Shown here: one piece after another, positions 1 to 64,000 of the stretch | Position numbering within the stretch: the stretch's first letter is position 1 | Layout: every line of letters begins with the position of its first letter | Origin: Anaerolineae bacterium | Lineage (GTDB): Bacteria > Chloroflexota > Anaerolineae > Anaerolineales > E44-bin32 | Direction of reading: 5' to 3' | Assembly (NCBI GenBank): GCA_011192015.1 | Contig: DUET01000078.1 | Span: 14,854-78,853 of the forward strand | Length of the DNA: 64,000 nucleotides | The notes under the pieces: generated by a model | What the model was told of the DNA's origin: nothing | Database searches by the model: none | Seen by the model: only the letters and a program-made list of their open reading frames with translations | Translations under genes and position numbers: made by a program

Positions 1-3000
1 CGAGCGCCGTTTCTCCGGCTTCTCTCCAAACCCTTCCGTCTTCAGGATTGGCTTCGAGCACCTTGGCGAAGGCGGATGCTGCGGTTGAAGTCTGACCCAA
101 ATCCCGCAAAGTCCGGGCGAAGCCAAGGGCGTAGGCGCCATCGCCCGGCCGCAATTCGGCTGCCTGCTGGACATGCGGCAAGGCGGCGTCGAGATCGGCT
201 TGCTCCGCATACATGTCCGCAAGCGTGAAATGCCAAGCGGCTTCTTCGGGCCAGGCTGCGATGGCGACATTCAAATGCTCGATGGCTCCGTTTTGATTCC
301 CCAGTGCTCGCATCGATTGCGCCATCAAGAACCGTACGAGCGGCTTCAGAACAACGTTTCTCGATGCGCCTTCGAAAACCTGGAGCGCGTGGTCATGGCG
401 TCCCATTTGAGCCAGCGCATGTCCGGACAGCAGAGCGGCCCATCCTGTTTGAGAATCCATGCCGATGTGAGCCTGCAATACTTCAAGAGCCTGCTCGGGA
501 CGACTGGCGCGCATGTAGGCGATGGCCAGGCCCTCTGCAGTTTCAGGATCAGCGTTCAGGCTCAGATGCGATTCGAGCGCAGCCAGGCTCTCCGCTCGCA
601 CCCCGGTTGAAGCGACTTTCACTCGCAAGCGAAGCAGCTCTAGATCCGATGCCGCTTCTTCAACATCCTGGACCTCGCTTAACAAAGTTTCAAGATCTTC
701 GAGCGTCGAGGACGCAAGGCACGCTTCTCCGGGAGCATGCGCTTGCGCTTCGCAGGCAACGGCGTACAACCAGTACGCATCCAAAACGCGCAGGCATGTG
801 CGGGTGTACATGAGAAATGCTTGCGTTTCCCCGCTTTCCTTGAGCCATTCCTGTGTGGCCTTCAACGCCTCATCCCAGTGTCCAAGACGAAGGGCGGCCT
901 GAGCGAGTGCACCGACGTCCTGGGTGGACTTGGGCGTCAAACTGCCTGCATCGATCAGGGCCTCTTCGGAGGCTTGGATGTCGCCCGTATGCAGCGCAGC
1001 GACGGCGCGCAGGGCATGCACAGAAGGAGGTGCTTCGCTTTGAACGCAGGCCTGCTTCAAGGTCTCGTGAGCTTCATCGGATCGATTGAGATCCAGGAGG
1101 CATTTGGCATATGCCTCCACGGTATCCAGGCGCTCGGGTTCTAGATTTACGGCTTGCTGCAGCGTCTCAATTGCCTCCTCATGCCTTCCAGCGTGATGCG
1201 CTGCTGTTCCGGCTTCGAGGGCCAGTTGCACATCGTTGGGCTTTATTTGCCGGGCCAAAGCAAGATGGTTCAAACCCCGCTCGCTTTCTCCACTCACGGT
1301 CAACGCCCGGCCAAGGGCGGCGTGGATTTCTGCGTTGCCCGGATCGAGCTCCAATGCACGCTGCCAGAAATCGATGGCTTCCTTGGATCGTTTCCGATTC
1401 CAGAGAATGCATCCGGCGCGCTGCAGAGGATCGCTGCTCTCAGGTTCAAGTTCGGTAATGCGCATCCACGAATGTTGGGCGGTTTGCCAATCTTCATTTT
1501 GTTCGGCCAACACAGCGAGCTTCCGCAGCAGCGAGGCGTCGTTGGGCTGTGCTGCCACGGCATGCTGGAGCATCCGCTTTGCCGGGCGCATGGCTCCGAG
1601 ATCGAGAAGCATGGCCGCGGATTGCTGAAGCACACGAGCGTCTCTGCGCGCCAGGCCCACGGCGCGCGCGATCGAATTTCGAGCCTGTGATTCTTGTCCA
1701 GCCTGGACTGCCATGCGGGCCAATTCAAGCCACGCCTCGACATCGTCGGGTTTCTTGTGTGTCAGATCCCGACCGGCTTGCAGAGCGAGATCCCATGCTT
1801 CCGTCGCTTCTGCCGCGCGAGCCAGCTGGCGAAGGTTGGTCTCCGAATCGGGATCGATTTCCAACGCCTTGCGGGCCAAATCCAGGCTCTTGTTTGCATC
1901 CCCGGCACTCAGGAAGGCCTTTGAGAGCTCGGTCTGCAGCTCGAGAGAATTAGGATAGTGATCGATGGCGGTTTCCAGCGTCGTGATCGCCTGCTCCGTG
2001 TCGCCCTCGAGGATCTGTGATCGCGCCAGACCGATCGTAGCCCGGCGGTGAAGATCGGATCCCTGGGAGGCGTGATCCAGGCAGGCCTGGAAGGTTTGGA
2101 TGGCTTCTGAAGTATGTCGAGACAATAGGTGGGCCATCGCCAACCAATACCTAAGGTTTGGATCCTCGCTTCCCCCTACACTGGCGCGTTCGAGATGGGC
2201 AAGACCGGTTTCGAGGGCAGTGATGTCACCATCCTGTACGGCTTGGATGGCGATGCGTCCCACGATCAAGTAGGTGTGTGCATCCTGATCTTCAGGGATG
2301 TGTCCCAGAATGGACCATGCCCTGCGAATCTCCCCACGTCGTTCATAAGCCTCGGCCAATTTTCGACGGATCAGCCAGTGTGCGGGTTGCTGCTGATAGG
2401 AATCCTGAAGCAACTGCAGGGCTTCCTGCCCGCGCTCCAAGGCGGCGAGCAATTCGACGCGACGGATCAACCAATCTGCTCGATCCGTTTCCAACCGCGT
2501 GCCTTCTTCCGCCGCCTCAAGCGCTTCGCTCAATCGACCGTTGGATTGCAGCCACCGGGAAAATGCCATGTGGAGGGAGCCGCATTCCGGTGCAGCTTGA
2601 ACGCCATTTTCCAGGGTCGTGCCCACCTTCAACTCATCGTTTACCTGCGCATGGGAATCCGCCAGCGCCAACCAGGCTTCAGCAAGGCGCGAATCCTTCT
2701 GGAGCGCTTCTTCGAGCTGGGTTTGTGCGCTTGCAACATCACCCCCGGCCAGCAACGCTTTGGCATACAGCACCTTCGTGGGCGCATCCTCTGGTTGAGC
2801 ACGCAGGGCAGTTTGAGCCGATTGTTTTGCGAGATCGATCTCCCCGGCTTCGAGAGCACTGGAGATCAGATCCGTCAGGTGGGCGGAGTCCGCTTGGGAA
2901 AGCGTCTGCCAATGAGCCAGCGCGGCTGTGGATTGACCGGATTCCTGAAGGCGGATCGCAAGGGAGCGGCGGGCGTCTTTCGAGTTAGGCGCCAGGGCAA

Positions 3001-4291
3001 GCGTCAGGTGAGCCTCCTGCGCGGAGGCAGTAAGATCACCTGCATCCGCAAGGAGTTGGGTGAGGGCGATGCGTGCTTGCAGATCGCAAGGCGCTGCTGC
3101 GAGGCGGTTGCGGGCGATGGTCAATGCTTGACCCATCTCTCCGATGGCTTTCAATCCGTCTGCGAGCCATGCCAACCATCGTCCATCGTGCTGCTCCATG
3201 CAAGCCGAGGCTTGGGCTGCGCTGTTCAAGAACTGAGCTGCCTGTGCACGGTATCCCAATTTGAGTCGGATGAGACCGGCGGCGATCGATTCCTCCGAGC
3301 ACTCCAGATCCTCAGGAAGTGTGTTCAGCGCCTCTTTCGTACGGCCCATTTCGAGCAGGGCCATGGCGAGCCATGCCCGGCGGCGAGGGGTGGGTTCAGC
3401 ACGCAGCGCCTTCCGTCGTGCTTCAACCTCGAGCACGGGATTGTGTTCCGCTCGCGCCAGTTCGGCGAGCTGCTCGGCTACAACGCTCGTGGATTTGACA
3501 GCGGTGGACCAAGCTCGTTCGAGGAAGTCATGAGCTGATTGGATCTCGTCTTCGGCTTGCTTGCAGGCTGCCTGGGAGAGAAGATGATCGAGGCGATCCC
3601 TACGAGCGTTCTTACTCGGGGAAGCCGGAGATGGAGTGCATAAAGCAGCCAATGCGGACGCCAGGCCGGATTCGCCGATTTCCTGCAGCATGAGGAAAGT
3701 TCGGGCGGAGGGTTGCGGCTGAGCTGTCAACCAGAACTTGGCGGCTTCTTCGAGAGAGAGGTTGGCAAGCAGGCTGTTGGCTGCCAGCATGATCCCTTGG
3801 GGCTGCTCGGCGCTGATCAAGCCCGACAACGTTTGCGTGCTGGCGGGTAGGACCATCCAGGCGCAAGCCATGGGCGAGCGCCAAGTGCGCGGCGCTGCAA
3901 GAACAAAGGATGCCAACCGTTCAGGCCCTTGCTGTTCGCTGGCCTTGTTGACAAGCGCCATGGCGAGCAACTGCACTTCCCCCAGATCGGGATCCGGAGG
4001 CACGGCATGCAGCGCTCGATGCCATACGCTTTCCTGCCTGGCAATCAACTCATCCGAGAGCGGTCCCATGACCGTGGTTTCCGGTTCTAAACGGTCGAGG
4101 GCAAGGAGCCCCAACTGAGCGGGTGAAAAAGGTGCTGGGAGTTGGGACTCACGCACGCGATTCAGAAATGCTTGATCGTGCAGACGCTGCCATGCCTCTG
4201 GCACTCTCAGGTTGCGTTCCAGGACGCGTGCGATCTCTCCAGGAGAGAGCCAATTGCTCAGTGCAGCGAGGACCTGTGCGTCGTTGAGCAT
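1..4291 (-). CDS. Large TPR-repeat protein (>1,430 aa; C-terminus lies beyond the left window edge)
   Basis: Absent from the ORF track because it has no stop codon inside the window. The minus-strand frame is open from ATG 4291-4289 (GAGG 7 nt upstream) down to position 1. The frame is consistent at both ends (lowest codon base = 2 mod 3). Hand translation starts MLNDAQVLAALSNWLSPGEIARVLE. Near the left edge it reads AWHFTLADMYAEQADLDAALPHVQQAAELRPGDGAYALGFARTLRDLGQ, which is repeated 34-residue TPR-type helix pairs. The + strand ORFs at 173-4118 are antisense shadows. Confidence 0.8.
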   Translation of the reverse strand, partial: MLNDAQVLAALSNWLSPGEIARVLERNLRVPEAWQRLHDQAFLNRVRESQLPAPFSPAQLGLLALDRLEPETTVMGPLSDELIARQESVWHRALHAVPPDPDLGEVQLLAMALVNKASEQQGPERLASFVLAAPRTWRSPMACAWMVLPASTQTLSGLISAEQPQGIMLAANSLLANLSLEEAAKFWLTAQPQPSARTFLMLQEIGESGLASALAALCTPSPASPSKNARRDRLDHLLSQAACKQAEDEIQSAHDFLERAWSTAVKSTSVVAEQLAELARAEHNPVLEVEARRKALRAEPTPRRRAWLAMALLEMGRTKEALNTLPEDLECSEESIAAGLIRLKLGYRAQAAQFLNSAAQASACMEQHDGRWLAWLADGLKAIGEMGQALTIARNRLAAAPCDLQARIALTQLLADAGDLTASAQEAHLTLALAPNSKDARRSLAIRLQESGQSTAALAHWQTLSQADSAHLTDLISSALEAGEIDLAKQSAQTALRAQPEDAPTKVLYAKALLAGGDVASAQTQLEEALQKDSRLAEAWLALADSHAQVNDELKVGTTLENGVQAAPECGSLHMAFSRWLQSNGRLSEALEAAEEGTRLETDRADWLIRRVELLAALERGQEALQLLQDSYQQQPAHWLIRRKLAEAYERRGEIRRAWSILGHIPEDQDAHTYLIVGRIAIQAVQDGDITALETGLAHLERASVGGSEDPNLRYWLAMAHLLSRHTSEAIQTFQACLDHASQGSDLHRRATIGLARSQILEGDTEQAITTLETAIDHYPNSLELQTELSKAFLSAGDANKSLDLARKALEIDPDSETNLRQLARAAEATEAWDLALQAGRDLTHKKPDDVEAWLELARMAVQAGQESQARNSIARAVGLARRDARVLQQSAAMLLDLGAMRPAKRMLQHAVAAQPNDASLLRKLAVLAEQNEDWQTAQHSWMRITELEPESSDPLQRAGCILWNRKRSKEAIDFWQRALELDPGNAEIHAALGRALTVSGESERGLNHLALARQIKPNDVQLALEAGTAAHHAGRHEEAIETLQQAVNLEPERLDTVEAYAKCLLDLNRSDEAHETLKQACVQSEAPPSVHALRAVAALHTGDIQASEEALIDAGSLTPKSTQDVGALAQAALRLGHWDEALKATQEWLKESGETQAFLMYTRTCLRVLDAYWLYAVACEAQAHAPGEACLASSTLEDLETLLSEVQDVEEAASDLELLRLRVKVASTGVRAESLAALESHLSLNADPETAEGLAIAYMRASRPEQALEVLQAHIGMDSQTGWAALLSGHALAQMGRHDHALQVFEGASRNVVLKPLVRFLMAQSMRALGNQNGAIEHLNVAIAAWPEEAAWHFTLADMYAEQADLDAALPHVQQAAELRPGDGAYALGFARTLRDLGQTSTAASAFAKVLEANPEDGRVWREAGETAL

Positions 4292-4307
4292 GGAGTAGCC
4301 TCGCGAT

Positions 4308-4643
4308 TTAGACGATGACCCATTCGATCTGTTGCAACACCCAATAGGAAGCGACAAGGAAGACCATGCCTAGAGACACCAGGAATACACCCACACCTGT
4401 CGCTGTTCGGACCAATTGGTTGATGGATGACACCAGGTCCGACGCGCTGTTGACCAGGCCGGTGAACTCATCAGCCATTCCCTTGCGTCCGAGTCGAGCG
4501 GAATGGGCCGCCAGCGTGCGGACCTCGCTTGAATATCCGCGGCTGATCAGCACGAAGGCTCCGAGGATGATGCAAATGCAACCCAGGATGAAGACGGAAG
4601 CTGCGATCAAGATCTGCATGTCGGTCAATGTAAGCGGAATCAT
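4308..4643 (-). CDS. Small two-TM membrane protein (111 aa), unknown function
   Basis: ATG at 4643 lies 5 nt after AGGAGG. There are two hydrophobic helices (ILIAASVFILGCICIILGAFVLI and GVGVFLVSLGMVFLVASYWVL) flanking a polar segment of about 45 aa. The stop codon is 16 nt before the TPR start. The track ORF (4308..4682) starts further upstream, inside the promoter. Confidence 0.6.
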   Translation of the reverse strand: MIPLTLTDMQILIAASVFILGCICIILGAFVLISRGYSSEVRTLAAHSARLGRKGMADEFTGLVNSASDLVSSINQLVRTATGVGVFLVSLGMVFLVASYWVLQQIEWVIV

Positions 4644-4648
4644 TTTTA

Positions 4649-4671
4649 CCTCCTGATTCTGAATCAGGAGG
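4649..4671 (-). promoter_or_regulatory. Perfect 10-bp hairpin whose 3' arm contains the Shine-Dalgarno of the 111-aa gene
   Basis: The minus strand reads CCTCCTGATT-CAG-AATCAGGAGG, then TAAAA, then ATG. There is no U-tract, so it is not a classical intrinsic terminator. Confidence 0.55.
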
Positions 4672-4677
4672 CATAGT

Positions 4678-4693
4678 TGCAAGGAGTGTGCCA
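4678..4693 (-). promoter_or_regulatory. Sigma-54 (-24/-12) promoter
   Basis: The minus strand reads TGGCACACTCCTTGCA, a perfect match to TGGCAC-N5-TTGCA with GG-N10-GC spacing. It begins 8 nt after the activator stop codon and sits 35 nt upstream of the 111-aa gene start. The predicted TSS is near 4667. Confidence 0.75.
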
Positions 4694-4701
4694 GAGGGGG
4701 T

Positions 4702-5877
4702 TTACTTGGTTTTCTGTCGGAACTCGGGAGCTAGGTGGCCGAGATCGATTTCGTCTTCGTCGCAGAAGAGCATGGCGCGCTCGATGACGTGACGCAATTC
4801 GCGGATGTTGCCGGGCCAATCATGAGCCTTGAGGGCATCGATCGCACGGGTTGTGATCCCGGTGACAGCATTGCCTGTGCGTTGATTGATCTGGCGGATG
4901 AATGTGCCCACGAGGGCGGGGATGTCGACGATGCGCTCGCGGAGCGGAGGTAGATGCAGATCGACGACCTTGAGCCGGTAATACAGATCTTCCCGGAATC
5001 GACCTTCGGAGATCATCGTGGGGATGTCTCTGTTGGAGGCCGCCAGGATCTGTGTGTCGACTGTGATCTCGTTCACACCGCCTACGCGCCGGAAGCGTTG
5101 TTCATCCAGGACTCGCAGCAGCTTGGCTTGCATGTCCGGTTTGGTGGAGGAAATCTCGTCCAGGAAGAGGATCCCACCGTCGGCGACCTCGATGAGCCCC
5201 GGTTTTCGCTTCGTGGCGCCAGTGAACGCACCAGCCTCGTGGCCGAAGAGTTCCGACTCGATCATGGTTTCAGGAAGGGCGGGGCAGTTGATGGGGACCC
5301 AAGGTTTTTCGGCGCGGGGGCCCATTTCTCGGATGGCCTGCACGAGGACTTCCTTGCCGGTTCCGGTTTCCCCGGTGACCAGCACCGAGGCTTCTGCGGC
5401 TGCGGCGCGTTCGGCTTCGTTGACAACGCGCTTCATGACCTCGGTTTCTCCGACGACCATTTCCACACTCGAGCCCGTGGCGCGCCGCAGCATATCGAGC
5501 TCACGCCGCAGCGCAACGATCTCTCCCGATCGGGCGATCGCATCCAGGAGCTGTTCGAGGTCGAGCGGTTTCTGCAGGAAATCCTGGGCGCCCTTCTTCA
5601 TGGCTTCGACGGCGATGTCCACATCGCCATGAGCTGTGATCAGGATCACGGGAGGGCGAGGATTTTCAAGCGCCAGGCGGTCTAGAAGGGTCAAACCCGA
5701 CCCATCCGGGAGCTGGACATCAAGCAGGATGATGTCGGCAGCCCCGGAATCGACGACCTTATGCGCGCTGGCCAAATCGCCGGCTTCGAGGGCTTCGTAA
5801 TCCGCATCCTTCAAGGCTTCGCAGATGAAATCGCGTGCCGAGTCTTCGTCGTCGACGACAAGAATGGTTACGCTCAT
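4702..5877 (-). CDS. Sigma-54-dependent response regulator (REC + AAA+), lacking a C-terminal DNA-binding domain
   Basis: Receiver domain: VVDDEDSARD...ILLDVQLPDGSG. Walker A: GETGTGKE. Sigma-54 contact loop: GAFTGA. Sensor II: WPGNIRELRHVIERA. The protein ends about 20 aa later (391 aa total), leaving no room for a Fis-type HTH. Confidence 0.9.
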   Translation of the reverse strand: MSVTILVVDDEDSARDFICEALKDADYEALEAGDLASAHKVVDSGAADIILLDVQLPDGSGLTLLDRLALENPRPPVILITAHGDVDIAVEAMKKGAQDFLQKPLDLEQLLDAIARSGEIVALRRELDMLRRATGSSVEMVVGETEVMKRVVNEAERAAAAEASVLVTGETGTGKEVLVQAIREMGPRAEKPWVPINCPALPETMIESELFGHEAGAFTGATKRKPGLIEVADGGILFLDEISSTKPDMQAKLLRVLDEQRFRRVGGVNEITVDTQILAASNRDIPTMISEGRFREDLYYRLKVVDLHLPPLRERIVDIPALVGTFIRQINQRTGNAVTGITTRAIDALKAHDWPGNIRELRHVIERAMLFCDEDEIDLGHLAPEFRQKTK

Positions 5878-5880
5878 GAT

Positions 5881-7854
5881 CTAGCCTTTCTTCTCTACTC
5901 CAACGGCCGGAACGCGAATGGTAAAGATCGTTCCAGTACCGGGATAACTCTCGACATCGATCGATCCCTTATGCGCCGTGAGGATACGCCGGGTGATGGC
6001 AAGTCCCAGTCCGGTTCCCTCCTTCTTCGTGGTGAAGAACGGATCGAAGATGCGTCCGAGGATGTCGGGGGGAATGCCGGGACCGGTGTCAGCAATCTTC
6101 AATTCGACCAACGAATCCTGGGAGGTGGTGAGTGGGGCGAGGGAGAAGGTCAGGGAACCTCCCTTCGGCATGGCTTGGAGGGCATTGCTGATCAAGTTGA
6201 CGATCACCTGTTCGAACGTACGTGGATCGACAGCGGTCATCGGCAGGTTCTCGGCAAAGGACATGTGGCACTGAACCTTGGCCAACTCCATGCGCGGCTT
6301 CCAGCGTGCGATCAAACGCTGCAGCAGCCCACTCAGGCGCAGCGGTTCCATCTTGAGCTCGAGAGGGCGTGCGAAGAAGAGCACATCGCTGAGAAGCTGG
6401 TCGAGACGCGTGCATTCCTTGCGCAGGCGATCGAGCGAGGCGTAATGCTCGCTGTCCTTGCCCAGGCGTGAGGCCACAAGCTGAACGCCCATGCTGATGT
6501 TGTTGATCGGATTGCGCACCTCGTGGGCAAAGATGGCCGTGACCTCACCAAGCAGGGCGCGTTGCGTCAAGGTCTCCTGCTGTTCTACCAGAGCCTGGCG
6601 CTCGGATTGGTCGACGAGCGTGACCAGCAGGTGGTTGCCAGCCGGAGCGCTTGTGGGGACGGCGCGGAGTTGAACCGGGAACGGCCTGCCGTTGCGACGA
6701 TGAATGGTGATCAATTGACGTTCAGCCGCTCGCTTGTGCCCCACGGCGTCCAGCAGTGTCGCCAGCGCGTCTTCGGGACCCACAAGAACATCCTTCACAG
6801 GCAGCCCCGTCAACTCATCCATGCGGTAACCCAGCATATCTGCGGCTGCCGGATTGGCGCGAACCACGCACATGCTCTCGTCCAGCACAAGCAGGGCTTC
6901 GGTCAAGGCCGAAGATTGATCCGTGAGCTCGTTCCTGATCCGCTCGATGTTGGATCGTAAATTCTCAATGGACTGGCGCTGGAGGTTGAGCTGCATGGTG
7001 GCGTGGCAGAGATTGGCGAGGATGTTCATCAGCGCTTCGGCTTCCCGCGGAGCCTGTTCCTTCGTTTTCCAGCATGCAACCAGGATGCCGACCCAGGCCC
7101 GGGGCTCTCCCAGGGAAGCTGTACGCAGGAGTTCCATCTTGGCCACCCTGGCCGCCCTCTGCAGGACTCGGTCGGGTCGGTTGCCGAGTGACCACGAACT
7201 GGAAGGGCCCATGGGTGCTAATTCGGAAGCTGGAAGCGTGCGGGGGAATTCGGGGGGAAGCTCTCCTTCGAGTTGATAATCCGGGGAAGTTGGCGAGACG
7301 CGATAGAGCGCAACGTGTGTGGCGCCGAGCATCTCAGCCGCTTGAGACAGAGTCCGGTCGAGATCGGTGATGGTTCCTTCTTCGAGCATGTTGGAGAGCT
7401 TGGCCAAAGCCTGCAGGCGGATGCGTTCGGCATGAAGCCGGGTTTCCTCCAGGCGTCTTTGCGACAGGGGACGGATGGTGAGAAGCAAGGCGCGGCCGGT
7501 GGTCACCGGTTGTGCAAGCAGATCCACGGCTATCAGGTTGCCTTCGTAACCCTTGAGGAGAATGTCCTTCAAATGGCAATCCTGGTTCTGCCAGGTCTCG
7601 CGCAGGCGCTGGAGTGCCTGCTCACCTTTTTCGTCTGGAAAGAGGGCGGAAGGAAGGAGGTTTTGGAGATCTGCACGAGCGTACCCGGTGAGCAAAAGGA
7701 AGGCGTGGTTGCAGGTGAGAATGCGCTTTCCGTCGGCGTCCAGAACGAGAAGCGCCTGATCGAGCGAATCGGCCAGAACGCGAAATGCCTCGCGTAGTGG
7801 ATCGGGCTTCAGCAGCCTGGTGATCAAGTTGTCGCTGGACCGGTTGCTAGGCAA
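5881..7854 (-). CDS. Soluble multi-PAS/GAF sensor histidine kinase
   Basis: H-box FAHEVRNPINNI, N-box LISNALQAM, G-boxes DTGPGIP and GTGLGLAI. The N-terminal ~430 aa have no TM segments and include PAS-like repeats. There is a 3-nt gap to both neighbours. Confidence 0.9.
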   Translation of the reverse strand: MPSNRSSDNLITRLLKPDPLREAFRVLADSLDQALLVLDADGKRILTCNHAFLLLTGYARADLQNLLPSALFPDEKGEQALQRLRETWQNQDCHLKDILLKGYEGNLIAVDLLAQPVTTGRALLLTIRPLSQRRLEETRLHAERIRLQALAKLSNMLEEGTITDLDRTLSQAAEMLGATHVALYRVSPTSPDYQLEGELPPEFPRTLPASELAPMGPSSSWSLGNRPDRVLQRAARVAKMELLRTASLGEPRAWVGILVACWKTKEQAPREAEALMNILANLCHATMQLNLQRQSIENLRSNIERIRNELTDQSSALTEALLVLDESMCVVRANPAAADMLGYRMDELTGLPVKDVLVGPEDALATLLDAVGHKRAAERQLITIHRRNGRPFPVQLRAVPTSAPAGNHLLVTLVDQSERQALVEQQETLTQRALLGEVTAIFAHEVRNPINNISMGVQLVASRLGKDSEHYASLDRLRKECTRLDQLLSDVLFFARPLELKMEPLRLSGLLQRLIARWKPRMELAKVQCHMSFAENLPMTAVDPRTFEQVIVNLISNALQAMPKGGSLTFSLAPLTTSQDSLVELKIADTGPGIPPDILGRIFDPFFTTKKEGTGLGLAITRRILTAHKGSIDVESYPGTGTIFTIRVPAVGVEKKG

Positions 7855-7857
7855 CGC

Positions 7858-9273
7858 TCATACCTTGCTCATGGATTTGGATCGTTGCTTGTGGCGAAGA
7901 CGGGCCGGCAGGATGCCCTCCATGGCACGATACTTGGCCACAGTTCGTCTCGCCACTTGGATCCCTTCGTCGTTGAGTATCTCGACGATCTGGTCGTCGG
8001 TGAGCGGTTTCTGCTCCAAGGCGATGATTTCACGAATGGTGTCGCGAATGGGAAGACTGCGATCGAAGAATCTTGACAGCGGAATGATGCGCCCGTCAGG
8101 AAGGGCCACGGATTTATGGGCGACGGCTCGTGAGACTGTAGACTCATGCACATCAAGCCGTTCCGCAAGGTTGGCGCGGGTCATGGGGTGCAGGTGCCGG
8201 GGTCCGTGCAGAATGAAATCTCTCTGTTCACTCACCAGGATCTTCATCATACGCCGCATGGTCTGGTTGCGCTGCTGCAGGCACTTCACGAACAGCGCAG
8301 CTCTCTCCAAATGCTGGGACCAATCCTCAGAAACGGATTCAGGCTTCTGTTTCACAGCCTGGCGGAAGAGGGGATTGACCCTCAACCAGCCGCGATGAGC
8401 CGAGAAGATCTCCACCTGCAGCGGGCCGTCTTCATCGGATGAACTGGGGGAAATCTGGATGTCGGGATTGTGGTAGACATTCGGATCGGCGCTTTGGCGT
8501 TGTTTCCCCGATCCCCAGTAGGCACGTGCGGGATAGGGATTCAAATTCTGTTGGATGAAATCTGCCGCCTGGCGCACACTGTGGGAGGAAGCCTCCAGGC
8601 GCTTGGCGATGACGTCGTACTCGCGGCGACCCAACTCGGAGAATGTCTGCTCAAGCATGCGGCGTGCCAGTTTTGCATTGGGGACCATGTCCTCGAGCAG
8701 ATCCAATTGTACGAGCAATGCCTGACGAGGACCTTCGGAAGCCAATCCTGGAGGATCAGCACGAGCGATCAAATCCAGCACGCGCGTCACTTGCGAGGGC
8801 ATGCTGCGTGTGGTGCGGGCGATCATCGCCGGATGATCGGTTAGGAAGCCGTCCTCATCCAGGCTGGAGAGCAAGTAGGCGGCGAGGGAGCGATCTTCAG
8901 GCAACAATTCGGCCGCCAATTGCTGCAGGACATAGGTGCTCAGATCCTCCGGCGCAGCGGGTTCCCGATCGGGAAGATCCTCCTCAAGGCGTGGGGTGCT
9001 TGAGAAGCGTATTGATTCGCGAGGAGAGAGGAAGACGACGGGTTCATCGTTGCCGTTGCGCAAACTGCAGACCGGGCAGGGTCCGGGTCGATCCAGGGGA
9101 CGACGGCAGCCTGGACAAACACGCCTGTCGATCAGCTCCAAGGCGGGATTGGAGGCAAGCTCCGTCTGGATGGTCTCCCGCAATTCCAGATTGGAGAGCG
9201 CCAACAGCGTCATGGTCTGGGCGAGGTGAGCCGTCGTAAGCGGTCTTTGAGATTGATCTTGGACTTGTAACAT
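7858..9273 (-). CDS. rpoN: RNA polymerase sigma-54 factor
   Basis: C-terminal RpoN box ARRTVAKYRAMEGI. Region I is Gln/Leu-rich (MLQVQDQSQRPLTTAHLAQTMTLL). The start is taken at ATG 9273 (GAGG 6 nt upstream); the track ORF extends to 9318. Confidence 0.9.
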   Translation of the reverse strand: MLQVQDQSQRPLTTAHLAQTMTLLALSNLELRETIQTELASNPALELIDRRVCPGCRRPLDRPGPCPVCSLRNGNDEPVVFLSPRESIRFSSTPRLEEDLPDREPAAPEDLSTYVLQQLAAELLPEDRSLAAYLLSSLDEDGFLTDHPAMIARTTRSMPSQVTRVLDLIARADPPGLASEGPRQALLVQLDLLEDMVPNAKLARRMLEQTFSELGRREYDVIAKRLEASSHSVRQAADFIQQNLNPYPARAYWGSGKQRQSADPNVYHNPDIQISPSSSDEDGPLQVEIFSAHRGWLRVNPLFRQAVKQKPESVSEDWSQHLERAALFVKCLQQRNQTMRRMMKILVSEQRDFILHGPRHLHPMTRANLAERLDVHESTVSRAVAHKSVALPDGRIIPLSRFFDRSLPIRDTIREIIALEQKPLTDDQIVEILNDEGIQVARRTVAKYRAMEGILPARLRHKQRSKSMSKV

Positions 9274-9352
9274 GGCAAGCCTCGGCGTGAGTATACAGGA
9301 GTTATCGTTGGTATGCAATCATGTTGCAAGTTCCATGCCGGATTGTGCGTGA

Positions 9353-9358
9353 TAGAAT
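9353..9358 (+). promoter_or_regulatory. -10 box (TGATAGAAT context) placed for a leaderless trmFO mRNA
   Basis: TAGAAT ends 6 nt before ATG 9365, and there is no SD in between. Confidence 0.45.
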
Positions 9359-9364
9359 CGCCTC

Positions 9365-10756
9365 ATGGGACATGACCTGGTGGTCATCGGGGGAGGATTG
9401 GCGGGAAGTGAGGCCGCCTGGCAGGCGGCGAATCGCGGTTTGAATGTGCGTCTGTACGAGATGCGCCCCAAACGCCAGACAGGAGCGCATCAGAGCGGGT
9501 ATCTGGGTGAATTAGTCTGCTCGAACTCCCTGGGATCCACTTTGCCTGATAGGGCAGGGGGGATGTTAATGGCCGAGCTGCGAAGCATGGGATCGCTCCT
9601 GCTTTCCGTTGCTGAGCAGTTCGCCGTACCTGCTGGAAGGGCTCTGGCTGTCGACCGCAATGCATTCGCACGTGAGATCGACGATCGCATTCGCAGACAT
9701 CCTCGCATCCAAATCGTGCGCAAGGAAGCACGGCGGATCCCAGCCGGATTGGTCATCTTGGCCAGCGGTCCCCTGACCTCGCCGCGTTTGTCCAAGCACA
9801 TGAGCCGCTTGACAGGAGAAGATCATCTCTATTTCTTCGACGCCCTCTCGCCGATCATCGAGGCTTCGAGCATTGATTGGGCCATCGCCTTTCGGGCCTC
9901 ACGCTGGGAGCAGGGGGATGACCTCGAGGGGGATTATGTGAATTGCCCCTTGGATGAGCAAGCCTATGCAAGTTTCGTGGAAGCGTTGCTGGCAGCCGAG
10001 CGCCATCCCCTGCGTTCGTTCGAGCGATCCATTCGGGGAGGGGTGCGTGCTGGGGCGGCGACCTTCTTCGAGGGTTGCTTGCCGATCGAAATCATCGCCG
10101 AACGTGGACGGCAATCACTCGCCTTTGGTCCGATGCGTCCTGTAGGATTGGAAGATCCGCGCACAAATCGCAGACCCCACGCCGTTGTGCAGCTCAGGCA
10201 GGACGATCTTGCCCAAGAGTTGTACAATCTGGTCGGTTTTCAGACCAATCTCACTTACGAGGCTCAGCGGCGGGTTTTCCGCATGATCCCGGGGCTTCAG
10301 AAAGCACGCTTCGTTCGCTACGGGCAGATGCATCGCAATACGTTTATCAATTCCCCGCGTTTGCTCGATCCTACGCTCCGATTCCGCCACCGATCTGATC
10401 TCTTCTTCGCAGGGCAGATCACAGGCGTGGAGGGGTATTTGGGTAACATAGCCACGGGATTGCTGACGGGTGTGAATGCGGCGCGTTGGAGCCGCGGCGA
10501 TGATCTTCTGGTGCTGCCACAAACCACTATGCTGGGCGCGCTGTGCCACTACGTGACTCATGCGGAAGCGAAATCCTTCCAACCCATGAAGGCGAATCTG
10601 GGATTGCTGCCTCCGCTTGCAGATGGCAAGCGTCGCAGGCGACGAGAGCGAGCTCAGGCATATGCCGTGCGAGCCCACCGTGATCTGCGGACAGTGTGGC
10701 AAGAGCATGACGAAGAATTACGCATAGCCAAGGAGCATCATGGGAACGCCGATTAA
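9365..10756 (+). CDS. trmFO: Methylenetetrahydrofolate-tRNA-(uracil54-C5)-methyltransferase
   Basis: FAD motif VIGGGLAGSEAAWQ. ELVCSNSLGS and GVEGY motifs. Collinear over its full length with the TrmFO/Gid family. Confidence 0.93.
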   Translation: MGHDLVVIGGGLAGSEAAWQAANRGLNVRLYEMRPKRQTGAHQSGYLGELVCSNSLGSTLPDRAGGMLMAELRSMGSLLLSVAEQFAVPAGRALAVDRNAFAREIDDRIRRHPRIQIVRKEARRIPAGLVILASGPLTSPRLSKHMSRLTGEDHLYFFDALSPIIEASSIDWAIAFRASRWEQGDDLEGDYVNCPLDEQAYASFVEALLAAERHPLRSFERSIRGGVRAGAATFFEGCLPIEIIAERGRQSLAFGPMRPVGLEDPRTNRRPHAVVQLRQDDLAQELYNLVGFQTNLTYEAQRRVFRMIPGLQKARFVRYGQMHRNTFINSPRLLDPTLRFRHRSDLFFAGQITGVEGYLGNIATGLLTGVNAARWSRGDDLLVLPQTTMLGALCHYVTHAEAKSFQPMKANLGLLPPLADGKRRRRRERAQAYAVRAHRDLRTVWQEHDEELRIAKEHHGNAD

Positions 10757-11636
10757 AGAGCTTCTTTTCCAAATTTCCCTTACTAGCTTGGTCCTTCTAG
10801 CCTGCTGCCTGGCACTTGCGGCCTGTGATGGGCTGGAAACGCGCCTGGCGTTCGACGGAGAAAATGCCTTCCAATTGGCTGCACAACAGCTTGACTTCGG
10901 GCCGCGTCATCCAGGCTCTGAAGGGCATGAGGCAGTTGGGGATTGGATCTTGGCGCAATTGCAGGAAACGGGTTGGGAGGCAATCGAACAACCCTTCCTC
11001 TACCGGGATCAATCGCTGCGCAACATCATCGGCGTGGCCGAAGCCGGCGAGGATGTCTCCATCATTCTTGGTGCCCATTACGACACGCGTCCGATCGCGG
11101 AGATGGATTTGAGCAACCCAGAGCTGCCGGTTCCTGGTGCCAACGATGGCGCATCCGGTGTCGCCGTGCTTCTCGAGCTGGCTCGCGTATTGCGCCCAGA
11201 TACATTATGCGCCCAGGTTTCGTTGGTCTTCTTTGATGCGGAGGACAGCGGGGAGATCGATGGTTGGGATTGGGCGGTGGGGTCGGAGTATTTTGTGGAA
11301 ACCTTGGAGATCCCACCGCAGGCCGTGGTCATCGTGGACATGGTCGGTGATGAGGATTTGCACCTGCATTATGAACGTAACTCCGACAGCGAGATCTCTC
11401 AGGAGATCTGGTCTATGGGGGAACAGCTTGGATACCCCGCTTTCATCCCTCAACAGAAATACAGCATTCTCGATGACCATACAGCCTTTCTTCGTCAGGG
11501 CATTCCTGCCGTGGACATCATCGATTTCGACTATCCCTATTGGCACACAACACAGGACACCCTCGAGCATATCTCTGCGTACAGCTTGGAGCAGGTCGGT
11601 CGAACCCTCGAAGCATGGTTACAAACCTGCCCGTGA
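10740..11636 (+). CDS. M28-family zinc peptidase / glutaminyl-cyclase-like lipoprotein
   Basis: Lipobox-like N-terminus LVLLACCLALAAC. Motifs GAHYDTRP, PGANDGASGVAVLLE, FFDAEDSG, VDMVGD. Overlaps the trmFO end by 17 nt. Confidence 0.75.
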   Translation: MGTPIKELLFQISLTSLVLLACCLALAACDGLETRLAFDGENAFQLAAQQLDFGPRHPGSEGHEAVGDWILAQLQETGWEAIEQPFLYRDQSLRNIIGVAEAGEDVSIILGAHYDTRPIAEMDLSNPELPVPGANDGASGVAVLLELARVLRPDTLCAQVSLVFFDAEDSGEIDGWDWAVGSEYFVETLEIPPQAVVIVDMVGDEDLHLHYERNSDSEISQEIWSMGEQLGYPAFIPQQKYSILDDHTAFLRQGIPAVDIIDFDYPYWHTTQDTLEHISAYSLEQVGRTLEAWLQTCP

Positions 11637-11731
11637 TGGGATTGTGAAACGAATCGAAGCCGTTATGCAAACCTGTATGGTAGCCCAGGCAGGCCCGCGT
11701 TTATGCCGTATACGGCTACCGGCCGAGACAG

Positions 11732-11737
11732 TATAAT
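11732..11737 (+). promoter_or_regulatory. -10 box placed for a leaderless hflX mRNA
   Basis: TATAAT ends 6 nt before ATG 11744, with no SD. Confidence 0.45.
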
Positions 11738-11743
11738 CAGACC

Positions 11744-13150
11744 ATGAGTAAAATCTCTCTTCCAACGGAGCTTCCCCGAGAGCGCGCCTTCTTGGTAGGT
11801 GTCGAACTGCAAACCGAGCCAGGTCTGCTCGCTATGAGCGATTCCTTGAGCGAGCTTGCCTTGCTGGCGGATACGGCGGGTCTTGTGGTCGTCGGTCAAA
11901 CATCGCAGCGTCTTCAACGTCCCAATCCAAAGACCTACATTGGTTCAGGCAAGGTCCAGGAAGTGCGTAAATTGGCTGAAGAAGCCATGGCGGATGTGAT
12001 CCTTTTCGATGTCGAATTATCGCCGAGGCATCAGCGCGAGCTGGAACGGATCTTCGAAGCTGGCAAACGCCTGGGGGAGGGCATGCGGGTCATCGATCGA
12101 ACAGCCTTGATCCTGGACATCTTCGCCCAGCACGCGCATACGCGCGAAGGCTCGCTGCAGGTGGAGCTGGCGCAGCTGGAATATCGGCTGCCGCGCCTTA
12201 CTCGAGCCTGGACTCACCTTGCCCGGCAGGCCGGTGGAGGTGGGGGGCGCGCCGGTCGATCCGGAGGCGTAGGATTGCGGGGACCTGGAGAGACTCAGAT
12301 CGAGGTTGACCGGCGAGAGATCGGGCGCCGAATCGCACATTTGCGTGAAGAGCTGGAGAAAGTGCGCGCCCATCGATCTCGCTACCGCACCCGGCGCCAA
12401 CGAGCCGATATCCCCACTGTGGCTCTCGTGGGTTACACCAATGCAGGAAAATCCACGCTCCTGAACCGGCTTTCTGGATCGGACGTTTTGGTGGCCGATC
12501 AGCTCTTCGCTACCCTGGATCCCACAACACGGCGCGTCGAACTGCCCGAAGGTCAAGCGGTCTTGATCACGGATACAGTGGGTTTCATCCAGAAACTTCC
12601 TACGACACTCGTCGCCGCGTTCCGGGCTACGCTGGAGGAAATCGTTGAGGCCAATCTGCTGCTGCATGTTGTGGATGTGAATCATCCCAATGCGCTGCAG
12701 CAGGCTGAAGCTGTACGCACGACACTTGCGGAGATCGACGGCATGGGTATACCGGTGGTAACGGCTCTGAACAAGATCGATCTTCTGGATGGTTCTCAAA
12801 GGGTCGACGAGATCGAATATGAATTCGATTCAGCGGTGCGCATATCTGCCACGAAGGGTGAGGGCATTCCTGAACTCATGACGGTCCTCGAGAGGGAGTT
12901 GTATGAGGCCATGGTGCAGATCGAGGTCTTTCTTCCTTACAGCGCCATGGCGCTTCAGAGCCTCATGCACGCGGAGGGAAGTGTGGAGTTTACCGAACAC
13001 AAGCAGGACGGTGTACTGATCCGCGGCCGAATCCCCAAACAACTCGTGGCGAAGTTCCGGAAATACCGCATGCCGAAGCATGCTGCGGTCCTGCCTCCGG
13101 ATGCCGACCTTGACGGCCCAGCGCCAGATGTCCAGCAAGACCCTGCTTGA
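11744..13150 (+). CDS. hflX: GTPase HflX
   Basis: HflX N-domain (GSGKVQEVRKLAEE...). G1 GYTNAGKSTLLN, G3 DTVGF, G4 NKID. Confidence 0.92.
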   Translation: MSKISLPTELPRERAFLVGVELQTEPGLLAMSDSLSELALLADTAGLVVVGQTSQRLQRPNPKTYIGSGKVQEVRKLAEEAMADVILFDVELSPRHQRELERIFEAGKRLGEGMRVIDRTALILDIFAQHAHTREGSLQVELAQLEYRLPRLTRAWTHLARQAGGGGGRAGRSGGVGLRGPGETQIEVDRREIGRRIAHLREELEKVRAHRSRYRTRRQRADIPTVALVGYTNAGKSTLLNRLSGSDVLVADQLFATLDPTTRRVELPEGQAVLITDTVGFIQKLPTTLVAAFRATLEEIVEANLLLHVVDVNHPNALQQAEAVRTTLAEIDGMGIPVVTALNKIDLLDGSQRVDEIEYEFDSAVRISATKGEGIPELMTVLERELYEAMVQIEVFLPYSAMALQSLMHAEGSVEFTEHKQDGVLIRGRIPKQLVAKFRKYRMPKHAAVLPPDADLDGPAPDVQQDPA

Positions 13151-13215
13151 ATAGCCCTTAATAAGCGCTGGGGATTATTCCACTAGCCCACATTCAACCT
13201 GGATTTTATCTTTGT

Positions 13216-15231
13216 TTACGGACATGCGACTTCGTGCACGGACGTCCATTCGTCTTCGTAGATCTTGTCCAGGCAGCCCTGTGCTTTCCAATCACGAATT
13301 ACCAGGATGGCACGGCGCATCACGCCGTATGGATCATGCTGCAGGAGAAAATCGAGATCCTCAATATTGAGGAGCACATGGGTGAAACCGTTCTGGGAGA
13401 ACCAGGAGGCAAGCTCTTGGGTCTCAGCCGCATCCGAGATCTCTCTTGCCCACCGGAAGTGATCTGGATCGGGGACGCATAGATCCGGACAGTAATAAGC
13501 CCGGCCATTTCCGATGAAAAGCGTTCGGGTTGTTGGTGGAAGATTGTCGTTGATGAATACGGTTGCGGGGAAGTCCCGAACGATGCGAGATAGGAATTCC
13601 TCTCGGCTCTCCAATCCCACCGTGGGCAGTTGCGGCGAAAAGCCGAAGACGATGACAATCTGGTAGAAGAGCGTGAGCACAATCAATCCGATGGTTAGTG
13701 AGGGGAGGAATATTCTCCAGGGAAAGCGGCTCTTGACTTGTGCGAGCACGCGATTGGCGACGAAAGCCGTACCTATTGCGAGCGTGGGAAAGATGGGAAG
13801 CAGGAAGCGCGTCTGCTGGGATCCAAATGCCCACAGAACGAAAAGAATGCCCGCCAGCAGAAGCGAATGGGAGAGCACGCGTGATTTCTTCCTCACGAAG
13901 GGGTAGAAGAGCAGGAGTGGGAAGAGCACACTCGGCAAATCGATCTTGTTCATCACGGTGCCAAATTGAGGGTATTTCACGTAGAGGTTCCAGGGAATGA
14001 GAAGGTAGTCGATCACAGATCGGCCCGCGCCGAAGCTCTTGAGATACCCCATGTAGAGGTTCAAACGTGTCGTGTCCCAGCCGGGACCTCCGAAGTAGAG
14101 AGGGTAAACCGGGTTCCCCAACCAGATCCAGTTCTTTAGATACCAGGGCGAGGCCACCAGAACGGCCGGTAGGGCATACGAGAGCGTGCTTCGAAAGAAC
14201 TCCTTCCATCCGTCACGAATGTGAGCCAAGGCAAGGAATGCGCCCAGAACAGCGAAGCCTATCACGCCCAGGTACTTGCTCCCCATGGCCAATCCACTGA
14301 GCAACCCGGCAATGATGTAAAAACGGCGATGCCTCGTTTTCCACCCGATCATCACGACAAAGAGGGCAAGGAACTCAAGAGCAGCCCATCCCAAATCGAT
14401 GTATGCAAACGCAGCCCACATCGGCAGGACATGGATCGTGAGCAGCACTCCGGCAGAAAGCACAGCATCTTCACGGGATAACCACCGCCGAGCAAAGAGC
14501 GCAGCCGCGATCACATAGAGCCAACCCGCTGAATAGTGGAGCAGCTTGGGGAAGATGTCGTCACCGAACGCCAGACCGATCGTGGAGACCATCTCCCAGG
14601 TGAAAGGATCATTGGCATGCCAGTTGTCGATTTCAGGGGTGATGGCATGCTGCTCCAGAAAGAGACGCGGACCGGGAAGGTAGTACATGAGCCCGTCGTA
14701 GTCCCAGGGAGGGCTGAGCGTGTGGATGAAGACCAATACGGCGATCCCCAATGCCAGTACGAGAAAGCAATAGTGTAGGATCGAAGATCTGGAAAGCCAC
14801 CTGATAATGTCGATCGCTTGCCGGAAGAACGCGCGGCATGCCTCATGAATGTACGGACCGACGGCGACGGTCGTTATTCCGATCAAAGCCAGGATGGTTG
14901 TTCTGCCAAGGATGTGTAGAAAACCCGCTGCCAGCATCGAATAACTGAGCATCCCAATACCGAGAGCGAAACCGATCGCCAGGTTCTCTGCGGTTGTAAG
15001 CCCCGGAAGCGAGAAGGATCGCAGCAGAAACAGGCCGAGACCTGCTGCTATGCTCATGATGAAAAGCCAGAAGACAACGCTGATGGAGTTATCCAGGATG
15101 GCGATGAGGCCTTTATCGTCCATACCCCGGGGAGGGATCAGGAGCCGCAACCCAACCACAAGGACTGCGATCACCAGCCAGATGATGCGAGCACGCAAGG
15201 GATGTGAAATGCGAGGCACAGGCGGCTTCAT
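13216..15231 (-). CDS. Polytopic GT-C-type membrane glycosyltransferase (ArnT/PMT family 39/83-like)
   Basis: About 12 predicted TM helices. The first-loop acidic motif PWDYDGLMYY and the overall layout are typical of PMT_2-type enzymes. The C-terminal ~130 aa are soluble. Family assignment is by eye only. Confidence 0.6.
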   Translation of the reverse strand: MKPPVPRISHPLRARIIWLVIAVLVVGLRLLIPPRGMDDKGLIAILDNSISVVFWLFIMSIAAGLGLFLLRSFSLPGLTTAENLAIGFALGIGMLSYSMLAAGFLHILGRTTILALIGITTVAVGPYIHEACRAFFRQAIDIIRWLSRSSILHYCFLVLALGIAVLVFIHTLSPPWDYDGLMYYLPGPRLFLEQHAITPEIDNWHANDPFTWEMVSTIGLAFGDDIFPKLLHYSAGWLYVIAAALFARRWLSREDAVLSAGVLLTIHVLPMWAAFAYIDLGWAALEFLALFVVMIGWKTRHRRFYIIAGLLSGLAMGSKYLGVIGFAVLGAFLALAHIRDGWKEFFRSTLSYALPAVLVASPWYLKNWIWLGNPVYPLYFGGPGWDTTRLNLYMGYLKSFGAGRSVIDYLLIPWNLYVKYPQFGTVMNKIDLPSVLFPLLLFYPFVRKKSRVLSHSLLLAGILFVLWAFGSQQTRFLLPIFPTLAIGTAFVANRVLAQVKSRFPWRIFLPSLTIGLIVLTLFYQIVIVFGFSPQLPTVGLESREEFLSRIVRDFPATVFINDNLPPTTRTLFIGNGRAYYCPDLCVPDPDHFRWAREISDAAETQELASWFSQNGFTHVLLNIEDLDFLLQHDPYGVMRRAILVIRDWKAQGCLDKIYEDEWTSVHEVACP

Positions 15232-15390
15232 GGCGCAGGATTATACAATGGTGAAGAATGATTGAAAACTGAGACGCCAGTCCTGAATAAGCTGAAGGGA
15301 CGACGGTTGGTTCCAAGTTGGCCTCGATAATGCTCTCCACGTGACTTTCCCAATGGAAATCGGGCTCTCACTCTATCGCAACAGTCGTGA

Positions 15391-15787
15391 TCTCCGTCGA
15401 TCCGCGCGTGGTGTTATCGGCGATCGACATCGCGCCCGATCCCACCCGATCTGCGAGGACATGGAAGATCGGACCCAACTCCAAGCGATCTGACGATGGA
15501 TGATGTGCAGTCGGATTTGGAGAACGCCCTGCGGGAATTGGATGTCGAAGGGAAGGTCATCGTTGCCGGCCATTCCTGGGACGGAGGAAGTGGATGTGAG
15601 TGCTTCGGGGTACATGGCCATGCTGGAGCGGTGGGAGGCGGTCAACAGGGCGATCCAGCGTTTCCTGGATGATGCGCAACGCACTTGGAGGGATCAACAT
15701 GCTCATACGGAATCAACCATGCGAGCCGAGCCGGAGGTTTTCGCCTGTTTATTGAGCGATTTTCTGATCTCTCCTCATCAGGATTGA
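15391..15787 (+). pseudogene. Decayed alpha/beta-hydrolase remnant (frameshift plus internal deletion)
   Basis: Frame 1 (15391-15669) reads ...IPPDLRGHGRSDPTPSDLTMDDVQSDLENALRELDVEGKVIVAGHSWDGG. This contains the DxRGxGxS motif and the GHSxGG nucleophile elbow. The +1 frame (to 15787) ends ...HAHTESTMRAEPEVFACLLSDFL, which is the typical catalytic-His/E-PE/FL C-terminus. The N-terminal ~70 aa and the cap/Asp region are missing. Confidence 0.5.
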
Positions 15788-15957
15788 GTTCCGGAAATTG
15801 ATACGTTTTGTCCCAAAATGGCGCTTTCTCATTCGATTTTCTCGATGAAAGCTGCGCATAGCCATTAGATTCGCTTCGATTCGCTCCCAGGATCGCCGCG
15901 ATTCCCTCATGGCTCGCCTCTTCATGATTTTTCAAAGCACGTTGGGTGGGGGTCAGA

Positions 15958-17034
15958 TCATCCTTCAGAACGATCAGAGCGGTTGTCGAATATGTCGTAA
16001 TACCCACGGTCCAGCTCGTCGTCAGATAGGTGGGCATAACGTTGCGTCACAGCGATGCTGCGATGGCGCGCCAGTTCTTGGGCGAGTTTGAGGTTGCCAC
16101 CGGAACCACGCAACACGGTTGTTACAAAGTAGTGGCGGAACGAATGCGGCGTGACGGTCCCTACAGCATCTTCGCCCAGGGCCTGCCTGGTCCGTGCGGC
16201 AACGATAGCCCGGCCGGTGGTCGTGCTGATCGGCAGTACCTTCTTCCCGGCCGCTTTGTCGTGTCGGGCGAAGAGTGGCAGGGATCGCAGGGGGCGTCCA
16301 GAGCCGCCATCCAGCTTGGCGCGTGTGGTTAGATAATCCTTGAGGGCGGAGATCGCACGGCGTGAGAAGCGCACCACAGCCTGGCGGTCGCCTTTGCCGA
16401 TGAGTACGGCTCGGGCTTCTGCCCAGTCGACGTCACCTCTGCGGAGCGCGCAGGCTTCGTGAACACGAAGGCCTGTGTCGGCCAGGGTCAGCAGGAAGGC
16501 TCGATCGCGCAGCAGCCGCAGTCTGTGGCGTTCGTCTTCCGAGGGCTTGGATGCGAGTTTCATCGCATAATCCAGGATTTCTTCAATCGCTCGGCGTGGA
16601 AATTGAGGCAGGCGTTGTCCGGGGCGCCGTGCGCGGCGGCGGATCAGGAGGCGAAGACGAGGCAGATTGAGCGTTGCCAGGCGTTCAGCAGCGAGAAATT
16701 CATACCATCCTGCAACGGCTGTCAAATAGAGGCGTTCGGTGGCGGGAGCGTGAAGATTCAGGTCGGTAATGAAGAGCAGGATCCAGTTTTCGTCCGCCTG
16801 GGAGGTGGAAGCTTGCTGAGGATCGATGTTGTGATCCAGAAGCGTTGTGGCGAAGGATGTCAACGCGTTGGCATATGTCCGTGCGGTGTTGGCGCTGCGT
16901 GCCAGCGTGACGCTCTCCAGATAGGCTTCGAAGCTGTCTTCTAAAGACATTTCAGACATGAAAAGATCCTCAGAGGAGATTTTGTCCGGTTTCCGGCTCG
17001 GAGAAACCATGTTGTTGATAATGATACTTATCAT
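15958..17034 (-). CDS. Tyrosine recombinase / phage-type integrase (XerC/D-like)
   Basis: Catalytic signature LADTGLRVHEA (Arg), HSFRHY (His-x-x-Arg), RHRS, RYAHL (Tyr). The likely true start is ATG 16959 (GAGGA 7 nt upstream). Confidence 0.85.
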   Translation of the reverse strand: MISIIINNMVSPSRKPDKISSEDLFMSEMSLEDSFEAYLESVTLARSANTARTYANALTSFATTLLDHNIDPQQASTSQADENWILLFITDLNLHAPATERLYLTAVAGWYEFLAAERLATLNLPRLRLLIRRRARRPGQRLPQFPRRAIEEILDYAMKLASKPSEDERHRLRLLRDRAFLLTLADTGLRVHEACALRRGDVDWAEARAVLIGKGDRQAVVRFSRRAISALKDYLTTRAKLDGGSGRPLRSLPLFARHDKAAGKKVLPISTTTGRAIVAARTRQALGEDAVGTVTPHSFRHYFVTTVLRGSGGNLKLAQELARHRSIAVTQRYAHLSDDELDRGYYDIFDNRSDRSEG

Positions 17035-17288
17035 AAGCGTAATAATAGTAGCATGAAACCGGTCTCCTTGTCAAGACCCCTCCCCTCTGTTCCGATCTGA
17101 ATTCAATAGAGAAAGCAGGAGTTTCTTGATTAATGAAGCGCGTATTTACAGATAATCCAATCGGACATGGCGATCGCAAATGAATCTTTGGATCCCCCCA
17201 CCCGATCCCTGGGGATCATGGGTGGTCTCTGGGATGAGAACGATGCACATTAAAGATTATGTCAAAGGAAGAGCTGTCGGTGGTTGCA

Positions 17289-18365
17289 CTACGATTGGTT
17301 GGGATTGCGGTTTGCGATGGTCTGTAGTTCGTTGCGTTCCCAGCAACGTTTGAAGACCTCGACCATACGAGGATCAAATTGTTTTCCCGCTTCCTGGATG
17401 ACCAATTCGTATGCGGTATCCAAATCGATGGCAGCTCGGTAGGGGCGATGCGAGGTCATGGCATCGAAGGCATCCACCACTGCGAGCAATCTGGCTTCTT
17501 CCGGGATCTTCTCACCGGCAAGACCTTCTGGATATCCTTTGCCGTCCCAGCGCTCGTGATGGTAGAGAATCATAGGAATTGCAGGTGCCAGATAGGGGAT
17601 GTCCTCGATCATCTTTGCCCCTCGAACAGGATGCTTGCGCATGACTTTCCATTCATCCTCCTTGAGGGGTTCGGTTTTCTGAAGGATGGATTCGTAAACA
17701 TCGATCTTGCCGATGTCGTGCAGGATGGCACCAAATTCAAGCGCCTCCCTGCGTTCCTCATCCCAATCCAATTCCCTGGCCATGGCTTGGGCGTAGGCAT
17801 TCACTCGATCCACATGATCACGTGTGTATGGATCTCGGGCTTCGATGGCATTTGCCAGTGCGCGCAGGCTTGCCATATAGGCAGACTTGAGCTGCACCAG
17901 CATCATTTCATCGGCTCGTTGTAAACGGGATTGTACGGCTGCAAGAAGTTCGTGGCTTGTGATCGGCTTCGCGATGTAATCGTCCACACCCATCGATTTG
18001 CCGGCGACGATATCTTCTCGTGTGCCTCGCGCGGTTAGGAAGATGAACGGTATTCCAATCCCACCGGGCTGTTTTCGAACGGCGCCGAACAATTGAATGC
18101 CATCCATCACAGGCATGGAGATATCGGAGAGGATCAGGGATGGTCTTTCCTCGGCCATCACATCCAGGGCGGCCTGCCCGTTGGCGGCAGTGCGAACGAT
18201 GTAACCCGCGCTGATCAGGATGTCGCGCAGAGCGATCATCATCGATGGATCGTCTTCAACTACGAGAACAGGACCGTGGGTTCTTCGTATTTCCTTCTCG
18301 AGCATATAGGATCCACTTTGAAATGCATACTGCTGATTGTCAAACCGGTAAGTCACAGCCATCAA
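17289..18365 (-). CDS. Response regulator with HD-GYP domain (probable c-di-GMP phosphodiesterase)
   Basis: REC domain VLVVEDDPSMM...LILSDISMPVMDG. HD-GYP motifs ILHDIGK and HHERWDGKGYPEGL. Confidence 0.88.
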   Translation of the reverse strand: MMAVTYRFDNQQYAFQSGSYMLEKEIRRTHGPVLVVEDDPSMMIALRDILISAGYIVRTAANGQAALDVMAEERPSLILSDISMPVMDGIQLFGAVRKQPGGIGIPFIFLTARGTREDIVAGKSMGVDDYIAKPITSHELLAAVQSRLQRADEMMLVQLKSAYMASLRALANAIEARDPYTRDHVDRVNAYAQAMARELDWDEERREALEFGAILHDIGKIDVYESILQKTEPLKEDEWKVMRKHPVRGAKMIEDIPYLAPAIPMILYHHERWDGKGYPEGLAGEKIPEEARLLAVVDAFDAMTSHRPYRAAIDLDTAYELVIQEAGKQFDPRMVEVFKRCWERNELQTIANRNPNQS

Positions 18366-18682
18366 TTATCTTTGTGCTGATCGATTTCATCAAGAATATC
18401 TCTGGTACCCTTCTTGGTTTGGAAAGAGTTGGAATTTATTGCTTGATCCCAGCTAACTGGCTTGGATTATACCGGAGGTATGGAGCTTTCTGGGATTCAA
18501 TCGTGGTTGCAGAATCACCGACAGCCTGTGAAGTTGTGTGCACGAATACCCCTCCCGAATCAGATTACTCACAAATCCAAGGTGTAGATTCCCACCCTGG
18601 CATGCTACAATCGCGGTCACGTATTGCTTTGATACGGGCACACCTGGGACAGCGAAAAGGATCGAGTTGATCGGGAACGAGG

Positions 18683-19156
18683 ATGAACGTGGGTGAGGAA
18701 TCAACGAAAGTTGTGGCCACCAACCGAAAGGCTTCGCGTGATTATTTTCTCGAAGATCGCCTCGAAGCCGGTATCGTGTTGCTCGGAACTGAGATCAAAT
18801 CGGTGCGCGCTGGTCAGGTGAGTCTGCGTGAATCCTATGTTCGCATCGATGGTCGAGAGGCATTTTTAATGAATGCCCATATCGCGCCCTATGATCCTGC
18901 AAGTCGGGAGAATCACGAGCCCAAGAGACCACGGAAGCTCCTGCTCCACCGCAGGGAGATTGTACGGTTGTTTGATCAGGTCCGTATTCGTGGGCGAACG
19001 ATCATTCCTACCAAAATGTATCTGCGGCGTGGTCGTGCCAAACTGGAGATTGCGCTGGCAACAGGCAAGAAGAAATATGACAAGCGCCGGGAGATCGCGA
19101 AGCGAGATGCAGCGCGTGAGGTGGAACGTGCGTTGAGACGTAAGGGGAGAAAATGA
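18683..19156 (+). CDS. smpB: SsrA-binding protein
   Basis: NRKASRDYFLEDRLEAGIVLLGTEIKSVR and a basic C-terminal tail. A TGCTACAAT -10 lies at 18602-18610. Confidence 0.93.
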   Translation: MNVGEESTKVVATNRKASRDYFLEDRLEAGIVLLGTEIKSVRAGQVSLRESYVRIDGREAFLMNAHIAPYDPASRENHEPKRPRKLLLHRREIVRLFDQVRIRGRTIIPTKMYLRRGRAKLEIALATGKKKYDKRREIAKRDAAREVERALRRKGRK

Positions 19157-19938
19157 AACCCACTTCCATTGCGGCCATCAATTTGTTGCCTTGGGTCGAA
19201 AAGAAGGCGACTTATTGCCGATTCATCCCATCGGAATTGTTGGAGCGCTTCGATATCGCTCCCGATTTCACGGACTCCAAAGGAAGATCACTCATCTCAC
19301 TGAGCTGTGAGGAGGGTTCAAGTGATGTCGAGGTTGATCTTCGTCATATGGTCGATGCTGAGGACCCCCTGCTCTATGCACACCTGACGGATACGATCAA
19401 TGGGCAGATCCATGTTTTGCTCTACGTTGTGAATGATCCCGAAGGACCACGTTTTGATGTCGATCGCATGCCGGATGGCAGTCCCACACGCTTCGGGATC
19501 CTGCAGCGCAATATCGAGGCTGAGATCGCTGCCATGCGCGCTGGATTAGCGCCTGGGCAGGTTCGGCGAGGGCTTCGCCTTCTCCAACACTCGACACCCG
19601 CTTTTGAAGCTTTTGTCGAATCCCTCGGTCATGATCTGTTCTTCGTCGAACCCCTCTCCTACCACAATGCAGTTATCTTCGAACGTTATGGAATGGGATA
19701 TGTTCGTGGGCAGAAGCTCATGGAACATGTTCATGCTGAATTCCAAGAAGGCTGCTCGTTGCGGAGTATGCTGGACGCGTCCTCCCCATTCCGCATGCCT
19801 GAATATGCGTCCTCGATTCGAGGACGTAGTTGGGCCATCCATGACGGGATTCTCGGCCAGGTATTTTCGGACGTAACGATGTACAAGCAAATACGAAGGA
19901 GCGCCGGCGTCGACACCTTTCCCAATGCGATCTGGTGA
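19153..19938 (+). CDS. Hypothetical protein (261 aa) translationally coupled to smpB
   Basis: ATGA start/stop overlap with smpB. Soluble, with no motif I recognise confidently. The C-terminal FFVEPLSYHNAVIFERYGMGY weakly resembles a GNAT motif. Confidence 0.65.
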   Translation: MKPTSIAAINLLPWVEKKATYCRFIPSELLERFDIAPDFTDSKGRSLISLSCEEGSSDVEVDLRHMVDAEDPLLYAHLTDTINGQIHVLLYVVNDPEGPRFDVDRMPDGSPTRFGILQRNIEAEIAAMRAGLAPGQVRRGLRLLQHSTPAFEAFVESLGHDLFFVEPLSYHNAVIFERYGMGYVRGQKLMEHVHAEFQEGCSLRSMLDASSPFRMPEYASSIRGRSWAIHDGILGQVFSDVTMYKQIRRSAGVDTFPNAIW

Positions 19939-20041
19939 ATAAAATTTCGCATAGCCTGTCTTTATCACGGAAATAATCGATATGGGAAATATTAACAATG
20001 TATGGCTATGCGCATTAATATTTCTGTATGCTCATTCTTTA

Positions 20042-20050
20042 TGCTATAAT
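20042..20050 (+). promoter_or_regulatory. Extended -10 promoter TGCTATAAT of ssrA
   Basis: The exact 9-mer ends 7 nt before the tmRNA 5' GGGG. Confidence 0.6.
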
Positions 20051-20057
20051 TCTGCTA

Positions 20058-20456
20058 GGGGATGACAGGCTTCGACGGGGGTGGATTGCCACGACTTGCA
20101 AGCCGAGAGGCGCCGAACTCGATAAATCAGCGCACACTTACAAGTGCCAATCGCACTGACTTTGCGGCTCTTCCACTAGCGGCCTAACCTCCGCAAACGG
20201 TAGAACCCAAACGCCCGGCCTGGCTGGGCACGCTCCCCGGGTCGCCCTCATCCGATCCGGGATCAGCGACAGATGGATGAGGTGCCGCATAACAAGCCAC
20301 GGGTTCATGCGAAAGAGGCCGAGAGGTCCAGTGGCTGGCCAGAAGGTGAAACCCAGTTTGCCAGGTGCCTTCTGGTGAGATCAAAAGGCAGACTAAGCTT
20401 GTAGACGGTTGATGGAAGAAACCTTCGGACGCGGGTTCGATTCCCGCCATCTCCAC
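20058..20456 (+). ncRNA. ssrA: tmRNA (SsrA)
   Basis: 5' end GGGGATGACAGGCTTCGACGGGGG. 3' end GGACGCGGGTTCGATTCCCGCCATCTCCAC. Acceptor stem with a G3:U70 pair. Internal tag ORF GCC AAT CGC ACT GAC TTT GCG GCT CTT CCA CTA GCG GCC TAA (20146-20187) encodes ANRTDFAALPLAA. Confidence 0.92.
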
Positions 20457-20460
20457 AAAA

Positions 20461-20500
20461 GAAACCCTCGCGATTGGCGAGGGTTTCTCTGTTTTCGTTT
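20461..20500 (+). terminator. Rho-independent terminator of ssrA
   Basis: GAAACCCTCGC-GATTG-GCGAGGGTTTC followed by TCTGTTTTCGTTT. Confidence 0.8.
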
Positions 20501-20510
20501 CCGGATTTCA

Positions 20511-21161
20511 TCAATCTACATTCTCTATTCGCCATCCTCGCCCCCTAACCGTTACAATAAACGATTGATCGCTGTCGTATTCCTCAAGTCGATCTCTCAA
20601 CCTACGCACAAGCGCGTCAATGGCCTGGTCAGACACACCCTCCGCCGAGGTACCCTCCCATACATAGGCAATCATTTCTTCACGAGATACGACTCTGTTT
20701 GAATTCTTGTAAAGCAACTCCAAGAGACGATATTGGGCAGCGGAAAGCGGCGGCGATAATTCCTCACCTCGCACGAACACCCTGCTTCCCAACAAGTCCA
20801 TCCAAAGCCTGCCCTCTCCGATGGGTTCGGAGAGCTGCACTGTCGCCTCGGATTCAAGGAAGGCCATCTTCACCGCCAGGGCCACTTGAATTTCATCTCC
20901 ATCCTGCAATCGTTGAGGTTCATCTATGCGTGTTCCATTCAAGTAAGTTCCGTTCTTGCTTCCTAAATCCTCCAGCACATACCCCTCAGGACCTCTGACC
21001 AAACGAGCATGTTTTCGTGATATCTGCCGATCCGCAACCACCAAATCACATCCCGGAGATCTGCCGATGATGAATTCATCCGCATCAAGCAGCCATCGCG
21101 TGGCTTGATAGACTCCGTCAAGACCAATCAATACGGGTATGTCGACTGCCATCTCCATCAC
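20511..21161 (-). CDS. FHA domain + OmpR/PhoB-type winged-helix transcriptional regulator
   Basis: FHA domain: GRSPGCDLVVADRQISRKHARL...GSKNGTYLNG. C-terminal trans_reg_C domain: LSAAQYRLLELL...VSREEMIAYVW...IDALVRRLRDRL...TVRGRGWRI. GTG start with AGGAGG upstream. Confidence 0.85.
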   Translation of the reverse strand: MMEMAVDIPVLIGLDGVYQATRWLLDADEFIIGRSPGCDLVVADRQISRKHARLVRGPEGYVLEDLGSKNGTYLNGTRIDEPQRLQDGDEIQVALAVKMAFLESEATVQLSEPIGEGRLWMDLLGSRVFVRGEELSPPLSAAQYRLLELLYKNSNRVVSREEMIAYVWEGTSAEGVSDQAIDALVRRLRDRLEEYDSDQSFIVTVRGRGWRIENVD

Positions 21162-21287
21162 CGTCCCCCCCTCCTACTGGTGTCCAACCTGCCAATCGTG
21201 AGTATAATCTTTTTGTGCGCAGATTCACGAAGGCATCCGCTCCAAGTCATCGCTCTTCCCGAAACCGATTGCGCATTTGAGGTTCAC

Positions 21288-22271
21288 ATGGCCGCAGCCA
21301 TTCAACCCGATCACATCCTCCGAGATCGCTATGCCGTTCGCGAGATCATAGGTCGTGGCGGTATGGGATCCATATACCTGGCTGAGGACAATCGTCTCCC
21401 CGGTCGTCTCTGCGCCATCAAAGAAGTGCACCACGATCTTGACACGCCTGAAGAATTCCGCGCACAAACTCGTGAGCAATTCTATCGCGAGGCATCCGTG
21501 CTTGCCCGTCTGGATCACCCCAACCTTCCCAAGGTCTCCGATTACTTTTCAGAGGAAGACCGCGATTTTCTGGTCATGGACTATGTTCCGGGTGAAGACC
21601 TGAAGTCGCTCATGTTAGAGGCACATTCCCATGGAAAGACGCTTCCCTCATCCGATGTCCTCTCATGGGCGCTTCAATTAGGCGATGCCCTTCGTTACCT
21701 TCACAGTCAGGATCCGCCCGTTATTCATCGAGACATCAAACCCAGCAATCTGAAGCTCACACCCAATGGGCTCATCAAGCTCGTCGATTTTGGTCTCGTC
21801 AAGCAGATGGTTCCTGATGAAATGACCATCACCGTCATACAGGGTCGAGGCACTGCCTTGTACACCCCCCTCGAACAATACGGGGGCGACACGGGTCACA
21901 CCGACCCTCGTTCCGACATTTATGCCTTCGCCGCCACCCTTTATCACCTGCTTACCGGACACGCTCCCATCGCTGCGAAGCAACGCTTCCTGCGCTCGGA
22001 TGTGCTTTCAGCTCCTCGCGAGTTGAATCCTCGTCTTTCCACTCGCGTCGACCATGCCATTCTCTGGGCTATGAGCCTTCACCCCGATGACCGCCCTCAG
22101 GATATCCAATCTTTCCTCGATGCGATATCCACTGGCGCCGTCCGCTCTCTTTACTCCCCCTCCTATTCCGTATCCATTCTCAATGCACTGATTCCAAGCG
22201 AAATAGATCGCATCCTCGCCTCGCTTGCGCTTGCGCTGCTTCTTTTTGGCGCTGTGCTCACCTTTCTCTAA
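21288..22271 (+). CDS. Ser/Thr protein kinase, C-terminal tail-anchored
   Basis: GRGGMGSIYLA...CAIKEV, HRDIKPSNLKL, DFGLVK. A single C-terminal TM helix (ILASLALALLLFGAVLTFL). ATG 21288 with GAGG upstream. The track ORF starts at a TTG at 21105. Confidence 0.88.
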   Translation: MAAAIQPDHILRDRYAVREIIGRGGMGSIYLAEDNRLPGRLCAIKEVHHDLDTPEEFRAQTREQFYREASVLARLDHPNLPKVSDYFSEEDRDFLVMDYVPGEDLKSLMLEAHSHGKTLPSSDVLSWALQLGDALRYLHSQDPPVIHRDIKPSNLKLTPNGLIKLVDFGLVKQMVPDEMTITVIQGRGTALYTPLEQYGGDTGHTDPRSDIYAFAATLYHLLTGHAPIAAKQRFLRSDVLSAPRELNPRLSTRVDHAILWAMSLHPDDRPQDIQSFLDAISTGAVRSLYSPSYSVSILNALIPSEIDRILASLALALLLFGAVLTFL

Positions 22272-25068
22272 TCCTCCGCCTGATCATCTCTGCTGAAGCC
22301 CATATCCCCATTCCCATCATGCCGCTCACTAAAGTCACAAGCAGGCTTGCCGGCCACCCAGCCCACTCTAGAAATTCTTCACTTCCGGCCAATCCCATTG
22401 CCATGTAGTCGTAGGCTGCAAGTGCGAAAACTGCTCCCACGAGCGCATATCGGTAGGGCGCGCTTTGACTTCCCCTTCCCCATTTTGTCCACGTAATGTA
22501 GCCCGTTCCTGCAACGATTACCATCCCCGCCAGCCCCATCACGAGATCCAGAAAACCCAATCCATATGTGGATGTTCCAACGGGATCGAACCCTTGGCCG
22601 CCCTCGGTTCCTCCTTGGCTGATTTCCTGGGTCTCTCTGGGTGTCGTCGTCATTCGAATGATCGGCGTGGGAGCGATCACCGTCACAAAGGCTGGAACAC
22701 CTTCTTGCACATCGAGCTGCAGGATCTCCGAAGTGCGGGCCATCTCACTGGAGGCTTCTATTGTCAACATCCCAAGCCGATCCAGCGTCAGACTCACGTT
22801 GGCATAGCCGTCCTTTGTCGTCGTATCGACTTGCACCGGTGCCACTTCGGCTGCCTGATATGAAAGCGCAAACCTCACCGGCGTTCCATCAGGAACAGGA
22901 TTTCCGTTCGCATCCACGATGATCCCGGCTTCCACGTAGATCAAATCTCCACTTCTGAATCCGCTCGGCGTAGCCTCGATCACATCGCCTGCGTCGTTCG
23001 ATCTCACCTCCAGCGAGATCACCTGGTTAGGATCGGGCGCCAATATTTCAATCAAGTCATATCCCACTGCAGGAATATTTACAGGGGACGCCCCGAGTGC
23101 CGGCAATTCTTGGAACAGCAAGCGCGCGGTAACTTCAACAAACACCGCGGAACTTGAATACAACGCGTAATAGGCATCCACCTTGCTGATATCCGTTGCA
23201 TCCGAGTCGTAGGGCACATCGTATGAAAAGACCACGACTTTCTTGTCTCTTAATAAATCCGTTCTTCGATCCAACAGTAATTTCAATGCGTTGGATCCAA
23301 ACACATCATCCGAACTTCGCAGCACGGAGAAGACAATCCAATCCGCGGAATCCAACCATGATCCAAGCAGAATGGAAGGCGACATCGTTCCAGCAATCTC
23401 AGGTGGTGGTTCATCGCCCAAGAACAATGCCAGCTCGGCCATACTGAAAGAGACCAGATCGCGTTCCGCGATCTGCCTCGTACCCCTGGGTCCGTAAAGA
23501 TTCAGGATCCTTTCCGCCAGGTCGTTGATGCCAATCTGGTCGCGTGGTTGACAATCACTGCATTGTTTGATTTCACGCACATCAGTGAAGAAGGCGATAC
23601 GCTCCCCTGTGGTTGGGGGCTCCCCCAATTTATCGAGCAATTCCTCAGGCGATGGGTTGACAAGAGTTGCCCCTTCTCTTGCGATCTCCAGAGTAACCTC
23701 TCCGCCATTGCCAACGTTTACATCGGCGCCTTCACCGGGGCGTATCCTTGAGGATTGGAAATTCCCACCATAGATTCTCAGCTTTAGAGTGAGGATTCTC
23801 AATACAGCATCGTTCACCCTCTCAGCAAATACCTGATCATCCATGTATTTCTGTTCGAAAAACTCCAATGTCCTCTTGATGCTTTCGATGCCCGAGGGAT
23901 CATTCTGTGATTCGAAGCCCGTGATCTGGATCAGATCATTTCCTGCAATCAGGGCATCTCTGGCCACGAGATGGCCATTGAATACTGTCTCCGATGGATC
24001 ATAGAAGCGTCGAATGGATCTGGCTCCTAGGCTGTCGCTAACAACAACGCCTCCTGCTTCATGCCAGGATGAAAAGCCCTCCAGCCCAATCAACACCAGC
24101 AGAGTTTGCGCATCAAGACTTACGGGTCGCGTTGTGCTTCGGATATTCCCCTGCAAGCCCTGGTATCGAATATGAGATGTCATCAGTCCGTCGACAACTT
24201 CGAGCCCATTTCCCGGGGCATCATTTGTCACCGCGTCAAACGGCACGAGTTCAATTTGAATGAGTTGTTCCAACGATCTCCTTATCGTGGCAACTTCGAT
24301 CAACGTATCACGATCGCTTCCCCCCATTCCTGGGAAATGCTTTGCAATAACCGCCAATCCCCCGCTGGAACCTTCATGCAATCCTGTGACATAGGCCTTC
24401 CCCATCAAACTCACCCAAAATGGATCGCCACCAAATGTCTGAACCCCTAAATCTCCTTCACCCACAATTCGGGGATCTTCCAAGATGTCAAGCGAGGGCC
24501 CAAGCAGCATGTTGAATCCCAAGGCGCGCAATTCAGATCCCAACACCTCGCCCACATCGTGTGCTAATTCGCTATTCCAAGTTGCACCTATAGCCATCGC
24601 GGAGGGTGTTTCCGTAATTCCAGAGAAGATTTCTCCATAGGGGGCTCCCCCGCCTTCCTGCTCGATCCCAATCAAGAGGGGAATGAAATCTGCACGTCGC
24701 GCGTCCCGACTTTCCGGGCTGATGACAGTTTCCTTCAATGATGACTCATATTCGCATTGCTGCAACGCCGAAACAAGCGCCCTGATTCCGTTCAGGGTGT
24801 CAGGCGCATCCACGAAGTTATCGTTTTCAGCCGAAAGAATGACACCCGATATGTGTTGATCTTCGATCAACTCCCGAATGGGGTGTTCATCATTCAATAC
24901 GCTTCCCTGCATATCCACAATGAATAATTGGCCGATCCGTTCCGCGGGCGTCATTTCCTCCAGCAATCTCTCGGCGTCATCCAAGGTTTGTTGCGCGGTG
25001 GAATAAGGCAATCCCGAGGAACCCATGCCAATCGCAAAGATCAGGGTGACGATCATCAGTTGGCGCAT
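22258..25068 (-). CDS. Glycoside hydrolase family 3 (NagZ/beta-hexosaminidase-like) with long C-terminal extension and three C-terminal TM helices
   Basis: Signal peptide MRQLMIVTLIFAIGMGSS. GH3 N-domain motifs GFNMLLGPSLDILEDPR and KHFPGMGGSDRD. The 3' end overlaps the kinase gene by 14 nt (convergent). Confidence 0.8.
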   Translation of the reverse strand: MRQLMIVTLIFAIGMGSSGLPYSTAQQTLDDAERLLEEMTPAERIGQLFIVDMQGSVLNDEHPIRELIEDQHISGVILSAENDNFVDAPDTLNGIRALVSALQQCEYESSLKETVISPESRDARRADFIPLLIGIEQEGGGAPYGEIFSGITETPSAMAIGATWNSELAHDVGEVLGSELRALGFNMLLGPSLDILEDPRIVGEGDLGVQTFGGDPFWVSLMGKAYVTGLHEGSSGGLAVIAKHFPGMGGSDRDTLIEVATIRRSLEQLIQIELVPFDAVTNDAPGNGLEVVDGLMTSHIRYQGLQGNIRSTTRPVSLDAQTLLVLIGLEGFSSWHEAGGVVVSDSLGARSIRRFYDPSETVFNGHLVARDALIAGNDLIQITGFESQNDPSGIESIKRTLEFFEQKYMDDQVFAERVNDAVLRILTLKLRIYGGNFQSSRIRPGEGADVNVGNGGEVTLEIAREGATLVNPSPEELLDKLGEPPTTGERIAFFTDVREIKQCSDCQPRDQIGINDLAERILNLYGPRGTRQIAERDLVSFSMAELALFLGDEPPPEIAGTMSPSILLGSWLDSADWIVFSVLRSSDDVFGSNALKLLLDRRTDLLRDKKVVVFSYDVPYDSDATDISKVDAYYALYSSSAVFVEVTARLLFQELPALGASPVNIPAVGYDLIEILAPDPNQVISLEVRSNDAGDVIEATPSGFRSGDLIYVEAGIIVDANGNPVPDGTPVRFALSYQAAEVAPVQVDTTTKDGYANVSLTLDRLGMLTIEASSEMARTSEILQLDVQEGVPAFVTVIAPTPIIRMTTTPRETQEISQGGTEGGQGFDPVGTSTYGLGFLDLVMGLAGMVIVAGTGYITWTKWGRGSQSAPYRYALVGAVFALAAYDYMAMGLAGSEEFLEWAGWPASLLVTLVSGMMGMGIWASAEMIRRRIRER

Positions 25069-25130
25069 CTTTTGTCAGTATACCTTTGGGGGGGAAAATG
25101 GTGCAAGATAGCTTTGGCGCTCTCCTGCGC

Positions 25131-25967
25131 TTATTGCGAATGCCCGGAACCTTCCCTCTGCAATATCAAGCGCATTGCCTTTCTTCTCGCGGATCCTGCC
25201 AGCGCTTCTAAATGCCGTATTCCCAATGGATCGATTTTTTCTCTAAGCAGTTTGATCTCTTCCTTCGTTGGTGGTTCCGTTGTCTTCAAATCCGGTGCAG
25301 TCTGGATCGCAAATCCAGTTTTTGCCCTTATCCTCTCAACGCTCACCCCAGGGAAATTTCGAATCAACCTCATCCTTCCATCTTTGAAATCAAACTCCCC
25401 CAAATTGGATACCAGGTAAATCGCACCATGACCTCTCCTTCTTTCCTCATGATGCCCCAGCCCTGAACAGAAATCTAATTGTTCCACGAATGTTACCTTC
25501 GAATGCCTCGGGACATACAAATAAACTCCGTCTAAATGGGTTGTTACATCCGGAATGCCTCCTGTTCCCGGCATTCTCAATCTTGGCTTTCGGTAATCCT
25601 TTCCAAATGCGATGTTGTTGAAGTTACCATGACTATCCACTTGGCCCGGCCGGAAGAACTCTTTGGGTTTCACCCTGGGAAGAAGATCTGCCGCCGCCCG
25701 CACAAATCCGATGGTGATCACGGCTTGATCCAGCCACAACGCTTCGACATGGGCCAATCCAAATGGTGCCCCCTCCCTGCATATGCTCTGCCCTATGGCC
25801 GATGCGAAATAGACATTCGGCGCATGCGTGTATCTGGCCAGAAGATAGCCTGCAGCCACCAGGGGGGTTGCCAGGCCTTGGGCCAGCACTTCTCCATCCT
25901 GAACCTGCCGTGAAATGCAGACACAAATCAAATCATCTGTTGTGTAATCCCCTGCTTCTTGACTCAT
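25131..25967 (-). CDS. CoA-transferase beta-subunit-like protein (GctB/3-oxoacid CoA-transferase B family)
   Basis: Family-typical THAPNVYF, QVDSHGNFNN and RMPGTGGIPD, plus the C-terminal TEPPTKEEIKLLREKIDPLG. No alpha subunit is adjacent. Confidence 0.7.
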   Translation of the reverse strand: MSQEAGDYTTDDLICVCISRQVQDGEVLAQGLATPLVAAGYLLARYTHAPNVYFASAIGQSICREGAPFGLAHVEALWLDQAVITIGFVRAAADLLPRVKPKEFFRPGQVDSHGNFNNIAFGKDYRKPRLRMPGTGGIPDVTTHLDGVYLYVPRHSKVTFVEQLDFCSGLGHHEERRRGHGAIYLVSNLGEFDFKDGRMRLIRNFPGVSVERIRAKTGFAIQTAPDLKTTEPPTKEEIKLLREKIDPLGIRHLEALAGSARRKAMRLILQREGSGHSQ

Positions 25968-25969
25968 CG

Positions 25970-26749
25970 TTAGTTTCTCGAATATTCCTCGTCTCGATAA
26001 ATCATCCTTGCCACATCCGGCACATCGGTGATCAACCCGTCCACACCGATTGCGATCATTTCGGACAACCTGCTGATCTCATTGACCGTCCACACGTTTA
26101 CGGCTTTTCCTTTAGCGCGCTCTCGATCGATCAACTCCTTTGTAACAAGTCTCTTCTCTGGATGCAGAGCCTCATATGGCGTTAATGCTCGCAACAATCC
26201 TCGAATCCATCTGGGCTCCTGAGGCAGCAGAAGCAATCCCAGCGGAATTTCTGGCGCGAATTTCCTGGCTTTCGCCAAAGCGATCGGGTTGAAAGATGAG
26301 AATAAAACCCTTCGCTCCAGTCCGTGATCTTTCACGAGTGAGATCACTTTTCGTGGCAACTCATCCAGCGGCGATCCGTAGTTGGTCAATTCTACGTTGA
26401 TGAGCAGGATTTCCCCAAGCTCCAGAAATACTTCTTCCAGTGTTGGGATCCTCTCACCCGCGAACTCCTCTGAGAAGAACCTGCCGGCATCCAGTTTGCT
26501 GATTTCACCCAGGGTGTGATGGCGTAATTTGCCGTGTCCGGTCGTGGTCCGATCCAGGGTTTGATCGTGCAATACAACAACAACGCCATCAGCCGTTAAT
26601 TTCGCATCCAGCTCGATGGCGTCTGCACCCAATTTGGCGGCCTTACGGAACGCCGCCATGGTATTCTCTGGCGCAACCTTGGATGCTCCCCTGTGCGCAA
26701 TGATTCTTGGACGATTCGCAGCCCATTCCGAAACCGCTGCGTCGTTCAT
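25970..26749 (-). CDS. Glycerophosphodiester phosphodiesterase
   Basis: IIAHRGASKVAPENT, ELDAKLTADGVVVVLHD, VNVWTVN. Confidence 0.88.
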   Translation of the reverse strand: MNDAAVSEWAANRPRIIAHRGASKVAPENTMAAFRKAAKLGADAIELDAKLTADGVVVVLHDQTLDRTTTGHGKLRHHTLGEISKLDAGRFFSEEFAGERIPTLEEVFLELGEILLINVELTNYGSPLDELPRKVISLVKDHGLERRVLFSSFNPIALAKARKFAPEIPLGLLLLPQEPRWIRGLLRALTPYEALHPEKRLVTKELIDRERAKGKAVNVWTVNEISRLSEMIAIGVDGLITDVPDVARMIYRDEEYSRN

Positions 26750-28083
26750 ATCTTGACGAAGTAGGCACCTGCCGCCCGATCGATCATGTCTTTCGTCATC
26801 GTGGCTTTCACATCCAAGTATCTGGCAATGTCAAGAATCTGATCGCATAGATCCCTTGGGTGGGAGGCGCGCAGTTTGCGGTTCTTCTTGATGTAGTATT
26901 CCTGCAGTAAATATGCCAATCCCCGATCATCATAGCTAATGCCGTTCTTTCCGGCTTCCATCTTGAAGATATCACGGTATGAATCCGGCGATGGATCTTC
27001 TACTTCGATTTTATGACGCAGTCTCCTCAAGAACGCCTCATCCACGAGATCTTTAGGGGGCAAGTTTGTGGAGAACACCACCATCACATCGAATGGCACC
27101 TCCACTTTTCTGCCTGTGTGTAGCGCCAAATAATCAATTCGGTTCTCAAGCGGCACGATCCATCGATTGAGCAGGTCCCTCGGCCGGACAAGCTGTCGAC
27201 CAAAATCATCGATGAGCAGAACTCCACCGTTGGCCTTTACCTGGAATGGAGCCTCATAGTACTTGTTGACATCATCGAAGACCAGGTCCAAACCTGCCAG
27301 CGTCAATTCACCGCCCACCATGACAAAGGGTCGCTTGATCTTCACCCATCTCCTATCGATCTTGGTTCCCAATGAACTCGTCGATTGCTGAGAATCATCC
27401 TCCTCATCTGCAAGGACATGATTCACCGAGTCATACAGTCTGACAACCTGCCCCGCGATCTCGATTGCGTACGGTATGTACATATCCTCCTGGAAGGCCA
27501 TGGTCCCGATCGCTGTTGCAATGGATGTTTTTCCATTCCCTGGAGGTCCATACAAGAAGATGGAAGTGCCTGAGTTTACCGCAGGTCCCAATCGATTCAA
27601 CGTTTGCTCCGACAATACCAGATCCCCCAGACTTTCCTTCAGCATTCTTGGATGAATCGCCGGTCTTCCTCGACTCTGCTTTCGAATGCTATCGTTGTAT
27701 TCTGCCAATGACACCGGGGCTGGTCCTGCATACTGGCTTCGCTCAAGAGCTTCCCGCGCCCTGGCGATACCGGCACCCGTGATCGCATATTGGTAAGCAC
27801 CATCACCAATGCCTACCTGAGATTTCACCTCCACAAATTTCTCCCTTTTCAGGGATTCCAGGATGCCGTCCATCATCCCGGCAAAGGGCAATGCGATATC
27901 TTTCGCCAAAGTGAAACCAGTTTTATATCCTGCGAAATACAGGATCTTAAGCGCCAGATCCTGTATCCAGAGATTCGTCAATCCAATATCTGCGGTGCTT
28001 TTTACAGGCGGAGGAACGAATCTGCTTGATTTGATCAAGGGACGGCTTGCCGTTTTCCTCAAGATACCTTCCCCAAATGGCAT
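26746..28083 (-). CDS. AAA+ ATPase (MoxR/AAA_5-like core) with N-terminal winged-helix-like domain
   Basis: Walker A LYGPPGNGKTS. Walker B GVLLIDDFGRQ. LNRWIVPLENRIDYL...VVFSTNL...DEAFLRRL. ATGA overlap with the GDPD gene. Confidence 0.7.
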   Translation of the reverse strand: MPFGEGILRKTASRPLIKSSRFVPPPVKSTADIGLTNLWIQDLALKILYFAGYKTGFTLAKDIALPFAGMMDGILESLKREKFVEVKSQVGIGDGAYQYAITGAGIARAREALERSQYAGPAPVSLAEYNDSIRKQSRGRPAIHPRMLKESLGDLVLSEQTLNRLGPAVNSGTSIFLYGPPGNGKTSIATAIGTMAFQEDMYIPYAIEIAGQVVRLYDSVNHVLADEEDDSQQSTSSLGTKIDRRWVKIKRPFVMVGGELTLAGLDLVFDDVNKYYEAPFQVKANGGVLLIDDFGRQLVRPRDLLNRWIVPLENRIDYLALHTGRKVEVPFDVMVVFSTNLPPKDLVDEAFLRRLRHKIEVEDPSPDSYRDIFKMEAGKNGISYDDRGLAYLLQEYYIKKNRKLRASHPRDLCDQILDIARYLDVKATMTKDMIDRAAGAYFVKI

Positions 28084-28241
28084 TTCTATTCTCCATTGGT
28101 CGTTATTGAGTTGGGTTTAGGGACAAGAATCCTATCCTCTGGTCTTGACAAACCTACCTCTAGGATTGGATTATAGTATACGCTTCTTGAGCCCTGCAAC
28201 CTTACGCTGTTCACATCTCGTATAAGGAGAAGAATTCACGA

Positions 28242-28928
28242 ATGGAATTATCCCTCGTAATGCCCGTCTTCAATGAAATCCATACTGTCGAGGAAATTCT
28301 TCGTAGGATCTATGCAGTAGGCATCGCGGACGAGATCATCCTGGTTGATGATGGTTCCGTTGACGGAACCAGTGAATTGCTTCAACGCCTCGTGGATGAA
28401 CAACCTCTTCTTCAGTTGATCCGTCATGAAACCAATCAAGGTAAAGGAGCTGCAGTTCGGCATGGCATATCAGCAGCCACGAAGGATCTCGTTCTGATTC
28501 AAGACGCCGATCTCGAATATGACCCTCGAGACATACCCTCCCTTCTGCAGCCGATCCAAGAGGGTAACGCCGATGTCGTTTATGGATCCCGATTTCTTGG
28601 TGCTCCAAGACGCACAACCATGTTTTGGCACATGGTGGCCAATAAACTGCTCACCTTGATGACCAATCTGCTCTACAACAGTATTCTTTCGGACATGGAA
28701 ACGGGATACAAGCTTTTCAAGCGCGAGCTCATTCAAGAGATCCCTCTCCATTCCAAGCGATTCGATTTCGAGCCGGAGATCACTGCAAAATTGCTAAAGC
28801 GTAAGTTACGTATCTTCGAGGTTCCGATCTCGTTCAATCCCCGTGAGTACCACGAGGGCAAGAAGATCAAGCTCAAGGATGCCTTTCAAGCGGTTTGGAC
28901 ATTGATCAAATACCGCTTCGTGGATTGA
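28242..28928 (+). CDS. Family 2 glycosyltransferase (polyprenol-phosphate sugar transferase-like)
   Basis: LVMPVFNE, VDDGSVDGT, QDADLEYDP. AAGGAG upstream. Confidence 0.85.
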   Translation: MELSLVMPVFNEIHTVEEILRRIYAVGIADEIILVDDGSVDGTSELLQRLVDEQPLLQLIRHETNQGKGAAVRHGISAATKDLVLIQDADLEYDPRDIPSLLQPIQEGNADVVYGSRFLGAPRRTTMFWHMVANKLLTLMTNLLYNSILSDMETGYKLFKRELIQEIPLHSKRFDFEPEITAKLLKRKLRIFEVPISFNPREYHEGKKIKLKDAFQAVWTLIKYRFVD

Positions 28929-29028
28929 AATTTCCTGGGTTTCCATCCTTGAATTCTCGTTTTGCATGCATGTGCTCTATCTGCGCCTGCGTATTCTTCT
29001 CGATGCGGACGATTTGGTTCAAACGCGC

Positions 29029-30702
29029 CTACCAATGAATATCTACGACGTTCATCTGCATGCTTTCAAATCCCAGGTATTCGTTCCGTTCGAAATTAAA
29101 AGCCACATCGATTCTTGAGGGAAGTTCGTCGATAAGCTCGCCCATACGAAAGGCAATCGCATCCATACTGCGTTGCTTTTGGCTCAAGGTTAACTTCAGA
29201 TGCTTTCCATCTGCTCCCACAACCCTCTTGGCCAGAACCTTTGCATTCCTTGCTACTAGAGTTGGTTTCCGGTTTCCTTCACCACAAGGCTCCAATCGAT
29301 CAAAGAACTCCAGCAGTTTGGAATTCAGTTGATCCAGGCCCGCTTCTGCATCAATGCTTATTCTGGGCACCAGATCGCCTTCTTCTAGTTCCTCTTCTGC
29401 AATTCTCATCATTCTCTCGGCAAACAGCTTCTCCTTGTCTGTTTCCATCGTGAAGCCGGCCGCTCTTGCATGCCCCCCGTGTTTGACGAGCAATTCCGAA
29501 CAACGATCAATAGCATTTGCTATGTGGAATCCGGGAATGCTTCTCGCCGATCCCCTTGTATGTATTCCGCTTCGATTACATACCATCGCCGGTCGGTGGT
29601 ACTTGTCCACCAATCTGGATGCCCCAAGTCCCACCACGCCTTCGTTGAATGCCTCATCAGCTGCGAACAGAATCAGCGGTACATCCCCATCTCCCACGGC
29701 TTTCTTGATGGCTCTTTCCACGGTTTCAGCAGTAAGATCCTGCCTTCTGCGATTCGTGAGTTCCAATTGTTCCGCAATGTCCTCTGCTTGCAGTTTACTC
29801 CCTGTTGTGAGCAGAAGCAGTGCATTTTCGGCGCTTCCCAGCCTCCCGGCGGCATTCAATCGCGGCCCTAAGACGTAACCTATCGTTCCTGTATTTGTTT
29901 TCCCCAGTTGAATCCGCCCTACTTTCGCTAATTCCTGCAGGCCCACTCGTTCGGTTCTCCGAAGCCGTTTGATACCCCTGGCAACAAGCGCCCGATTCTC
30001 GCCCTTCAAGACGGCCATGTCTGCCACGGTTCCCAGGGCAACCAGATCCAGGGCTTCTTCCGGATCCTTCAGACCTCTTTTGCGATGCAGTGCCTGCGCC
30101 AGTTTGAATGCCAGCCCAACTCCAGCCAGTTCTTGGAACGGATATGTATTTCCATCCTGCTTGGGATTGATTACAGCCAGCCCTCCCGGCGGTTTCTCTC
30201 CAGGTAGATGGTGGTCAGTGACGATGACATCCAAGCCCAATCTTCCAGCCATCGCTATCTCATTCGATGCGCGCATTCCACAATCGACCGTGATCAGCAG
30301 TTTCGCCCCCTGCGCTGCGATGATCTCGATCGCTCCGCTGTTCAGGCCATAACCTTCGTTGAAACGATTAGGAATGTAATGTTCGACGTTTCCCCCGAAT
30401 GTTTTGATTGTTCCCAATAATAAAGCTGCGCTCGTAACGCCATCGACATCATAATCGCCATAGATGACGATTTTCTCATTGTTCAGCAAGCCTCGCTCGA
30501 TTCTCTCCACAGCCTCCTTCATCCCTTTCAAAAGGAATGGATCATGGTCGCTTATCTTCTCTGCATTTAAGAATTCGTCTACCTGATCCAATGAAGATAG
30601 GCCGCGCATGTACAAGATCTGCCGCTCTATGGGGGAAAATGCATCCAGCTCTTTTTCCACCACTTCAGGAACGGATTCGGGTTGATTCCATATCTTCCTC
30701 AA
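29029..30702 (-). CDS. recJ: Single-stranded-DNA-specific exonuclease RecJ
   Basis: DHH motifs GDYDVDGVTS and IVTDHH, DHHA1 GGHARAAG. TTG start with GAGGA 6 nt upstream. Confidence 0.9.
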   Translation of the reverse strand: MRKIWNQPESVPEVVEKELDAFSPIERQILYMRGLSSLDQVDEFLNAEKISDHDPFLLKGMKEAVERIERGLLNNEKIVIYGDYDVDGVTSAALLLGTIKTFGGNVEHYIPNRFNEGYGLNSGAIEIIAAQGAKLLITVDCGMRASNEIAMAGRLGLDVIVTDHHLPGEKPPGGLAVINPKQDGNTYPFQELAGVGLAFKLAQALHRKRGLKDPEEALDLVALGTVADMAVLKGENRALVARGIKRLRRTERVGLQELAKVGRIQLGKTNTGTIGYVLGPRLNAAGRLGSAENALLLLTTGSKLQAEDIAEQLELTNRRRQDLTAETVERAIKKAVGDGDVPLILFAADEAFNEGVVGLGASRLVDKYHRPAMVCNRSGIHTRGSARSIPGFHIANAIDRCSELLVKHGGHARAAGFTMETDKEKLFAERMMRIAEEELEEGDLVPRISIDAEAGLDQLNSKLLEFFDRLEPCGEGNRKPTLVARNAKVLAKRVVGADGKHLKLTLSQKQRSMDAIAFRMGELIDELPSRIDVAFNFERNEYLGFESMQMNVVDIHW

Positions 30703-30866
30703 TGGTCATCCTCGATTCGAATTGGTGTCTATTCATTTCCTTCTTACGTCGCCAAACGGTTCACAGCGAAGGATCTTTTCGATCCATCCGGCCAATTCTA
30801 CTCCCGCACCTCCATCGTGCAAAATTCCAGGATCAGATCCATGCTTGCATCGTTCGCCATCCATGC

Positions 30867-30872
30867 TAGGAT
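30867..30872 (+). promoter_or_regulatory. -10 box (TGCTAGGAT context) placed for a leaderless fmt mRNA
   Basis: The hexamer ends 6 nt before ATG 30879, with no SD. Confidence 0.45.
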
Positions 30873-30878
30873 ACGATC

Positions 30879-31808
30879 ATGCGCGTGATTTTCATGGGAT
30901 CTCCTGATTTTGCGCTTCCTACGCTGCGAGTCCTTTCCCAGGGCTTTGACCTTATAGGCGTCGTTACTCAACCCGATCGCCCTTCCGGTCGAGGGCGCAA
31001 GATCGCCTCGTCTCCTGTCAAACTTGCCTCACTTGATCTGGGCATCACTCCGCTACAGCCGAAACGTCTTTCGGATCCAGCAATCCAATCCCAACTACAG
31101 CGCCTTGAACCACAAGTGATCGTTGTGGCTGCGTTTGGTCAAATCCTTCCGCCTTCGGTTTTGGAGATCCCGTCATGTGGCTGTGTCAATGTCCATGCCT
31201 CATTGCTTCCTCGCTGGCGTGGTGCTTCTCCAACACAAGCTGCGATTCTCCACGGTGATATGGATACGGGTGTCACGATCATGAAGATGGATGCAGGCCT
31301 GGACACAGGCCCCATCATTTCGAAGGTATCCACTCCCATTCTTCCAGAGGAAACGGGAGGCGGCCTTTCTGCTCGTTTGGCATCCCTTGGTGCGCAACTT
31401 CTTCAAGAAACCCTCACGCCCTACTGTGAAGGGCAAGTATCTCCCGTTCCTCAGAACGATGCTCTCGCTACATCAGCTCCTATGCTTACGAAACTCGATG
31501 GGATCCTCGATTGGGGTAAGCCTGCCGCAGCTCTCGCCCTTCAAGTCCGTGCATTCGAGCCCTGGCCAAGATCCTTTTTCCAATGGCAGGATCGGCGTAT
31601 TGTTGTGCGCAAGGCGCATTCGCTTCCCATGGATGACGTGGCTGTCGGCAGGGTATCGCTGGCGGGCTACCTTCCCGTTGTGGGCACATCATCTGGAGGC
31701 CTTGTTCTCGAAATCCTTCAACCTGCTGGCCGCAAACCCATGCCCGGGGATGCGTTTCTCAATGGCTCGCCTTCCTTCCTCGGTTGCAATCTAGAGCTTC
31801 ACCCATGA
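30879..31808 (+). CDS. fmt: Methionyl-tRNA formyltransferase
   Basis: MRVIFMGSPDFALP, QPDRPSGRGRK, HASLLPRWRGASP. Confidence 0.92.
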   Translation: MRVIFMGSPDFALPTLRVLSQGFDLIGVVTQPDRPSGRGRKIASSPVKLASLDLGITPLQPKRLSDPAIQSQLQRLEPQVIVVAAFGQILPPSVLEIPSCGCVNVHASLLPRWRGASPTQAAILHGDMDTGVTIMKMDAGLDTGPIISKVSTPILPEETGGGLSARLASLGAQLLQETLTPYCEGQVSPVPQNDALATSAPMLTKLDGILDWGKPAAALALQVRAFEPWPRSFFQWQDRRIVVRKAHSLPMDDVAVGRVSLAGYLPVVGTSSGGLVLEILQPAGRKPMPGDAFLNGSPSFLGCNLELHP

Positions 31809-31823
31809 GCCTTCTTTGAACAG

Positions 31824-31860
31824 TTCGCAGCGTAGCCTCCACTCCATGCTACGCTGCGAA
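31824..31860. terminator. 13-bp perfect inverted repeat between convergent fmt and selB
   Basis: TTCGCAGCGTAGC-11 nt-GCTACGCTGCGAA. The U-tracts are weak, so function as a terminator is inferred. Confidence 0.5.
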
Positions 31861-31897
31861 TTGATTCCTCCTTCTTCCCGATATTCCTTGGATCCCA

Positions 31898-33790
31898 TCA
31901 GGCCAATCGATGTCCATCTCCCACCCGAACGGTCACACCCTCCTCGTTCAAATGCTCCATAAGGGCCAATGCGTACTTCCTCGACGTGCCGAAGAAATCA
32001 CGCACCTCTGCCACCGTTAATTCATCCCTCTCCTTCAACTTACTCCTGATAACGCCGACCATCTCTCGATAGGTGTCCTCATCAAACACGACGGCGTCGG
32101 ATACTTTGACCAGTTTCCCTTGATTCAACAAATACCCCATAACTTCTTCATCAACCGCATCGAGGCAATCCTTGATCGAGGGAGGTGTGTGTTTCGATGC
32201 ATCAAACCGTTGTTTTAACCTCTTCCAGCTTTCGGTTTGTTCTTTATTAAGCCGAGGGGCATAGTTTGTGCTGCGCACACGATACCCATCGATTTTCACG
32301 ATTTCCTCATTACTCGCATACTCCAGCAGCAATGCGAACGATCTGGCATCTGCTTTCATGCGGCTTTTGAGTTCTTCGCGCGGTATTCCCTGTCTGAGAG
32401 GATATTGTGCATGGAAATGTTCAATCTCACGCGTCATCTTCTCCAGCCAATTTGCTAATATCGTCCTTTCGATGACCATGGTTTCTGAATCCACATCGAT
32501 GTCTCCCTCTTCCATCGATATGAGCATGTCTGTCTTGACCAGTTCCTGCAGTCCACTCTCAGCCTGCTGAATATCTAAACCCGCTCTTGAAATCGCTTCC
32601 TTGATGGATATTATTCCGTGCCCCTTGAGCGTCTGCTGCAGTATCTCTGCAGAGCCCCCTGTCATCAAATCCTTCAAACGTGCCAAGGATTCGGGATCCT
32701 TTCTTCGATATCGCCTCGCTGGATGTGGATCCGCGACTCTACCCCCTCCGATGGTGGCTCCTGGCGAGGGTCTTCTCAGGATGAAACGATCCCCGCGCGC
32801 GGCAATCACGGGATCTTCTAATACCAACTGGATCCACCCGTTCTCTCCTGGTGCCAACCGCTCTGCTCCCAATAGTCGCACTCGTGCCATGCGTTGCGCC
32901 GCTCCCAGATAGATCTTCACCTGCTGATTGTGCTTCATCGCGCCGGGGGCAACTCTCAACATACGCACGCTCGCATCCACCAGTTTCGTGGCTTCGAAAT
33001 CGCCCTTCCTGCAAACCACATCCCCCCTCTCCACCCGATTCGCGTCTACACCGGCTAGATTTGCCGCCACACGGCTTCCTGGTATCGCCCTCTCGACTTT
33101 CGTTTTATGCGTTTGCATCCCTCGGATCCTGCCCTTCAATCCTTCCGGCAAGACGAGGATCTCGTCTCCAATTTGTAACCACCCATCGATGAGTGTTCCA
33201 GTCACCACGGTTCCAAAACCGGCCATCGTAAATGCCCTGTCGATGGGAAGCCTGGGTCTTCCAATGTCTCTTCTCACCTCCGCTGTCCCGATCGTTCTTT
33301 CGATAGCTTCCACCAAATCAAGGATGCCTTCACCGCTTAAAGCAGAGACGTTAACGATCTCAGAGCCTTCAAATCTCGTCTTCTTGAAAACCGTCTCCAC
33401 GTCCTCTCTCACCAGCTTCAACCATGCAGGATCCTCTACCAGATCGATCTTTGTCAACGCAACCACACACCTCGGCACCTCCAGCAGATCCAGGATTGCA
33501 AGGTGTTCTCTGGTCTGAGGCATTACGCCTTCGTCGGCTGCCACAACAAAAAGGGCCGCGTCAATTCCCCCGATTCCTGCAAGCATGTTCTCGATGAAAT
33601 CTCGATGCCCCGGCACGTCGATAATCCCGATTTCCTCTCCATGCGGTAAATTCATCCAAGCGAATCCCAGATCGATTGTCATCTCGCGTTCTTGTTCTTC
33701 TCTGAGGCGATCTGGATGTATTCCCGTTAGACGCTCGATCAATCGGGATTTTCCATGATCTACATGTCCTGCTGTTCCCAATACGCGCAT
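31898..33790 (-). CDS. selB: Selenocysteine-specific translation elongation factor
   Basis: [18 protein letters not shown]. Collinear with E. coli SelB in the GTPase and domains II/III, plus a C-terminal winged-helix region of about 280 aa. Confidence 0.9.
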
Positions 33791-33847
33791 TTTTCAAACT
33801 CAGGGGATTTGACCTTGATGATCGTAGGGGATGTCATCTTTGATTGG

Positions 33848-35023
33848 TTATTTCAAGCTCTGGCGCGATTCTACTTCCGCCGCCCATTCTCTAAGGTTCT
33901 TCAATAATTCCATGATCCTTTGCCGGTCATGCTCCTGCATATCACCGAATCCCTGCAGCAGTTTCTTTACGTTATCACTCATCGTTCCGACTTCAGATGC
34001 CAGTTTTTCATGCAACCTCATGTGTTCACGCCATTGCTCGTCATTGGTCAATTTCTGGGTGTTCCATCGTTTCTGCTCGTCAGCCTTGAACGTTGTCCAT
34101 TCCTGTGACGCTCGATCTTCTGCCAATCGCTGCATTTCGCCAATTTCGTGGATTCGTCTGTCGAGTCTTTCTTGAGTATCGGTCAGTTCTCCTTGCAGCT
34201 GCCGAAGATTTCGATAGGTTTCATCATATGCCATGGCCCGGTCTTGAAACTCTTCAGCCTTTGATTCGAATTCATCAAAACGCGCAGCCCATGCTTTTCT
34301 CTCGCGCTCGAATTCAACAATCTTCGAGGTTTGTTGCTCCGTCCAAAGATCCTGCGCTTCTCGCCTTTCCTTCTCTCTTCCACTGAGTTGCGATAATCGA
34401 ATTTCGCTTTGTTCGATCCGATCCTGCATGGAATCGACACTGCTGCGCGCAAGCTCAGTCCGTTCGCGCATATCCGAAAGTTCCGAGAGAATGTCCGTAA
34501 CGCGCTTCATGTCTTGTTTGCGCCCCTCTTCCAGCGATGCCAAAACGATGGCGCGTTCTTCATCGAAAACCACTTGGCCTTCGAATCGTTTCTCTATAGT
34601 ATTGAGACCGCGGGATATTTGGACCTGCTCTTCGCGCTGCTGATCAATTTGCTTCCTGATATCGCTCAGATCGCGCAAGCCTTCCCTCAGTTCCACTGTG
34701 GTTTTAGATAATTTCTCAATATCGCTTCTTCCATAGCTGTCTTTGCCATCAACGCTTCCTTCACTTGTTTTTGAAGATTCATCGATCATGCGAGATATCG
34801 CCTGCCGATGTTTTGCCAGGGCGCTTTCGACTTCGCTTACCTTGCTGCTCATTGCGGCAATGCGTGCCGTTTCTCCTGCAAGCTCTTTCACCTGCCGCTG
34901 CAAGCTTTCGATCGTTGTAATATTTCCTTCCAGTCTTTCCTTCAAGCGCGTGATGGTTTCAGCATCCTTTTGACGCTGTTTTTCAAGCCACTTGACCTTC
35001 TTCCCGAGCTCTTTATCGTCCAT
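33848..35023 (-). CDS. Coiled-coil protein (391 aa), unknown function
   Basis: E/R/K/Q-rich heptad-like sequence throughout, with no TM segment. ATG 35023 with GGAGGG 7 nt upstream. The stop codon is 57 nt before selB. Confidence 0.7.
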   Translation of the reverse strand: MDDKELGKKVKWLEKQRQKDAETITRLKERLEGNITTIESLQRQVKELAGETARIAAMSSKVSEVESALAKHRQAISRMIDESSKTSEGSVDGKDSYGRSDIEKLSKTTVELREGLRDLSDIRKQIDQQREEQVQISRGLNTIEKRFEGQVVFDEERAIVLASLEEGRKQDMKRVTDILSELSDMRERTELARSSVDSMQDRIEQSEIRLSQLSGREKERREAQDLWTEQQTSKIVEFERERKAWAARFDEFESKAEEFQDRAMAYDETYRNLRQLQGELTDTQERLDRRIHEIGEMQRLAEDRASQEWTTFKADEQKRWNTQKLTNDEQWREHMRLHEKLASEVGTMSDNVKKLLQGFGDMQEHDRQRIMELLKNLREWAAEVESRQSLK

Positions 35024-35052
35024 CAAAGAACCCTCCATACGCACTTTCGCGG

Positions 35053-35061
35053 ATTATAGCA
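35053..35061 (-). promoter_or_regulatory. Extended -10 promoter TGCTATAAT of the coiled-coil/selB unit
   Basis: The exact 9-mer on the minus strand, 29 nt upstream of ATG 35023. Confidence 0.5.
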
Positions 35062-35080
35062 TGTCATCCCGCTGGTGTAT

Positions 35081-36475
35081 TCAAGGCAACAGGTTCATCA
35101 ATCCCTCCCCTGCTTTCACCACCAGAGGATATGTCAATTGTGGAAACAATCCAAGCACCAGGCACAATCCCAATCCTGACATCAGGAAGATGCGTTCAGG
35201 CCAACTGATTCTCTCCTCACTTCCGCTTCGCGATCTCAACATAGCGATCATCCATCGCAATCCGCCCATCGTGATCGCAACGGTCCCAATCAATATCGCT
35301 CCAGCGGCAATTCCGCTCACTGGTGCCAAGATTGTCATCAGCGCCCATCTTCCTGGAAATCCTGCAGTAAGCGGAAGCCCCCCAACCGCGAACAGTCCAG
35401 CCATCGTTGCTCCTGTTGCGTACGGAAATCGCCACAGGCTTCCTTCGAGTCTCTCAAGGGTATCTTCCCCCTCACGTTGTTTCAAGACAGCTATGCCCAA
35501 CGCCCATACTGCCAGGCTTATCGCTCTCACCCCCGAATGCCCGATCGCCAGCTCGTATCCTGCTGCCTGTCCGGTTCCAACCGCGATTACGATCACACCA
35601 AAATCCGCCAGCAACGCGTATGCCATCATCTTGCTGAATTGCCTTTGCGCAATCGCCATCGCGCCTCCGAAAACCACCATGACCGCGCCCACCAATCTGG
35701 CTCCTGCAAAGAGATTCTCATTTTGCCGCAACCACGGATATTGATTCAGAAAGAACAGCAGAAAGAATAATCCCGCGCTCTGCAATATGACCGCCACAAA
35801 CATCAATCCGTAGGGTTTGGCTTCCTCTCCCGCAGTTGGCAACCAAATGTGAAAAGGAGGTATGCTCAGCAGAATTGCGAATCCCAACGCCAGAAAGGCT
35901 GTCGCTTGCATTGCCTCCTGCGTTGCGCCGCTTGTGATCCCCCCGGTTTCAACCAACCACCCTGCCCACAGAAGCACGATCATTCCCAGGGTGTATAAGA
36001 TCAATAAGCGAAGAGCTCCTTTGCGTGCCTGGAATCGTCCCTCCACCAAGATCAAAACTGCTCCCATGGCTGCTAATTCGATGAATAAAACCGCAAACAG
36101 GAATGGTTTTACCATCAAAGATGCCGCTACTACATACACCATGATCAAGCCGACACTCGGCAAGTATCGGCTTCTCTCCGCCATCCATGTGCCGCCGATC
36201 ATGAAGGCACCGATCAGATAAAGGAAACCCACGGCGGTACGGTTTCCATCATCGAGAGTTAAGGCTCTGCCGAGAATCATCCAGGTTCCTTCTACACGCA
36301 CGCCCGTGGTCCCCATTGAAAGCGCCTCTTCGATGGGCATGAGCAACGCAAATGCGCCGAGTAAGGCCGCACCCAATACTGCGATCGCAATCACAGCTTC
36401 TCTACGCAACCGGATAAAGGGTATGACGGCAGCCAGGAGAATGCTTCCTATCGTCAAGATCAATGGTGCGCTCAC
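35081..36475 (-). CDS. Complex-I/Mrp antiporter-like membrane subunit (NuoN/NuoM/MrpD-like), divergent
   Basis: About 13 TM helices. LSIPPFHIWLPTAGEEAKPYG matches the PFHxWLPxA...AP core of the Proton_antipo_M family. GTGA overlap with the upstream gene. Confidence 0.65.
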   Translation of the reverse strand: MSAPLILTIGSILLAAVIPFIRLRREAVIAIAVLGAALLGAFALLMPIEEALSMGTTGVRVEGTWMILGRALTLDDGNRTAVGFLYLIGAFMIGGTWMAERSRYLPSVGLIMVYVVAASLMVKPFLFAVLFIELAAMGAVLILVEGRFQARKGALRLLILYTLGMIVLLWAGWLVETGGITSGATQEAMQATAFLALGFAILLSIPPFHIWLPTAGEEAKPYGLMFVAVILQSAGLFFLLFFLNQYPWLRQNENLFAGARLVGAVMVVFGGAMAIAQRQFSKMMAYALLADFGVIVIAVGTGQAAGYELAIGHSGVRAISLAVWALGIAVLKQREGEDTLERLEGSLWRFPYATGATMAGLFAVGGLPLTAGFPGRWALMTILAPVSGIAAGAILIGTVAITMGGLRWMIAMLRSRSGSEERISWPERIFLMSGLGLCLVLGLFPQLTYPLVVKAGEGLMNLLP

Positions 36476-37089
36476 GACAATCCTTCTACTTCATCCGTTG
36501 ATGCCCCCACGATGAGATAGCTTACGACAATGGATATACCGATATGAATGGCGGTCATGAATGCAAGCACGGCTAGAGAGGGCTCAACGACAACGTACAC
36601 GATCTCAAAACCTGCCATCGCGCTTAATAATCCAATACCCACTCGGAAGGGTTCCTCCGATATTCCCAGGTGCAGCAAACCAAGCCCCAATAACAATCCC
36701 GACCCCAATGCCGCAGCAGGGTGTACGGCTTGCGGAAGGAACATCCCTCCTCTTTCCACAAGCCCCCACATCGATGCGCTTACCAGCAACACACCGATGA
36801 TACGAAAGGCAAAACCCGAGGGAAGCCCCTCTCGTTCCGACAATCTGCTTTCATATCCCACACGTACTACACTCATGGCCAGAATGGCACATGCCATCAT
36901 CCCACCGACCAGTTTCGCGGCTGCCACTTGAATGGGAAGCGCCAATCCTACCAGCCACGTCAGCGCGATGTATTCTCCAGCCAACATCAGCAGCATCCAG
37001 CGCCGATCCTTCAACACGATCGCCAATGCGCCTGTTATGAACGCCATCCCTACCGCAATCATGGCTAATTCGCGCAACCAAGAAATCAT
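36472..37089 (-). CDS. Polytopic membrane protein (205 aa), weakly HyfE/NuoK-like
   Basis: About 6 TM helices, with membrane-embedded acidic residues (GISEEPFRVGIGLLSAMAGFEIVY). ATGA and GTGA overlaps on both sides. Confidence 0.55.
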   Translation of the reverse strand: MISWLRELAMIAVGMAFITGALAIVLKDRRWMLLMLAGEYIALTWLVGLALPIQVAAAKLVGGMMACAILAMSVVRVGYESRLSEREGLPSGFAFRIIGVLLVSASMWGLVERGGMFLPQAVHPAAALGSGLLLGLGLLHLGISEEPFRVGIGLLSAMAGFEIVYVVVEPSLAVLAFMTAIHIGISIVVSYLIVGASTDEVEGLS

Positions 37090-38660
37090 GATCCCAATCC
37101 ACTACCAAGCTGGATGAGCAGCAGGATGACGAAGATCCACAACATAGCCCCCTCGCCCTCGAGAATTCCTCCAATGGCTCGTAAGACCCTCAAAATCCCT
37201 TGAGCTATCACTCCCGCGATCTCCAAGAAAGGAGCCTCATTCAATCGCGCGAATCCCATTTGTATCCGCCTCAACCACCGTCCTTTGACTCTCCTCAACG
37301 AAAGAACGCCGATTCCCACAAGTCCGGCGGTAATCAAGCTGGTGACAATCGACCACAGCCCCATTCCAGAATCCGCTCCAATGGATAATCCAAACCCTCC
37401 TACTATCGGCAGCATCAAGGCCGCGGTGTAAAGACTACGCGCAAGATCATCAACATACCAGGGGCGCAGCTCATCGAATGCATCCCTCACAATCCCCACA
37501 ATGATCATTGCCAGGCCGATCATGCCCAATATCGGAATCCAAATATGTTCGCCCGCTTCGAATCCTTCCGCCATAGATTCCACGATCATCGATCCGGGCG
37601 ACCAAACGGGGATCAGGATCATCAAGCCCGCAAGAAATGGAATTATCCTCTGCCAAGGAGCGTAGATCTTCCAAATCGATCCAAGGGTTCCCATCATCAA
37701 TAGGATCAGAACAGCATCCACGATTACATCATTTGCATGCTCTGGTCTCAAACTTGCTGCCATGATCCCTAAGAATGCCACACTTTGTATCAGGAAACGA
37801 CGTCTTTCCGGCATTTCGTCTGCAAGCAACCATCTCATACCAGCCACCAACATGCCGATGGCTCCCCCGATTCCCAATCCAATGCTCAATCCGTCGGATA
37901 AACCAAACGTGAGTTGGCGAGCCAGAATGGGCAACCCAACGACCGGAGACAGCAATCCGATGAGGATGGGAAAGGCCTCCTCGGTTTCGCCTTTATTGGA
38001 GATCCTGTATCCAAGCGAAAAGATCCCCAGTCGTAGAATCACAGCCAATATGAGAAGCTCCACCGCCCAAGCGCTGGCCAGTGGCACTTCCAGATCATCA
38101 ACTCCACCCGCCAATCCATTTGCGATTGAAGTCCCGATAATCGCAAATATCCCAATCCAATCTACAACCACTCCTGCCAGCAGCGTTGATACCTCTCGTT
38201 CTTCTTCCGCCACCGTCAGTCCCTGGATCAACCTCACCAGGTCCATCAACGCCCAACTCATGGCGACACTCAGCAGGTTTGCAGAAAGCAAAGCCATGAT
38301 CGCAAGCCCTGTATAGGCAAGCTTCATCGGATGGAGTTGAATTTCCCTCTGCCCGATTCTCACAACTTCTGAAAGCAGAATCGCAATCAAGGATGCGATC
38401 GTCGCTAGGATCAGTTTTGAGTTTGTAGAATCTGCAAGGATACGGATTTGTGTGCCGAAGATGTCCAGGGGTCTCCAAATGGACAAACTTGCCCTTATAG
38501 GCGCTCCCTGTGTGATAAGTACACTGACTATCAAGGCGATGAAAGCAACAGCGATAGATAGTCCCCAGCGAAATCTTAGGCTTCGCTTCCTGAATGCCCA
38601 AATCGCTACCATACCCCCCATCAGGATCAGTATCGGCAAGGTCGCCAATGGACACTCCAC
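37086..38660 (-). CDS. Polytopic membrane protein (524 aa), possibly a degenerate antiporter-like subunit
   Basis: About 14 hydrophobic helices. GTG start. First gene of a translationally coupled trio. Confidence 0.55.
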   Translation of the reverse strand: MECPLATLPILILMGGMVAIWAFRKRSLRFRWGLSIAVAFIALIVSVLITQGAPIRASLSIWRPLDIFGTQIRILADSTNSKLILATIASLIAILLSEVVRIGQREIQLHPMKLAYTGLAIMALLSANLLSVAMSWALMDLVRLIQGLTVAEEEREVSTLLAGVVVDWIGIFAIIGTSIANGLAGGVDDLEVPLASAWAVELLILAVILRLGIFSLGYRISNKGETEEAFPILIGLLSPVVGLPILARQLTFGLSDGLSIGLGIGGAIGMLVAGMRWLLADEMPERRRFLIQSVAFLGIMAASLRPEHANDVIVDAVLILLMMGTLGSIWKIYAPWQRIIPFLAGLMILIPVWSPGSMIVESMAEGFEAGEHIWIPILGMIGLAMIIVGIVRDAFDELRPWYVDDLARSLYTAALMLPIVGGFGLSIGADSGMGLWSIVTSLITAGLVGIGVLSLRRVKGRWLRRIQMGFARLNEAPFLEIAGVIAQGILRVLRAIGGILEGEGAMLWIFVILLLIQLGSGLGS

Positions 38661-39139
38661 GTGTTGCTAGTCGAATTCGATCAAGGATACCATGATACAC
38701 GCTCAGTCAGTTCGAAAGAAAAGGCGTGCTATACTGGTTTTGTGAGAATGAATCCTGGGAAAAACGCGCTCTTCGCTTCATCGATAACACGGAATCGAAG
38801 CGCCCATGCCCATGTTCATTCCAATCTGACAAGGCGTCAATGTCCATCCATATCTATGTACAGTCCAGATCAAATCATGGATGTCATCCCATATCGCTTC
38901 GTGAAACCACGGCCTTCTATTCCGGGCCCATCAACCTTCATACAATTCCATAAACCCTCTCGATCCCCATCGTCACTGACACTTTGCCATGCGCGCTGCT
39001 ATTATCGCGCTTGTCGTTGCCTCCATCCCATCCCTATTCCGGATACGCCGCTTCTCAAGTGGCTTGGTGAAAACCTCCAGCCGCTTCGCATCCATCGATA
39101 CCGATCCCACATCCAGAGCCAATCCAGCGAGAAAACCGT

Positions 39140-40705
39140 ATGACACCTTCAAAACCCGTTATTCTTGATGGCCATCAATTGACCCTTTCTCAAATCGAAT
39201 CCGTTGCCAGGCATGCCGCTGATGTGATCCTTGACTCTGAAGCCTCCAAACGTGTGCAGAATTGTTCTGATTCTGTGCAAGATATCATCCATTCAGACAA
39301 GATTGTCTATGGTGTCAACACAGGTTTTGGCATCTTCTCGGATCAGGTGATCCATCCCAAGCATGCCGTCCAATTGTCACGAAATTTAATCCTCAGTCAC
39401 GCCACCGGATTGGGCCCTCCATTTCCGATGGATGTCGTACGCACGGCCATGCTCGTCCGCGCCAATACGTTCGCCCAGGGTCATTCGGGCGTTCGACCTG
39501 AGATCATAGCCACCTTGATTCAGATGCTTTCCAAAGATGTCGTTCCGAAAGTCCCTTCCCAAGGATCGCTTGGATCCTCCGGCGATCTTGCTCCCCTCTC
39601 TCATTTGGCACTGGTTCTATCTTCCGATCCGGATGAAAATCATTCCGAACCCAGCGGCGAGGCATGGTTTCAGGGAACACTCATGTCCGGCGCTGAAGCC
39701 ATGCGAAAAGCCGGCATCCCTCGTATCTGCCTTCAAGCCAAGGAGGGGCTCGCGATCACAAACGGCGCCACCTTTACAGTGGCCATGCTCGCACTTGCCT
39801 GTCTGGATGCACGCTCGCTTCTTCGTGTTGCCGATATCGCCGCTGCGTTGTCGATCGAAGCTCTGCTCGGTGTTTCTTCTGCGTTCGATCATCGGCTCCA
39901 TCGCGTTCGCCCACATCCTGGTCAGGTCAGAGTCGCGGAGAGCATCCTTGCGCTCCTGGCTGGAAGCACGCTTGTGGACAGCACCGATCACGTTCAGGAC
40001 GCCTACAGTCTTCGCTGTACGCCTCAAGTCCATGGACCTGCGTGGGAGATGCTTGAATTTGCGGAGAGGGTTGCATCTCTTGAAATCAACTCTGCCACGG
40101 ATAACCCTCTCTTCTTCAATGGACATGCCATCTCGGGAGGCAACTTCCATGGGGAACCCATCGGATTGAGCTGCGATTATCTGAAGATCGCCCTTTCCGA
40201 AATTGGGGCCATCTCAGAACGCCGTATCTTCCGCCTCACCAGCGCCCACCTCAACCGAGGCCTTCCATCCATGTTGGTGCCGAACGTCGACCTTGTTGGT
40301 CTCCAATCCGGTCTCATGATGCTCCACTACACATCAGCATCTCTGGCGTTAGAAAACCAATCGCTCTCGATTCCGGATAGTGTTCGCTCCCTTTCAACTT
40401 CCGGTGGACAAGAGGACATCAATGCCAACGCTACAACAGCTGCCAGGCACTTGCTCGCCTTGATTCACAACTTACGACGCATTCTCGCGATTGAATTGAT
40501 AGCCGCCTCGCAGGCCATCGACATTCGTCTTCAACAAATGCCAGACGCCCATTTGGGGGTGGGATCCCAAGCCGCGTATCGTACAATCCGCGAGCGCTTG
40601 CCGTTTATTGCTGAAGACCATTATCTATCGCCCGATATCCAGACCATCGAAGATCTCATCAACGACAAGCTTCTCATTCATGCCGTTGATGAAGCCCTAT
40701 CCTGA
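39140..40705 (+). CDS. hutH: Histidine ammonia-lyase family enzyme
   Basis: MIO-forming loop GSLGSSGDLAPLSH. GVNTGFG. The LILSHA (Ser-His) selectivity pair is typical of HAL. NSATDNPL. Confidence 0.85.
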   Translation: MTPSKPVILDGHQLTLSQIESVARHAADVILDSEASKRVQNCSDSVQDIIHSDKIVYGVNTGFGIFSDQVIHPKHAVQLSRNLILSHATGLGPPFPMDVVRTAMLVRANTFAQGHSGVRPEIIATLIQMLSKDVVPKVPSQGSLGSSGDLAPLSHLALVLSSDPDENHSEPSGEAWFQGTLMSGAEAMRKAGIPRICLQAKEGLAITNGATFTVAMLALACLDARSLLRVADIAAALSIEALLGVSSAFDHRLHRVRPHPGQVRVAESILALLAGSTLVDSTDHVQDAYSLRCTPQVHGPAWEMLEFAERVASLEINSATDNPLFFNGHAISGGNFHGEPIGLSCDYLKIALSEIGAISERRIFRLTSAHLNRGLPSMLVPNVDLVGLQSGLMMLHYTSASLALENQSLSIPDSVRSLSTSGGQEDINANATTAARHLLALIHNLRRILAIELIAASQAIDIRLQQMPDAHLGVGSQAAYRTIRERLPFIAEDHYLSPDIQTIEDLINDKLLIHAVDEALS

Positions 40706-40721
40706 GAGATCGCACTCCGTG

Positions 40722-40730
40722 TGCTATAAT
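40722..40730 (+). promoter_or_regulatory. Extended -10 promoter TGCTATAAT upstream of the hisS leader
   Basis: The exact 9-mer begins 17 nt after the hutH stop codon and 183 nt before the hisS start. Confidence 0.5.
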
Positions 40731-40858
40731 CGCCCTGATGCAAGCCCGTGCCGAGATTTGCGCTCCAATCTATCACCCAGCTTCCCCTCTTCACCATCCG
40801 GGGAAGGAAATCTACATGTAGGCCGGCGCTGTATAAGGTTCATTCTCAATCAGAAATC

Positions 40859-40897
40859 AGACGGCGTTGGCCCGTAGCGCCGTCTTTCTTGTTTCTT
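40859..40897 (+). terminator. Intrinsic terminator inside the hisS 5' leader (candidate attenuator)
   Basis: AGACGGCG(TTG)-loop-(TAG)CGCCGTCT followed by TTCTTGTTTCTT. It ends 15 nt before the hisS start codon. Confidence 0.65.
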
Positions 40898-40912
40898 ACC
40901 AGGAGCATGTCT

Positions 40913-42175
40913 ATGAGTAAAATCCTCCCAGTCAAAGGAGCTCGAGACTTCTATCCCGAAGAGATGGCCATGCGTGGATGGCTGTATCGCAATATCCGGG
41001 TCGTCTCCGAAAGTTTCGGTTACCAGGAATTTGAAGGCCCGTTCCTTGAGAGATTGGAATTATATGCTGCGAAATCCGGCGACGAACTCGTCAAGCAACA
41101 ATCCTTCGTCTTTGAGGATCGCGGCGGTGAAATGATCGCTCTTCGTCCCGAGCTGACTCCGTCTCTGGCTCGAATGGTGGCCACGCGCAGTCAGGCTCTC
41201 CCGCGTCCTATTCGATGGTGGTCGTTTGGTCCCTTCTGGCGTTATGAACGCCCTCAAAAGGGACGATCGCGTGAATTCTTTCAATGGAACATTGACATTC
41301 TTGGTGTCGACACACCTCAGGCGGATGCCGAGCTTGCTGCCGTTGCTGCAGTTTTCTTTCGAAATCTCGGTCTTCCCTCTTCCGCGGTCCGCATCCTTGT
41401 CAACAGCCGCACGCTTGCTGAAATCCAACTTGAAACGATAGGCATTCCTTCTGACTTGCGCCAACAAACCTTCCGCGCCATCGATCGTTTGGACAAGATG
41501 GATCAACGCAAATGGGAGGCATATGCCTCGGAGGTGGGTCTCAGCGACGATCAAATCCTGGCCTTGCAGGATGTGCTAACCGACACAGAAGCCTGGAAAC
41601 AATCGAAACAGCTGGTTTCCTTCTTCGAGGCGGTCGAGAAACTCGGCGTCAGCGATTACATCGAATACGATCCCTCGATCATTCGCGGCCTGGATTACTA
41701 CACAGGAATCGTCTTCGAGGCGCGAGATGCGGATCGACGCCATCGCGCCATTCTCGGCGGCGGTCGCTATGACGATCTCGTCTCCATCGTTGGTGGCGAT
41801 CCTGTTCCGGGTGTCGGCTTTGCCATGGGGGATGTCGTCATCGGGCTGGTCCTTGAGGACGCAGGTGTCTCCCCCGAACTGCGCCCCAATCCCGCTCAGA
41901 TCCTTCTGGTTGCGTTTGATGAGGCGAGCCTCCTTCAAACGCTGAGTATTTCGTCTGAGCTTCGCGCCTCAGGATTGCGTGCGGAGTGGTATCCACAAGC
42001 CGATCGCATCAAAACGCAATTGAAATACGCCGATCGTCAGGGCATTCCCATCGTGCTCATTCTTGGACCGGATGAGCTTGCGAACGGTCAAGTGACGATC
42101 AAAGATATGCGCAGTGGTGATCAGATTTCTCTGGATCGAAGCGATATGATCGAACACATTGGAGAGATCCTTTAG
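40913..42175 (+). CDS. hisS: Histidyl-tRNA synthetase
   Basis: KGARDFYPEEM, RPELTPS, FWRYERPQKGRSREFFQW, plus a C-terminal anticodon-binding domain. AGGAG lies 7 nt upstream of ATG 40913. The track ORF (from 40748) reads through the terminator. Confidence 0.92.
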   Translation: MSKILPVKGARDFYPEEMAMRGWLYRNIRVVSESFGYQEFEGPFLERLELYAAKSGDELVKQQSFVFEDRGGEMIALRPELTPSLARMVATRSQALPRPIRWWSFGPFWRYERPQKGRSREFFQWNIDILGVDTPQADAELAAVAAVFFRNLGLPSSAVRILVNSRTLAEIQLETIGIPSDLRQQTFRAIDRLDKMDQRKWEAYASEVGLSDDQILALQDVLTDTEAWKQSKQLVSFFEAVEKLGVSDYIEYDPSIIRGLDYYTGIVFEARDADRRHRAILGGGRYDDLVSIVGGDPVPGVGFAMGDVVIGLVLEDAGVSPELRPNPAQILLVAFDEASLLQTLSISSELRASGLRAEWYPQADRIKTQLKYADRQGIPIVLILGPDELANGQVTIKDMRSGDQISLDRSDMIEHIGEIL

Positions 42176-42238
42176 CAGTGTTATGTCCCTTGAGCAGAGG
42201 GAAACCTGGTTCAGTTGGGGGTGTGGAAGTTCGAAACG

Positions 42239-42247
42239 TGATAGAAT
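42239..42247 (+). promoter_or_regulatory. Extended -10-like TGATAGAAT upstream of tRNA-His, embedded in a palindrome
   Basis: TAGAATAG-TCG-CTATTCTA (42242-42260). It lies about 37 nt upstream of the tRNA. Confidence 0.4.
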
Positions 42248-42283
42248 AGTCGCTATTCTACCCGGGGAGATTTCCCCATCCAT

Positions 42284-42359
42284 GGTGGCCGTAGCTCAAC
42301 GGCAGAGCGCCTGACTGTGGATCAGGAGGTTGCGGGTTCGAAACCCGTCGGCCACCCCA
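42284..42359 (+). tRNA. tRNA-His (GTG)
   Basis: Full cloverleaf folded by hand. G-1 opposite C73. Acceptor GTGGCCG/CGGCCAC. Anticodon loop CTGTGGA. T-loop TTCGAAA. CCA is encoded. Confidence 0.95.
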
Positions 42360-42582
42360 ATTCCATCGCGTTCCCGTTGGTTGCGCCCGTGCGTATTCCA
42401 TCGTCCAGGCTGTCGGCTTCTTCCATGCTTGCGCAAGCATGCGGATGCCAACAGCCGATTTCATTCTTCGCTGGATCGAGCCGGATCTTCCAGAGGGGTT
42501 GCTCCCCCAAGAGCTTTACGTTAAACTCTCCGCCTATGGTCACATTGTACCGGTTCGAGCTCTCGATCAACGAAATCTAAGA

Positions 42583-43119
42583 ATGAAACGTCTCAGGATC
42601 GATTGGGCCAATCTTTTCCTTCTTCTCATCGCGATCGCCTTGGCCGCGCTCTCGTGGTCCAAGGGTGGTTCTTCACTCACGCTTGCAGGCTTGCTCAACG
42701 GTCTGCAAACGTTGATCAGCGTGATCCCACTTCTCATCGCCGCCTTTCTCATCGCAGGATTCACGCAAGTCCTCATTCCGCCCGAGGTTATCGAGAAATG
42801 GCTTGGCGCCGGATCGGGATGGCGAGGTTTCTTCATCGCGAGTCTTGCCGGCGGATTGATACCGGGTGGTCCCTACGTCTACTACCCCATTGCCGGCGGG
42901 CTTCTCAAGGCGGGTGCTGGAATCGGCGTACTCGTTTCCTTCATCAGCGCCAAGAACCTCTGGTCCATCTCCCGCTTGCCGTTCGAGTTTGCGCTCCTCG
43001 GTCCTCGACTCACACTGATCCGTTATGCGCTCACTTTTCTCGTTCCTCCGCTGCTGGGCGCGCTTGCTGAACTGATCTTCGGACGATATGCCCGGCGCAT
43101 TCGGGAGGCTGTGCAATGA
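42583..43119 (+). CDS. Half-size permease subunit A (DUF318/ArsP-type two-component membrane permease)
   Basis: Start at MKRLRIDW. Hydrophobic, with motif GGLIPGGPYVYYPIAGGLLKAGAGIGV shared with the next gene. Confidence 0.65.
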   Translation: MKRLRIDWANLFLLLIAIALAALSWSKGGSSLTLAGLLNGLQTLISVIPLLIAAFLIAGFTQVLIPPEVIEKWLGAGSGWRGFFIASLAGGLIPGGPYVYYPIAGGLLKAGAGIGVLVSFISAKNLWSISRLPFEFALLGPRLTLIRYALTFLVPPLLGALAELIFGRYARRIREAVQ

Positions 43120-43604
43120 ACGTCTCCACGATCACCCTCTCGATCATCGCTGTGGGAATGGCCATCATCGCCTTCCTCCGCGGCAAGCCCATCCTTGCCG
43201 GCGGTCTGGAAATCAGTTGGGCAACCTTCAAGCGCACTGCGGTTCTTCTTGTGCTCGCCTTTTCCATTGTCGGCTTCATCAACGTGCTCTCTCCCCAAGA
43301 TCTCGTTCGCGAATGGATCGGCCCAGGATCAGGTGTTGTAGGTGTCCTCATCGGCGCGGTCATGGGCATGCTTCTCCCCGGAGGTCCGTACGTGGTCTTT
43401 CCGCTGATCGCGTCGATTTATGAAGCCGGGGCGGGGATCGGTCCGACCTTGGCCGTTGTCACCAGTTGGGCTTCGCTTGCGCTGCTGAGTGTTTCTTTTG
43501 AAATCCCTTTCCTTGGATGGCGCTTCAGCGCTCTTCGGCTTTCCCTTGGTGTTTCGGTTCCTCTTCTTGTCGGAATCGCCGGCCAGCTCCTATTTGGCAC
43601 CTAG
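43116..43604 (+). CDS. Half-size permease subunit B (paralogue of the preceding gene)
   Basis: ATGA overlap with the preceding gene. Motif GMLLPGGPYVVFPLIASIYEAGAGIGP parallels subunit A. Confidence 0.65.
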   Translation: MNVSTITLSIIAVGMAIIAFLRGKPILAGGLEISWATFKRTAVLLVLAFSIVGFINVLSPQDLVREWIGPGSGVVGVLIGAVMGMLLPGGPYVVFPLIASIYEAGAGIGPTLAVVTSWASLALLSVSFEIPFLGWRFSALRLSLGVSVPLLVGIAGQLLFGT

Positions 43605-43713
43605 TCGCCCAGTCATTCCGATTTGCGTGGTTTTTTCTTCTAACGCCGCTTGATCCTGCTTCTTTGATCGATACCGTGGTAAACTGCCTTGACCTACCAA
43701 CGAAGGGATTTCC

Positions 43714-44694
43714 TTGCCCGCAAACCCACAAACAGCCACTGCAATCGCTTCTCCCAACATCGCCTTCATAAAATACTGGGGAAACCGAGATCAGTCCATC
43801 CGCCTGCCTGCGAACGGCTCGATCTCGATGACGCTTGGTGGTCTTGAGTCTCGTGTAGCGGTCACGTTCGATCCTCGTTTGGAATCAGATCGCCTTGAAA
43901 CCCACGGAGTGCAATTCGATCACGATCCTCTTCCCCGCATATCCCATCATCTTGATCTGATCCGCGAGATGGTCGGAACTGATACACCTGCCCATATCGA
44001 AACCGAATCGAATTTTCCCGCCGGCGCAGGCATTGCATCTTCATCCGCCGTTTTCGCTGCACTCACCCTCGCCGCCAGCCGTGCGGCTTCCTTGCCGCTC
44101 GATCCCCCATCCCTCTCCCGACTTGCTCGACGTGGTTCCGGTTCGGCATGCCGCTCGATCTTCGCCGGTTTCGTGGAAGCCTTCGCCGGGGATTCCGATC
44201 AAGACGCATTCGCCCAATCGTTCGCTCCACCCGAGTATTGGCGCATCATCGACCTCATCGCCATCGTTGACAAGCAGCATAAGCGCATCGGTTCCACAGC
44301 GGGTCATGCCCTTGCCCCCACCAGCCCGTTGCAGAAGGCGCGCGTTGCTGATGCTCCTCGTCGTCTCGATCTCTGCCGCCAAGCCATTACGGGGCGAAAT
44401 TTCCTTCCTCTGGCCACGATCCTCGAGCAGGACAGCAACATGATGCATGCTGTCATGTTGACCTCAAACCCTCCGCTTTTCTACCTCTCGCCAACCTCCC
44501 TGGCACTCATGGAAGCCATAAGTTCCTGGCGCGCCTCCGGCCTTCGTGCCTGCTATACCCTGGATGCCGGCCCCAACGTGCACTGCATCACACATCTTGA
44601 CGATTCAGAAGAGGTCGCTTCGCGCCTTCGTGTCTTTCCCGGCGTTGAGGAGGTTCTTCAAGCTCCACCCGGTGAGGCAGCCCGTCTGGTCTAG
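43714..44694 (+). CDS. Mevalonate (di)phosphate decarboxylase family (GHMP kinase fold)
   Basis: SPNIAFIKYWGNRD, GAGIASSSAVFAAL, RRGSGSACRS. TTG start with GAAGGGA upstream. Confidence 0.85.
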   Translation: MPANPQTATAIASPNIAFIKYWGNRDQSIRLPANGSISMTLGGLESRVAVTFDPRLESDRLETHGVQFDHDPLPRISHHLDLIREMVGTDTPAHIETESNFPAGAGIASSSAVFAALTLAASRAASLPLDPPSLSRLARRGSGSACRSIFAGFVEAFAGDSDQDAFAQSFAPPEYWRIIDLIAIVDKQHKRIGSTAGHALAPTSPLQKARVADAPRRLDLCRQAITGRNFLPLATILEQDSNMMHAVMLTSNPPLFYLSPTSLALMEAISSWRASGLRACYTLDAGPNVHCITHLDDSEEVASRLRVFPGVEEVLQAPPGEAARLV

Positions 44695-44779
44695 CGTCTC
44701 TCTCGTTCCAGATTGAACCCAAATGATATAATTCCCACGTTCCGATCATTGGACTGATGACAATCCAGGATGGTAGTTG

Positions 44780-45829
44780 ATGCTTGATCTTCTTATCTTC
44801 ATCGCAGTTCTTGCTGCGCTCATTCTCGGCCATGAACTGGGTCACTTTCTTGTCGCCCGGTTATGCCGTGTTCCGATCGAGGAATTTGGAATCGGTTTTC
44901 CACCGCGTTTGTTCACGCTGTTCGAATCCGGAGGCACCAAGTTCACGTTCAATCTGATCCCCTTGGGCGGCTTCGTTCGCCCTCTCGGTGAAGACGACCC
45001 CGACGTTCCCGGTGGTTTGGCAAGCTCGCCTAAGCGCGTTCGTGCGGCGGTGCTGCTTGCAGGCCCGCTCGCCAATGTCATCCTTGCACTCGTGGCGCTC
45101 ATTGCCGCATTCAAGTTTGCAGCCCCTGATGTTGATCGCGTCCTTGTAACCATCGTTGAATCCAATACGCCTGCTGCTGAAGCCGGCATTCTTCCGGGCG
45201 ATCTGATCCTCAGTATCGAGGATGAAGCGGTCGTTGGCATTTCAGGCTTGCAGGAGGCGATCCTCTCCAACGCTGGCGAGGATACGGATTTCACGATCGA
45301 CCGCAATGGTCAAATCATGGATTTCACGATCACCCCCCGCACCGATCATCCCACCGACCAAGGTCCTATCGGCGTTGTGGTCGGAAACCCAACCATGGAA
45401 ACCACTTGGCCTCAAGCCGTATCTCTCGGTTGGGGCTCCCTGTGGGGACAATTCGACGAGATGTTTCATCTTCCAGGAAGATTGATCAGCGGTGAGGTCG
45501 CGCCTGAAGATGCGCGTGTCAGCGGTCTTAAAGGTATGTACGATATGCTCGCATGGGCGGGTACGATTGATCGTTCTGCACAACGCCCGTTCCTTACGTT
45601 GAATCTCATCGGCATCATCAGCGTTGGGCTCGCAATCGCAAATTTACTGCCTTTCCCCGCCCTGGACGGTGGGCGTTTGATCTTTGTGGGCATCGAAGCC
45701 GTCCTGGGGCGCCGCTTGTCGCCGCGCTACGAAGGCCTTGCACATGCCATCGGTTTCTTTATGCTTCTCGCTTTGATGGTGTATATCAATCTCCAGGATT
45801 TCATCAATCCCATCAATCTTCCGCGCTAA
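44780..45829 (+). CDS. rseP: Site-2 (M50) intramembrane metalloprotease RseP
   Basis: HELGHF, a PDZ segment, NLLPFPALDGG. Confidence 0.88.
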   Translation: MLDLLIFIAVLAALILGHELGHFLVARLCRVPIEEFGIGFPPRLFTLFESGGTKFTFNLIPLGGFVRPLGEDDPDVPGGLASSPKRVRAAVLLAGPLANVILALVALIAAFKFAAPDVDRVLVTIVESNTPAAEAGILPGDLILSIEDEAVVGISGLQEAILSNAGEDTDFTIDRNGQIMDFTITPRTDHPTDQGPIGVVVGNPTMETTWPQAVSLGWGSLWGQFDEMFHLPGRLISGEVAPEDARVSGLKGMYDMLAWAGTIDRSAQRPFLTLNLIGIISVGLAIANLLPFPALDGGRLIFVGIEAVLGRRLSPRYEGLAHAIGFFMLLALMVYINLQDFINPINLPR

Positions 45830-45847
45830 TGTCGTCTCGAGGCAGAT

Positions 45848-46789
45848 ATGTCCACGAAACTCCAACAATTGCTTTCCATTCTTCGCGACGACTCGCTTCC
45901 GCTACCGGTTTCCCGCCTCCCGGAACTTTCCGATCTGCCTCCTGCGCAATTAAAGTTGCTTCAAGACATCTGGGGGCATATACCCGCCTCCAGGAAGTAC
46001 TCGCTTCTGGTTGAATTGGGTCAGCTTGCGGATCTAAACTTCGAATACACCTTCGAAACCATCAACCGCTTTGCCCTGAATGATGAGGATATCGATGTAA
46101 GGCGTACTGCGATTGAGAATCTCTGGGAATGCGAAGACATCACCCTCGCTCCCGCTCTGCTACGGGTTCTGCAGGATGACAGTTCTTCGGATGTGCGTGC
46201 TGCTGCGGCCACCGCCCTGGGCCCGTTTCTTTACTTGTGCGAAGTTACCGGACGCTCTTCTTCCCTGCTGCGAGAGATCGAAGACGGGCTCCTTCATATC
46301 ACCGCCAAGGATCCAGAAGCCCATGTACGCATGAGCGCTCTGGCTGCTCTTGGATATTCTTCTCGACCCGAGATTCCTTCCCTGATTCATGAGGTATACG
46401 ATTTGGGAGATGATGTCAACAAAGGCACGGCTCTGGTTGCCATGGGTCGTTCAGCAAGCGAGGATTGGAGCGCCATCCTCCTTGCTGAGCTTCATAATCC
46501 ATCCCCTCGTCTGAGATCTCTGGCCGCGCAAGCCGTCGGTGAAATCGAGCTCCGGGCTTCCATTCCCGAACTCGTCCATCTGCTCGAAGACGTCGATCTG
46601 GACGTGCGTGTTTCCGCCATTTGGGCTCTTGGTCAAATTGGAGGCTCTCAAGCGATCAGACATCTCGAAGCCCTTCTTGAGAAAACGGACGATGAGGATG
46701 AGGCCGCCCTCATCGATGAAGCTCTCGATCATGCCATCTTCATGGACAGTATGCCCGATTTCTCCACGGACGCATCCAACTCAGACTGA
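45848..46789 (+). CDS. HEAT-repeat protein
   Basis: Repeated D-VR--A---LG units (DVRRTAIENL, DVRAAAATALG, VRMSALAALG, RLRSLAAQAVG, DVRVSAIWALG). Confidence 0.75.
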   Translation: MSTKLQQLLSILRDDSLPLPVSRLPELSDLPPAQLKLLQDIWGHIPASRKYSLLVELGQLADLNFEYTFETINRFALNDEDIDVRRTAIENLWECEDITLAPALLRVLQDDSSSDVRAAAATALGPFLYLCEVTGRSSSLLREIEDGLLHITAKDPEAHVRMSALAALGYSSRPEIPSLIHEVYDLGDDVNKGTALVAMGRSASEDWSAILLAELHNPSPRLRSLAAQAVGEIELRASIPELVHLLEDVDLDVRVSAIWALGQIGGSQAIRHLEALLEKTDDEDEAALIDEALDHAIFMDSMPDFSTDASNSD

Positions 46790-46801
46790 GGACACACACC
46801 A

Positions 46802-47713
46802 TTGAACTCACTTCTCACCCTCTTCGCTAACAACATCCTGCCCATCCTCATCGCCGCCGGCATCGGAGTGCTTCTTCAGCGCTTGCTTCACCCTGATCCC
46901 CGAAGCCTCTCCCGAACAACGATGTATGTCCTGACGCCGTGTTTGGTCTTCACACAACTCGTTTCATCCGATATCACGGTGATGGACATGATTCTCATGG
47001 TCGTCCTGGCATTTTCGCTGATGATCTTCATGGCCCTCATCGGCTTGGGTTTGAGCCGTCTGCTTCGCCTTCCTCCGAAGCTGACCTCGGCCTTCATCCT
47101 CACCATCGCCTTTATGAACGCCGGAAATTTCGGCCTTCCATTTTCCAACTACGTCCTCGGTAGTGAGGGCTTAGCCTGGGCTACGATCTTCTTTATTACC
47201 AGCTCGATGTCCATCAATTCCCTCGGGATCTACATTGCCTCAGCCGGCGCTTTCTCCCCGCGTGCCGCGCTTCGCAAGCTAATCAGCTTTCCTCCTCTCT
47301 ACGCGGTTCCAATTGCACTGCTTGTGCGGTCGTTCAACATCCCCATGCCCGATTTCATCTGGCTCCCGCTCGAGCTTCTCGGTCGTGCAGCAGTTCCCAT
47401 CATGCTTCTGCTCCTGGGCATGCAGATCGCGCATAATGGCTTTCCGAAACGCAAGGGGCTTGTGGCAATCTCGGCCTCTTTGAGGCTTCTGGTCTCCCCC
47501 CTGATTGCGTTTGGTCTCACGCTCATCCTGGGGCTTGAATCCGTCGCCCAACAAGCCGCGCTCATTGAATCCGCCATGCCTACGGCCGTATTCTCCTCTG
47601 TGCTCGCGCTTGAATTCGATGTTGAACCCGATTTCACAACGGGCAGTATTCTCGTCTCCACTCTTCTCAGCCCGCTAACTCTGACGCCCTTGATTGCACT
47701 TCTGCAGGCCTGA
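46802..47713 (+). CDS. AEC-family (auxin efflux carrier-like) membrane transporter
   Basis: About 10 TM helices in two halves, with the N-terminal ILPILIAAGIGVLL pattern typical of PF03547. TTG start. Confidence 0.7.
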   Translation: MNSLLTLFANNILPILIAAGIGVLLQRLLHPDPRSLSRTTMYVLTPCLVFTQLVSSDITVMDMILMVVLAFSLMIFMALIGLGLSRLLRLPPKLTSAFILTIAFMNAGNFGLPFSNYVLGSEGLAWATIFFITSSMSINSLGIYIASAGAFSPRAALRKLISFPPLYAVPIALLVRSFNIPMPDFIWLPLELLGRAAVPIMLLLLGMQIAHNGFPKRKGLVAISASLRLLVSPLIAFGLTLILGLESVAQQAALIESAMPTAVFSSVLALEFDVEPDFTTGSILVSTLLSPLTLTPLIALLQA

Positions 47714-47767
47714 TCCCTATCTTCGCTGTACCAAACTGCCCATGTTGTTGGATCCCATACAACGCGC

Positions 47768-47804
47768 AATCGGCCATGCGCTTCTCCTTTGACCATGGCC
47801 GATT
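47768..47804. terminator. 11-bp perfect inverted repeat between convergent genes
   Basis: AATCGGCCATG-15 nt-CATGGCCGATT, with T-rich sequence downstream on the + strand. Confidence 0.5.
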
Positions 47805-47838
47805 CCAATTCTATTGTCTCTTTATTTCACACCGTTGT

Positions 47839-49464
47839 TTAGAAGATCCTTTCTCCGATCACATCTGGAATGATTGCATTTCCATTCATCCTGCTTCTCC
47901 AGACAACCGACTCATAACCTCTTCCTGCCGACAGAGCAAACGAAAACGCGGCTCGAATTCCCTCGCTGCCTCTCATCATCGCATAGAAGTCCAAATATTC
48001 ATTCGCCTTTTGAAGGCTGCCGACATCCGAGGCAACGTTGCAGAATTCCGTCACCATCAGTGGCTTCTTTGGAAACCGCAATCGATAATCCTCATACGCT
48101 CGGCCGCCCTGCATGGACATCATGCTTTCCGTATCCATCCAGTGGCAGTTCACTCCGATCCAGTCCGCTTCCATGGCCGCGTTTTCGGCGCCTTCGAGGA
48201 ATTCGATTGCGCCCATTCGATGACCTGTCAGCCTCCCGCCTGGTGACAAACCCGGGAATCCAAAACCAGCGTCCGGATACAACGCTCTCAGTTTGGTAAT
48301 CACCGTCAGAAACCAATCTCCGAACGCCTTCCCATCACTCCAGCCTTGCGCCCATCCTTTGGAAAACAGATTCGGTTTGCTATGCACCTCGAATTCCATG
48401 ACGCCCGATCGATAGAGCCTGCCCACATCGATTTCGATCCTGCTCAAGAATGATGCTGCATGCCAGTCATCGATTCCGTTACTTCCTTGGATGCGCGCCA
48501 CCAGCAGCATGTCAGGATGGACGCTCTTCAGTCTATCAATACTTTCCTTGTCCTCATGAAGCGATATCTTCACGGCCTCCATCCTCGCCTTTTCAATGGC
48601 CTTGAAATCCTCCTCCATCAGCGAGCCATCGATCCTTCCATGCACACCGATCAAACACTTTTCCGCATCTCTGGGTATGGATTTCACAACCTTTGGATCT
48701 GCATCGTCCGGCCATACCAGAAACGGTGTTGGGTCGATCACGTCATTGGGGTAATCGGTTTCCCCGCATTCGGTCGCGCCATCCTTTTGAAGTGTCAGAT
48801 GCAGATGATTCCCGCATGAGGCTCCCGTAGTGTCCGCCAATCCGATGACATCCCCGGCTCCAACCGCCTGTCCTTGCGAGACCAAGGCCTGCATCAAGTG
48901 TGCATAGATTGTGGCATATCCGCCCTCGTGTCCGACTCGAACATGAACTCCGTAGTCATGATCGGTTGGATTTTCATGCACTTCCAGCACATGGCCGTCC
49001 GCACAACAGAATACCTTGCTTCCCATCAAGGCTCGGAAATCCACTCCATCATGCCCCGGCAGACCCTGCTCCCCATAGATCAACGGATTCGACCCAAAGG
49101 ATTGGGTGATCATCGGGAATTCCGTCGGCCAGACAAGTCTGAGTTCGATTTCCTCGACACCATATCGATTCGATGTCTCCAAGCGATACTGAAGGATTTG
49201 TCTCAATTCGCCCGGAGTAAGCGCCTGGATCGGATCCAGCTTCACGTTGGCATGATGGTTTTGGAACCACAGTTGGATATCTCCCTGCTCGGGAAACTCG
49301 TTTCCACCCGTGATCAGGGTTACCGTTTGCCTGGGGCTCATATGCCGGGCTGCAGCTTCGGGATCGTGAGTCATGACGGCCCCAAAGGTCATGACATATT
49401 CCTTGCATGCCCTCACCCAGGACCAATAATCCTTCTGCGGAAGCAGGATGATCTGCTTTTCCAC
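47839..49464 (-). CDS. M23 (LytM-type) peptidase fused to a C-terminal TIM-barrel glycosidase-like domain; no signal peptide
   Basis: M23 motifs HDGVDF and CGNHLHLTL. GTG 49464 lies 7 nt after GGAGG. The track ORF start (49563) lies on top of the sigma-54 promoter. Confidence 0.8.
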   Translation of the reverse strand: MEKQIILLPQKDYWSWVRACKEYVMTFGAVMTHDPEAAARHMSPRQTVTLITGGNEFPEQGDIQLWFQNHHANVKLDPIQALTPGELRQILQYRLETSNRYGVEEIELRLVWPTEFPMITQSFGSNPLIYGEQGLPGHDGVDFRALMGSKVFCCADGHVLEVHENPTDHDYGVHVRVGHEGGYATIYAHLMQALVSQGQAVGAGDVIGLADTTGASCGNHLHLTLQKDGATECGETDYPNDVIDPTPFLVWPDDADPKVVKSIPRDAEKCLIGVHGRIDGSLMEEDFKAIEKARMEAVKISLHEDKESIDRLKSVHPDMLLVARIQGSNGIDDWHAASFLSRIEIDVGRLYRSGVMEFEVHSKPNLFSKGWAQGWSDGKAFGDWFLTVITKLRALYPDAGFGFPGLSPGGRLTGHRMGAIEFLEGAENAAMEADWIGVNCHWMDTESMMSMQGGRAYEDYRLRFPKKPLMVTEFCNVASDVGSLQKANEYLDFYAMMRGSEGIRAAFSFALSAGRGYESVVWRSRMNGNAIIPDVIGERIF

Positions 49465-49544
49465 TTCTTTACCTCCACGGTGCGTTACTCGACTTGAACG
49501 AGATCGTCTTTTCCTCCCAAGTTCCGATCCTGCTTTGTCTCTGT

Positions 49545-49560
49545 TGCAGGGAATGTGCCA
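49545..49560 (-). promoter_or_regulatory. Sigma-54 (-24/-12) promoter
   Basis: The minus strand reads TGGCACATTCCCTGCA, with correct GG-N10-GC spacing and 14/16 identity to the promoter at 4678-4693. It is about 80 nt upstream of GTG 49464. Confidence 0.7.
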
Positions 49561-49589
49561 CATTCCTCCGCTGATTTCTTTCCTCAGGA

Positions 49590-49622
49590 TGGAAAAACGC
49601 CTGCCTATTTTTCTACAGGCGT
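49590..49622 (-). terminator. Rho-independent terminator of radC
   Basis: The minus strand reads ACGCCTG-12 nt-CAGGCGT followed by TTTTTCC. Confidence 0.7.
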
Positions 49623-49670
49623 CTCTCGCTTCGCCGTGTTGATTCTGTTGTTTTAATCATGCATTCAATC

Positions 49671-50372
49671 TCACTCGAATCCCAATCCCCTTGTTTTCAA
49701 AGAAACGAAGCGCGCTTTGCCGATCACCAGATGGTCCAGCACCTCGATGTCCAGCAGTTTTCCGGCATCCACGATCGATCGTGTCAGAGCTACATCTTCT
49801 GGACTGGGCGTAGGGTCTCCGGAGTGGTGATTGTGGGCCACAATCACGGCCGCGGCGTTGCTTCGCACCGCCTCGCGCAGGACCTCGCCAATGCGCACGA
49901 GCGAGCTGTTCAGCGATCCGTGGTAAACCTCCACAATGCGCATCAAGCGATTGCGTGTATCAAGCAGCAGCACACGCAGATGCTCCTGCTCCAGCGCGCC
50001 CATCTCGTAGAGCAACAGACTCGCAGCATCCTCTGGAGATTGGATGATCGGCTGTTCGTCCGGCGTAGCTATGGCGAAACGGTTCCCCAATTCGATCGCT
50101 GCTTTGAGTTGTGAGGCTTTAGCCGGACCGATTCCCCTGAATGCGCAGATTTCCTCATAGCTGGCCCTGTGAAGCCCTGTCAAGCCTCCGAATTGCAGGA
50201 TCAGTGTTTGGGCCATCTGCAAGGCGTTTTTTCCTTCGATTCCCGATCGAAGCAGAATGGCAATCAATTCTGCATTCGAAAGCGCTGTCGCTCCGTGCAT
50301 CGCCAGACGTTCCCGTGGGCGATCGGCGCTTGCAAGATCCGTGATCCTATAGCTCGTGTGTCGATCCCCCAT
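49671..50372 (-). CDS. radC: RadC-family JAB/MPN domain protein
   Basis: N-terminal RPRERL...[18 protein letters not shown]-like [15 protein letters not shown]. Confidence 0.88.
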
Positions 50373-50459
50373 GGCAAACTCCCTTCTCCACTCCCCCTAT
50401 CCAAAATCGGCTTCCTGAGAATAGTCGATCACGGTACGGAAGTTGCAGCCTTGCGATCA

Positions 50460-50468
50460 TGCTATAAT
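50460..50468 (+). promoter_or_regulatory. Extended -10 promoter TGCTATAAT
   Basis: The exact 9-mer is 20 nt upstream of ATG 50489, with GGGAG in between. Confidence 0.5.
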
Positions 50469-50488
50469 GACGCCCTCGGGAGATCGCA

Positions 50489-50980
50489 ATGTCCGCAAGC
50501 ACTCAACCCCTCCAACTTGATGCCGCGCTCCTGTACCTGACCGCATTTTCGGCTGCGTTTCTGACTGCATTGTGGCTCAGTCTTGTGTTTTGGGCCTATC
50601 GCGACATCCGTTCACGCGCTCAGGACCGTCTTCTTCATATCCTGGCCGCTGCCATCGTGCTCCTGCTCGGACCGGCAGGTCTGGTGATCTACCTCATCCT
50701 TCGTCCACGACGAACGCTCGATGAGGTCTATCAAAACACGCTTGAAGAGGAAGCTCTGCTGACCGAAATCGAGGAAAGCCCTACCTGTCCTGGTTGTGGT
50801 GCTCGATCCCAACATGATTGGCAAATCTGCCCACAGTGTCACACCAGGCTTCGCAAACCCTGCATCTCCTGCGGCAGTTTGATGGATCTCCATTGGAAGA
50901 TCTGCCCCTACTGCGCCATTCCCGCACCGGGCATGCACACCGTCAATGAAAATTCCACTCCGGATCTTCCCGCAGGCTAG
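50489..50980 (+). CDS. Membrane protein with PLDc_N-like TM pair and C-terminal double zinc ribbon
   Basis: Two TM helices, then CPGCG...CPQC...CISCG...CPYC. Confidence 0.7.
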   Translation: MSASTQPLQLDAALLYLTAFSAAFLTALWLSLVFWAYRDIRSRAQDRLLHILAAAIVLLLGPAGLVIYLILRPRRTLDEVYQNTLEEEALLTEIEESPTCPGCGARSQHDWQICPQCHTRLRKPCISCGSLMDLHWKICPYCAIPAPGMHTVNENSTPDLPAG

Positions 50981-51014
50981 ATGCTGCTCATCCGATCACC
51001 ATCATATTCACGGA

Positions 51015-52412
<1,398 letters not shown>

Positions 52413-52452
52413 TCAACGCGAACTCAATCGCCCCATGTTAGAATATTCCCCC

Positions 52453-53625
52453 ATGTCTTCCGAGCGCATCTACCTGGATTACGCCGCCACAACACCCGTG
52501 GATCCCCGCGTCCTTGAGGCCATGCAGCCCTATTTCATGCAGCATTTCGGCAACCCTTCTTCCCATCATGGTTGGGGTCTGCACGCCCAACAAGCGATAG
52601 ATTCCTCCCGGCAACAAGTTGCCGAGTCTTTGAACTGCGCTCCGGAAGAGATCATCTTTACCGCTTGCGGCTCGGAGAGCGATAACTTGGCTCTGCGCGG
52701 CGCAGCCTTTGCAGCTCGCCAGGAGCGTGATGCCAACCGCATTCTCACCAGCCCCGTGGAGCATCCAGCGATCCTCAACACCGCCAAACAACTGGAATCG
52801 ATTCACGATTTCCAACTCGAACTGCTTCCCATCGACCGGTTCGGACTCGTCGACCCCCAAATCCTTGCAGACCGCATCAGCCCCGATGTGGCCGCCGTCT
52901 CCATCATCTATGCCAACAACGAGATCGGCAGCATCCATCCCATCTCCGAACTATCTCAAATCTGCCGTGAACATCAGGTTCCCCTTCACACGGATGCTGT
53001 GCAAGCCGCCAGCCAACTCCCCATTGACGTTGAAAGCCTGGGTGTGGATCTGATGTCTCTTGGATCGCATAAGTTCTACGGGCCCAAAGGGATTGGGGCG
53101 CTCTACATCCGTTCGGGCATAAGTCTCGTTCCTGCCCTGACGGGTGGTGGTCAGGAGTATGGTCTACGCTCTGGAACCCACAACACACCGCTGATCGTCG
53201 GCTTTTCGGAAGCTTTACGTATCACCCTCGCTGAGCGCCAGGAGCACAACCGGCACTTCCTTCAACTTCGAGAGCACCTGATCTCTCAGGTCATCGATTC
53301 AATTCCTGATGTCCTGCTTACGGGGCATCCCGACCATCGGCTCCCTAACCATGCATCTTTCGTTTTCCGTCACATTCAAGGTCATCAACTCGTGGAGGTT
53401 TTGGATCGTGAAGGTTTTGGCTGCTCCTCCGGCTCCGCATGCAAGACCGGAGATCCGGAGCCATCTTTCGTAATCCAGGCTCTCGGCATCGATCCTTCCT
53501 TCGCGCTCGGATCGCTGCGCATCACGCTCGGTCGCCATACTCGAATGGATCACATTGACGCCCTGCTCAAGGTTCTCCCCACCGTCATTCAGGATTTACG
53601 CTCCTCCAAGCATGGTAACCCTTGA
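52453..53625 (+). CDS. iscS: Cysteine desulfurase (IscS/NifS family)
   Basis: IYLDYAATTP, PLP lysine SLGSHKFYGPKG, active-site SSGSAC. TAGAAT ends 8 nt before ATG 52453. Confidence 0.9.
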   Translation: MSSERIYLDYAATTPVDPRVLEAMQPYFMQHFGNPSSHHGWGLHAQQAIDSSRQQVAESLNCAPEEIIFTACGSESDNLALRGAAFAARQERDANRILTSPVEHPAILNTAKQLESIHDFQLELLPIDRFGLVDPQILADRISPDVAAVSIIYANNEIGSIHPISELSQICREHQVPLHTDAVQAASQLPIDVESLGVDLMSLGSHKFYGPKGIGALYIRSGISLVPALTGGGQEYGLRSGTHNTPLIVGFSEALRITLAERQEHNRHFLQLREHLISQVIDSIPDVLLTGHPDHRLPNHASFVFRHIQGHQLVEVLDREGFGCSSGSACKTGDPEPSFVIQALGIDPSFALGSLRITLGRHTRMDHIDALLKVLPTVIQDLRSSKHGNP

Positions 53626-54689
53626 TGAAGCCACAGCGCATTGCCGTTGCCATGAGCGGCGGTGTGGACAGCTCCGTTGCGGCCGCCCTGCTCGTCGATC
53701 AAGGGTATGACGTGTTTGGCTTGATGATGCGCCTTTGGAGTGCAGATCCCGATGGCGCCAACCGTTGCTGCTCCCCACAGGATGTCGCCAACGCGCGGCA
53801 GGTTGCTGAACGATTGTCCATAATGTTTCATGAGTTGGATTGTCAAGATTCCTTCAAAAGGGTTGTTGTGGATGCGTTTATCGATGGCTATGCGAAAGGA
53901 ATCACCCCAAATCCATGCATCGAGTGCAACCGTTCGATTCGTTGGGGTCTACTGCTGGATCACGCTCGGCAAATGGGCGCTACACACATGGCGACTGGTC
54001 ATTATGCCCAGATCGTCCGACGCTCCGGTCGCTATCGTCTCCTGCGCGCGACCGATCGTTCCAAAGACCAGAGTTATGTCTTGCACATGCTGGATCAAAC
54101 TGCGCTCTCACAAACCCTCTTCCCTCTCGGCGTCCACACAAAAGAAGAGGTCCGCGCTATGGCCCGTCATTTCGATCTCCCCGTTGCCGACCGCCCCGAC
54201 AGCCAGGATCTCTGCTTCGTTACCGATGATGACTACCGCAGCTTCCTGCGAAGTCAGCAAGTAGTTCTTCCGCCTCCTGGCCCAATCGTGGATCTTCGTG
54301 GCAAAGTTCTTGGTCGGCACGAAGGCCTTGCGGAGTTCACGATCGGCCAACGAAAGGGGCTCCGTATTGCATCTTCCAAACCACTCTATGTGCTTGTGAA
54401 GGACCTGCCTCGTAATCGTCTCATCGTAGGTTCACGTCAGGATCTGGAACGATCCGAGTTCACCGTTCACCGTCTTTCCTGGGTCATTGGTCGAGCGCCT
54501 TCCCGCCGCAAGATACTTCTCGTTCGAGTGCGATATCATGCAGAGGAAACTCCTGCGCGCGTCCTGCCCTTGACACAGACAAGCGCACGTGTGATCCTCG
54601 AAGCACCTCTCACCGATATCACACCCGGCCAGGCAGCCGTTTTCTACCTCGATGAGGAATGCCTCGGCGGAGGGATCATCCAATCATGA
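53622..54689 (+). CDS. mnmA: tRNA 2-thiouridine(34) synthase
   Basis: PP-loop AMSGGVDSSV, CIECN. ATGA overlap with iscS. Confidence 0.93.
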   Translation: MMKPQRIAVAMSGGVDSSVAAALLVDQGYDVFGLMMRLWSADPDGANRCCSPQDVANARQVAERLSIMFHELDCQDSFKRVVVDAFIDGYAKGITPNPCIECNRSIRWGLLLDHARQMGATHMATGHYAQIVRRSGRYRLLRATDRSKDQSYVLHMLDQTALSQTLFPLGVHTKEEVRAMARHFDLPVADRPDSQDLCFVTDDDYRSFLRSQQVVLPPPGPIVDLRGKVLGRHEGLAEFTIGQRKGLRIASSKPLYVLVKDLPRNRLIVGSRQDLERSEFTVHRLSWVIGRAPSRRKILLVRVRYHAEETPARVLPLTQTSARVILEAPLTDITPGQAAVFYLDEECLGGGIIQS

Positions 54690-54997
54690 CCCTACACGGC
54701 GCGCTTATCTCCTTCGTCATCGCTTCCGCCATAGGATTGAGCTATCATCTTCTACGCGGGGGTGGCTTCAGACGCCTTCTTCTCTATCTCATCGTCTCAT
54801 GGATTGCATTCTTCGCAGGACATGGTATGGGGAGTCTGATGCAGTGGGATTCGCTCCGCCTGGGCAGCTTGAATCTCCTTCCTGCTGCCTTGATGGCAGT
54901 TGTCTCCCTGGTCCTTGCTGAGATCTTGGCCGGCCCTCGACCGCAAGCACGCCGTTCACCGCGCAAGCCCCGACCTCCCAAGGACGACGAGTTGTAG
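54686..54997 (+). CDS. Small 3-TM membrane protein with basic Pro-rich tail
   Basis: ATGA overlap with the mnmA stop. Hydrophobic MTLHGALISFVIASAIGL... Confidence 0.55.
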   Translation: MTLHGALISFVIASAIGLSYHLLRGGGFRRLLLYLIVSWIAFFAGHGMGSLMQWDSLRLGSLNLLPAALMAVVSLVLAEILAGPRPQARRSPRKPRPPKDDEL

Positions 54998-55007
54998 ATC
55001 ATCTCTG

Positions 55008-55016
55008 TGCTATAAT
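55008..55016 (+). promoter_or_regulatory. Extended -10 promoter TGCTATAAT (near-leaderless)
   Basis: The exact 9-mer ends 9 nt before ATG 55026. Confidence 0.5.
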
Positions 55017-55025
55017 GATTCAATC

Positions 55026-55475
55026 ATGGAAGACACCCAATCTGTGAGCCACTCGGTTCAGGATCCTATTCCAGAACAATACCCAGCCATCTGGAAACAA
55101 CGGCTGGCGATTGCCGGCGTATCCCTGTTGGTTTTACTCATCTTGGCAGCCATCGTCCTTGCCATCGTATCGATGGTCAAATCACCTCAACAAACACAAA
55201 CCATCCGCGATATCGTCATCATCTTCATGGCGGTTGAGGCTCTGATCGTCGGCATGGCATTGATCGTACTCATCATTCAGCTCGCCCGGCTCACGGCCCT
55301 TATTCAGAATGAAGTTCGTCCCATTCTGGACGCGACCAATCAGACCTTGAGTACGCTGCGTGGAACGACGACTTTTCTGAGTGACAATATCGCCAACCCC
55401 GTCGTCAAACTGAACAGCTCCGTTGCAGCGCTCATGCGCTTCGTCGAATTGATTGGTTTGCGTCGATCGGAATAA
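55026..55475 (+). CDS. DUF948-like membrane-anchored coiled-coil protein
   Basis: TM helices followed by RPILDATNQTLSTLRGTTTFLSDNIANPV. It has the usual pairing with a YtxH gene downstream. Confidence 0.6.
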   Translation: MEDTQSVSHSVQDPIPEQYPAIWKQRLAIAGVSLLVLLILAAIVLAIVSMVKSPQQTQTIRDIVIIFMAVEALIVGMALIVLIIQLARLTALIQNEVRPILDATNQTLSTLRGTTTFLSDNIANPVVKLNSSVAALMRFVELIGLRRSE

Positions 55476-55512
55476 CCAGTAAAGTCTCTAGCCGCATGGA
55501 GGAGATTTCGAA

Positions 55513-55881
55513 ATGGCAGATCGCAATGGAAGTGATTTTGGTGCATTTGTCTCCGGTTTGATCATCGGTGGGCTTGTCGGCGCAGCTACCGCTCTCCTGC
55601 TGGCCCCACAATCCGGTGAGGAGACGAGAACCCTGATCCGCGAAAAGAGCATCGAGCTCAAGGATCAGGTGGAGCATACGACCGCGGAAGCTCGTGCCAG
55701 GGCAGAACGCTTGGCCCAGGAAGCGAAGTTGAAAGCAGAGGAACTTCAAAAGCGTGGCCAGGTCATCCTTGAAGAGCAGAAGGCTCGTATCGAGAAGGCC
55801 GTAGACACAACCAAGAAGCGCACAACACGCAAAACCACAAAGAAGGCCAAGCCTGCAAGCGACGAAGCAGCTGCCACCTAA
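55513..55881 (+). CDS. YtxH-domain protein
   Basis: GAFVSGLIIGGLVGAATALLLAPQSGEETR followed by a charged helical tail. Confidence 0.75.
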   Translation: MADRNGSDFGAFVSGLIIGGLVGAATALLLAPQSGEETRTLIREKSIELKDQVEHTTAEARARAERLAQEAKLKAEELQKRGQVILEEQKARIEKAVDTTKKRTTRKTTKKAKPASDEAAAT

Positions 55882-55959
55882 AATCGCTTCGCTCACTCTT
55901 GCCCTTCAACGGATCCCTTCATCGGACCGCAGCGTGCATATTGCACGCGGCTCCGCTCC

Positions 55960-55994
55960 GGGGCTGCCCCTATTGTGGCAGCTCCATTTTCTTT
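55960..55994 (+). terminator. Rho-independent terminator
   Basis: GGGGCTGCC-8 nt-GGCAGCTCC followed by ATTTTCTTT. Confidence 0.7.
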
Positions 55995-56197
55995 GAAGTA
56001 TTACGTGCTTATCTCCGAAACTGAAAGCCCAGGGTGTCGCGAACTCGATAGCCGCCTCCGGAAAACCAAGCCTACGTGTGCGGATGGAGGCGCTGACCAT
56101 TCCCACAAGTGTATGTCGCCAGGTGAAGGACTGTGAAAATCCAGTGCCATCGAATAAAGCCTGGACTCGGTTTGGATCTTGCGGCTCATTAAGTCTT

Positions 56198-57817
56198 CTA
56201 CAATTCCGACATCACGTAGGGAATCGTCTCTGCAACCTCTCCTGCAAGCACACTCGCCTCGGAGCCTAAAATCTGTGCCGCATAGATCCCAGCCTGTGCA
56301 TGCACATAGGCTCCTAATATGGCAGCTTCATAAGCGCCCACACCCTGCGCCCTGAAACCCGCGATAGCTCCCGCAAGCACATCCCCAGTTCCCGCTTTTG
56401 CCAGTGCGGAGGTTGCAAAGGGCAGCACTGTTGCACGACTATCGGGTGCCGCAATGACGGTGAAAGCACCTTTCAGTACGACCACATGCCCCCACTGCTT
56501 AGCCCACTTCCTGACACTTTCTACCCTATCTGCCTGTATCGCTGCCTTCGGCTCATCGGTAAGCACGGCCATTTCACCGGGGTGCGGTGTGAGGATCGAT
56601 CCCGAAGGAAGCCTTTGTTCCCAACCCTCCATCTTCTTCAAGAGCTTCAGCCCATCCGCATCGACGATGCACGGTGGCAGGTTTCCCACCTCGGCGCTGG
56701 TTTTTCCCTCCGCGCCCACGAAACCGATACTCCCTCTTGCAATGCCCGCTTGATCACTAAGCAGGCGCTTCAGGAACGCGGCCGTTGAGGGATCCTGTCC
56801 GAAGCCAGGCCCGATCAGAAGTGCCGTTGTGCCCTTCAATTCTTGACCAAGCACATCCACGGCGCTCTCTGCGATAGCGCCTAGCTCATGGGGAAGCACG
56901 ATCCATGTCGCTTCGGGAATCTTGGCGGCAATCAAACCCTGTATGTTTCCTGGAACCGCCATGGTCACCAACCCGCTTCCCACACGATATGCAGCCAATC
57001 CTGCCAGCGCAGCCGCTCCAGGATAGTTGATCGATCCTGCAACCACAACGACACGTCCAAAGGTTCCCTTATGCGCATCTTTAGGTCTTTCCGGCAGCCA
57101 GGCCCTCACCATATCCGCGCTTGCAATCTCCAAATTTACCTTCGCCAGTTCCTTCTGATCCTCTTCGATGCCGATGTTGGCCACCTGGATTTCGCCAACG
57201 TATCCCCCTCCTGGAAAACGCAGCAATCCGGGTTTCGCGGCCGCGAAAGTCACTGTTAAATCTGCATGCAGCGCCTCTCCAGCGATCTCTCCCGTGTCGC
57301 ACTCCAGCCCCGAAGGACAATCAACTGCTAAGATGAAGGGAGCCTCCGATCGCTTGGCCAGATTCATGTTCACATCGCTCAGGAATTTCTTGCCGGAATC
57401 CCTCAGGGGTAATTCGAAGCCTGTTCCCAACAATCCATCGATGATCGCATCCGCTTTACTGATTTGCGCGGATAGCTTCCTGCCGCCTCGATCCTTTTCC
57501 GCGATGTCGATTTCCAATCCCCGTTCTACCAAACGCGCCAGATTTGGATCCTCTCCTGGTATTGGTTTGATCAAATACGCTGCGACCTCCGCACCCGCCT
57601 CTGCCAGATAGTGGCCCGCAACGAGCGCATCGCCGCCATTGTTGCCGCTTCCCACCAGCAGAAGAACGAATCTGCCTTTGATCTCCTCCAGGCGCTTCAC
57701 CATCGCATCGGCAACCGCCTTCCCGGCGTTCTCCATCATCTGCGCGTAGCTCAATCCGGTGGCATCGGCGTCTTTTTCTATCGCGCGCATCTGGGCTACC
57801 GTTACGATTTTGGGCAT
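56198..57817 (-). CDS. nnr: Bifunctional NAD(P)H-hydrate repair enzyme (epimerase + ADP-dependent dehydratase)
   Basis: YjeF_N domain GSGNNGGDA. C-terminal carbohydrate-kinase GTGDVLAG. Confidence 0.9.
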   Translation of the reverse strand: MPKIVTVAQMRAIEKDADATGLSYAQMMENAGKAVADAMVKRLEEIKGRFVLLLVGSGNNGGDALVAGHYLAEAGAEVAAYLIKPIPGEDPNLARLVERGLEIDIAEKDRGGRKLSAQISKADAIIDGLLGTGFELPLRDSGKKFLSDVNMNLAKRSEAPFILAVDCPSGLECDTGEIAGEALHADLTVTFAAAKPGLLRFPGGGYVGEIQVANIGIEEDQKELAKVNLEIASADMVRAWLPERPKDAHKGTFGRVVVVAGSINYPGAAALAGLAAYRVGSGLVTMAVPGNIQGLIAAKIPEATWIVLPHELGAIAESAVDVLGQELKGTTALLIGPGFGQDPSTAAFLKRLLSDQAGIARGSIGFVGAEGKTSAEVGNLPPCIVDADGLKLLKKMEGWEQRLPSGSILTPHPGEMAVLTDEPKAAIQADRVESVRKWAKQWGHVVVLKGAFTVIAAPDSRATVLPFATSALAKAGTGDVLAGAIAGFRAQGVGAYEAAILGAYVHAQAGIYAAQILGSEASVLAGEVAETIPYVMSEL

Positions 57818-57886
57818 GCTCCCTCCCGCTCCTATCCATTCACGTTTTTCAGGATCTCATATACCAACGAAATCATCTCCCCATCT

Positions 57887-59728
57887 TCACGCTTGTGCTT
57901 CCCAGATCTCAGGGAGGATCCAATCCAATCCCAGCTTTTTCAATCGATCCTTTGATGGTTTCCCTGTTTCACCATCCCAATCTCTGAAATCGTAATATGC
58001 CTTCAACATCTCATCCAGGGGAGGTGCATAGCCTGCCGCTCCCCCATCCTCGAGTTCCTTCATCAGATGCTTTGGCAATCGATCCTCATCCTTGTTGAGC
58101 CCAAGACGCATATTAATGGCTCGTTTTAAATTCCATGCTCTTTCGCCAGTTTCCATCAAGCTTTCAATAGAATGATTCCAACCCATAACTTCATTCAAGA
58201 TGGCCACGACCATCTTGGATTCCACATTGGCGAAGATGCACATCCCCAACGAATTCCTCACTGTGGTCCAATCTTGATGCCGAGCCACGTTGGCAACTTT
58301 CTCAACGCCCGCTCTCCTGTTGAGAAAATCGATGCCGATCTCATCGATGCTCATGCCTGTCTCGACCATGTAGTAATCTCCCTGGTTATGACAGGCTCCG
58401 CGTGGCGAAGTCGCATACACCAGAGCCATTCCGGAGGATCCACGTGGGTCCTGGTAGGGAACTTCTAAACCCTTCACTTGCGCGGCCATTTCCGGAACAC
58501 CATGTTGACTTGCGAAAGCCTTCGCTCCACGGGCAAGCTGTTTTCCCAATCCTTCACGTTTTGCGATTTCGTGCACCAATTGCATGGCGGCTTCCGCGTT
58601 ACCCCATCGCAGATCCAATCCACCGGTATCGTCATCATTCAAGGATTCTCTTTCGAAGAGCAGGAATGCCAACCCGATCGCATTGGATACCGAAATCGTG
58701 TCCATGCCATACCGGTCGCACCATTCCCCCATCCTGGTGATGGCCTCCAGATCATCGATTCCCAGATTCGGTCCAAATCCCATGATCGTTTCGTATTCCG
58801 GGCCTTTGCGTTCGACACCGTCTGATAAACGCACTCTTCTTCCGCACGCAATCACGCACCCATGACACGCCTTGTATCCGGTCAGGATCGTATCCACCAT
58901 TTGTGATCCTGAGACTTTCTCTGCACCCTCAAACACCCCTGCGCTGAAATACTTCTTGGGCATCATCCCCAGATGTTCCCAGTATTCGGTTGCGCTTGCC
59001 GTCCCCACCTCTCTGAAGGCGAGCGTGAGCATATCATTTCGCAGAGCGATGTTGGCCTTTCTACGCAGGGGGCCAAACCTTTCCTCATTCGCGATCGGTA
59101 TGGGTTTGGTTCCCCGCACGGCGATTGCTTTGAGATTCTTCGATCCCATCACCGCTCCCAAACCGGTTCTTCCTGCCACTCGCCCGTGATCGCATAGGAT
59201 GGATGCGAAGCGTATTTTCGTTTCACCGGCCAAACCAATGCAGGCCACTCTCGTTTTCGTATCCCCCAACTCGCCTCGAATGGCATCCTGTGTTTCGTAG
59301 GTGTCCTTGGATCCCCATAGGTGCCCAGCAGGGCGGATATCCACCTCGTCATCGCATATGCTCAGGTATACGGGCTTCGATGCCTTTCCTACGATCTTCA
59401 GCCCATCGATACCCGTTTTCCTCAATTCAGTCCCGAAGAATCCGCCGATATTGGATTCGGCCCACAATCCTGTTGCAGGTGATTTCCCACAGATTGCAAG
59501 CCTTCCCACCGCCGGTCCGCCTGTGCCTGTTAGAGGGCCGGTTATCAGCAACAAGGGCGCTTGTGGATTGAGCGGGGGTAATTCAATTGTCAACTCATGG
59601 AACAGGATTTTTGCGCCCAAACCTGATCCACCAAGGTATGCCATATGATCTACTGCCTCGATCGTGCTATAGGAAAACTCTCCGCTGCTCAGATCAACCG
59701 TCAGCAGGCGAAAGCTTGTATCTCTCAT
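57887..59728 (-). CDS. Aldehyde:ferredoxin oxidoreductase family (tungstopterin) enzyme
   Basis: N-terminal LLTVDLSSG...GGSGLGAKIL. 4Fe-4S ligands CHGCVIAC. Length and order are typical of AOR. Confidence 0.9.
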   Translation of the reverse strand: MRDTSFRLLTVDLSSGEFSYSTIEAVDHMAYLGGSGLGAKILFHELTIELPPLNPQAPLLLITGPLTGTGGPAVGRLAICGKSPATGLWAESNIGGFFGTELRKTGIDGLKIVGKASKPVYLSICDDEVDIRPAGHLWGSKDTYETQDAIRGELGDTKTRVACIGLAGETKIRFASILCDHGRVAGRTGLGAVMGSKNLKAIAVRGTKPIPIANEERFGPLRRKANIALRNDMLTLAFREVGTASATEYWEHLGMMPKKYFSAGVFEGAEKVSGSQMVDTILTGYKACHGCVIACGRRVRLSDGVERKGPEYETIMGFGPNLGIDDLEAITRMGEWCDRYGMDTISVSNAIGLAFLLFERESLNDDDTGGLDLRWGNAEAAMQLVHEIAKREGLGKQLARGAKAFASQHGVPEMAAQVKGLEVPYQDPRGSSGMALVYATSPRGACHNQGDYYMVETGMSIDEIGIDFLNRRAGVEKVANVARHQDWTTVRNSLGMCIFANVESKMVVAILNEVMGWNHSIESLMETGERAWNLKRAINMRLGLNKDEDRLPKHLMKELEDGGAAGYAPPLDEMLKAYYDFRDWDGETGKPSKDRLKKLGLDWILPEIWEAQA

Positions 59729-59743
59729 ATTCGTTTCCCATTC

Positions 59744-61408
59744 CTACGCGAGTGGGTCGCGTTCGACGCTTCCTTCTTTGGGAGGGATTCTGCTCATGGC
59801 GTATTCCGCCAGTGCCGTGATCGTCAGGCTGGGATTCAATCCCGGATTCCCGGGCATGATGGATCCGTCAATGACATATATACCCGGATAATTATGCAGA
59901 TTGCATTCAGCATCGATCACGCCTTCGGAAGCGTCCTTTCCCATGGGACAACCTCCCAGCAGATGGGCCGTTGTGGGCACGTTGAACAAACCTTCTGCGA
60001 AGGACCCCATGGTGATGCCGTTTGTTTCCGCTGCAAACGCATGCGCCACCTGATGCCCTACATCCACTTTCGCAGCGGGCATGCCCTCATCCGTTACCTC
60101 CGATACCAATCCGCGCCGGAACAAAGTCAACAGGTGTCTGCCGAAACGCATCTTGAGCTTACTTTCCTTGGTCTGCATGGCCATAAGGATGGTCATGCGC
60201 TTGGCCACATGAGGTAATGCCTTCGAGATCAGGAAATCCAGCGGATGTCTCAGGATCTTATAGATCGTCTTGAAGATTCGGATCCAAGCGTTTCCGCCGG
60301 ATTCAATCAAGGGTGACCCCAGCAGGATTGCCATCATCGCCGATCCTGCCGGATAGCGGACAGGTTCGATGTGCGTTTCCTCGTCGGCGCTGAAGATGGA
60401 GCTGATGGCAATTCCCTTGGAGAAATCTGTCTTCCAAGATCGACTAACCGACCCCATGAAAGCTTCGTTGTTATTCCGGACATCTTCCCCCAGTTGTGAC
60501 GAGATCATCGGCAGGGATCGTTTCACATCCCGGCTGCGGAATAACAAATCAAGCGTTCCTGTGACTCCTGCAGATATCACCACGTTTCTGGCTCGTACTT
60601 TCCGCTTGGGCTTGCGAATCCATTTCGTTGAAGGCATATAACCGATTTCGAAACGCGCTCCGTCTTCCTGCTCCTTCTCCAACGGCTGGATTTCTCGCAC
60701 GAGACACTCCGGTCGCACCTCCGCTCCCCATGACTCCGCGAAAAACAAGTAATTCTTCACCAGGGTGTTCTTGGCATTATAGCGACAACCCACCATGCAA
60801 CCGCCGCAGAAATTACATCCGGCGCGATTTGGTCCCTTGCCATCAAAATATGGATCCCCTACTTGTTCTTCCGGTTCTCCGAAGAACACGCCCACATCAG
60901 TACGATTGAAGGTGTGTCCCCTGCCCATTTCGTCGGCGACTTTCTTTAAAACTCGATCCCCTTCCCACTGCTCCGGATTGCGGGTTACGCCCAGCATGCG
61001 CTTTGCTGTTTCATAATGCGGCTGCAGGATTGATTTCCAATCCGCCAGCTGACTCCATTTCGGAGATGCAAACATGCTCTCGTCCGGTTCGACCAACACG
61101 TTTGCATATCCCAGGCTGCCGCCTCCCACACCCGATCCATGCAATGCCAGTACGGTTCGAAAGGGAGTGATCTCCAGAATTCCAAAGCATTTCAATCCGG
61201 GAAGCCATAAGTATTTCCATAGATTCCAACTCGTGCGTGAGAAATCCTGATCCAGGTATCGCTTTCCGCGTTCCAAGACCAGCACGGAATATCCTTTTGC
61301 TGTCAATCGCATGGCCGATACACTGCCGCCAAAGCCGGAGCCGATGACGACATAATCAAATACATCGTCCTTTTGATGCATATTGATGGTTCGCTGCTGG
61401 TTCCCCAT
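59744..61408 (-). CDS. GMC-family FAD oxidoreductase (alcohol/cholesterol-oxidase-like)
   Basis: DYVVIGSGFGGS. C-terminal HLLGGCPMG and IDGSIMPGNPGLNP. ATG 61408 preferred; the track ORF runs to 61438. Confidence 0.85.
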   Translation of the reverse strand: MGNQQRTINMHQKDDVFDYVVIGSGFGGSVSAMRLTAKGYSVLVLERGKRYLDQDFSRTSWNLWKYLWLPGLKCFGILEITPFRTVLALHGSGVGGGSLGYANVLVEPDESMFASPKWSQLADWKSILQPHYETAKRMLGVTRNPEQWEGDRVLKKVADEMGRGHTFNRTDVGVFFGEPEEQVGDPYFDGKGPNRAGCNFCGGCMVGCRYNAKNTLVKNYLFFAESWGAEVRPECLVREIQPLEKEQEDGARFEIGYMPSTKWIRKPKRKVRARNVVISAGVTGTLDLLFRSRDVKRSLPMISSQLGEDVRNNNEAFMGSVSRSWKTDFSKGIAISSIFSADEETHIEPVRYPAGSAMMAILLGSPLIESGGNAWIRIFKTIYKILRHPLDFLISKALPHVAKRMTILMAMQTKESKLKMRFGRHLLTLFRRGLVSEVTDEGMPAAKVDVGHQVAHAFAAETNGITMGSFAEGLFNVPTTAHLLGGCPMGKDASEGVIDAECNLHNYPGIYVIDGSIMPGNPGLNPSLTITALAEYAMSRIPPKEGSVERDPLA

Positions 61409-61542
61409 GATTGTGCATCCTTTTGATTTTTCGAGCATCGTTTACGTTACGCGTTATACCTGAACGTATGCAAATACTCTTCCACACTGGTGCGATGGTA
61501 TTGAGGCTAATCTGTATTCTAACTGTTCACATTCTCAGGGCT

Positions 61543-61956
61543 TTATTCCACGATCCCCACACTACTAGCACATCTCACAAAATCAAACACCGTGGGCACA
61601 TTTCGGAGCACGTAGGTCATGCTGCCTTCCAACCTCAATCTGCGTGTGAGCATGGCTTGCATGGGATCTAATTTTCCGGTTAGCACATTGATGAATTCGC
61701 TTCGTGTTGCCCGCAATATGAAAGCCGGTTTCGCATGCTTTGCTTCTTCCTGCGTGAGCGTTTTCGCGCTTCGACATTTCCCATGCCATAGATCCATGTA
61801 GTAGTACATGTTTTCATCCTGCGATCCCTTATCCGGCTCGATCGCAAACATGAAATCGCCTTCCCAGTTCTTGGCGATCTCAGCATACTGCTCATCGCTA
61901 TTCAGCAGGGTTTCAAAATCGTTTAGCCATGCTTCGCTTGGAAAGGGTTGAGCCAT
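61543..61956 (-). CDS. SCP2 sterol/lipid-carrier domain protein
   Basis: The C-terminal VLTGKLDPMQAMLTRRLRLEGSMTYVLR pattern is typical of PF02036. Confidence 0.8.
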   Translation of the reverse strand: MAQPFPSEAWLNDFETLLNSDEQYAEIAKNWEGDFMFAIEPDKGSQDENMYYYMDLWHGKCRSAKTLTQEEAKHAKPAFILRATRSEFINVLTGKLDPMQAMLTRRLRLEGSMTYVLRNVPTVFDFVRCASSVGIVE

Positions 61957-62011
61957 GCTTCACCTCCAAGTCATGCATTATGCGCCAATCGCCATGCATT
62001 GTCAAAACGGA

Positions 62012-62040
62012 TTGACACCCTCCCATACGATGGGTAAACT
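62012..62040 (+). promoter_or_regulatory. Sigma-70-type promoter of greA
   Basis: TTGACA (62012-62017), a 17-nt spacer, then TAAACT (62035-62040). Confidence 0.5.
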
Positions 62041-62153
62041 CTCAAGACATCTCATTCAGAATGATCTTGCCCGATTCCAGCCTGCTCCCTGTGCTTTCGG
62101 CGTCTTTTCAGTGGTTTTTCGTATTTCAGCAGCGCTGCCTTTTGAGAGGATCG

Positions 62154-62621
62154 ATGGAAAGCGATGACCTTTTCATAACCAAGGAAGGCGCAGAAAACCT
62201 CCGCAAGGAGCTTGAGGAGCTTTGTGGACCGCGCCGGCAGGAGATGGCTGCCCGCCTTCGCCATGCGATCCAGCAAGGCGATCTGACGGAAAACGCCAAC
62301 TACATAGCCGCCAAAGAAGACCAGGCTTTTCTCGAGGGGAAGATCATGGAGCTGGAGGAAATCCTCCGCCGTGCCATCATCATCGAGGATATCCACTCAG
62401 GCGATTCTGTCTCCATCGGCAGCACAGTCACGGTCGCCTTCAAAGACGATACTCGGCAGATTTTCAAAGTCGTAGGGGTCAAAGAGGCCAATCCGCGGAG
62501 CGGCAAGATTTCCCATCAATCTCCCTATGGCATGGCCCTGCTCGGCAAACGCCCGGGCGAGATCGCACGTGCTGAAACGCCCAATGGTCCGATCGAGTTT
62601 ACTGTGATCGAAATCCATTGA
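62154..62621 (+). CDS. greA: Transcription elongation factor GreA
   Basis: ITKEGAENLRKELEEL...ENANYIAAKEDQAFLEGKI. C-terminal ISHQSPYGMALLGKRPGE. Confidence 0.92.
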   Translation: MESDDLFITKEGAENLRKELEELCGPRRQEMAARLRHAIQQGDLTENANYIAAKEDQAFLEGKIMELEEILRRAIIIEDIHSGDSVSIGSTVTVAFKDDTRQIFKVVGVKEANPRSGKISHQSPYGMALLGKRPGEIARAETPNGPIEFTVIEIH

Positions 62622-62660
62622 CCCCTAATTTCCAAGGAAATATTTCCATAGAAATCAAGT

Positions 62661-62693
62661 AGGCGGAGCATGATGCTCCGCCTCATCTTTCCT
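62661..62693. terminator. Bidirectional terminator hairpin
   Basis: AGGCGGAGCA-TGA-TGCTCCGCCT followed by CATCTTTCCT, located between convergent genes. Confidence 0.65.
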
Positions 62694-62719
62694 CTCATGG
62701 ATATCCATGGTCGAAGGCG

Positions 62720-63829
62720 CTAATCCCTCTGAAAGGCCAGCAGCTCAATCGTGATTCGCTCGAAGAAACTCCTGGGCGGCAGAACCCCTTCTCCATAGAC
62801 ATAGTCTACGACCCGAGCTTGAACTTCAATCGATGCTGTTTGAAGATCCACAACTCCCCCGCTCTCCACCAACACAGGATCTCCCTTGGCGGCAAGGCGG
62901 GTTCGCGTCGAATTATCATCGAAGGCGTACTGACTCAAGATAACTTTGGTAACGGTTTGGATGTCGTTCTTATCGAAGAGCCAAACTTCAAAGGATGAAA
63001 TCTTCCTGGCTCCATCCACACCGATTACATCTGCGATACCAACACCACACTCACCCAGGAAGTCCCCAGTTGCACTCTCGATGCTGAAGGCGTCGTCGTA
63101 TGAATCGTCGCCGAGATTGTAAGTCGTACGGAATGTCGCCAACGGTTCCCTCATAGGAGGCGCTGGCTTCTCAAGATCTACGACGGGTTCGGCCAGGACT
63201 TCCTCCAATGCCTGCGCCGGCTGCGGTTGATAGTGTTCCTGTGTGGAAATCATTCTGGATCGTTTCGCCAGTACGAATGCAATCAGAAATCCAACGAGAA
63301 CGATCACACCGCCAACGGGCAGTATCACCCGCCATGCACTCGCGCGTTCGGTTGATTCGGGCACTGCCGGCTCGAAGACGTCATCGCCTGAGACGGGAAG
63401 CGTGATCACAGCTCGGAAATTCTGGATAGCGGAGGGGTCCACCAATCCCGGATCCGCACCGATTGCTTCCAGGACACTTTCCCCGTACTCTCCGAGTTCC
63501 TCATAGCGCTGGATGGCCAAACCTATTTCGCGATTGACGGAGTAGGAATCCACTGCCATACGGAGATAGTCTTCACGCAGATCCTGACGAAGTGTATCCG
63601 GCGTGGTGTCAATCACGTTGAGCGGATCGATGAGCCACGCATAGATGAGCCCCAATGCAATCCCCAACACCAGGGTTGCGACCGGCAAGACCCACTTTCG
63701 TTCGAACAGGCCTTTTAGAGCATCCATAGCCTTGCCCCTCAATACGCCCATCTCTTCGACTCCATTGCTCCACATCCACAAGCATTCATTCCCGTTGTGT
63801 ATTGTAGAGCTACAAATCTTGCAAGACAA
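62720..63829 (-). CDS. Two-TM membrane protein with ~170-aa C-terminal domain, unknown function
   Basis: The ORF has TM helices WVLPVATLVLGIALGLIYAWLI and VILPVGGVIVLVGFLIAFVLA. The real start is probably an internal Met (MGVLRGK or MDALKGLF). Confidence 0.6.
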   Translation of the reverse strand: MSCKICSSTIHNGNECLWMWSNGVEEMGVLRGKAMDALKGLFERKWVLPVATLVLGIALGLIYAWLIDPLNVIDTTPDTLRQDLREDYLRMAVDSYSVNREIGLAIQRYEELGEYGESVLEAIGADPGLVDPSAIQNFRAVITLPVSGDDVFEPAVPESTERASAWRVILPVGGVIVLVGFLIAFVLAKRSRMISTQEHYQPQPAQALEEVLAEPVVDLEKPAPPMREPLATFRTTYNLGDDSYDDAFSIESATGDFLGECGVGIADVIGVDGARKISSFEVWLFDKNDIQTVTKVILSQYAFDDNSTRTRLAAKGDPVLVESGGVVDLQTASIEVQARVVDYVYGEGVLPPRSFFERITIELLAFQRD

Positions 63830-63846
63830 TCGCTAGGTTGCATCTA

Positions 63847-64000
63847 TCATGCCAGATCTTCAGTTTTCGATTCCAGCGCTTCGACTGCGTAGCGCTGCTT
63901 GCATTCCATACACACTGCTTCTTGGGGGCCATCCCGTACAAGCAATCCCCCACATCCAGGACAGGCCATGGGGAGCGGCTTTTTCCAACTTGTGAAATCG
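63847..64000 (-). CDS. C-terminal zinc-ribbon segment of a gene running off the right edge (or a 40-aa zinc-ribbon protein)
   Basis: The minus frame is open from the window edge to TGA at 63849-63847. It reads DFTSWKKPLPMACPGCGGLLVRDGPQEAVCMECKQRYAVEALESKTEDLA (CxxC...CxxC). It is not in the ORF track. Confidence 0.4.
   Translation of the reverse strand, partial: DFTSWKKPLPMACPGCGGLLVRDGPQEAVCMECKQRYAVEALESKTEDLA

Follow-up and report, generated by a model that had tools for sequence, protein, structure and literature searches.

A three-gene operon in an Anaerolineae bacterium encodes, as we conclude with high confidence regarding structural identity and autonomy, a self-contained membrane complex that has three subunits and belongs to the complex I/Mrp superfamily. 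It is gene coupling that points to assembly of the three products as one complex. The trio lies on the minus strand of the 64,000-nucleotide stretch of DNA analyzed here (the window), in the ORF list as three overlapping frames of 524, 205 and 464 amino acids: p1 (37086..38660, GTG start), p2 (36472..37089, ATG start) and p3 (35081..36475, GTG start). The ATGA and GTGA overlaps claimed by an earlier sequence-only reading were borne out by direct reading of the sequence. The p1 stop and p2 start share ATGA at 37086..37089 (...gggatcATGAtttc...), and the p2 stop and p3 start share GTGA at 36472..36475 (...attgtcGTGAgcgc...), with GAAGGA 5 nt upstream. A collection scan recovered the three-gene unit in 69 species-level genomes, the four-nucleotide p2/p3 overlap being conserved at the majority of these 69 loci. 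This recurrence, together with dN/dS values of 0.06–0.29 across p1, p2 and p3, indicates that the trio is not a chance arrangement; all three genes are under purifying selection. The trio family is undescribed in the literature searched.

p1 is a very divergent antiporter-like subunit of the NuoL/MrpA type. No match was obtained in Pfam or NCBIfam. Its AlphaFold2 model (pLDDT 86, pTM 0.88) matched NuoL, MrpD and NdhF in a Foldseek search of the PDB (E 2e-12 to 1e-9, TM 0.6–0.73), and hhalign related the p1 profile to the genome's nine canonical paralogs (probability 97%, E 4e-11). A distant ortholog, L078:5588-7327, passes PF00361 at 47.2 bits and aligns with the p1 profile from end to end (hhalign 99%). 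The likeness of gene 1 to known subunits, previously noted by eye, is thus confirmed by fold, profile and ortholog. Every p1 falls in a single clade of the tree, adjoining NuoL-type subunits. The predicted topology comprises 14 core helices, TM15, an amphipathic lateral helix (approximately residues 456–495) and a terminal TM anchor (501–521). Residues 456–495 have a hydrophobic moment of 0.45–0.61, and the lateral helix also appears in the predicted secondary structure. The TM2–TM3 beta-hairpin and the broken TM7 and TM12 helices are retained in the model.

By sequence comparison, p3 is a divergent antiporter-like subunit of the Proton_antipo_M family and NuoM/N/MrpD type. It scored 68.7 bits against PF00361 (cut-off 21.5), and every score against NCBIfam NuoM, NuoN and MnhD was far under the family cut-off. 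Alignment with canonical paralogs covered 369 columns (hhalign 99.5%, E 9e-23), from which a 14-helix antiporter fold with two inverted five-helix repeats and broken TM7 and TM12 is predicted. The PFHIWLPTAGEEAKPYG motif, on which gene 3 had been proposed as a divergent antiporter-like protein, occupies residues 207–223 and retains the PPFHxW core; the PF00361 score upholds that proposal. Among PDB sequences the top match, at E 2e-21, was 6u8y_X, a chain of the Pyrococcus furiosus MBS complex that carries the label NADH dehydrogenase subunit M; Mrp chains were also among the matches. In the tree every p3 belongs to a single clade, grouped with M/N-type subunits.

The middle gene encodes a seven-helix membrane protein of a new, unnamed family. 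p2 gave no match of any kind in Pfam or NCBIfam, including PF00420, and its profile found nothing among PDB sequences. Its AlphaFold2 model (pLDDT 92) gave no significant Foldseek match in the PDB, with nothing below E 0.3; the best complex I-type match was NdhG/NuoJ (probability 0.77, TM 0.42–0.49). The N-terminal half aligned with NuoJ TM1–3 at E 0.008 and a probability of 5%, and hhalign against the genome's NuoK gave 0%. The p2 profile retrieved 1056 representative clusters from 1.84 billion proteins. Conserved across the phylum are Lys59 (helix 3), Gly63, Gly153, Gly160, Tyr40, Tyr165 and Tyr191, and position 162 (helix 6) is a conserved acid, Glu in the window's p2 and Asp in Chloroflexia.

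The gene order, a small protein between two large antiporter-like ones, resembles HyfD-HyfE-HyfF of E. coli hydrogenase 4. HyfE is a NuoK-type (PF00420) protein. The resemblance of the 205-residue p2 to HyfE, suggested in the sequence-only reading, was rejected on the missing PF00420 match, the hhalign result against NuoK and the lack of a significant Foldseek match. The trio also differs from this system in having no Hyf catalytic genes, and the window contig holds neither hydrogenase large or small subunits nor a NuoH homolog.

Among the closest characterized systems is Mrp (CPA3), the multisubunit cation/proton antiporter built around the MrpA N-terminal domain and MrpD (PDB 6z16, 7qru, 7d3u; PMC7419157, PMC9568556). 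Both Mrp and the trio have two antiporter-like subunits, one of L/A and one of N/D type, and no redox module. In each, TM15, an amphipathic lateral helix and TM16 close the L/A-type subunit, and MrpD chains are among the top fold matches of p1 just as Mrp chains are among the sequence matches of p3. Tree placement and the fold and sequence matches together identify an MrpA-type plus MrpD-type pair. However, the trio comprises three genes rather than six or seven, and a single new-family seven-helix protein stands in place of MrpB, C, E, F and G. No Mrp small subunit was found in the three-gene operon and no PF00420 gene on the contig. p1 also lacks the MrpB-like C-terminal domain of MrpA, and most canonical Lys/Glu relay residues are replaced. 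In the assembly we envisage, p2 would fill the place of NuoA/J/K or MrpB/C/E/F/G in the known machines, and the p1 C-terminal amphipathic helix and last TM helix, judging from the model, probably clamp the assembly from the side.

The genomic setting agrees with the sequence-only reading, which had reported a 480-bp gap with a divergent hutH upstream, a coiled-coil gene downstream and no partner genes nearby. The upstream intergenic region (38661..39139, minus strand) was read as 479 bp, and beyond it lies a divergently oriented gene for histidine ammonia-lyase (TIGR01225, 557 bits). The trio promoter must be located in this region; a sigma-70 consensus scan of its minus strand returned no site and no confident promoter. 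The coiled-coil gene starts 36 nt past the p3 stop (gap 35045..35080, minus strand), with a TGCTATAAT box and no terminator-like site in the gap. In relatives where two glycosyltransferase genes separate p3 from the coiled-coil gene, the latter remains with selB, apart from p3, and the 36-nt gap is therefore taken as the 3' boundary of the trio. Housekeeping genes, e.g. hisS, selB, fmt and recJ, surround the trio. In whole-genome family searches the window's 149 kb contig (C85) yielded no NuoH, NuoK or NuoD gene and no additional PF00361 match; all such matches in the genome, which is 90% complete, sit on contigs C81, C93 and C7.

Every one of the 34 further genomes sampled from the order carries the trio, as do 94 of the 401 Chloroflexota sampled. 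The three genes always occur together, and their architecture holds despite differing flanking genes. The trio is of single origin, and its inheritance within Chloroflexota appears mainly vertical. NuoH is absent from 7 of the 41 trio-bearing Anaerolineae genomes. At least four Anaerolineales genomes carry the trio without NuoD, NuoH or another PF00361 gene: G076 (closed, 2.6 Mb), G148, G184 and G242 have neither PF00346 (NuoD) nor PF00146 (NuoH), and p3 is the sole PF00361 match in each. As these genomes show that the trio works alone, it is a stand-alone module, as first proposed.

The canonical relay (TM5 Glu, TM7 Lys, TM8 Lys/His, TM12 Lys/Glu) is not kept in p1 or p3, its lysines being replaced by Arg, Leu or Gln/Ser. 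In p1, Ala occupies the TM5 Glu position, followed one turn later (+3) by a nearly invariant Asp140; Arg210 replaces the TM7 Lys, the TM8 segment falls short of the canonical length by about 14 residues, and the TM12 Lys position is variable. In p3, the TM5 Glu133 is retained and nearly invariant, Leu stands in for the TM7 Lys and Gln232/Ser233 for the TM8 Lys, Gln232 being invariant, and the TM12 Lys has become an invariant Arg376; Asp291 is likewise invariant at a position where canonical subunits carry His/Gln. Arginine is not easily deprotonated. Conservation extends to polar and charged positions along the canonical axis and to the Gly/Pro broken-helix motifs of TM7 and TM12. The retained charges differ from lineage to lineage.

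Across Chloroflexota the trio is kept even in species with neither complex I nor hydrogenase, which makes independent ion movement of a non-standard kind probable. Our best guess, to which we give slightly less than even chances in an estimate blending structure and function, makes the trio a minimal exchanger of cations and protons that resembles Mrp but works by altered chemistry. Such a secondary transporter would exchange a monovalent cation for protons, or move ions down or against the membrane potential. A rebuilt polar axis running through Glu133, Gln232, Asp291 and Arg376 of p3, Asp140 and Arg210 of p1, and Lys59 and Glu162 of p2 may substitute for the canonical Glu-Lys-Lys/His-Lys relay. 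Ion exchange, taken by itself, is a putative activity that we propose tentatively and with some doubt. Circumstantial support comes from the conserved polar axis and from four NuoH-less genomes (G202, G266, G394 and G314) in which no CPA1/2, NhaC or NhaA antiporter was found, in a search covering three Pfam families and eight genomes. Against it, the proton-carrying residues of NuoL/M/N and MrpA/D are mostly gone from p1 and p3, the lineage-varying charges are odd for one fixed transport chemistry, and the trio has no Mrp small subunit of the kind thought to form the cation path.

Alternatively, the trio may have lost transport and be kept for its shape and salt bridges in a structural or sensing role, as a membrane scaffold, organizer or voltage/pH sensor. 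Loss of the proton-relay lysines, the shortened TM8 of p1, a charge set that varies by lineage and a location among housekeeping genes all speak for such a role. We consider it unlikely. The buried polar residues, namely the four p3 positions of the proposed axis together with p2 Lys59 and Glu/Asp162, are strongly conserved, and the TM7/TM12 broken-helix motifs are kept, a pattern expected of a working ion path. Furthermore, where hydrogenase-like genes are attached to the trio, the module presumably couples to something.

Such attachment is seen in Chloroflexia. In all 36 sampled genomes of four families, those of Chloroflexus, Roseiflexus and Herpetosiphon and one more, a gene for a NuoD/[NiFe] large-subunit-like protein of 359–369 amino acids directly precedes p1 and forms one operon with the trio. 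A NuoB-like gene, which Roseiflexus shares with the fourth family, follows p3 in Roseiflexus and L129 (three loci: L097, L105 and L129); Chloroflexus and Herpetosiphon have the large-subunit-like gene only. The Roseiflexus proteins retain the NiFe CxxC pairs and four cluster cysteines, and a downstream membrane protein of 272–274 amino acids in Chloroflexia shows weak likeness to the C-terminal half of NuoH (hhalign E 0.018). No clear NuoH, NuoI or NuoC is present at these loci. The sequence-only reading had named the rest of a standard nuo, mrp or hyf operon, immediately beyond a rearrangement in relatives, as evidence that would count against it. The Chloroflexia loci bear on this in part, in that [NiFe]-large-subunit-like and some NuoB-like genes share the Chloroflexia operon, but that operon is not a standard one and its additional genes have no orthologs in the window genome.

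The trio could accordingly be viewed as the membrane arm of an Ehr-like redox complex, a redox-driven pump whose docking partner is encoded elsewhere. Points in common with energy-converting hydrogenase-related (Ehr) complexes and with [NiFe]-hydrogenases of group 4 (Marreiros et al. 2013, cited in PMC6349859; Mbh/Mbs, PDB 6cfw and 6u8y) are the Chloroflexia co-encoding and the 6u8y_X chain as the best solved sequence relative of p3. In contrast to those complexes, the window operon has no large- or small-subunit-like partner, its contig has no PF00146 (NuoH-type) gene, and the Chloroflexia large-subunit-like protein is short (~360 amino acids). The remaining 16 trio-bearing genomes in the phylum sample have no large-subunit-like gene next to the trio and no ortholog of the Chloroflexia one. 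The window genome's best match to that gene's product is a 27%-identical large subunit belonging to a separate, complete group-4-type cluster on C93. With the four trio-bearing relatives devoid of any NuoD or NuoH family gene also set against it, a redox arm appears improbable; the Anaerolineales trio, including that of the window genome, is without a redox partner.

Use of the trio as spare or alternative distal subunits for one of the genome's three complex I-like enzymes is very improbable. Variant complex I can have extra antiporter-like subunits, as in the two-NuoM cluster on C81. However, each of the three clusters has a full membrane set of its own, with L/M/N, K and H genes, on other contigs, and the trio persists, always as a unit, in genomes without any complex I. 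Compared with the complex I membrane arm, p1 resembles NuoL in fold (E 2e-12, TM up to 0.73) and p3 belongs to the M/N family, but the trio lacks NuoH, A, J and K and any Q or N module, its p1 lateral helix spans about 40 residues against about 60–70 in complex I, and its charge relay is rebuilt. That the trio serves CO2 hydration or ion uptake in the manner of DAB or Cup, with an antiporter-like subunit energizing a partner enzyme, is hardly credible: the early analogy with DabB, itself an antiporter-like protein working outside complex I with few partners, fails because DabA (PF10070) has no match at E≤1 in the 90% complete genome, and the trio has two antiporter-like subunits plus a small membrane subunit, with no carbonic-anhydrase-like or other soluble gene consistently linked to it.

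Beyond the minimal exchanger, the trio might represent a self-sufficient, ancestor-like complex I/Mrp machine with two living states in one phylum, a reading that we regard as distinctly unlikely. It would be free-standing in Anaerolineales, and in Roseiflexus connected directly, and with no proper NuoH, to a small [NiFe]-hydrogenase-like dimer. If true, the trio would provide a natural model of how antiporter modules and hydrogenases became linked, or came apart, as respiratory complexes evolved, and would display a charge relay made of Arg, Asp and Gln in place of Lys and Glu.

For complex I, Mrp and membrane-bound hydrogenases alike, it is still debated how antiporter-like subunits move ions and how their coupling to redox modules arose. 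The partnerless three-subunit trio is far simpler than seven-subunit Mrp or 14-subunit complex I, and constitutes a natural counterpart of engineered "dissected antiporter modules" (PMC11496545). Current annotation leaves p1 and p2 unnamed or "hypothetical" and mislabels p3 as NuoN or MnhD, thereby inflating complex I and Mrp calls in metabolic reconstructions of Chloroflexota. Cultured organisms (Chloroflexus aurantiacus, Roseiflexus sp. RS-1 and Herpetosiphon aurantiacus) offer the trio both accompanied by hydrogenase-like partners and lacking them, so that the question of coupling is testable by genetics and cryo-EM.

Three membrane-protein genes on the minus strand, here p1 (37086–38660, 524 aa, GTG start), p2 (36472–37089, 205 aa, ATG start) and p3 (35081–36475, 464 aa, GTG start), were read from the ORF listing. 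The junction sequences, ...gggatcATGAtttc... and ...attgtcGTGAgcgc..., show that both 4-nt overlaps are real. On the 5' side of p1 lies a 479-bp gap and then a divergent histidine ammonia-lyase gene (TIGR01225, 557 bits); on the 3' side of p3, a 36-nt gap is followed by a coiled-coil gene (398 aa) and, beyond it, selB. The antiporter motif quoted in the sequence-only reading corresponds to p3 residues 207–223. When the complete assembly (2.95 Mb, 108 contigs, 90% complete) was searched by family, no NuoH, NuoK, NuoD or other PF00361 match fell on the trio's contig, C85; every such match lay on contigs C81, C93 and C7. ORFs, junctions and searches therefore agreed in all details with the layout, overlaps, motif, flanks and missing neighbouring partner genes first reported for the trio.

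The coiled-coil gene was considered as a fourth subunit and rejected. It has its own promoter-like sequence, the extended -10-like box TGCTATAAT (35047–35055, minus strand) within the 36 nt that separate its start from the p3 stop; it keeps selB as its partner and is missing beside the trio in distant lineages. At the related loci L063 and L066 it still adjoins selB despite glycosyltransferase genes between it and p3. A scan of the minus strand for consensus promoters and terminators gave nothing usable. The coiled-coil gene and selB are same-strand neighbours in the window (31898–35044) and in most of the loci L014–L082 that have both, which supports them as a unit of their own. One or two opposite-strand genes of GT4 glycosyltransferase size separate p3 from the coiled-coil gene at L063:9271–11595, L081:8546–10866 and L066:2079–3482, identified as GT4 by Pfam at L063 and judged by size at the other two; selB was not detected in L081. 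A GGAGGG and an in-frame ATG near 35023 suggest that the coiled-coil protein may start seven codons past the listed GTG.

Of the three proteins, p3 was the most readily placed. It matched Pfam Proton_antipo_M at 68.7 bits (cut-off 21.5), with all scores to the NCBIfam NuoM, NuoN and MnhD models far under their cut-offs. A profile of 18 family members aligned by hhalign to the window genome's nine canonical complex-I-type antiporter-like subunits (probability 99.5%, E 9e-23). Its best solved relative by sequence was chain 6u8y_X, labelled NADH dehydrogenase subunit M (E 2e-21); 6u8y is the Pyrococcus furiosus MBS complex. For p1, neither Pfam and NCBIfam nor a HMMER profile search of PDB sequences gave a match. 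A first profile–profile comparison of p1 with p3 (probability 2%) was too weak to use, making comparison with the nine canonical paralogs necessary; hhalign then aligned 443 columns (probability 97%, E 4e-11). An AlphaFold2 model of p1 built with 46 orthologs (pLDDT 86, pTM 0.88) matched NuoL, MrpD and NdhF chains in Foldseek (E 2e-12 to 1e-9, probability 1.0, TM 0.6–0.73). A distant ortholog, L078:5588–7327, passes PF00361 (47 bits) and is homologous to full-length p1 (probability 99%, E 1e-19). These three independent lines, model, profile alignment and distant ortholog, show p1 to be antiporter-like. The model comprises a TM2–TM3 beta-hairpin, 14 core helices, TM15, a 40-residue segment and a last hydrophobic helix; the hydrophobic moment of the segment is 0.45–0.61 vs ~0.2 in transmembrane helices. 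The predicted layout is that of NuoL/MrpA, the lateral helix being shorter. A joint tree placed the p1 sequences in one clade (SH-aLRT 96) beside NuoL-type paralogs and the p3 sequences in another (SH-aLRT 100) with M/N-type paralogs; because branches were long, only these broad groupings are used.

The middle protein is different in kind. For p2, Pfam, NCBIfam and a HMMER profile search of PDB sequences all gave no match. The predicted seven-helix model (pLDDT 92) had no Foldseek match better than E 0.3; among complex-I-type proteins NdhG/NuoJ came closest (probability 0.77, TM 0.42–0.49). NuoK, NuoA and NuoH were each rejected as identities by hhalign against the genome's own copies (probabilities <1%), and the proposed HyfE likeness of the middle gene did not hold up. 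The N-terminal half of p2 is co-linear with NuoJ TM1–3 (hhalign E 0.008, probability 5%). As this and the Foldseek match amount to a hint, p2 is not claimed to be NuoJ; we treat it as a new family, at most faintly NuoJ-like and not HyfE/NuoK-like. Its profile recovered 1056 representative clusters among 1.84 billion proteins. Databases name trio-family and D-like proteins (short relatives of NuoD and [NiFe]-hydrogenase large subunits, described below) "hypothetical protein", "proton-conducting transporter membrane subunit" or "NuoD-related protein", and full-text literature searches found no description of the trio unit.

The distribution and conservation of the trio were followed across Chloroflexota. 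A p3 family search returned >200 proteins, those with a source name all from Anaerolineales or Chloroflexota. Scanning a single genome for each species, MAGs among them, gave 69 loci, almost all with the block hisS-(hutH)-p1-p2-p3-coiled-coil-selB; the 4-nt p2/p3 overlap is kept in most. Pairwise dN/dS was 0.06–0.14 for p3 and 0.07–0.31 for p1 and p2. Purifying selection acts on each of the three, and gene decay is ruled out. The p1 and p2 profiles matched only themselves in their own genome and so have no paralogs there, leaving none to confuse counts with p2 as trio marker. The p2 profile was found in 34/34 other sampled genomes of the order, 7/11 other genomes of the class and 94/401 sampled Chloroflexota in all. 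Distant lineages have other flanks and the same three-gene layout (~550, 200–260 and 470 aa). A p2-p3-coiled-coil-selB block of the Anaerolineales type (p3 44% identity) also occurs in a MAG that bears the label Methanosarcinales archaeon, on a contig of 12.6 kb (JAIWHF010000066.1); the likeliest source of this contig is a Chloroflexota genome, through contamination at binning.

Away from the trio's contig, the window genome carries three complete complex-I-type clusters: a 14-gene nuoA-N operon on C81; a second H-J-K-L-M-M-N set on C81 with two NuoM genes and its NuoD on C7; and, outside the window at C93:67299–75999, a complete group-4 [NiFe]-hydrogenase-type cluster. The last encodes NuoJ/K-like, two antiporter-like, NuoB-like, NuoCD-like, NuoH-like and NuoI-like proteins, and its NuoCD-like large subunit keeps both CxxC pairs (RICGIC and DPCFSC). 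Since none of the three lacks a NuoH or a NuoK of its own, the trio did not originate as a piece displaced from one of them. Claims of absence were restricted to genomes with a completeness of 96% or more. Four relatives, G076 (closed, 2.6 Mb, 99% complete), G148, G184 and G242, keep the trio with no match to PF00346 or PF00146 and with p3 as the sole PF00361 match. NuoH was absent from 7/41 trio-bearing Anaerolineae genomes, an eighth having a sub-threshold match only; the four relatives just named, the NuoH-less genomes tested for them, have neither NuoD nor a canonical antiporter-like subunit. The seven without NuoH, these four relatives with G202, G266 and G394, belong to one family of the same order (2.0–2.8 Mb, 96–99% complete). 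Such small-genome Anaerolineales appear to be without complex I and membrane-bound hydrogenases altogether. Since the trio is kept where complex I, membrane-bound hydrogenase and Mrp are missing, it works without such a partner. The proposal of a stand-alone module was thereby confirmed; its suggested analogy to DAB was not, the window genome having no DabA, and a DAB-type role was rejected.

In Chloroflexia relatives the trio has company. Operons with a D-like gene were found in Chloroflexus aurantiacus J-10-fl (L095:5017–12903; ABY34325, ABY34328) and Herpetosiphon aurantiacus (L096:6711–11918; ABX04283), and with both D-like and NuoB-like genes in Roseiflexus sp. RS-1 (L097:5389–11743; ABQ91043/4) and at L129:1775–7456; the three named contigs are closed and were assigned by exact protein match. 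The D-like proteins of these four loci have 359–369 aa. In the three named genomes the gene lies directly 5' of the trio (361–369 aa; Complex1_49kDa, 107–134 bits). The [NiFe] motifs survive in most D-like proteins (RICGEC in Roseiflexus, DPCTAC in Chloroflexus). The NuoB-like gene is 3' of p3; the Roseiflexus copy (PF01058, 56 bits) has all four cluster cysteines, lost in L129. Further downstream in Chloroflexus and Roseiflexus, a 272–274-aa membrane protein bears a weak trace of the NuoH C-terminal half (hhalign E 0.018), to which we give no weight. A D-like ortholog (at least 355 bits to the profile) lies 2–3 kb from p2 in 36/36 sampled genomes of four families; the remaining 16 genomes of the phylum sample that bear the trio have none. 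The window genome has no D-like ortholog either, its best match being the C93 large subunit (27% identical). The trio family thus exists in two states, hydrogenase-attached and free. The tree, with its long branches and no resolution at the base of the p1 and p3 clades, gives no order for gain vs loss of these partners. A second D-like paralog (~371–375 aa, ~185–190 bits) lies away from the trio at G231:C1:2722673–2723740 and equivalent Chloroflexia places, and several trio-only lineages have similar matches of ~200 bits. At the four loci, the trio with its D-like (and NuoB-like) protein resembles a hydrogenase-related complex that is stripped down and so far undescribed. For the Chloroflexia form the nearest published frame is the Ehr concept of hydrogenase-related complexes with Mrp-like subunits (PMC6349859, citing Marreiros et al. 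2013).

Residues were mapped to canonical subunits with hhalign, MAFFT and HMMER alignments, the p1 mapping being as firm as a profile alignment allows for so divergent a sequence. In the window's order, the TM5 Glu is kept as Glu133 in p3 (at least 90% conserved) and is Ala in p1, with a nearly invariant Asp140 one turn on. The TM7 Lys is Leu in p3 and a nearly invariant Arg210 in p1. At TM8 (Lys/His) p3 has an invariant Gln232, then Ser233, and p1 a stretch ~14 residues shorter. The TM10/11 His/Gln is an invariant Asp291 in p3, with none conserved in p1, and the TM12 Lys/Glu is an invariant Arg376 in p3 and variable in p1. Both the canonical Glu and Lys of p1 are kept in L129 and L101 and lost in Chloroflexus and Roseiflexus. 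At the p3 TM7 position every hydrogenase-linked form has Arg and the free forms a hydrophobic residue; at that of TM12, Roseiflexus, L129 and L101 carry Lys and Anaerolineales carry Arg. In p2, Lys59 (helix 3) and an acid at 162 (helix 6) are shared by the hydrogenase-linked forms and most Anaerolineales. Conserved polar residues thus still mark the hydrophilic axis, but with Arg in place of Lys where the proton is normally loaded.

Established, then, is a unit of single origin, under purifying selection and autonomous from redox modules, that encodes two subunits of antiporter fold and a small one of a new family. Overlapping genes and strict co-occurrence suggest that p1, p2 and p3 form one complex; the p1 lateral helix may clamp a neighbour, as its counterparts in NuoL and MrpA suggest. 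The complex would move ions. The replaced lysines are real evidence against the canonical mechanism. Because of them, we regard a transport function as possible and propose it tentatively; the same replacements would suit a structural or sensing role outside transport, which we consider rather unlikely. A hidden redox partner in the window's order is unlikely, as the window genome has no D-like ortholog and four relatives lack PF00346 and PF00146. CPA1/2, NhaC and NhaA family genes, the families searched, were absent from the NuoH-less G202, G266, G394 and G314, giving weak, circumstantial support for ion exchange. Our preferred reading is that the trio may exchange cations for protons, as a minimal Mrp-like system whose chemistry has been rebuilt.

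Follow-up and report, generated by a model that had tools for sequence, protein, structure and literature searches.

We found that a conserved element at positions 49560-49543 on the minus strand is probably a working sigma-54 (RpoN) promoter that transcribes, by itself, a 541-aa hydrolase gene from a GTG start at 49464; we place the probability of this reading at about two in three. Positions refer to the window, which is the whole 64,000-nt stretch of DNA analysed. The element, called promoter 2 here, seems to be part of a small regulon under the control of a sigma-54 factor and of an activator lacking a DNA-binding domain, both encoded in the window. We infer promoter activity, activator identity, the substrates of the enzyme and its route to the wall. 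The hydrolase gene might also be reached by read-through from radC. The locus contains the following features:

50372-49671, minus strand: radC (RadC-like JAB domain), the same-strand upstream neighbour in 77 of 84 related loci
49627-49590, minus strand: intrinsic radC terminator (hairpin and U-run), which separates radC from the hydrolase gene
49560-49543, minus strand: promoter 2, sigma-54 -24/-12 promoter element TGGCACATTCCCTGCAAC (GG at 49559-49558, GC at 49547-49546)
near 49534, minus strand: predicted transcription start of promoter 2, placed from the motif
49534-49465, minus strand: predicted 5' UTR of ~70 nt, with Shine-Dalgarno GGAGG at 49476-49472
49464-47839, minus strand: hydrolase gene, 541 aa, with GTG start and stop codon at 47841-47839

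The core motif, TGGCACATTCCCTGCA, lay at 49560-49545 (minus strand) with exact GG-N10-GC spacing, as the sequence-only reading had described. It agreed with TGGCAC-N5-TTGCA at 10 of the 11 specified positions, the sole mismatch being C for T at -14. Position -14 of promoter 2 was variable among orthologues. The distance from promoter 2 to the GTG codon was 80 nt on the same strand, and the element was located 3' of the radC terminator. Exact matches to TGGCAC-N5-YTGCW occurred only twice in the 64 kb window (0.23 expected; two or more in 3 of 100 shuffles), and both were intergenic, each directed at the next gene. The other one, promoter 1, has the core TGGCACACTCCTTGCA at 4693-4678 (minus strand); its 14/16 identity to TGGCACATTCCCTGCA, noticed earlier, was obtained again when recomputed.

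The surroundings of promoter 2 had also been read correctly, since both the radC terminator upstream and a GGAGG-7 nt-GTG arrangement about 80 nt downstream were present. The terminator has a 13-bp stem (-23.3 kcal/mol, z = -3.4), and in alignments the relatives had hairpins of different sequence at the equivalent place. The leader of the hydrolase gene showed no significant structure (z = +0.8) and no match in Rfam. Because of this lack of both an Rfam family and a stable fold, a riboswitch or attenuator was considered for the leader and dropped. With regard to the start codon, the preference of the sequence-only reading for GTG 49464 over a 574-aa open reading frame was supported by the homologues. 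The ATG of the longer frame (49563-49561) immediately adjoins TGGCAC. Nearly all homologues are 541 aa long and conservation in the alignment begins at the GTG-encoded residue, and we therefore consider the GTG start correct and the 574-aa frame an artefact. No conserved N-terminal extension over 49465-49563 was found among the homologues; the few annotated with longer N-termini had extensions that were mutually dissimilar, and both GTG and GGAGG were kept in relatives.

At least seven orthologous loci (L081, L082, L059, L083, L084, L085 and L148) keep promoter 2 in otherwise diverged spacers. Its conserved form was TGGCACATTCC[A/G/C]TGCAAC, with the variant TGGCACACTATGTGCAAC in L084, and TGGCACAyTnnnTGCAAC was the sole conserved block of the radC/hydrolase spacer in these loci. 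Protein identity to the hydrolase of the window was 76% for L081, 86% for L082 (truncated by the contig) and 56-58% for the other five. The hosts were related uncultured Anaerolineales. In this phylogenetic footprint the site behaves as a conserved promoter, consistent with its earlier interpretation as a sigma-54 promoter. Also, within 1.8 Mb of related loci, the 200-nt stretches preceding family genes contained the strict motif 6 times in sense and 0 times in antisense orientation, a density 38-fold above that of the remaining sequence (17 occurrences). In most of the 84 relatives, the gap between radC and the hydrolase gene was only 8-25 nt, which leaves no space for a promoter, and the element was absent there. 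Promoter 2 is lineage-specific and not a property of the whole gene family; the enzyme's role therefore does not depend on sigma-54 control. Many of the relatives in which the gap is 8-25 nt have a sigma-70-type TTGACA-N17-TATAGT before radC, suggesting routine expression of the hydrolase in these organisms.

Some apparent sigma-54 motifs were rejected. For example, TGGCCTGGGATTTGCA in L033, L036, L038 and L039 corresponds to radC codons for the conserved C-terminus GLGF, and this artefact of radC coding probably also explains the related TGGCCTGGGAATTGCA of L051 and L052. When metagenomes were scanned with TGGCACAYTCCNTGCAAC, promoters 1 and 2 were the only regulon orthologues among the matches listed. 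Most of these listed matches came from one recurrent low-GC marine locus and from scattered sites in unrelated high-GC organisms. Besides, YGGyCy-N5-TTGCA was conserved upstream of the divergent zinc-ribbon gene, where a strong extended -10 promoter adjoins it; this string could be either a sigma-54 site or a different element. In other lineages, a GGC-N8-TGCA element lies immediately before radC.

The sister sites and the sigma-54 machinery were found near the other end of the window:

9340-9325, minus strand: sigma-54-type site CGGCATGGAACTTGCA(AC), upstream of rpoN
9273-7858, minus strand: rpoN (sigma-54), likely ATG at 9273, reading frame open to 9318
7854-5881, minus strand: PAS histidine kinase, presumed partner of the activator
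5877-4702, minus strand: NtrC-type response regulator / sigma-54 activator without DNA-binding domain
4693-4676, minus strand: promoter 1, TGGCACACTCCTTGCAAC, an exact-consensus match
4643-4308, minus strand: 111-aa protein with two TM segments, first gene after promoter 1
4291-2, minus strand: giant TPR-repeat protein of >1430 aa extending past the window edge, second gene after promoter 1

The sigma-54 protein contains all three Pfam domains (AID, CBD and DBD) and the RpoN box ARRTVAKYR. The activator (391 aa) matched Pfam models for REC (residues 5-114), Sigma54_activat (142-307) and a lid (313-390), and carries the GAFTGA motif in ESELFGHEAGAFTGA. HTH and HTH_8 were absent from its C-terminus, and the NtrC model was matched at 1-382 of 463 only. 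Thus, the protein ends after the lid, as had been proposed when it was described as an activator lacking a DNA-binding domain. With the AAA+ sigma-54 interaction domain present and HTH_8 absent, it has the domain composition of type Ic (CtcC/FlgR-like) activators. Its AAA+ domain was the only one of the activator kind within the window, and rpoN, kinase and activator form one operon, ~40 kb from the hydrolase gene. An analogy with the kinase-regulator-TPR system PrsK/PrsR/PrsT (PEP-CTERM) was rejected, as the activator scored 342 on TIGR02915 against a cut-off of 503. This score was no better than its scores on NtrC or AtoC.

Promoter 1 begins 9 nt past the stop codon of the activator gene, and its end is separated by 32 nt from the ATG of the 111-aa gene. 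It is kept upstream of its gene in at least five related contigs (L123, L180, L197, L222 and L183), which share the synteny rpoN-kinase-activator-111aa-TPR at 50-77% identity. The site upstream of rpoN has the strict form TGGCAC-N5-TTGCA in the L123 and L180 orthologues. The conservation of promoter 1 and this third site strengthened the idea of a small regulon that the sequence-only reading had drawn from two sites. The window's activator would serve promoter 2; other activators, encoded beyond the window, may serve it.

In the mechanism we propose, RNA polymerase with the sigma-54 factor (7858-9273) would form a closed complex on the -24 GG and -12 GC, and opening of this complex would require ATP hydrolysis by an AAA+ activator. 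The best candidate for the latter is the response regulator at 4702-5877, for which the neighbouring PAS kinase would be the phosphate donor. Lacking a DNA-binding domain, this regulator would act from solution, as reported for Chlamydia CtcC and Helicobacter FlgR. Promoters 1 and 2 adjoin coding DNA or a terminator, so that enhancer space exists only inside coding DNA, and this arrangement fits a non-DNA-binding activator. The shared machinery would drive promoter 1, and hence the 111-aa membrane protein and the giant TPR protein, and probably also the rpoN-kinase-activator operon that encodes it. Insertion of a terminator and a promoter into the radC/hydrolase spacer would, in this lineage, have brought under signal control a gene that most Anaerolineales carry as the second gene of the radC operon. 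The hydrolase would be synthesised without any export signal. The function suggested by this scheme is conditional, two-component-controlled expression of a cell-envelope hydrolase.

The hydrolase was divided into three parts:

49464-49129, minus strand: N-terminal alpha/beta domain, residues 1-112, predicted Rossmann-like 2x2 fold
49122-48706, minus strand: Peptidase M23 (LytM), residues ~115-253, Pfam PF01551
48669-47842, minus strand: C-terminal (beta/alpha)8 barrel, predicted clan GH-A-like, residues 266-541

This is the architecture described earlier (an N-domain, M23 and a TIM-barrel glycosidase-like C-domain without a signal peptide), and it was supported. The M23 domain was supported by Pfam (74.1 bits against a gathering cut-off of 28.7), by PDB sequence search and by fold, with ShyA, DipM and LytM found by Foldseek at E = 1e-10. 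Its residues H138-x3-D142, H189 and H220-x-H222 were kept in at least 120 of 121 aligned family sequences, and H138, D142, H220, H222, E359 and E473 were conserved in 118-121 of the 121. A Pfam search over the whole hydrolase gave nothing besides M23 and no LysM, SH3 or PG_binding module; similarly, PDB sequence search with E up to 1 gave no match outside M23. The AF2 model (pLDDT 87.9) contained eight beta-alpha units in the barrel, for which Foldseek returned GH128 6uax (TM 0.72), GH26 and PslG. In this model, E359 is on beta4 (strand 357-360) and E473 on beta7 (strand 469-476), the predicted places of the acid/base and nucleophile Glu of the clan GH-A fold. By sequence, the barrel had no match in Pfam, NCBIfam, PHROGs or PDB profiles, no Pfam domain was found in its homologues, and membership in GH128, GH26, GH5 or GH39 was not found at the sequence level (family HMM or significant match). 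Structure prediction assigned a clan GH-A-like barrel to the C-domain and a generic Rossmann-like fold to the N-domain; a separate AF2 model of the latter matched only generic Rossmann-like and designed folds in PDB (best E = 4e-3). A 400-aa paralogue has an N-terminal region directly on a TIM barrel, without M23; the similarity of this region to that of the hydrolase was not significant (BLASTP E = 0.48). In some genomes, the paralogue shares the operon of the hydrolase gene. The hydrolase showed neither a signal peptide nor a TM segment (maximum Kyte-Doolittle 19-residue hydropathy 0.82), and no signal peptide was found in any of the 121 family members. Judged from conserved residues and the model, the protein carries an M23 endopeptidase and a retaining glycosidase barrel, both active-looking, on an orphan N-domain, and it would remodel the cell wall. 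Our literature search returned neither an account of this family nor any report of M23 genes under sigma-54 control.

Several other readings of these data were considered. It is very improbable that the conserved 18-mer is a chance match, acts at the transcript level or serves to bind some other protein. It is true that sigma-54-like strings occur in coding DNA, as with the GLGF codons of radC, and that many of the 9/11 matches to the sigma-54 consensus in the window were intragenic. However, the site combines an exact consensus with fixed spacing, right orientation and suitable distance, it is kept where its surroundings diverged, its extended motif recurs after the activator gene and before rpoN, the chance expectation of 0.23 per window applies to both sites together, and the leader has neither an Rfam match nor a stable fold. 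If the promoter is real, the enzyme could still be a domesticated phage-type lysin for programmed lysis, which would stay cytoplasmic until the membrane is breached, possibly by the sigma-54-co-regulated 111-aa two-TM protein acting as a holin-like factor; sacrificial death, filament breakage or content release under a two-component signal would follow. We consider this unlikely. The sequence-only reading had remarked on an endolysin-like architecture in a chromosomal gene, and phage relatives with M23 and TIM domains were indeed found: IMG/VR contig L086 encodes an 850-aa protein of this kind beside a portal gene (35% identity over residues 67-513), other viral contigs encode stand-alone barrels of the same family, and PHROG endolysin and virion-lysin families match the M23 part. 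Like endolysins, the hydrolase is a predicted signal-less peptidoglycan hydrolase with phage homologues, and the lack of a signal peptide extends to all 121 family members. A small two-TM protein is also the first gene behind the sister promoter, and signal-less chromosomal autolysins have precedents in Bacillus CwlC/CwlH (sigma-K, mother-cell lysis) and pneumococcal LytA. Against this, the hydrolase gene is chromosomal, in neither a prophage nor a lysis cassette, with no holin or other phage genes adjoining; its neighbours (radC, the zinc-ribbon membrane gene, enolase, a Mem_trans carrier and RseP) are kept in synteny across species, radC and the zinc-ribbon gene in 77 of 84 loci. Besides, the sigma-70-type promoter before radC in many relatives suggests routine expression, and the 111-aa protein, which had no match in PHROG or Pfam, is paired with the giant TPR protein rather than with the hydrolase.

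Another reading accepts the promoter and makes the enzyme cytoplasmic, trimming imported wall fragments (cross-linked muropeptides and wall-polysaccharide oligomers) for recycling, in which case it would normally have no signal peptide. The signal-less condition of the whole family, the lack of a recognisable wall-binding module, and the paralogue without M23 in the same operon of some genomes, suggesting a metabolic pair and not a weapon, agree with it. Yet the M23 matches found were all wall-acting enzymes or regulators of these, or phage lysins. The conserved neighbourhood showed no linked genes for transport or recycling, and known cytoplasmic wall recycling is carried out by families other than M23; we regard this role as quite unlikely. 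Equally doubtful is a circuit in which two-component-gated sigma-54 switches on a cytoplasmically stored, bifunctional lysin of phage origin together with the small membrane protein and the giant TPR scaffold, killing or opening selected cells. Under such a scenario, the locus would serve filamentous Anaerolineales (Chloroflexota) as a module for programmed lysis or filament fragmentation, and the promoter relocation (before radC in some lineages, in the radC/lysin spacer here) would mark evolutionary capture.

Under the preferred reading, a sigma-54 promoter for a cell-envelope hydrolase, the locus offers a concrete, conserved and testable case in Chloroflexota, whose sigma-54 regulons are essentially uncharted. 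The candidate regulon consists of a self-contained rpoN-kinase-activator operon together with at least three matching promoters, and one predicted target is an uncharacterised, widespread Anaerolineales family that joins a peptidoglycan endopeptidase to a Pfam-less glycosidase barrel without an export signal. The locus also illustrates how a housekeeping operon gene may be rewired to signal control via an inserted terminator and an enhancer-independent promoter. Should the enzyme mediate controlled lysis or filament breakage, the finding would be relevant to multicellular behaviour within a major environmental phylum.

Promoter 2 and the hydrolase represent a known kind of system, to which they add a solid case. 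Like M23/LytM DD-endopeptidases (ShyA, DipM, LytM, lysostaphin and Csd1/Csd2), the hydrolase has the fold, zinc ligands and catalytic His of the family (HxxxD, HxH). However, those enzymes are exported or membrane-anchored, whereas the hydrolase is signal-less and its M23 domain sits between an orphan N-domain and a glycosidase barrel. The barrel resembles clan GH-A (GH128 endo-beta-1,3-glucanase 6uax, GH26 lichenase 2bvd and PslG 9g17; TM up to 0.72) in its (beta/alpha)8 fold and in the conserved Glu on beta4 and beta7, but it is only 13-16% identical to these proteins, has no Pfam model or PDB sequence match, and has F-E-x4-P-N in place of the usual N-E-P acid/base motif. The phage protein of L086 shares the order of M23 followed by the same barrel family; it is larger and found in a virion-gene context, whereas the gene in the window is stably chromosomal with conserved bacterial neighbours. 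CwlC/CwlH and LytA are likewise chromosomal wall hydrolases without export signals and with phage-lysin kin, and CwlC/CwlH are expressed by an alternative sigma factor, as predicted for the hydrolase. In contrast to these proteins, the latter is M23 plus a GH-A-like barrel and not an amidase, it has no wall-binding repeats, most members of its family lie in the radC operon, many with a sigma-70-type promoter, and its role in lysis is hypothetical.

With regard to regulation, sigma-54 activators without a DNA-binding domain have been classified as type Ic EBPs (Francke et al. 2011, PMC3162934), and the same study reported sigma-54 in only some members of Chloroflexota. Like CtcC/CtcB of Chlamydia, FlgR of Helicobacter pylori and other type Ic systems, the activator in the window consists of REC and AAA+ with GAFTGA and has no HTH_8, its cognate kinase adjoins it, and the promoters have no upstream enhancer space. 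The targets in the window are also few and envelope-related, in agreement with the 'bacterial exterior' theme of sigma-54 targets (PMC3162934). Unlike these systems, the host belongs to Chloroflexota, and the activator is encoded in the rpoN operon, which has its own sigma-54-type site. Moreover, the predicted target genes encode a peptidoglycan/polysaccharide hydrolase and a giant TPR protein and are not flagellar or type III genes.

The pattern TGGCAC-N5-YTGCW had only two perfect matches in the 64 kb window, compared with 0.23 expected from shuffled sequences. One of them, promoter 2, has the GG-N10-GC spacing of a sigma-54 -24/-12 site, runs on as ...TGCAAC and lies 80 nt upstream of the GTG start of the hydrolase gene (GTG 49464), which carries GGAGG at a 7-nt spacer. 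The other, promoter 1, differs from it at 2 of 16 positions. When one mismatch was allowed, the excess was not significant (7 matches versus 4.3 expected in the window), and the other five matches were all within ORFs. The features concerned are as follows.

Features of the window (coordinates, strand, description)
2-4291, minus: gene for a giant TPR-repeat protein (>1430 aa), after the 111-aa gene and continuing beyond the window
4308-4643, minus: first gene behind promoter 1; its 111-aa product has two TM segments and matches no family
4693-4678, minus: promoter 1, TGGCACACTCCTTGCA
4702-5877, minus: activator, 391 aa, after the kinase gene; REC and AAA+ sigma-54 interaction domain with GAFTGA and lid
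5881-7854, minus: PAS histidine kinase, after rpoN
7858-9273/9318, minus: rpoN (sigma-54), with activator-interacting, core-binding and DNA-binding domains and the RpoN box ARRTVAKYR
9340-9323, minus: weaker sigma-54-type site CGGCATGGAACTTGCAAC (CGGCATGGAACTTGCA(AC) at 9325-9340), 49-51 nt upstream of the rpoN ATG (9273)
47839-49464, minus: hydrolase gene, 541 aa
49560-49545, minus: promoter 2, TGGCACATTCCCTGCA
just before promoter 2: intrinsic terminator of radC, 13-bp stem and U-run, -23.3 kcal/mol, z = -3.4
62720-63829, minus: 369-aa ORF with hydrophobic stretches and no Pfam match

The sequence-only reading had proposed this motif and spacing, a 14/16 identity between the two sites, and a location after the radC terminator about 80 nt before a GGAGG-7 nt-GTG start, all of which agree with these results. 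RNA-element readings of the hydrolase leader failed, as it had no Rfam match and no significant fold. We consider promoter 2 to be a sigma-54 promoter, a new member of a well-known class, with a probability of roughly 0.8. That it is served by the activator encoded in the window is rated less probable, because other activators may be encoded beyond the window.

The comparison drew on 80 genomic loci of GTDB representatives and on the contigs that carry the closest homologues (L-numbers denote these related loci and contigs). The promoter footprint was found in L081 (76% protein identity), L082 (86%; the contig starts inside the motif), L059, L083, L084 and L085 (56-58%), and L148 (58%, from a metagenome scan). 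In these loci the radC-hydrolase spacer was 170-240 nt long and had diverged past recognition apart from the GGAGG/GTG, a terminator hairpin whose sequence varied, and the block TGGCACATTCC[C/A/G]TGCAAC (TGGCACACTATGTGCAAC in L084). Over 84 loci, the strict motif occurred 6 times in the 200 nt upstream of hydrolase genes in the sense direction and 0 times antisense, versus 17 occurrences on both strands of the other 1.8 Mb, a 38-fold enrichment.

Relatives also bear on the start codon, for which a 574-aa ORF had been supplied and GTG 49464 had been argued to be the true start. A protein search over 5.8 billion sequences found 319 relatives at E ≤ 1e-5, of which the top 120 were almost all 541 aa long. 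They covered 94% of the 574-aa ORF, lacking only the part before the GTG, and alignment conservation started at the residues coded right after it (xxQIILLP...). Few had longer annotated N-termini, which showed no mutual similarity. The DNA at 49465-49563 was not conserved as coding sequence and contained deletions of unequal length among relatives (roughly 30-40 nt in L083 and L084). No conserved N-terminal extension over this region, the finding that would have spoken against the GTG, was present among the best 120 of 319 relatives, and thus the GTG stands; the longer ORF is an artefact of an ATG abutting the promoter.

In 77 of the 84 loci radC was directly upstream on the same strand, and in most of these the gap was just 8-25 nt, leaving no room for a promoter. 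The sigma-54 motif was present only where the gap reached about 70 nt or more, namely in the clade of the window and, as a strict motif, in L030; L042, L046 and L048 (TGGCCCGAATCCTGCA) as well as L007 and L008 are possible further cases. Apparent TGGCCTGGGATTTGCA motifs at several loci were discarded as codons for the RadC C-terminal GLGF. Since the motif is confined to wide-gap loci and most loci have the tight operon, promoter 2 reads as a lineage-specific rewiring, in which a terminator and an enhancer-independent promoter were put into an ancestral radC-hydrolase operon. Loci with radC-hydrolase gaps of 1.2-1.35 kb are probably explained by a paralogue gene lying in between.

Besides, 18 of 73 tight-operon relatives, compared with about 0.3 expected, had a GGC-N8-TGCA element (e.g. 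cGGCACGCAATTTGCA) that ended 13-17 nt before the radC ATG, between an upstream sigma-70-type TTGACA-N17-TATAGT and the radC Shine-Dalgarno (L001, L002, L004-L006, L018, L019, L021, L022, L025, L026, L028, L029, L031, L034, L063, L067 and L071). If this were a sigma-54 site, the whole radC-hydrolase operon would be sigma-54-connected in those lineages, and the predicted start, 3-7 nt before the radC ATG, would give a near-leaderless mRNA. A separate observation concerns CGGTACGGAAGTTGCA at 50432-50447 (+), 41 nt upstream of a divergent double-zinc-ribbon membrane gene (50489-50980). This gene has a near-universally conserved extended -10 promoter (TGcTATAAT at 50460-50468 in the window), and YGGyCy-N5-TTGCA, in L007 and L008 as TGGCACGCTCCTTGCG, preceded it in about 30 of 66 related loci at varying distance from the -10; it may be a sigma-54 site or another operator.

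The sigma-54 machinery is encoded within the window. The activator contains its only AAA+ domain of this type and stops after the lid (aligned to positions 1-382 of 463 of the NtrC model), and no HTH was found in it by domain and profile search. Promoter 1 begins 9 nt past its stop codon. Relatives of the cluster were found on at least five metagenome contigs at 47-78% protein identity: L123, L180 and L197 have rpoN, kinase, activator, 111-aa gene and TPR gene, the last two being syntenic, and L222 and L183 have only part of the cluster. CTGGCACAyTCCTTGCAACA was kept in all five, 34-38 nt upstream of the 111-aa gene. Another contig, L152, was 97-100% identical to the window across this gene and the start of the TPR gene. 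For the site upstream of rpoN, the orthologous sites in L123 (about 5730-5750) and L180 (about 11775-11795) match TGGCAC-N5-TTGCAAC strictly, which suggests that the rpoN-kinase-activator operon is autoregulated.

Two further sites were noted. The 369-aa ORF, which may be a further regulon member, has TGGCATGATAGATGCA(AC) at 63839-63854 (-), roughly 45-50 nt before its likely ATG; this site has the TGCAAC extension common to other sites. In most of at least 120 metagenome contigs (L112-L116 and most others among L112-L231; GC about 0.40, many marine), the exact 18-mer TGGCACACTCCTTGCAAC preceded a 128-aa ORF by 38-39 nt; evidently, this is a sigma-54 promoter that is strongly conserved and belongs to an unrelated, abundant organism of low GC.

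The hydrolase was modelled with AlphaFold2 using a 121-sequence alignment (pLDDT 87.9). Residues 115-253 form an M23/LytM domain (Pfam, 74 bits; PDB profile matches down to E = 5e-21; Foldseek matches to ShyA, DipM, Csd1/2, LytM and lysostaphin at E about 1e-10), whose H138-x3-D142, H189 and H220-x-H222 are kept in at least 120 of 121 sequences. After a disordered linker (residues 254-265), residues 266-541 are modelled as eight beta-alpha units. The best structural matches of this barrel are of clan GH-A (GH128 beta-1,3-glucanase 6uax at TM 0.72, GH26 lichenases and PslG), with E359 in strand 4 and E473 in strand 7 at the canonical acid/base and nucleophile positions (kept in 120/121 and 118/121 sequences, respectively). 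The barrel had no Pfam, NCBIfam or PDB match by sequence methods, and its family (47842-48669, minus) also occurs as stand-alone proteins of 264-293 aa that lack Pfam annotation. On the model it is GH-A-like and not filed under any CAZy family, a candidate new glycoside-hydrolase family within the clan. Residues 1-112 form a small alpha/beta sandwich, and its only matches were generic Rossmann-like ones. These folds support the three-part architecture (N-domain, M23, TIM barrel) first read from sequence.

Some Chloroflexota have, between radC and a 543-aa M23 gene, a 400-aa paralogue (L232 6001-7203, L233 5137-6339) in which an N-terminal region of about 120 aa is followed by the barrel (37% identity), without M23. 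The similarity of this region to the N-domain was weak and not significant (BLASTP E = 0.48). It is possible that the N-terminal region goes with the barrel and that M23 was inserted into such a protein.

The enzyme also has phage relatives. An 850-aa M23+barrel protein (35% identity over residues 67-513) is encoded in L086 (IMGVR_UViG_3300031673_000822, 3873-6425) by the third ORF downstream of the portal gene, past a 167-aa ORF and a methyltransferase, and is probably a virion-associated lysin; L087 and L092 from IMG/VR were similar, and several IMG/VR contigs encode the barrel alone. PHROG and BFVD matches were endolysins, tape-measure and internal virion proteins and GH5-like phage proteins. 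These relatives make the earlier label "endolysin-like" fair. The hydrolase gene itself is stable, chromosomal and outside any prophage. Its bacterial neighbours are conserved, namely the zinc-ribbon membrane gene that is transcribed away from radC, as well as enolase, a Mem_trans carrier, a HEAT protein and RseP.

Nothing here is categorically new, and the hydrolase function is putative. Beyond routine are the self-contained rpoN-kinase-activator operon in Chloroflexota, a clear operon rewiring via inserted terminator and promoter, and an enzyme family that is widespread yet uncharacterised, with a barrel for which Pfam has no model. Based on sequence, conservation and the established sigma-54 mechanism, E-sigma54 would occupy the -24/-12 element in a closed complex, and the phosphorylated REC-AAA+ activator, without a DNA-binding domain, would engage and open it from solution. 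We infer that the signal would come from the PAS kinase and that the output would be a burst of bifunctional hydrolase against peptide cross-links and envelope glycan, with promoter 1 adding the 111-aa membrane protein and the giant TPR protein. The 19-residue hydropathy scan revealed no export signal in the hydrolase (maximum 0.82) or in the bulk of its family (likewise ≤ 0.82), as had been read earlier for signal peptide and TM segment; such a signal-less enzyme might instead have a cytoplasmic recycling role, or serve programmed lysis as CwlC or LytA do. For the proposed opening of the sigma-54 complex by a soluble activator, activation from solution has been described for CtcC and FlgR (PMC3162934).
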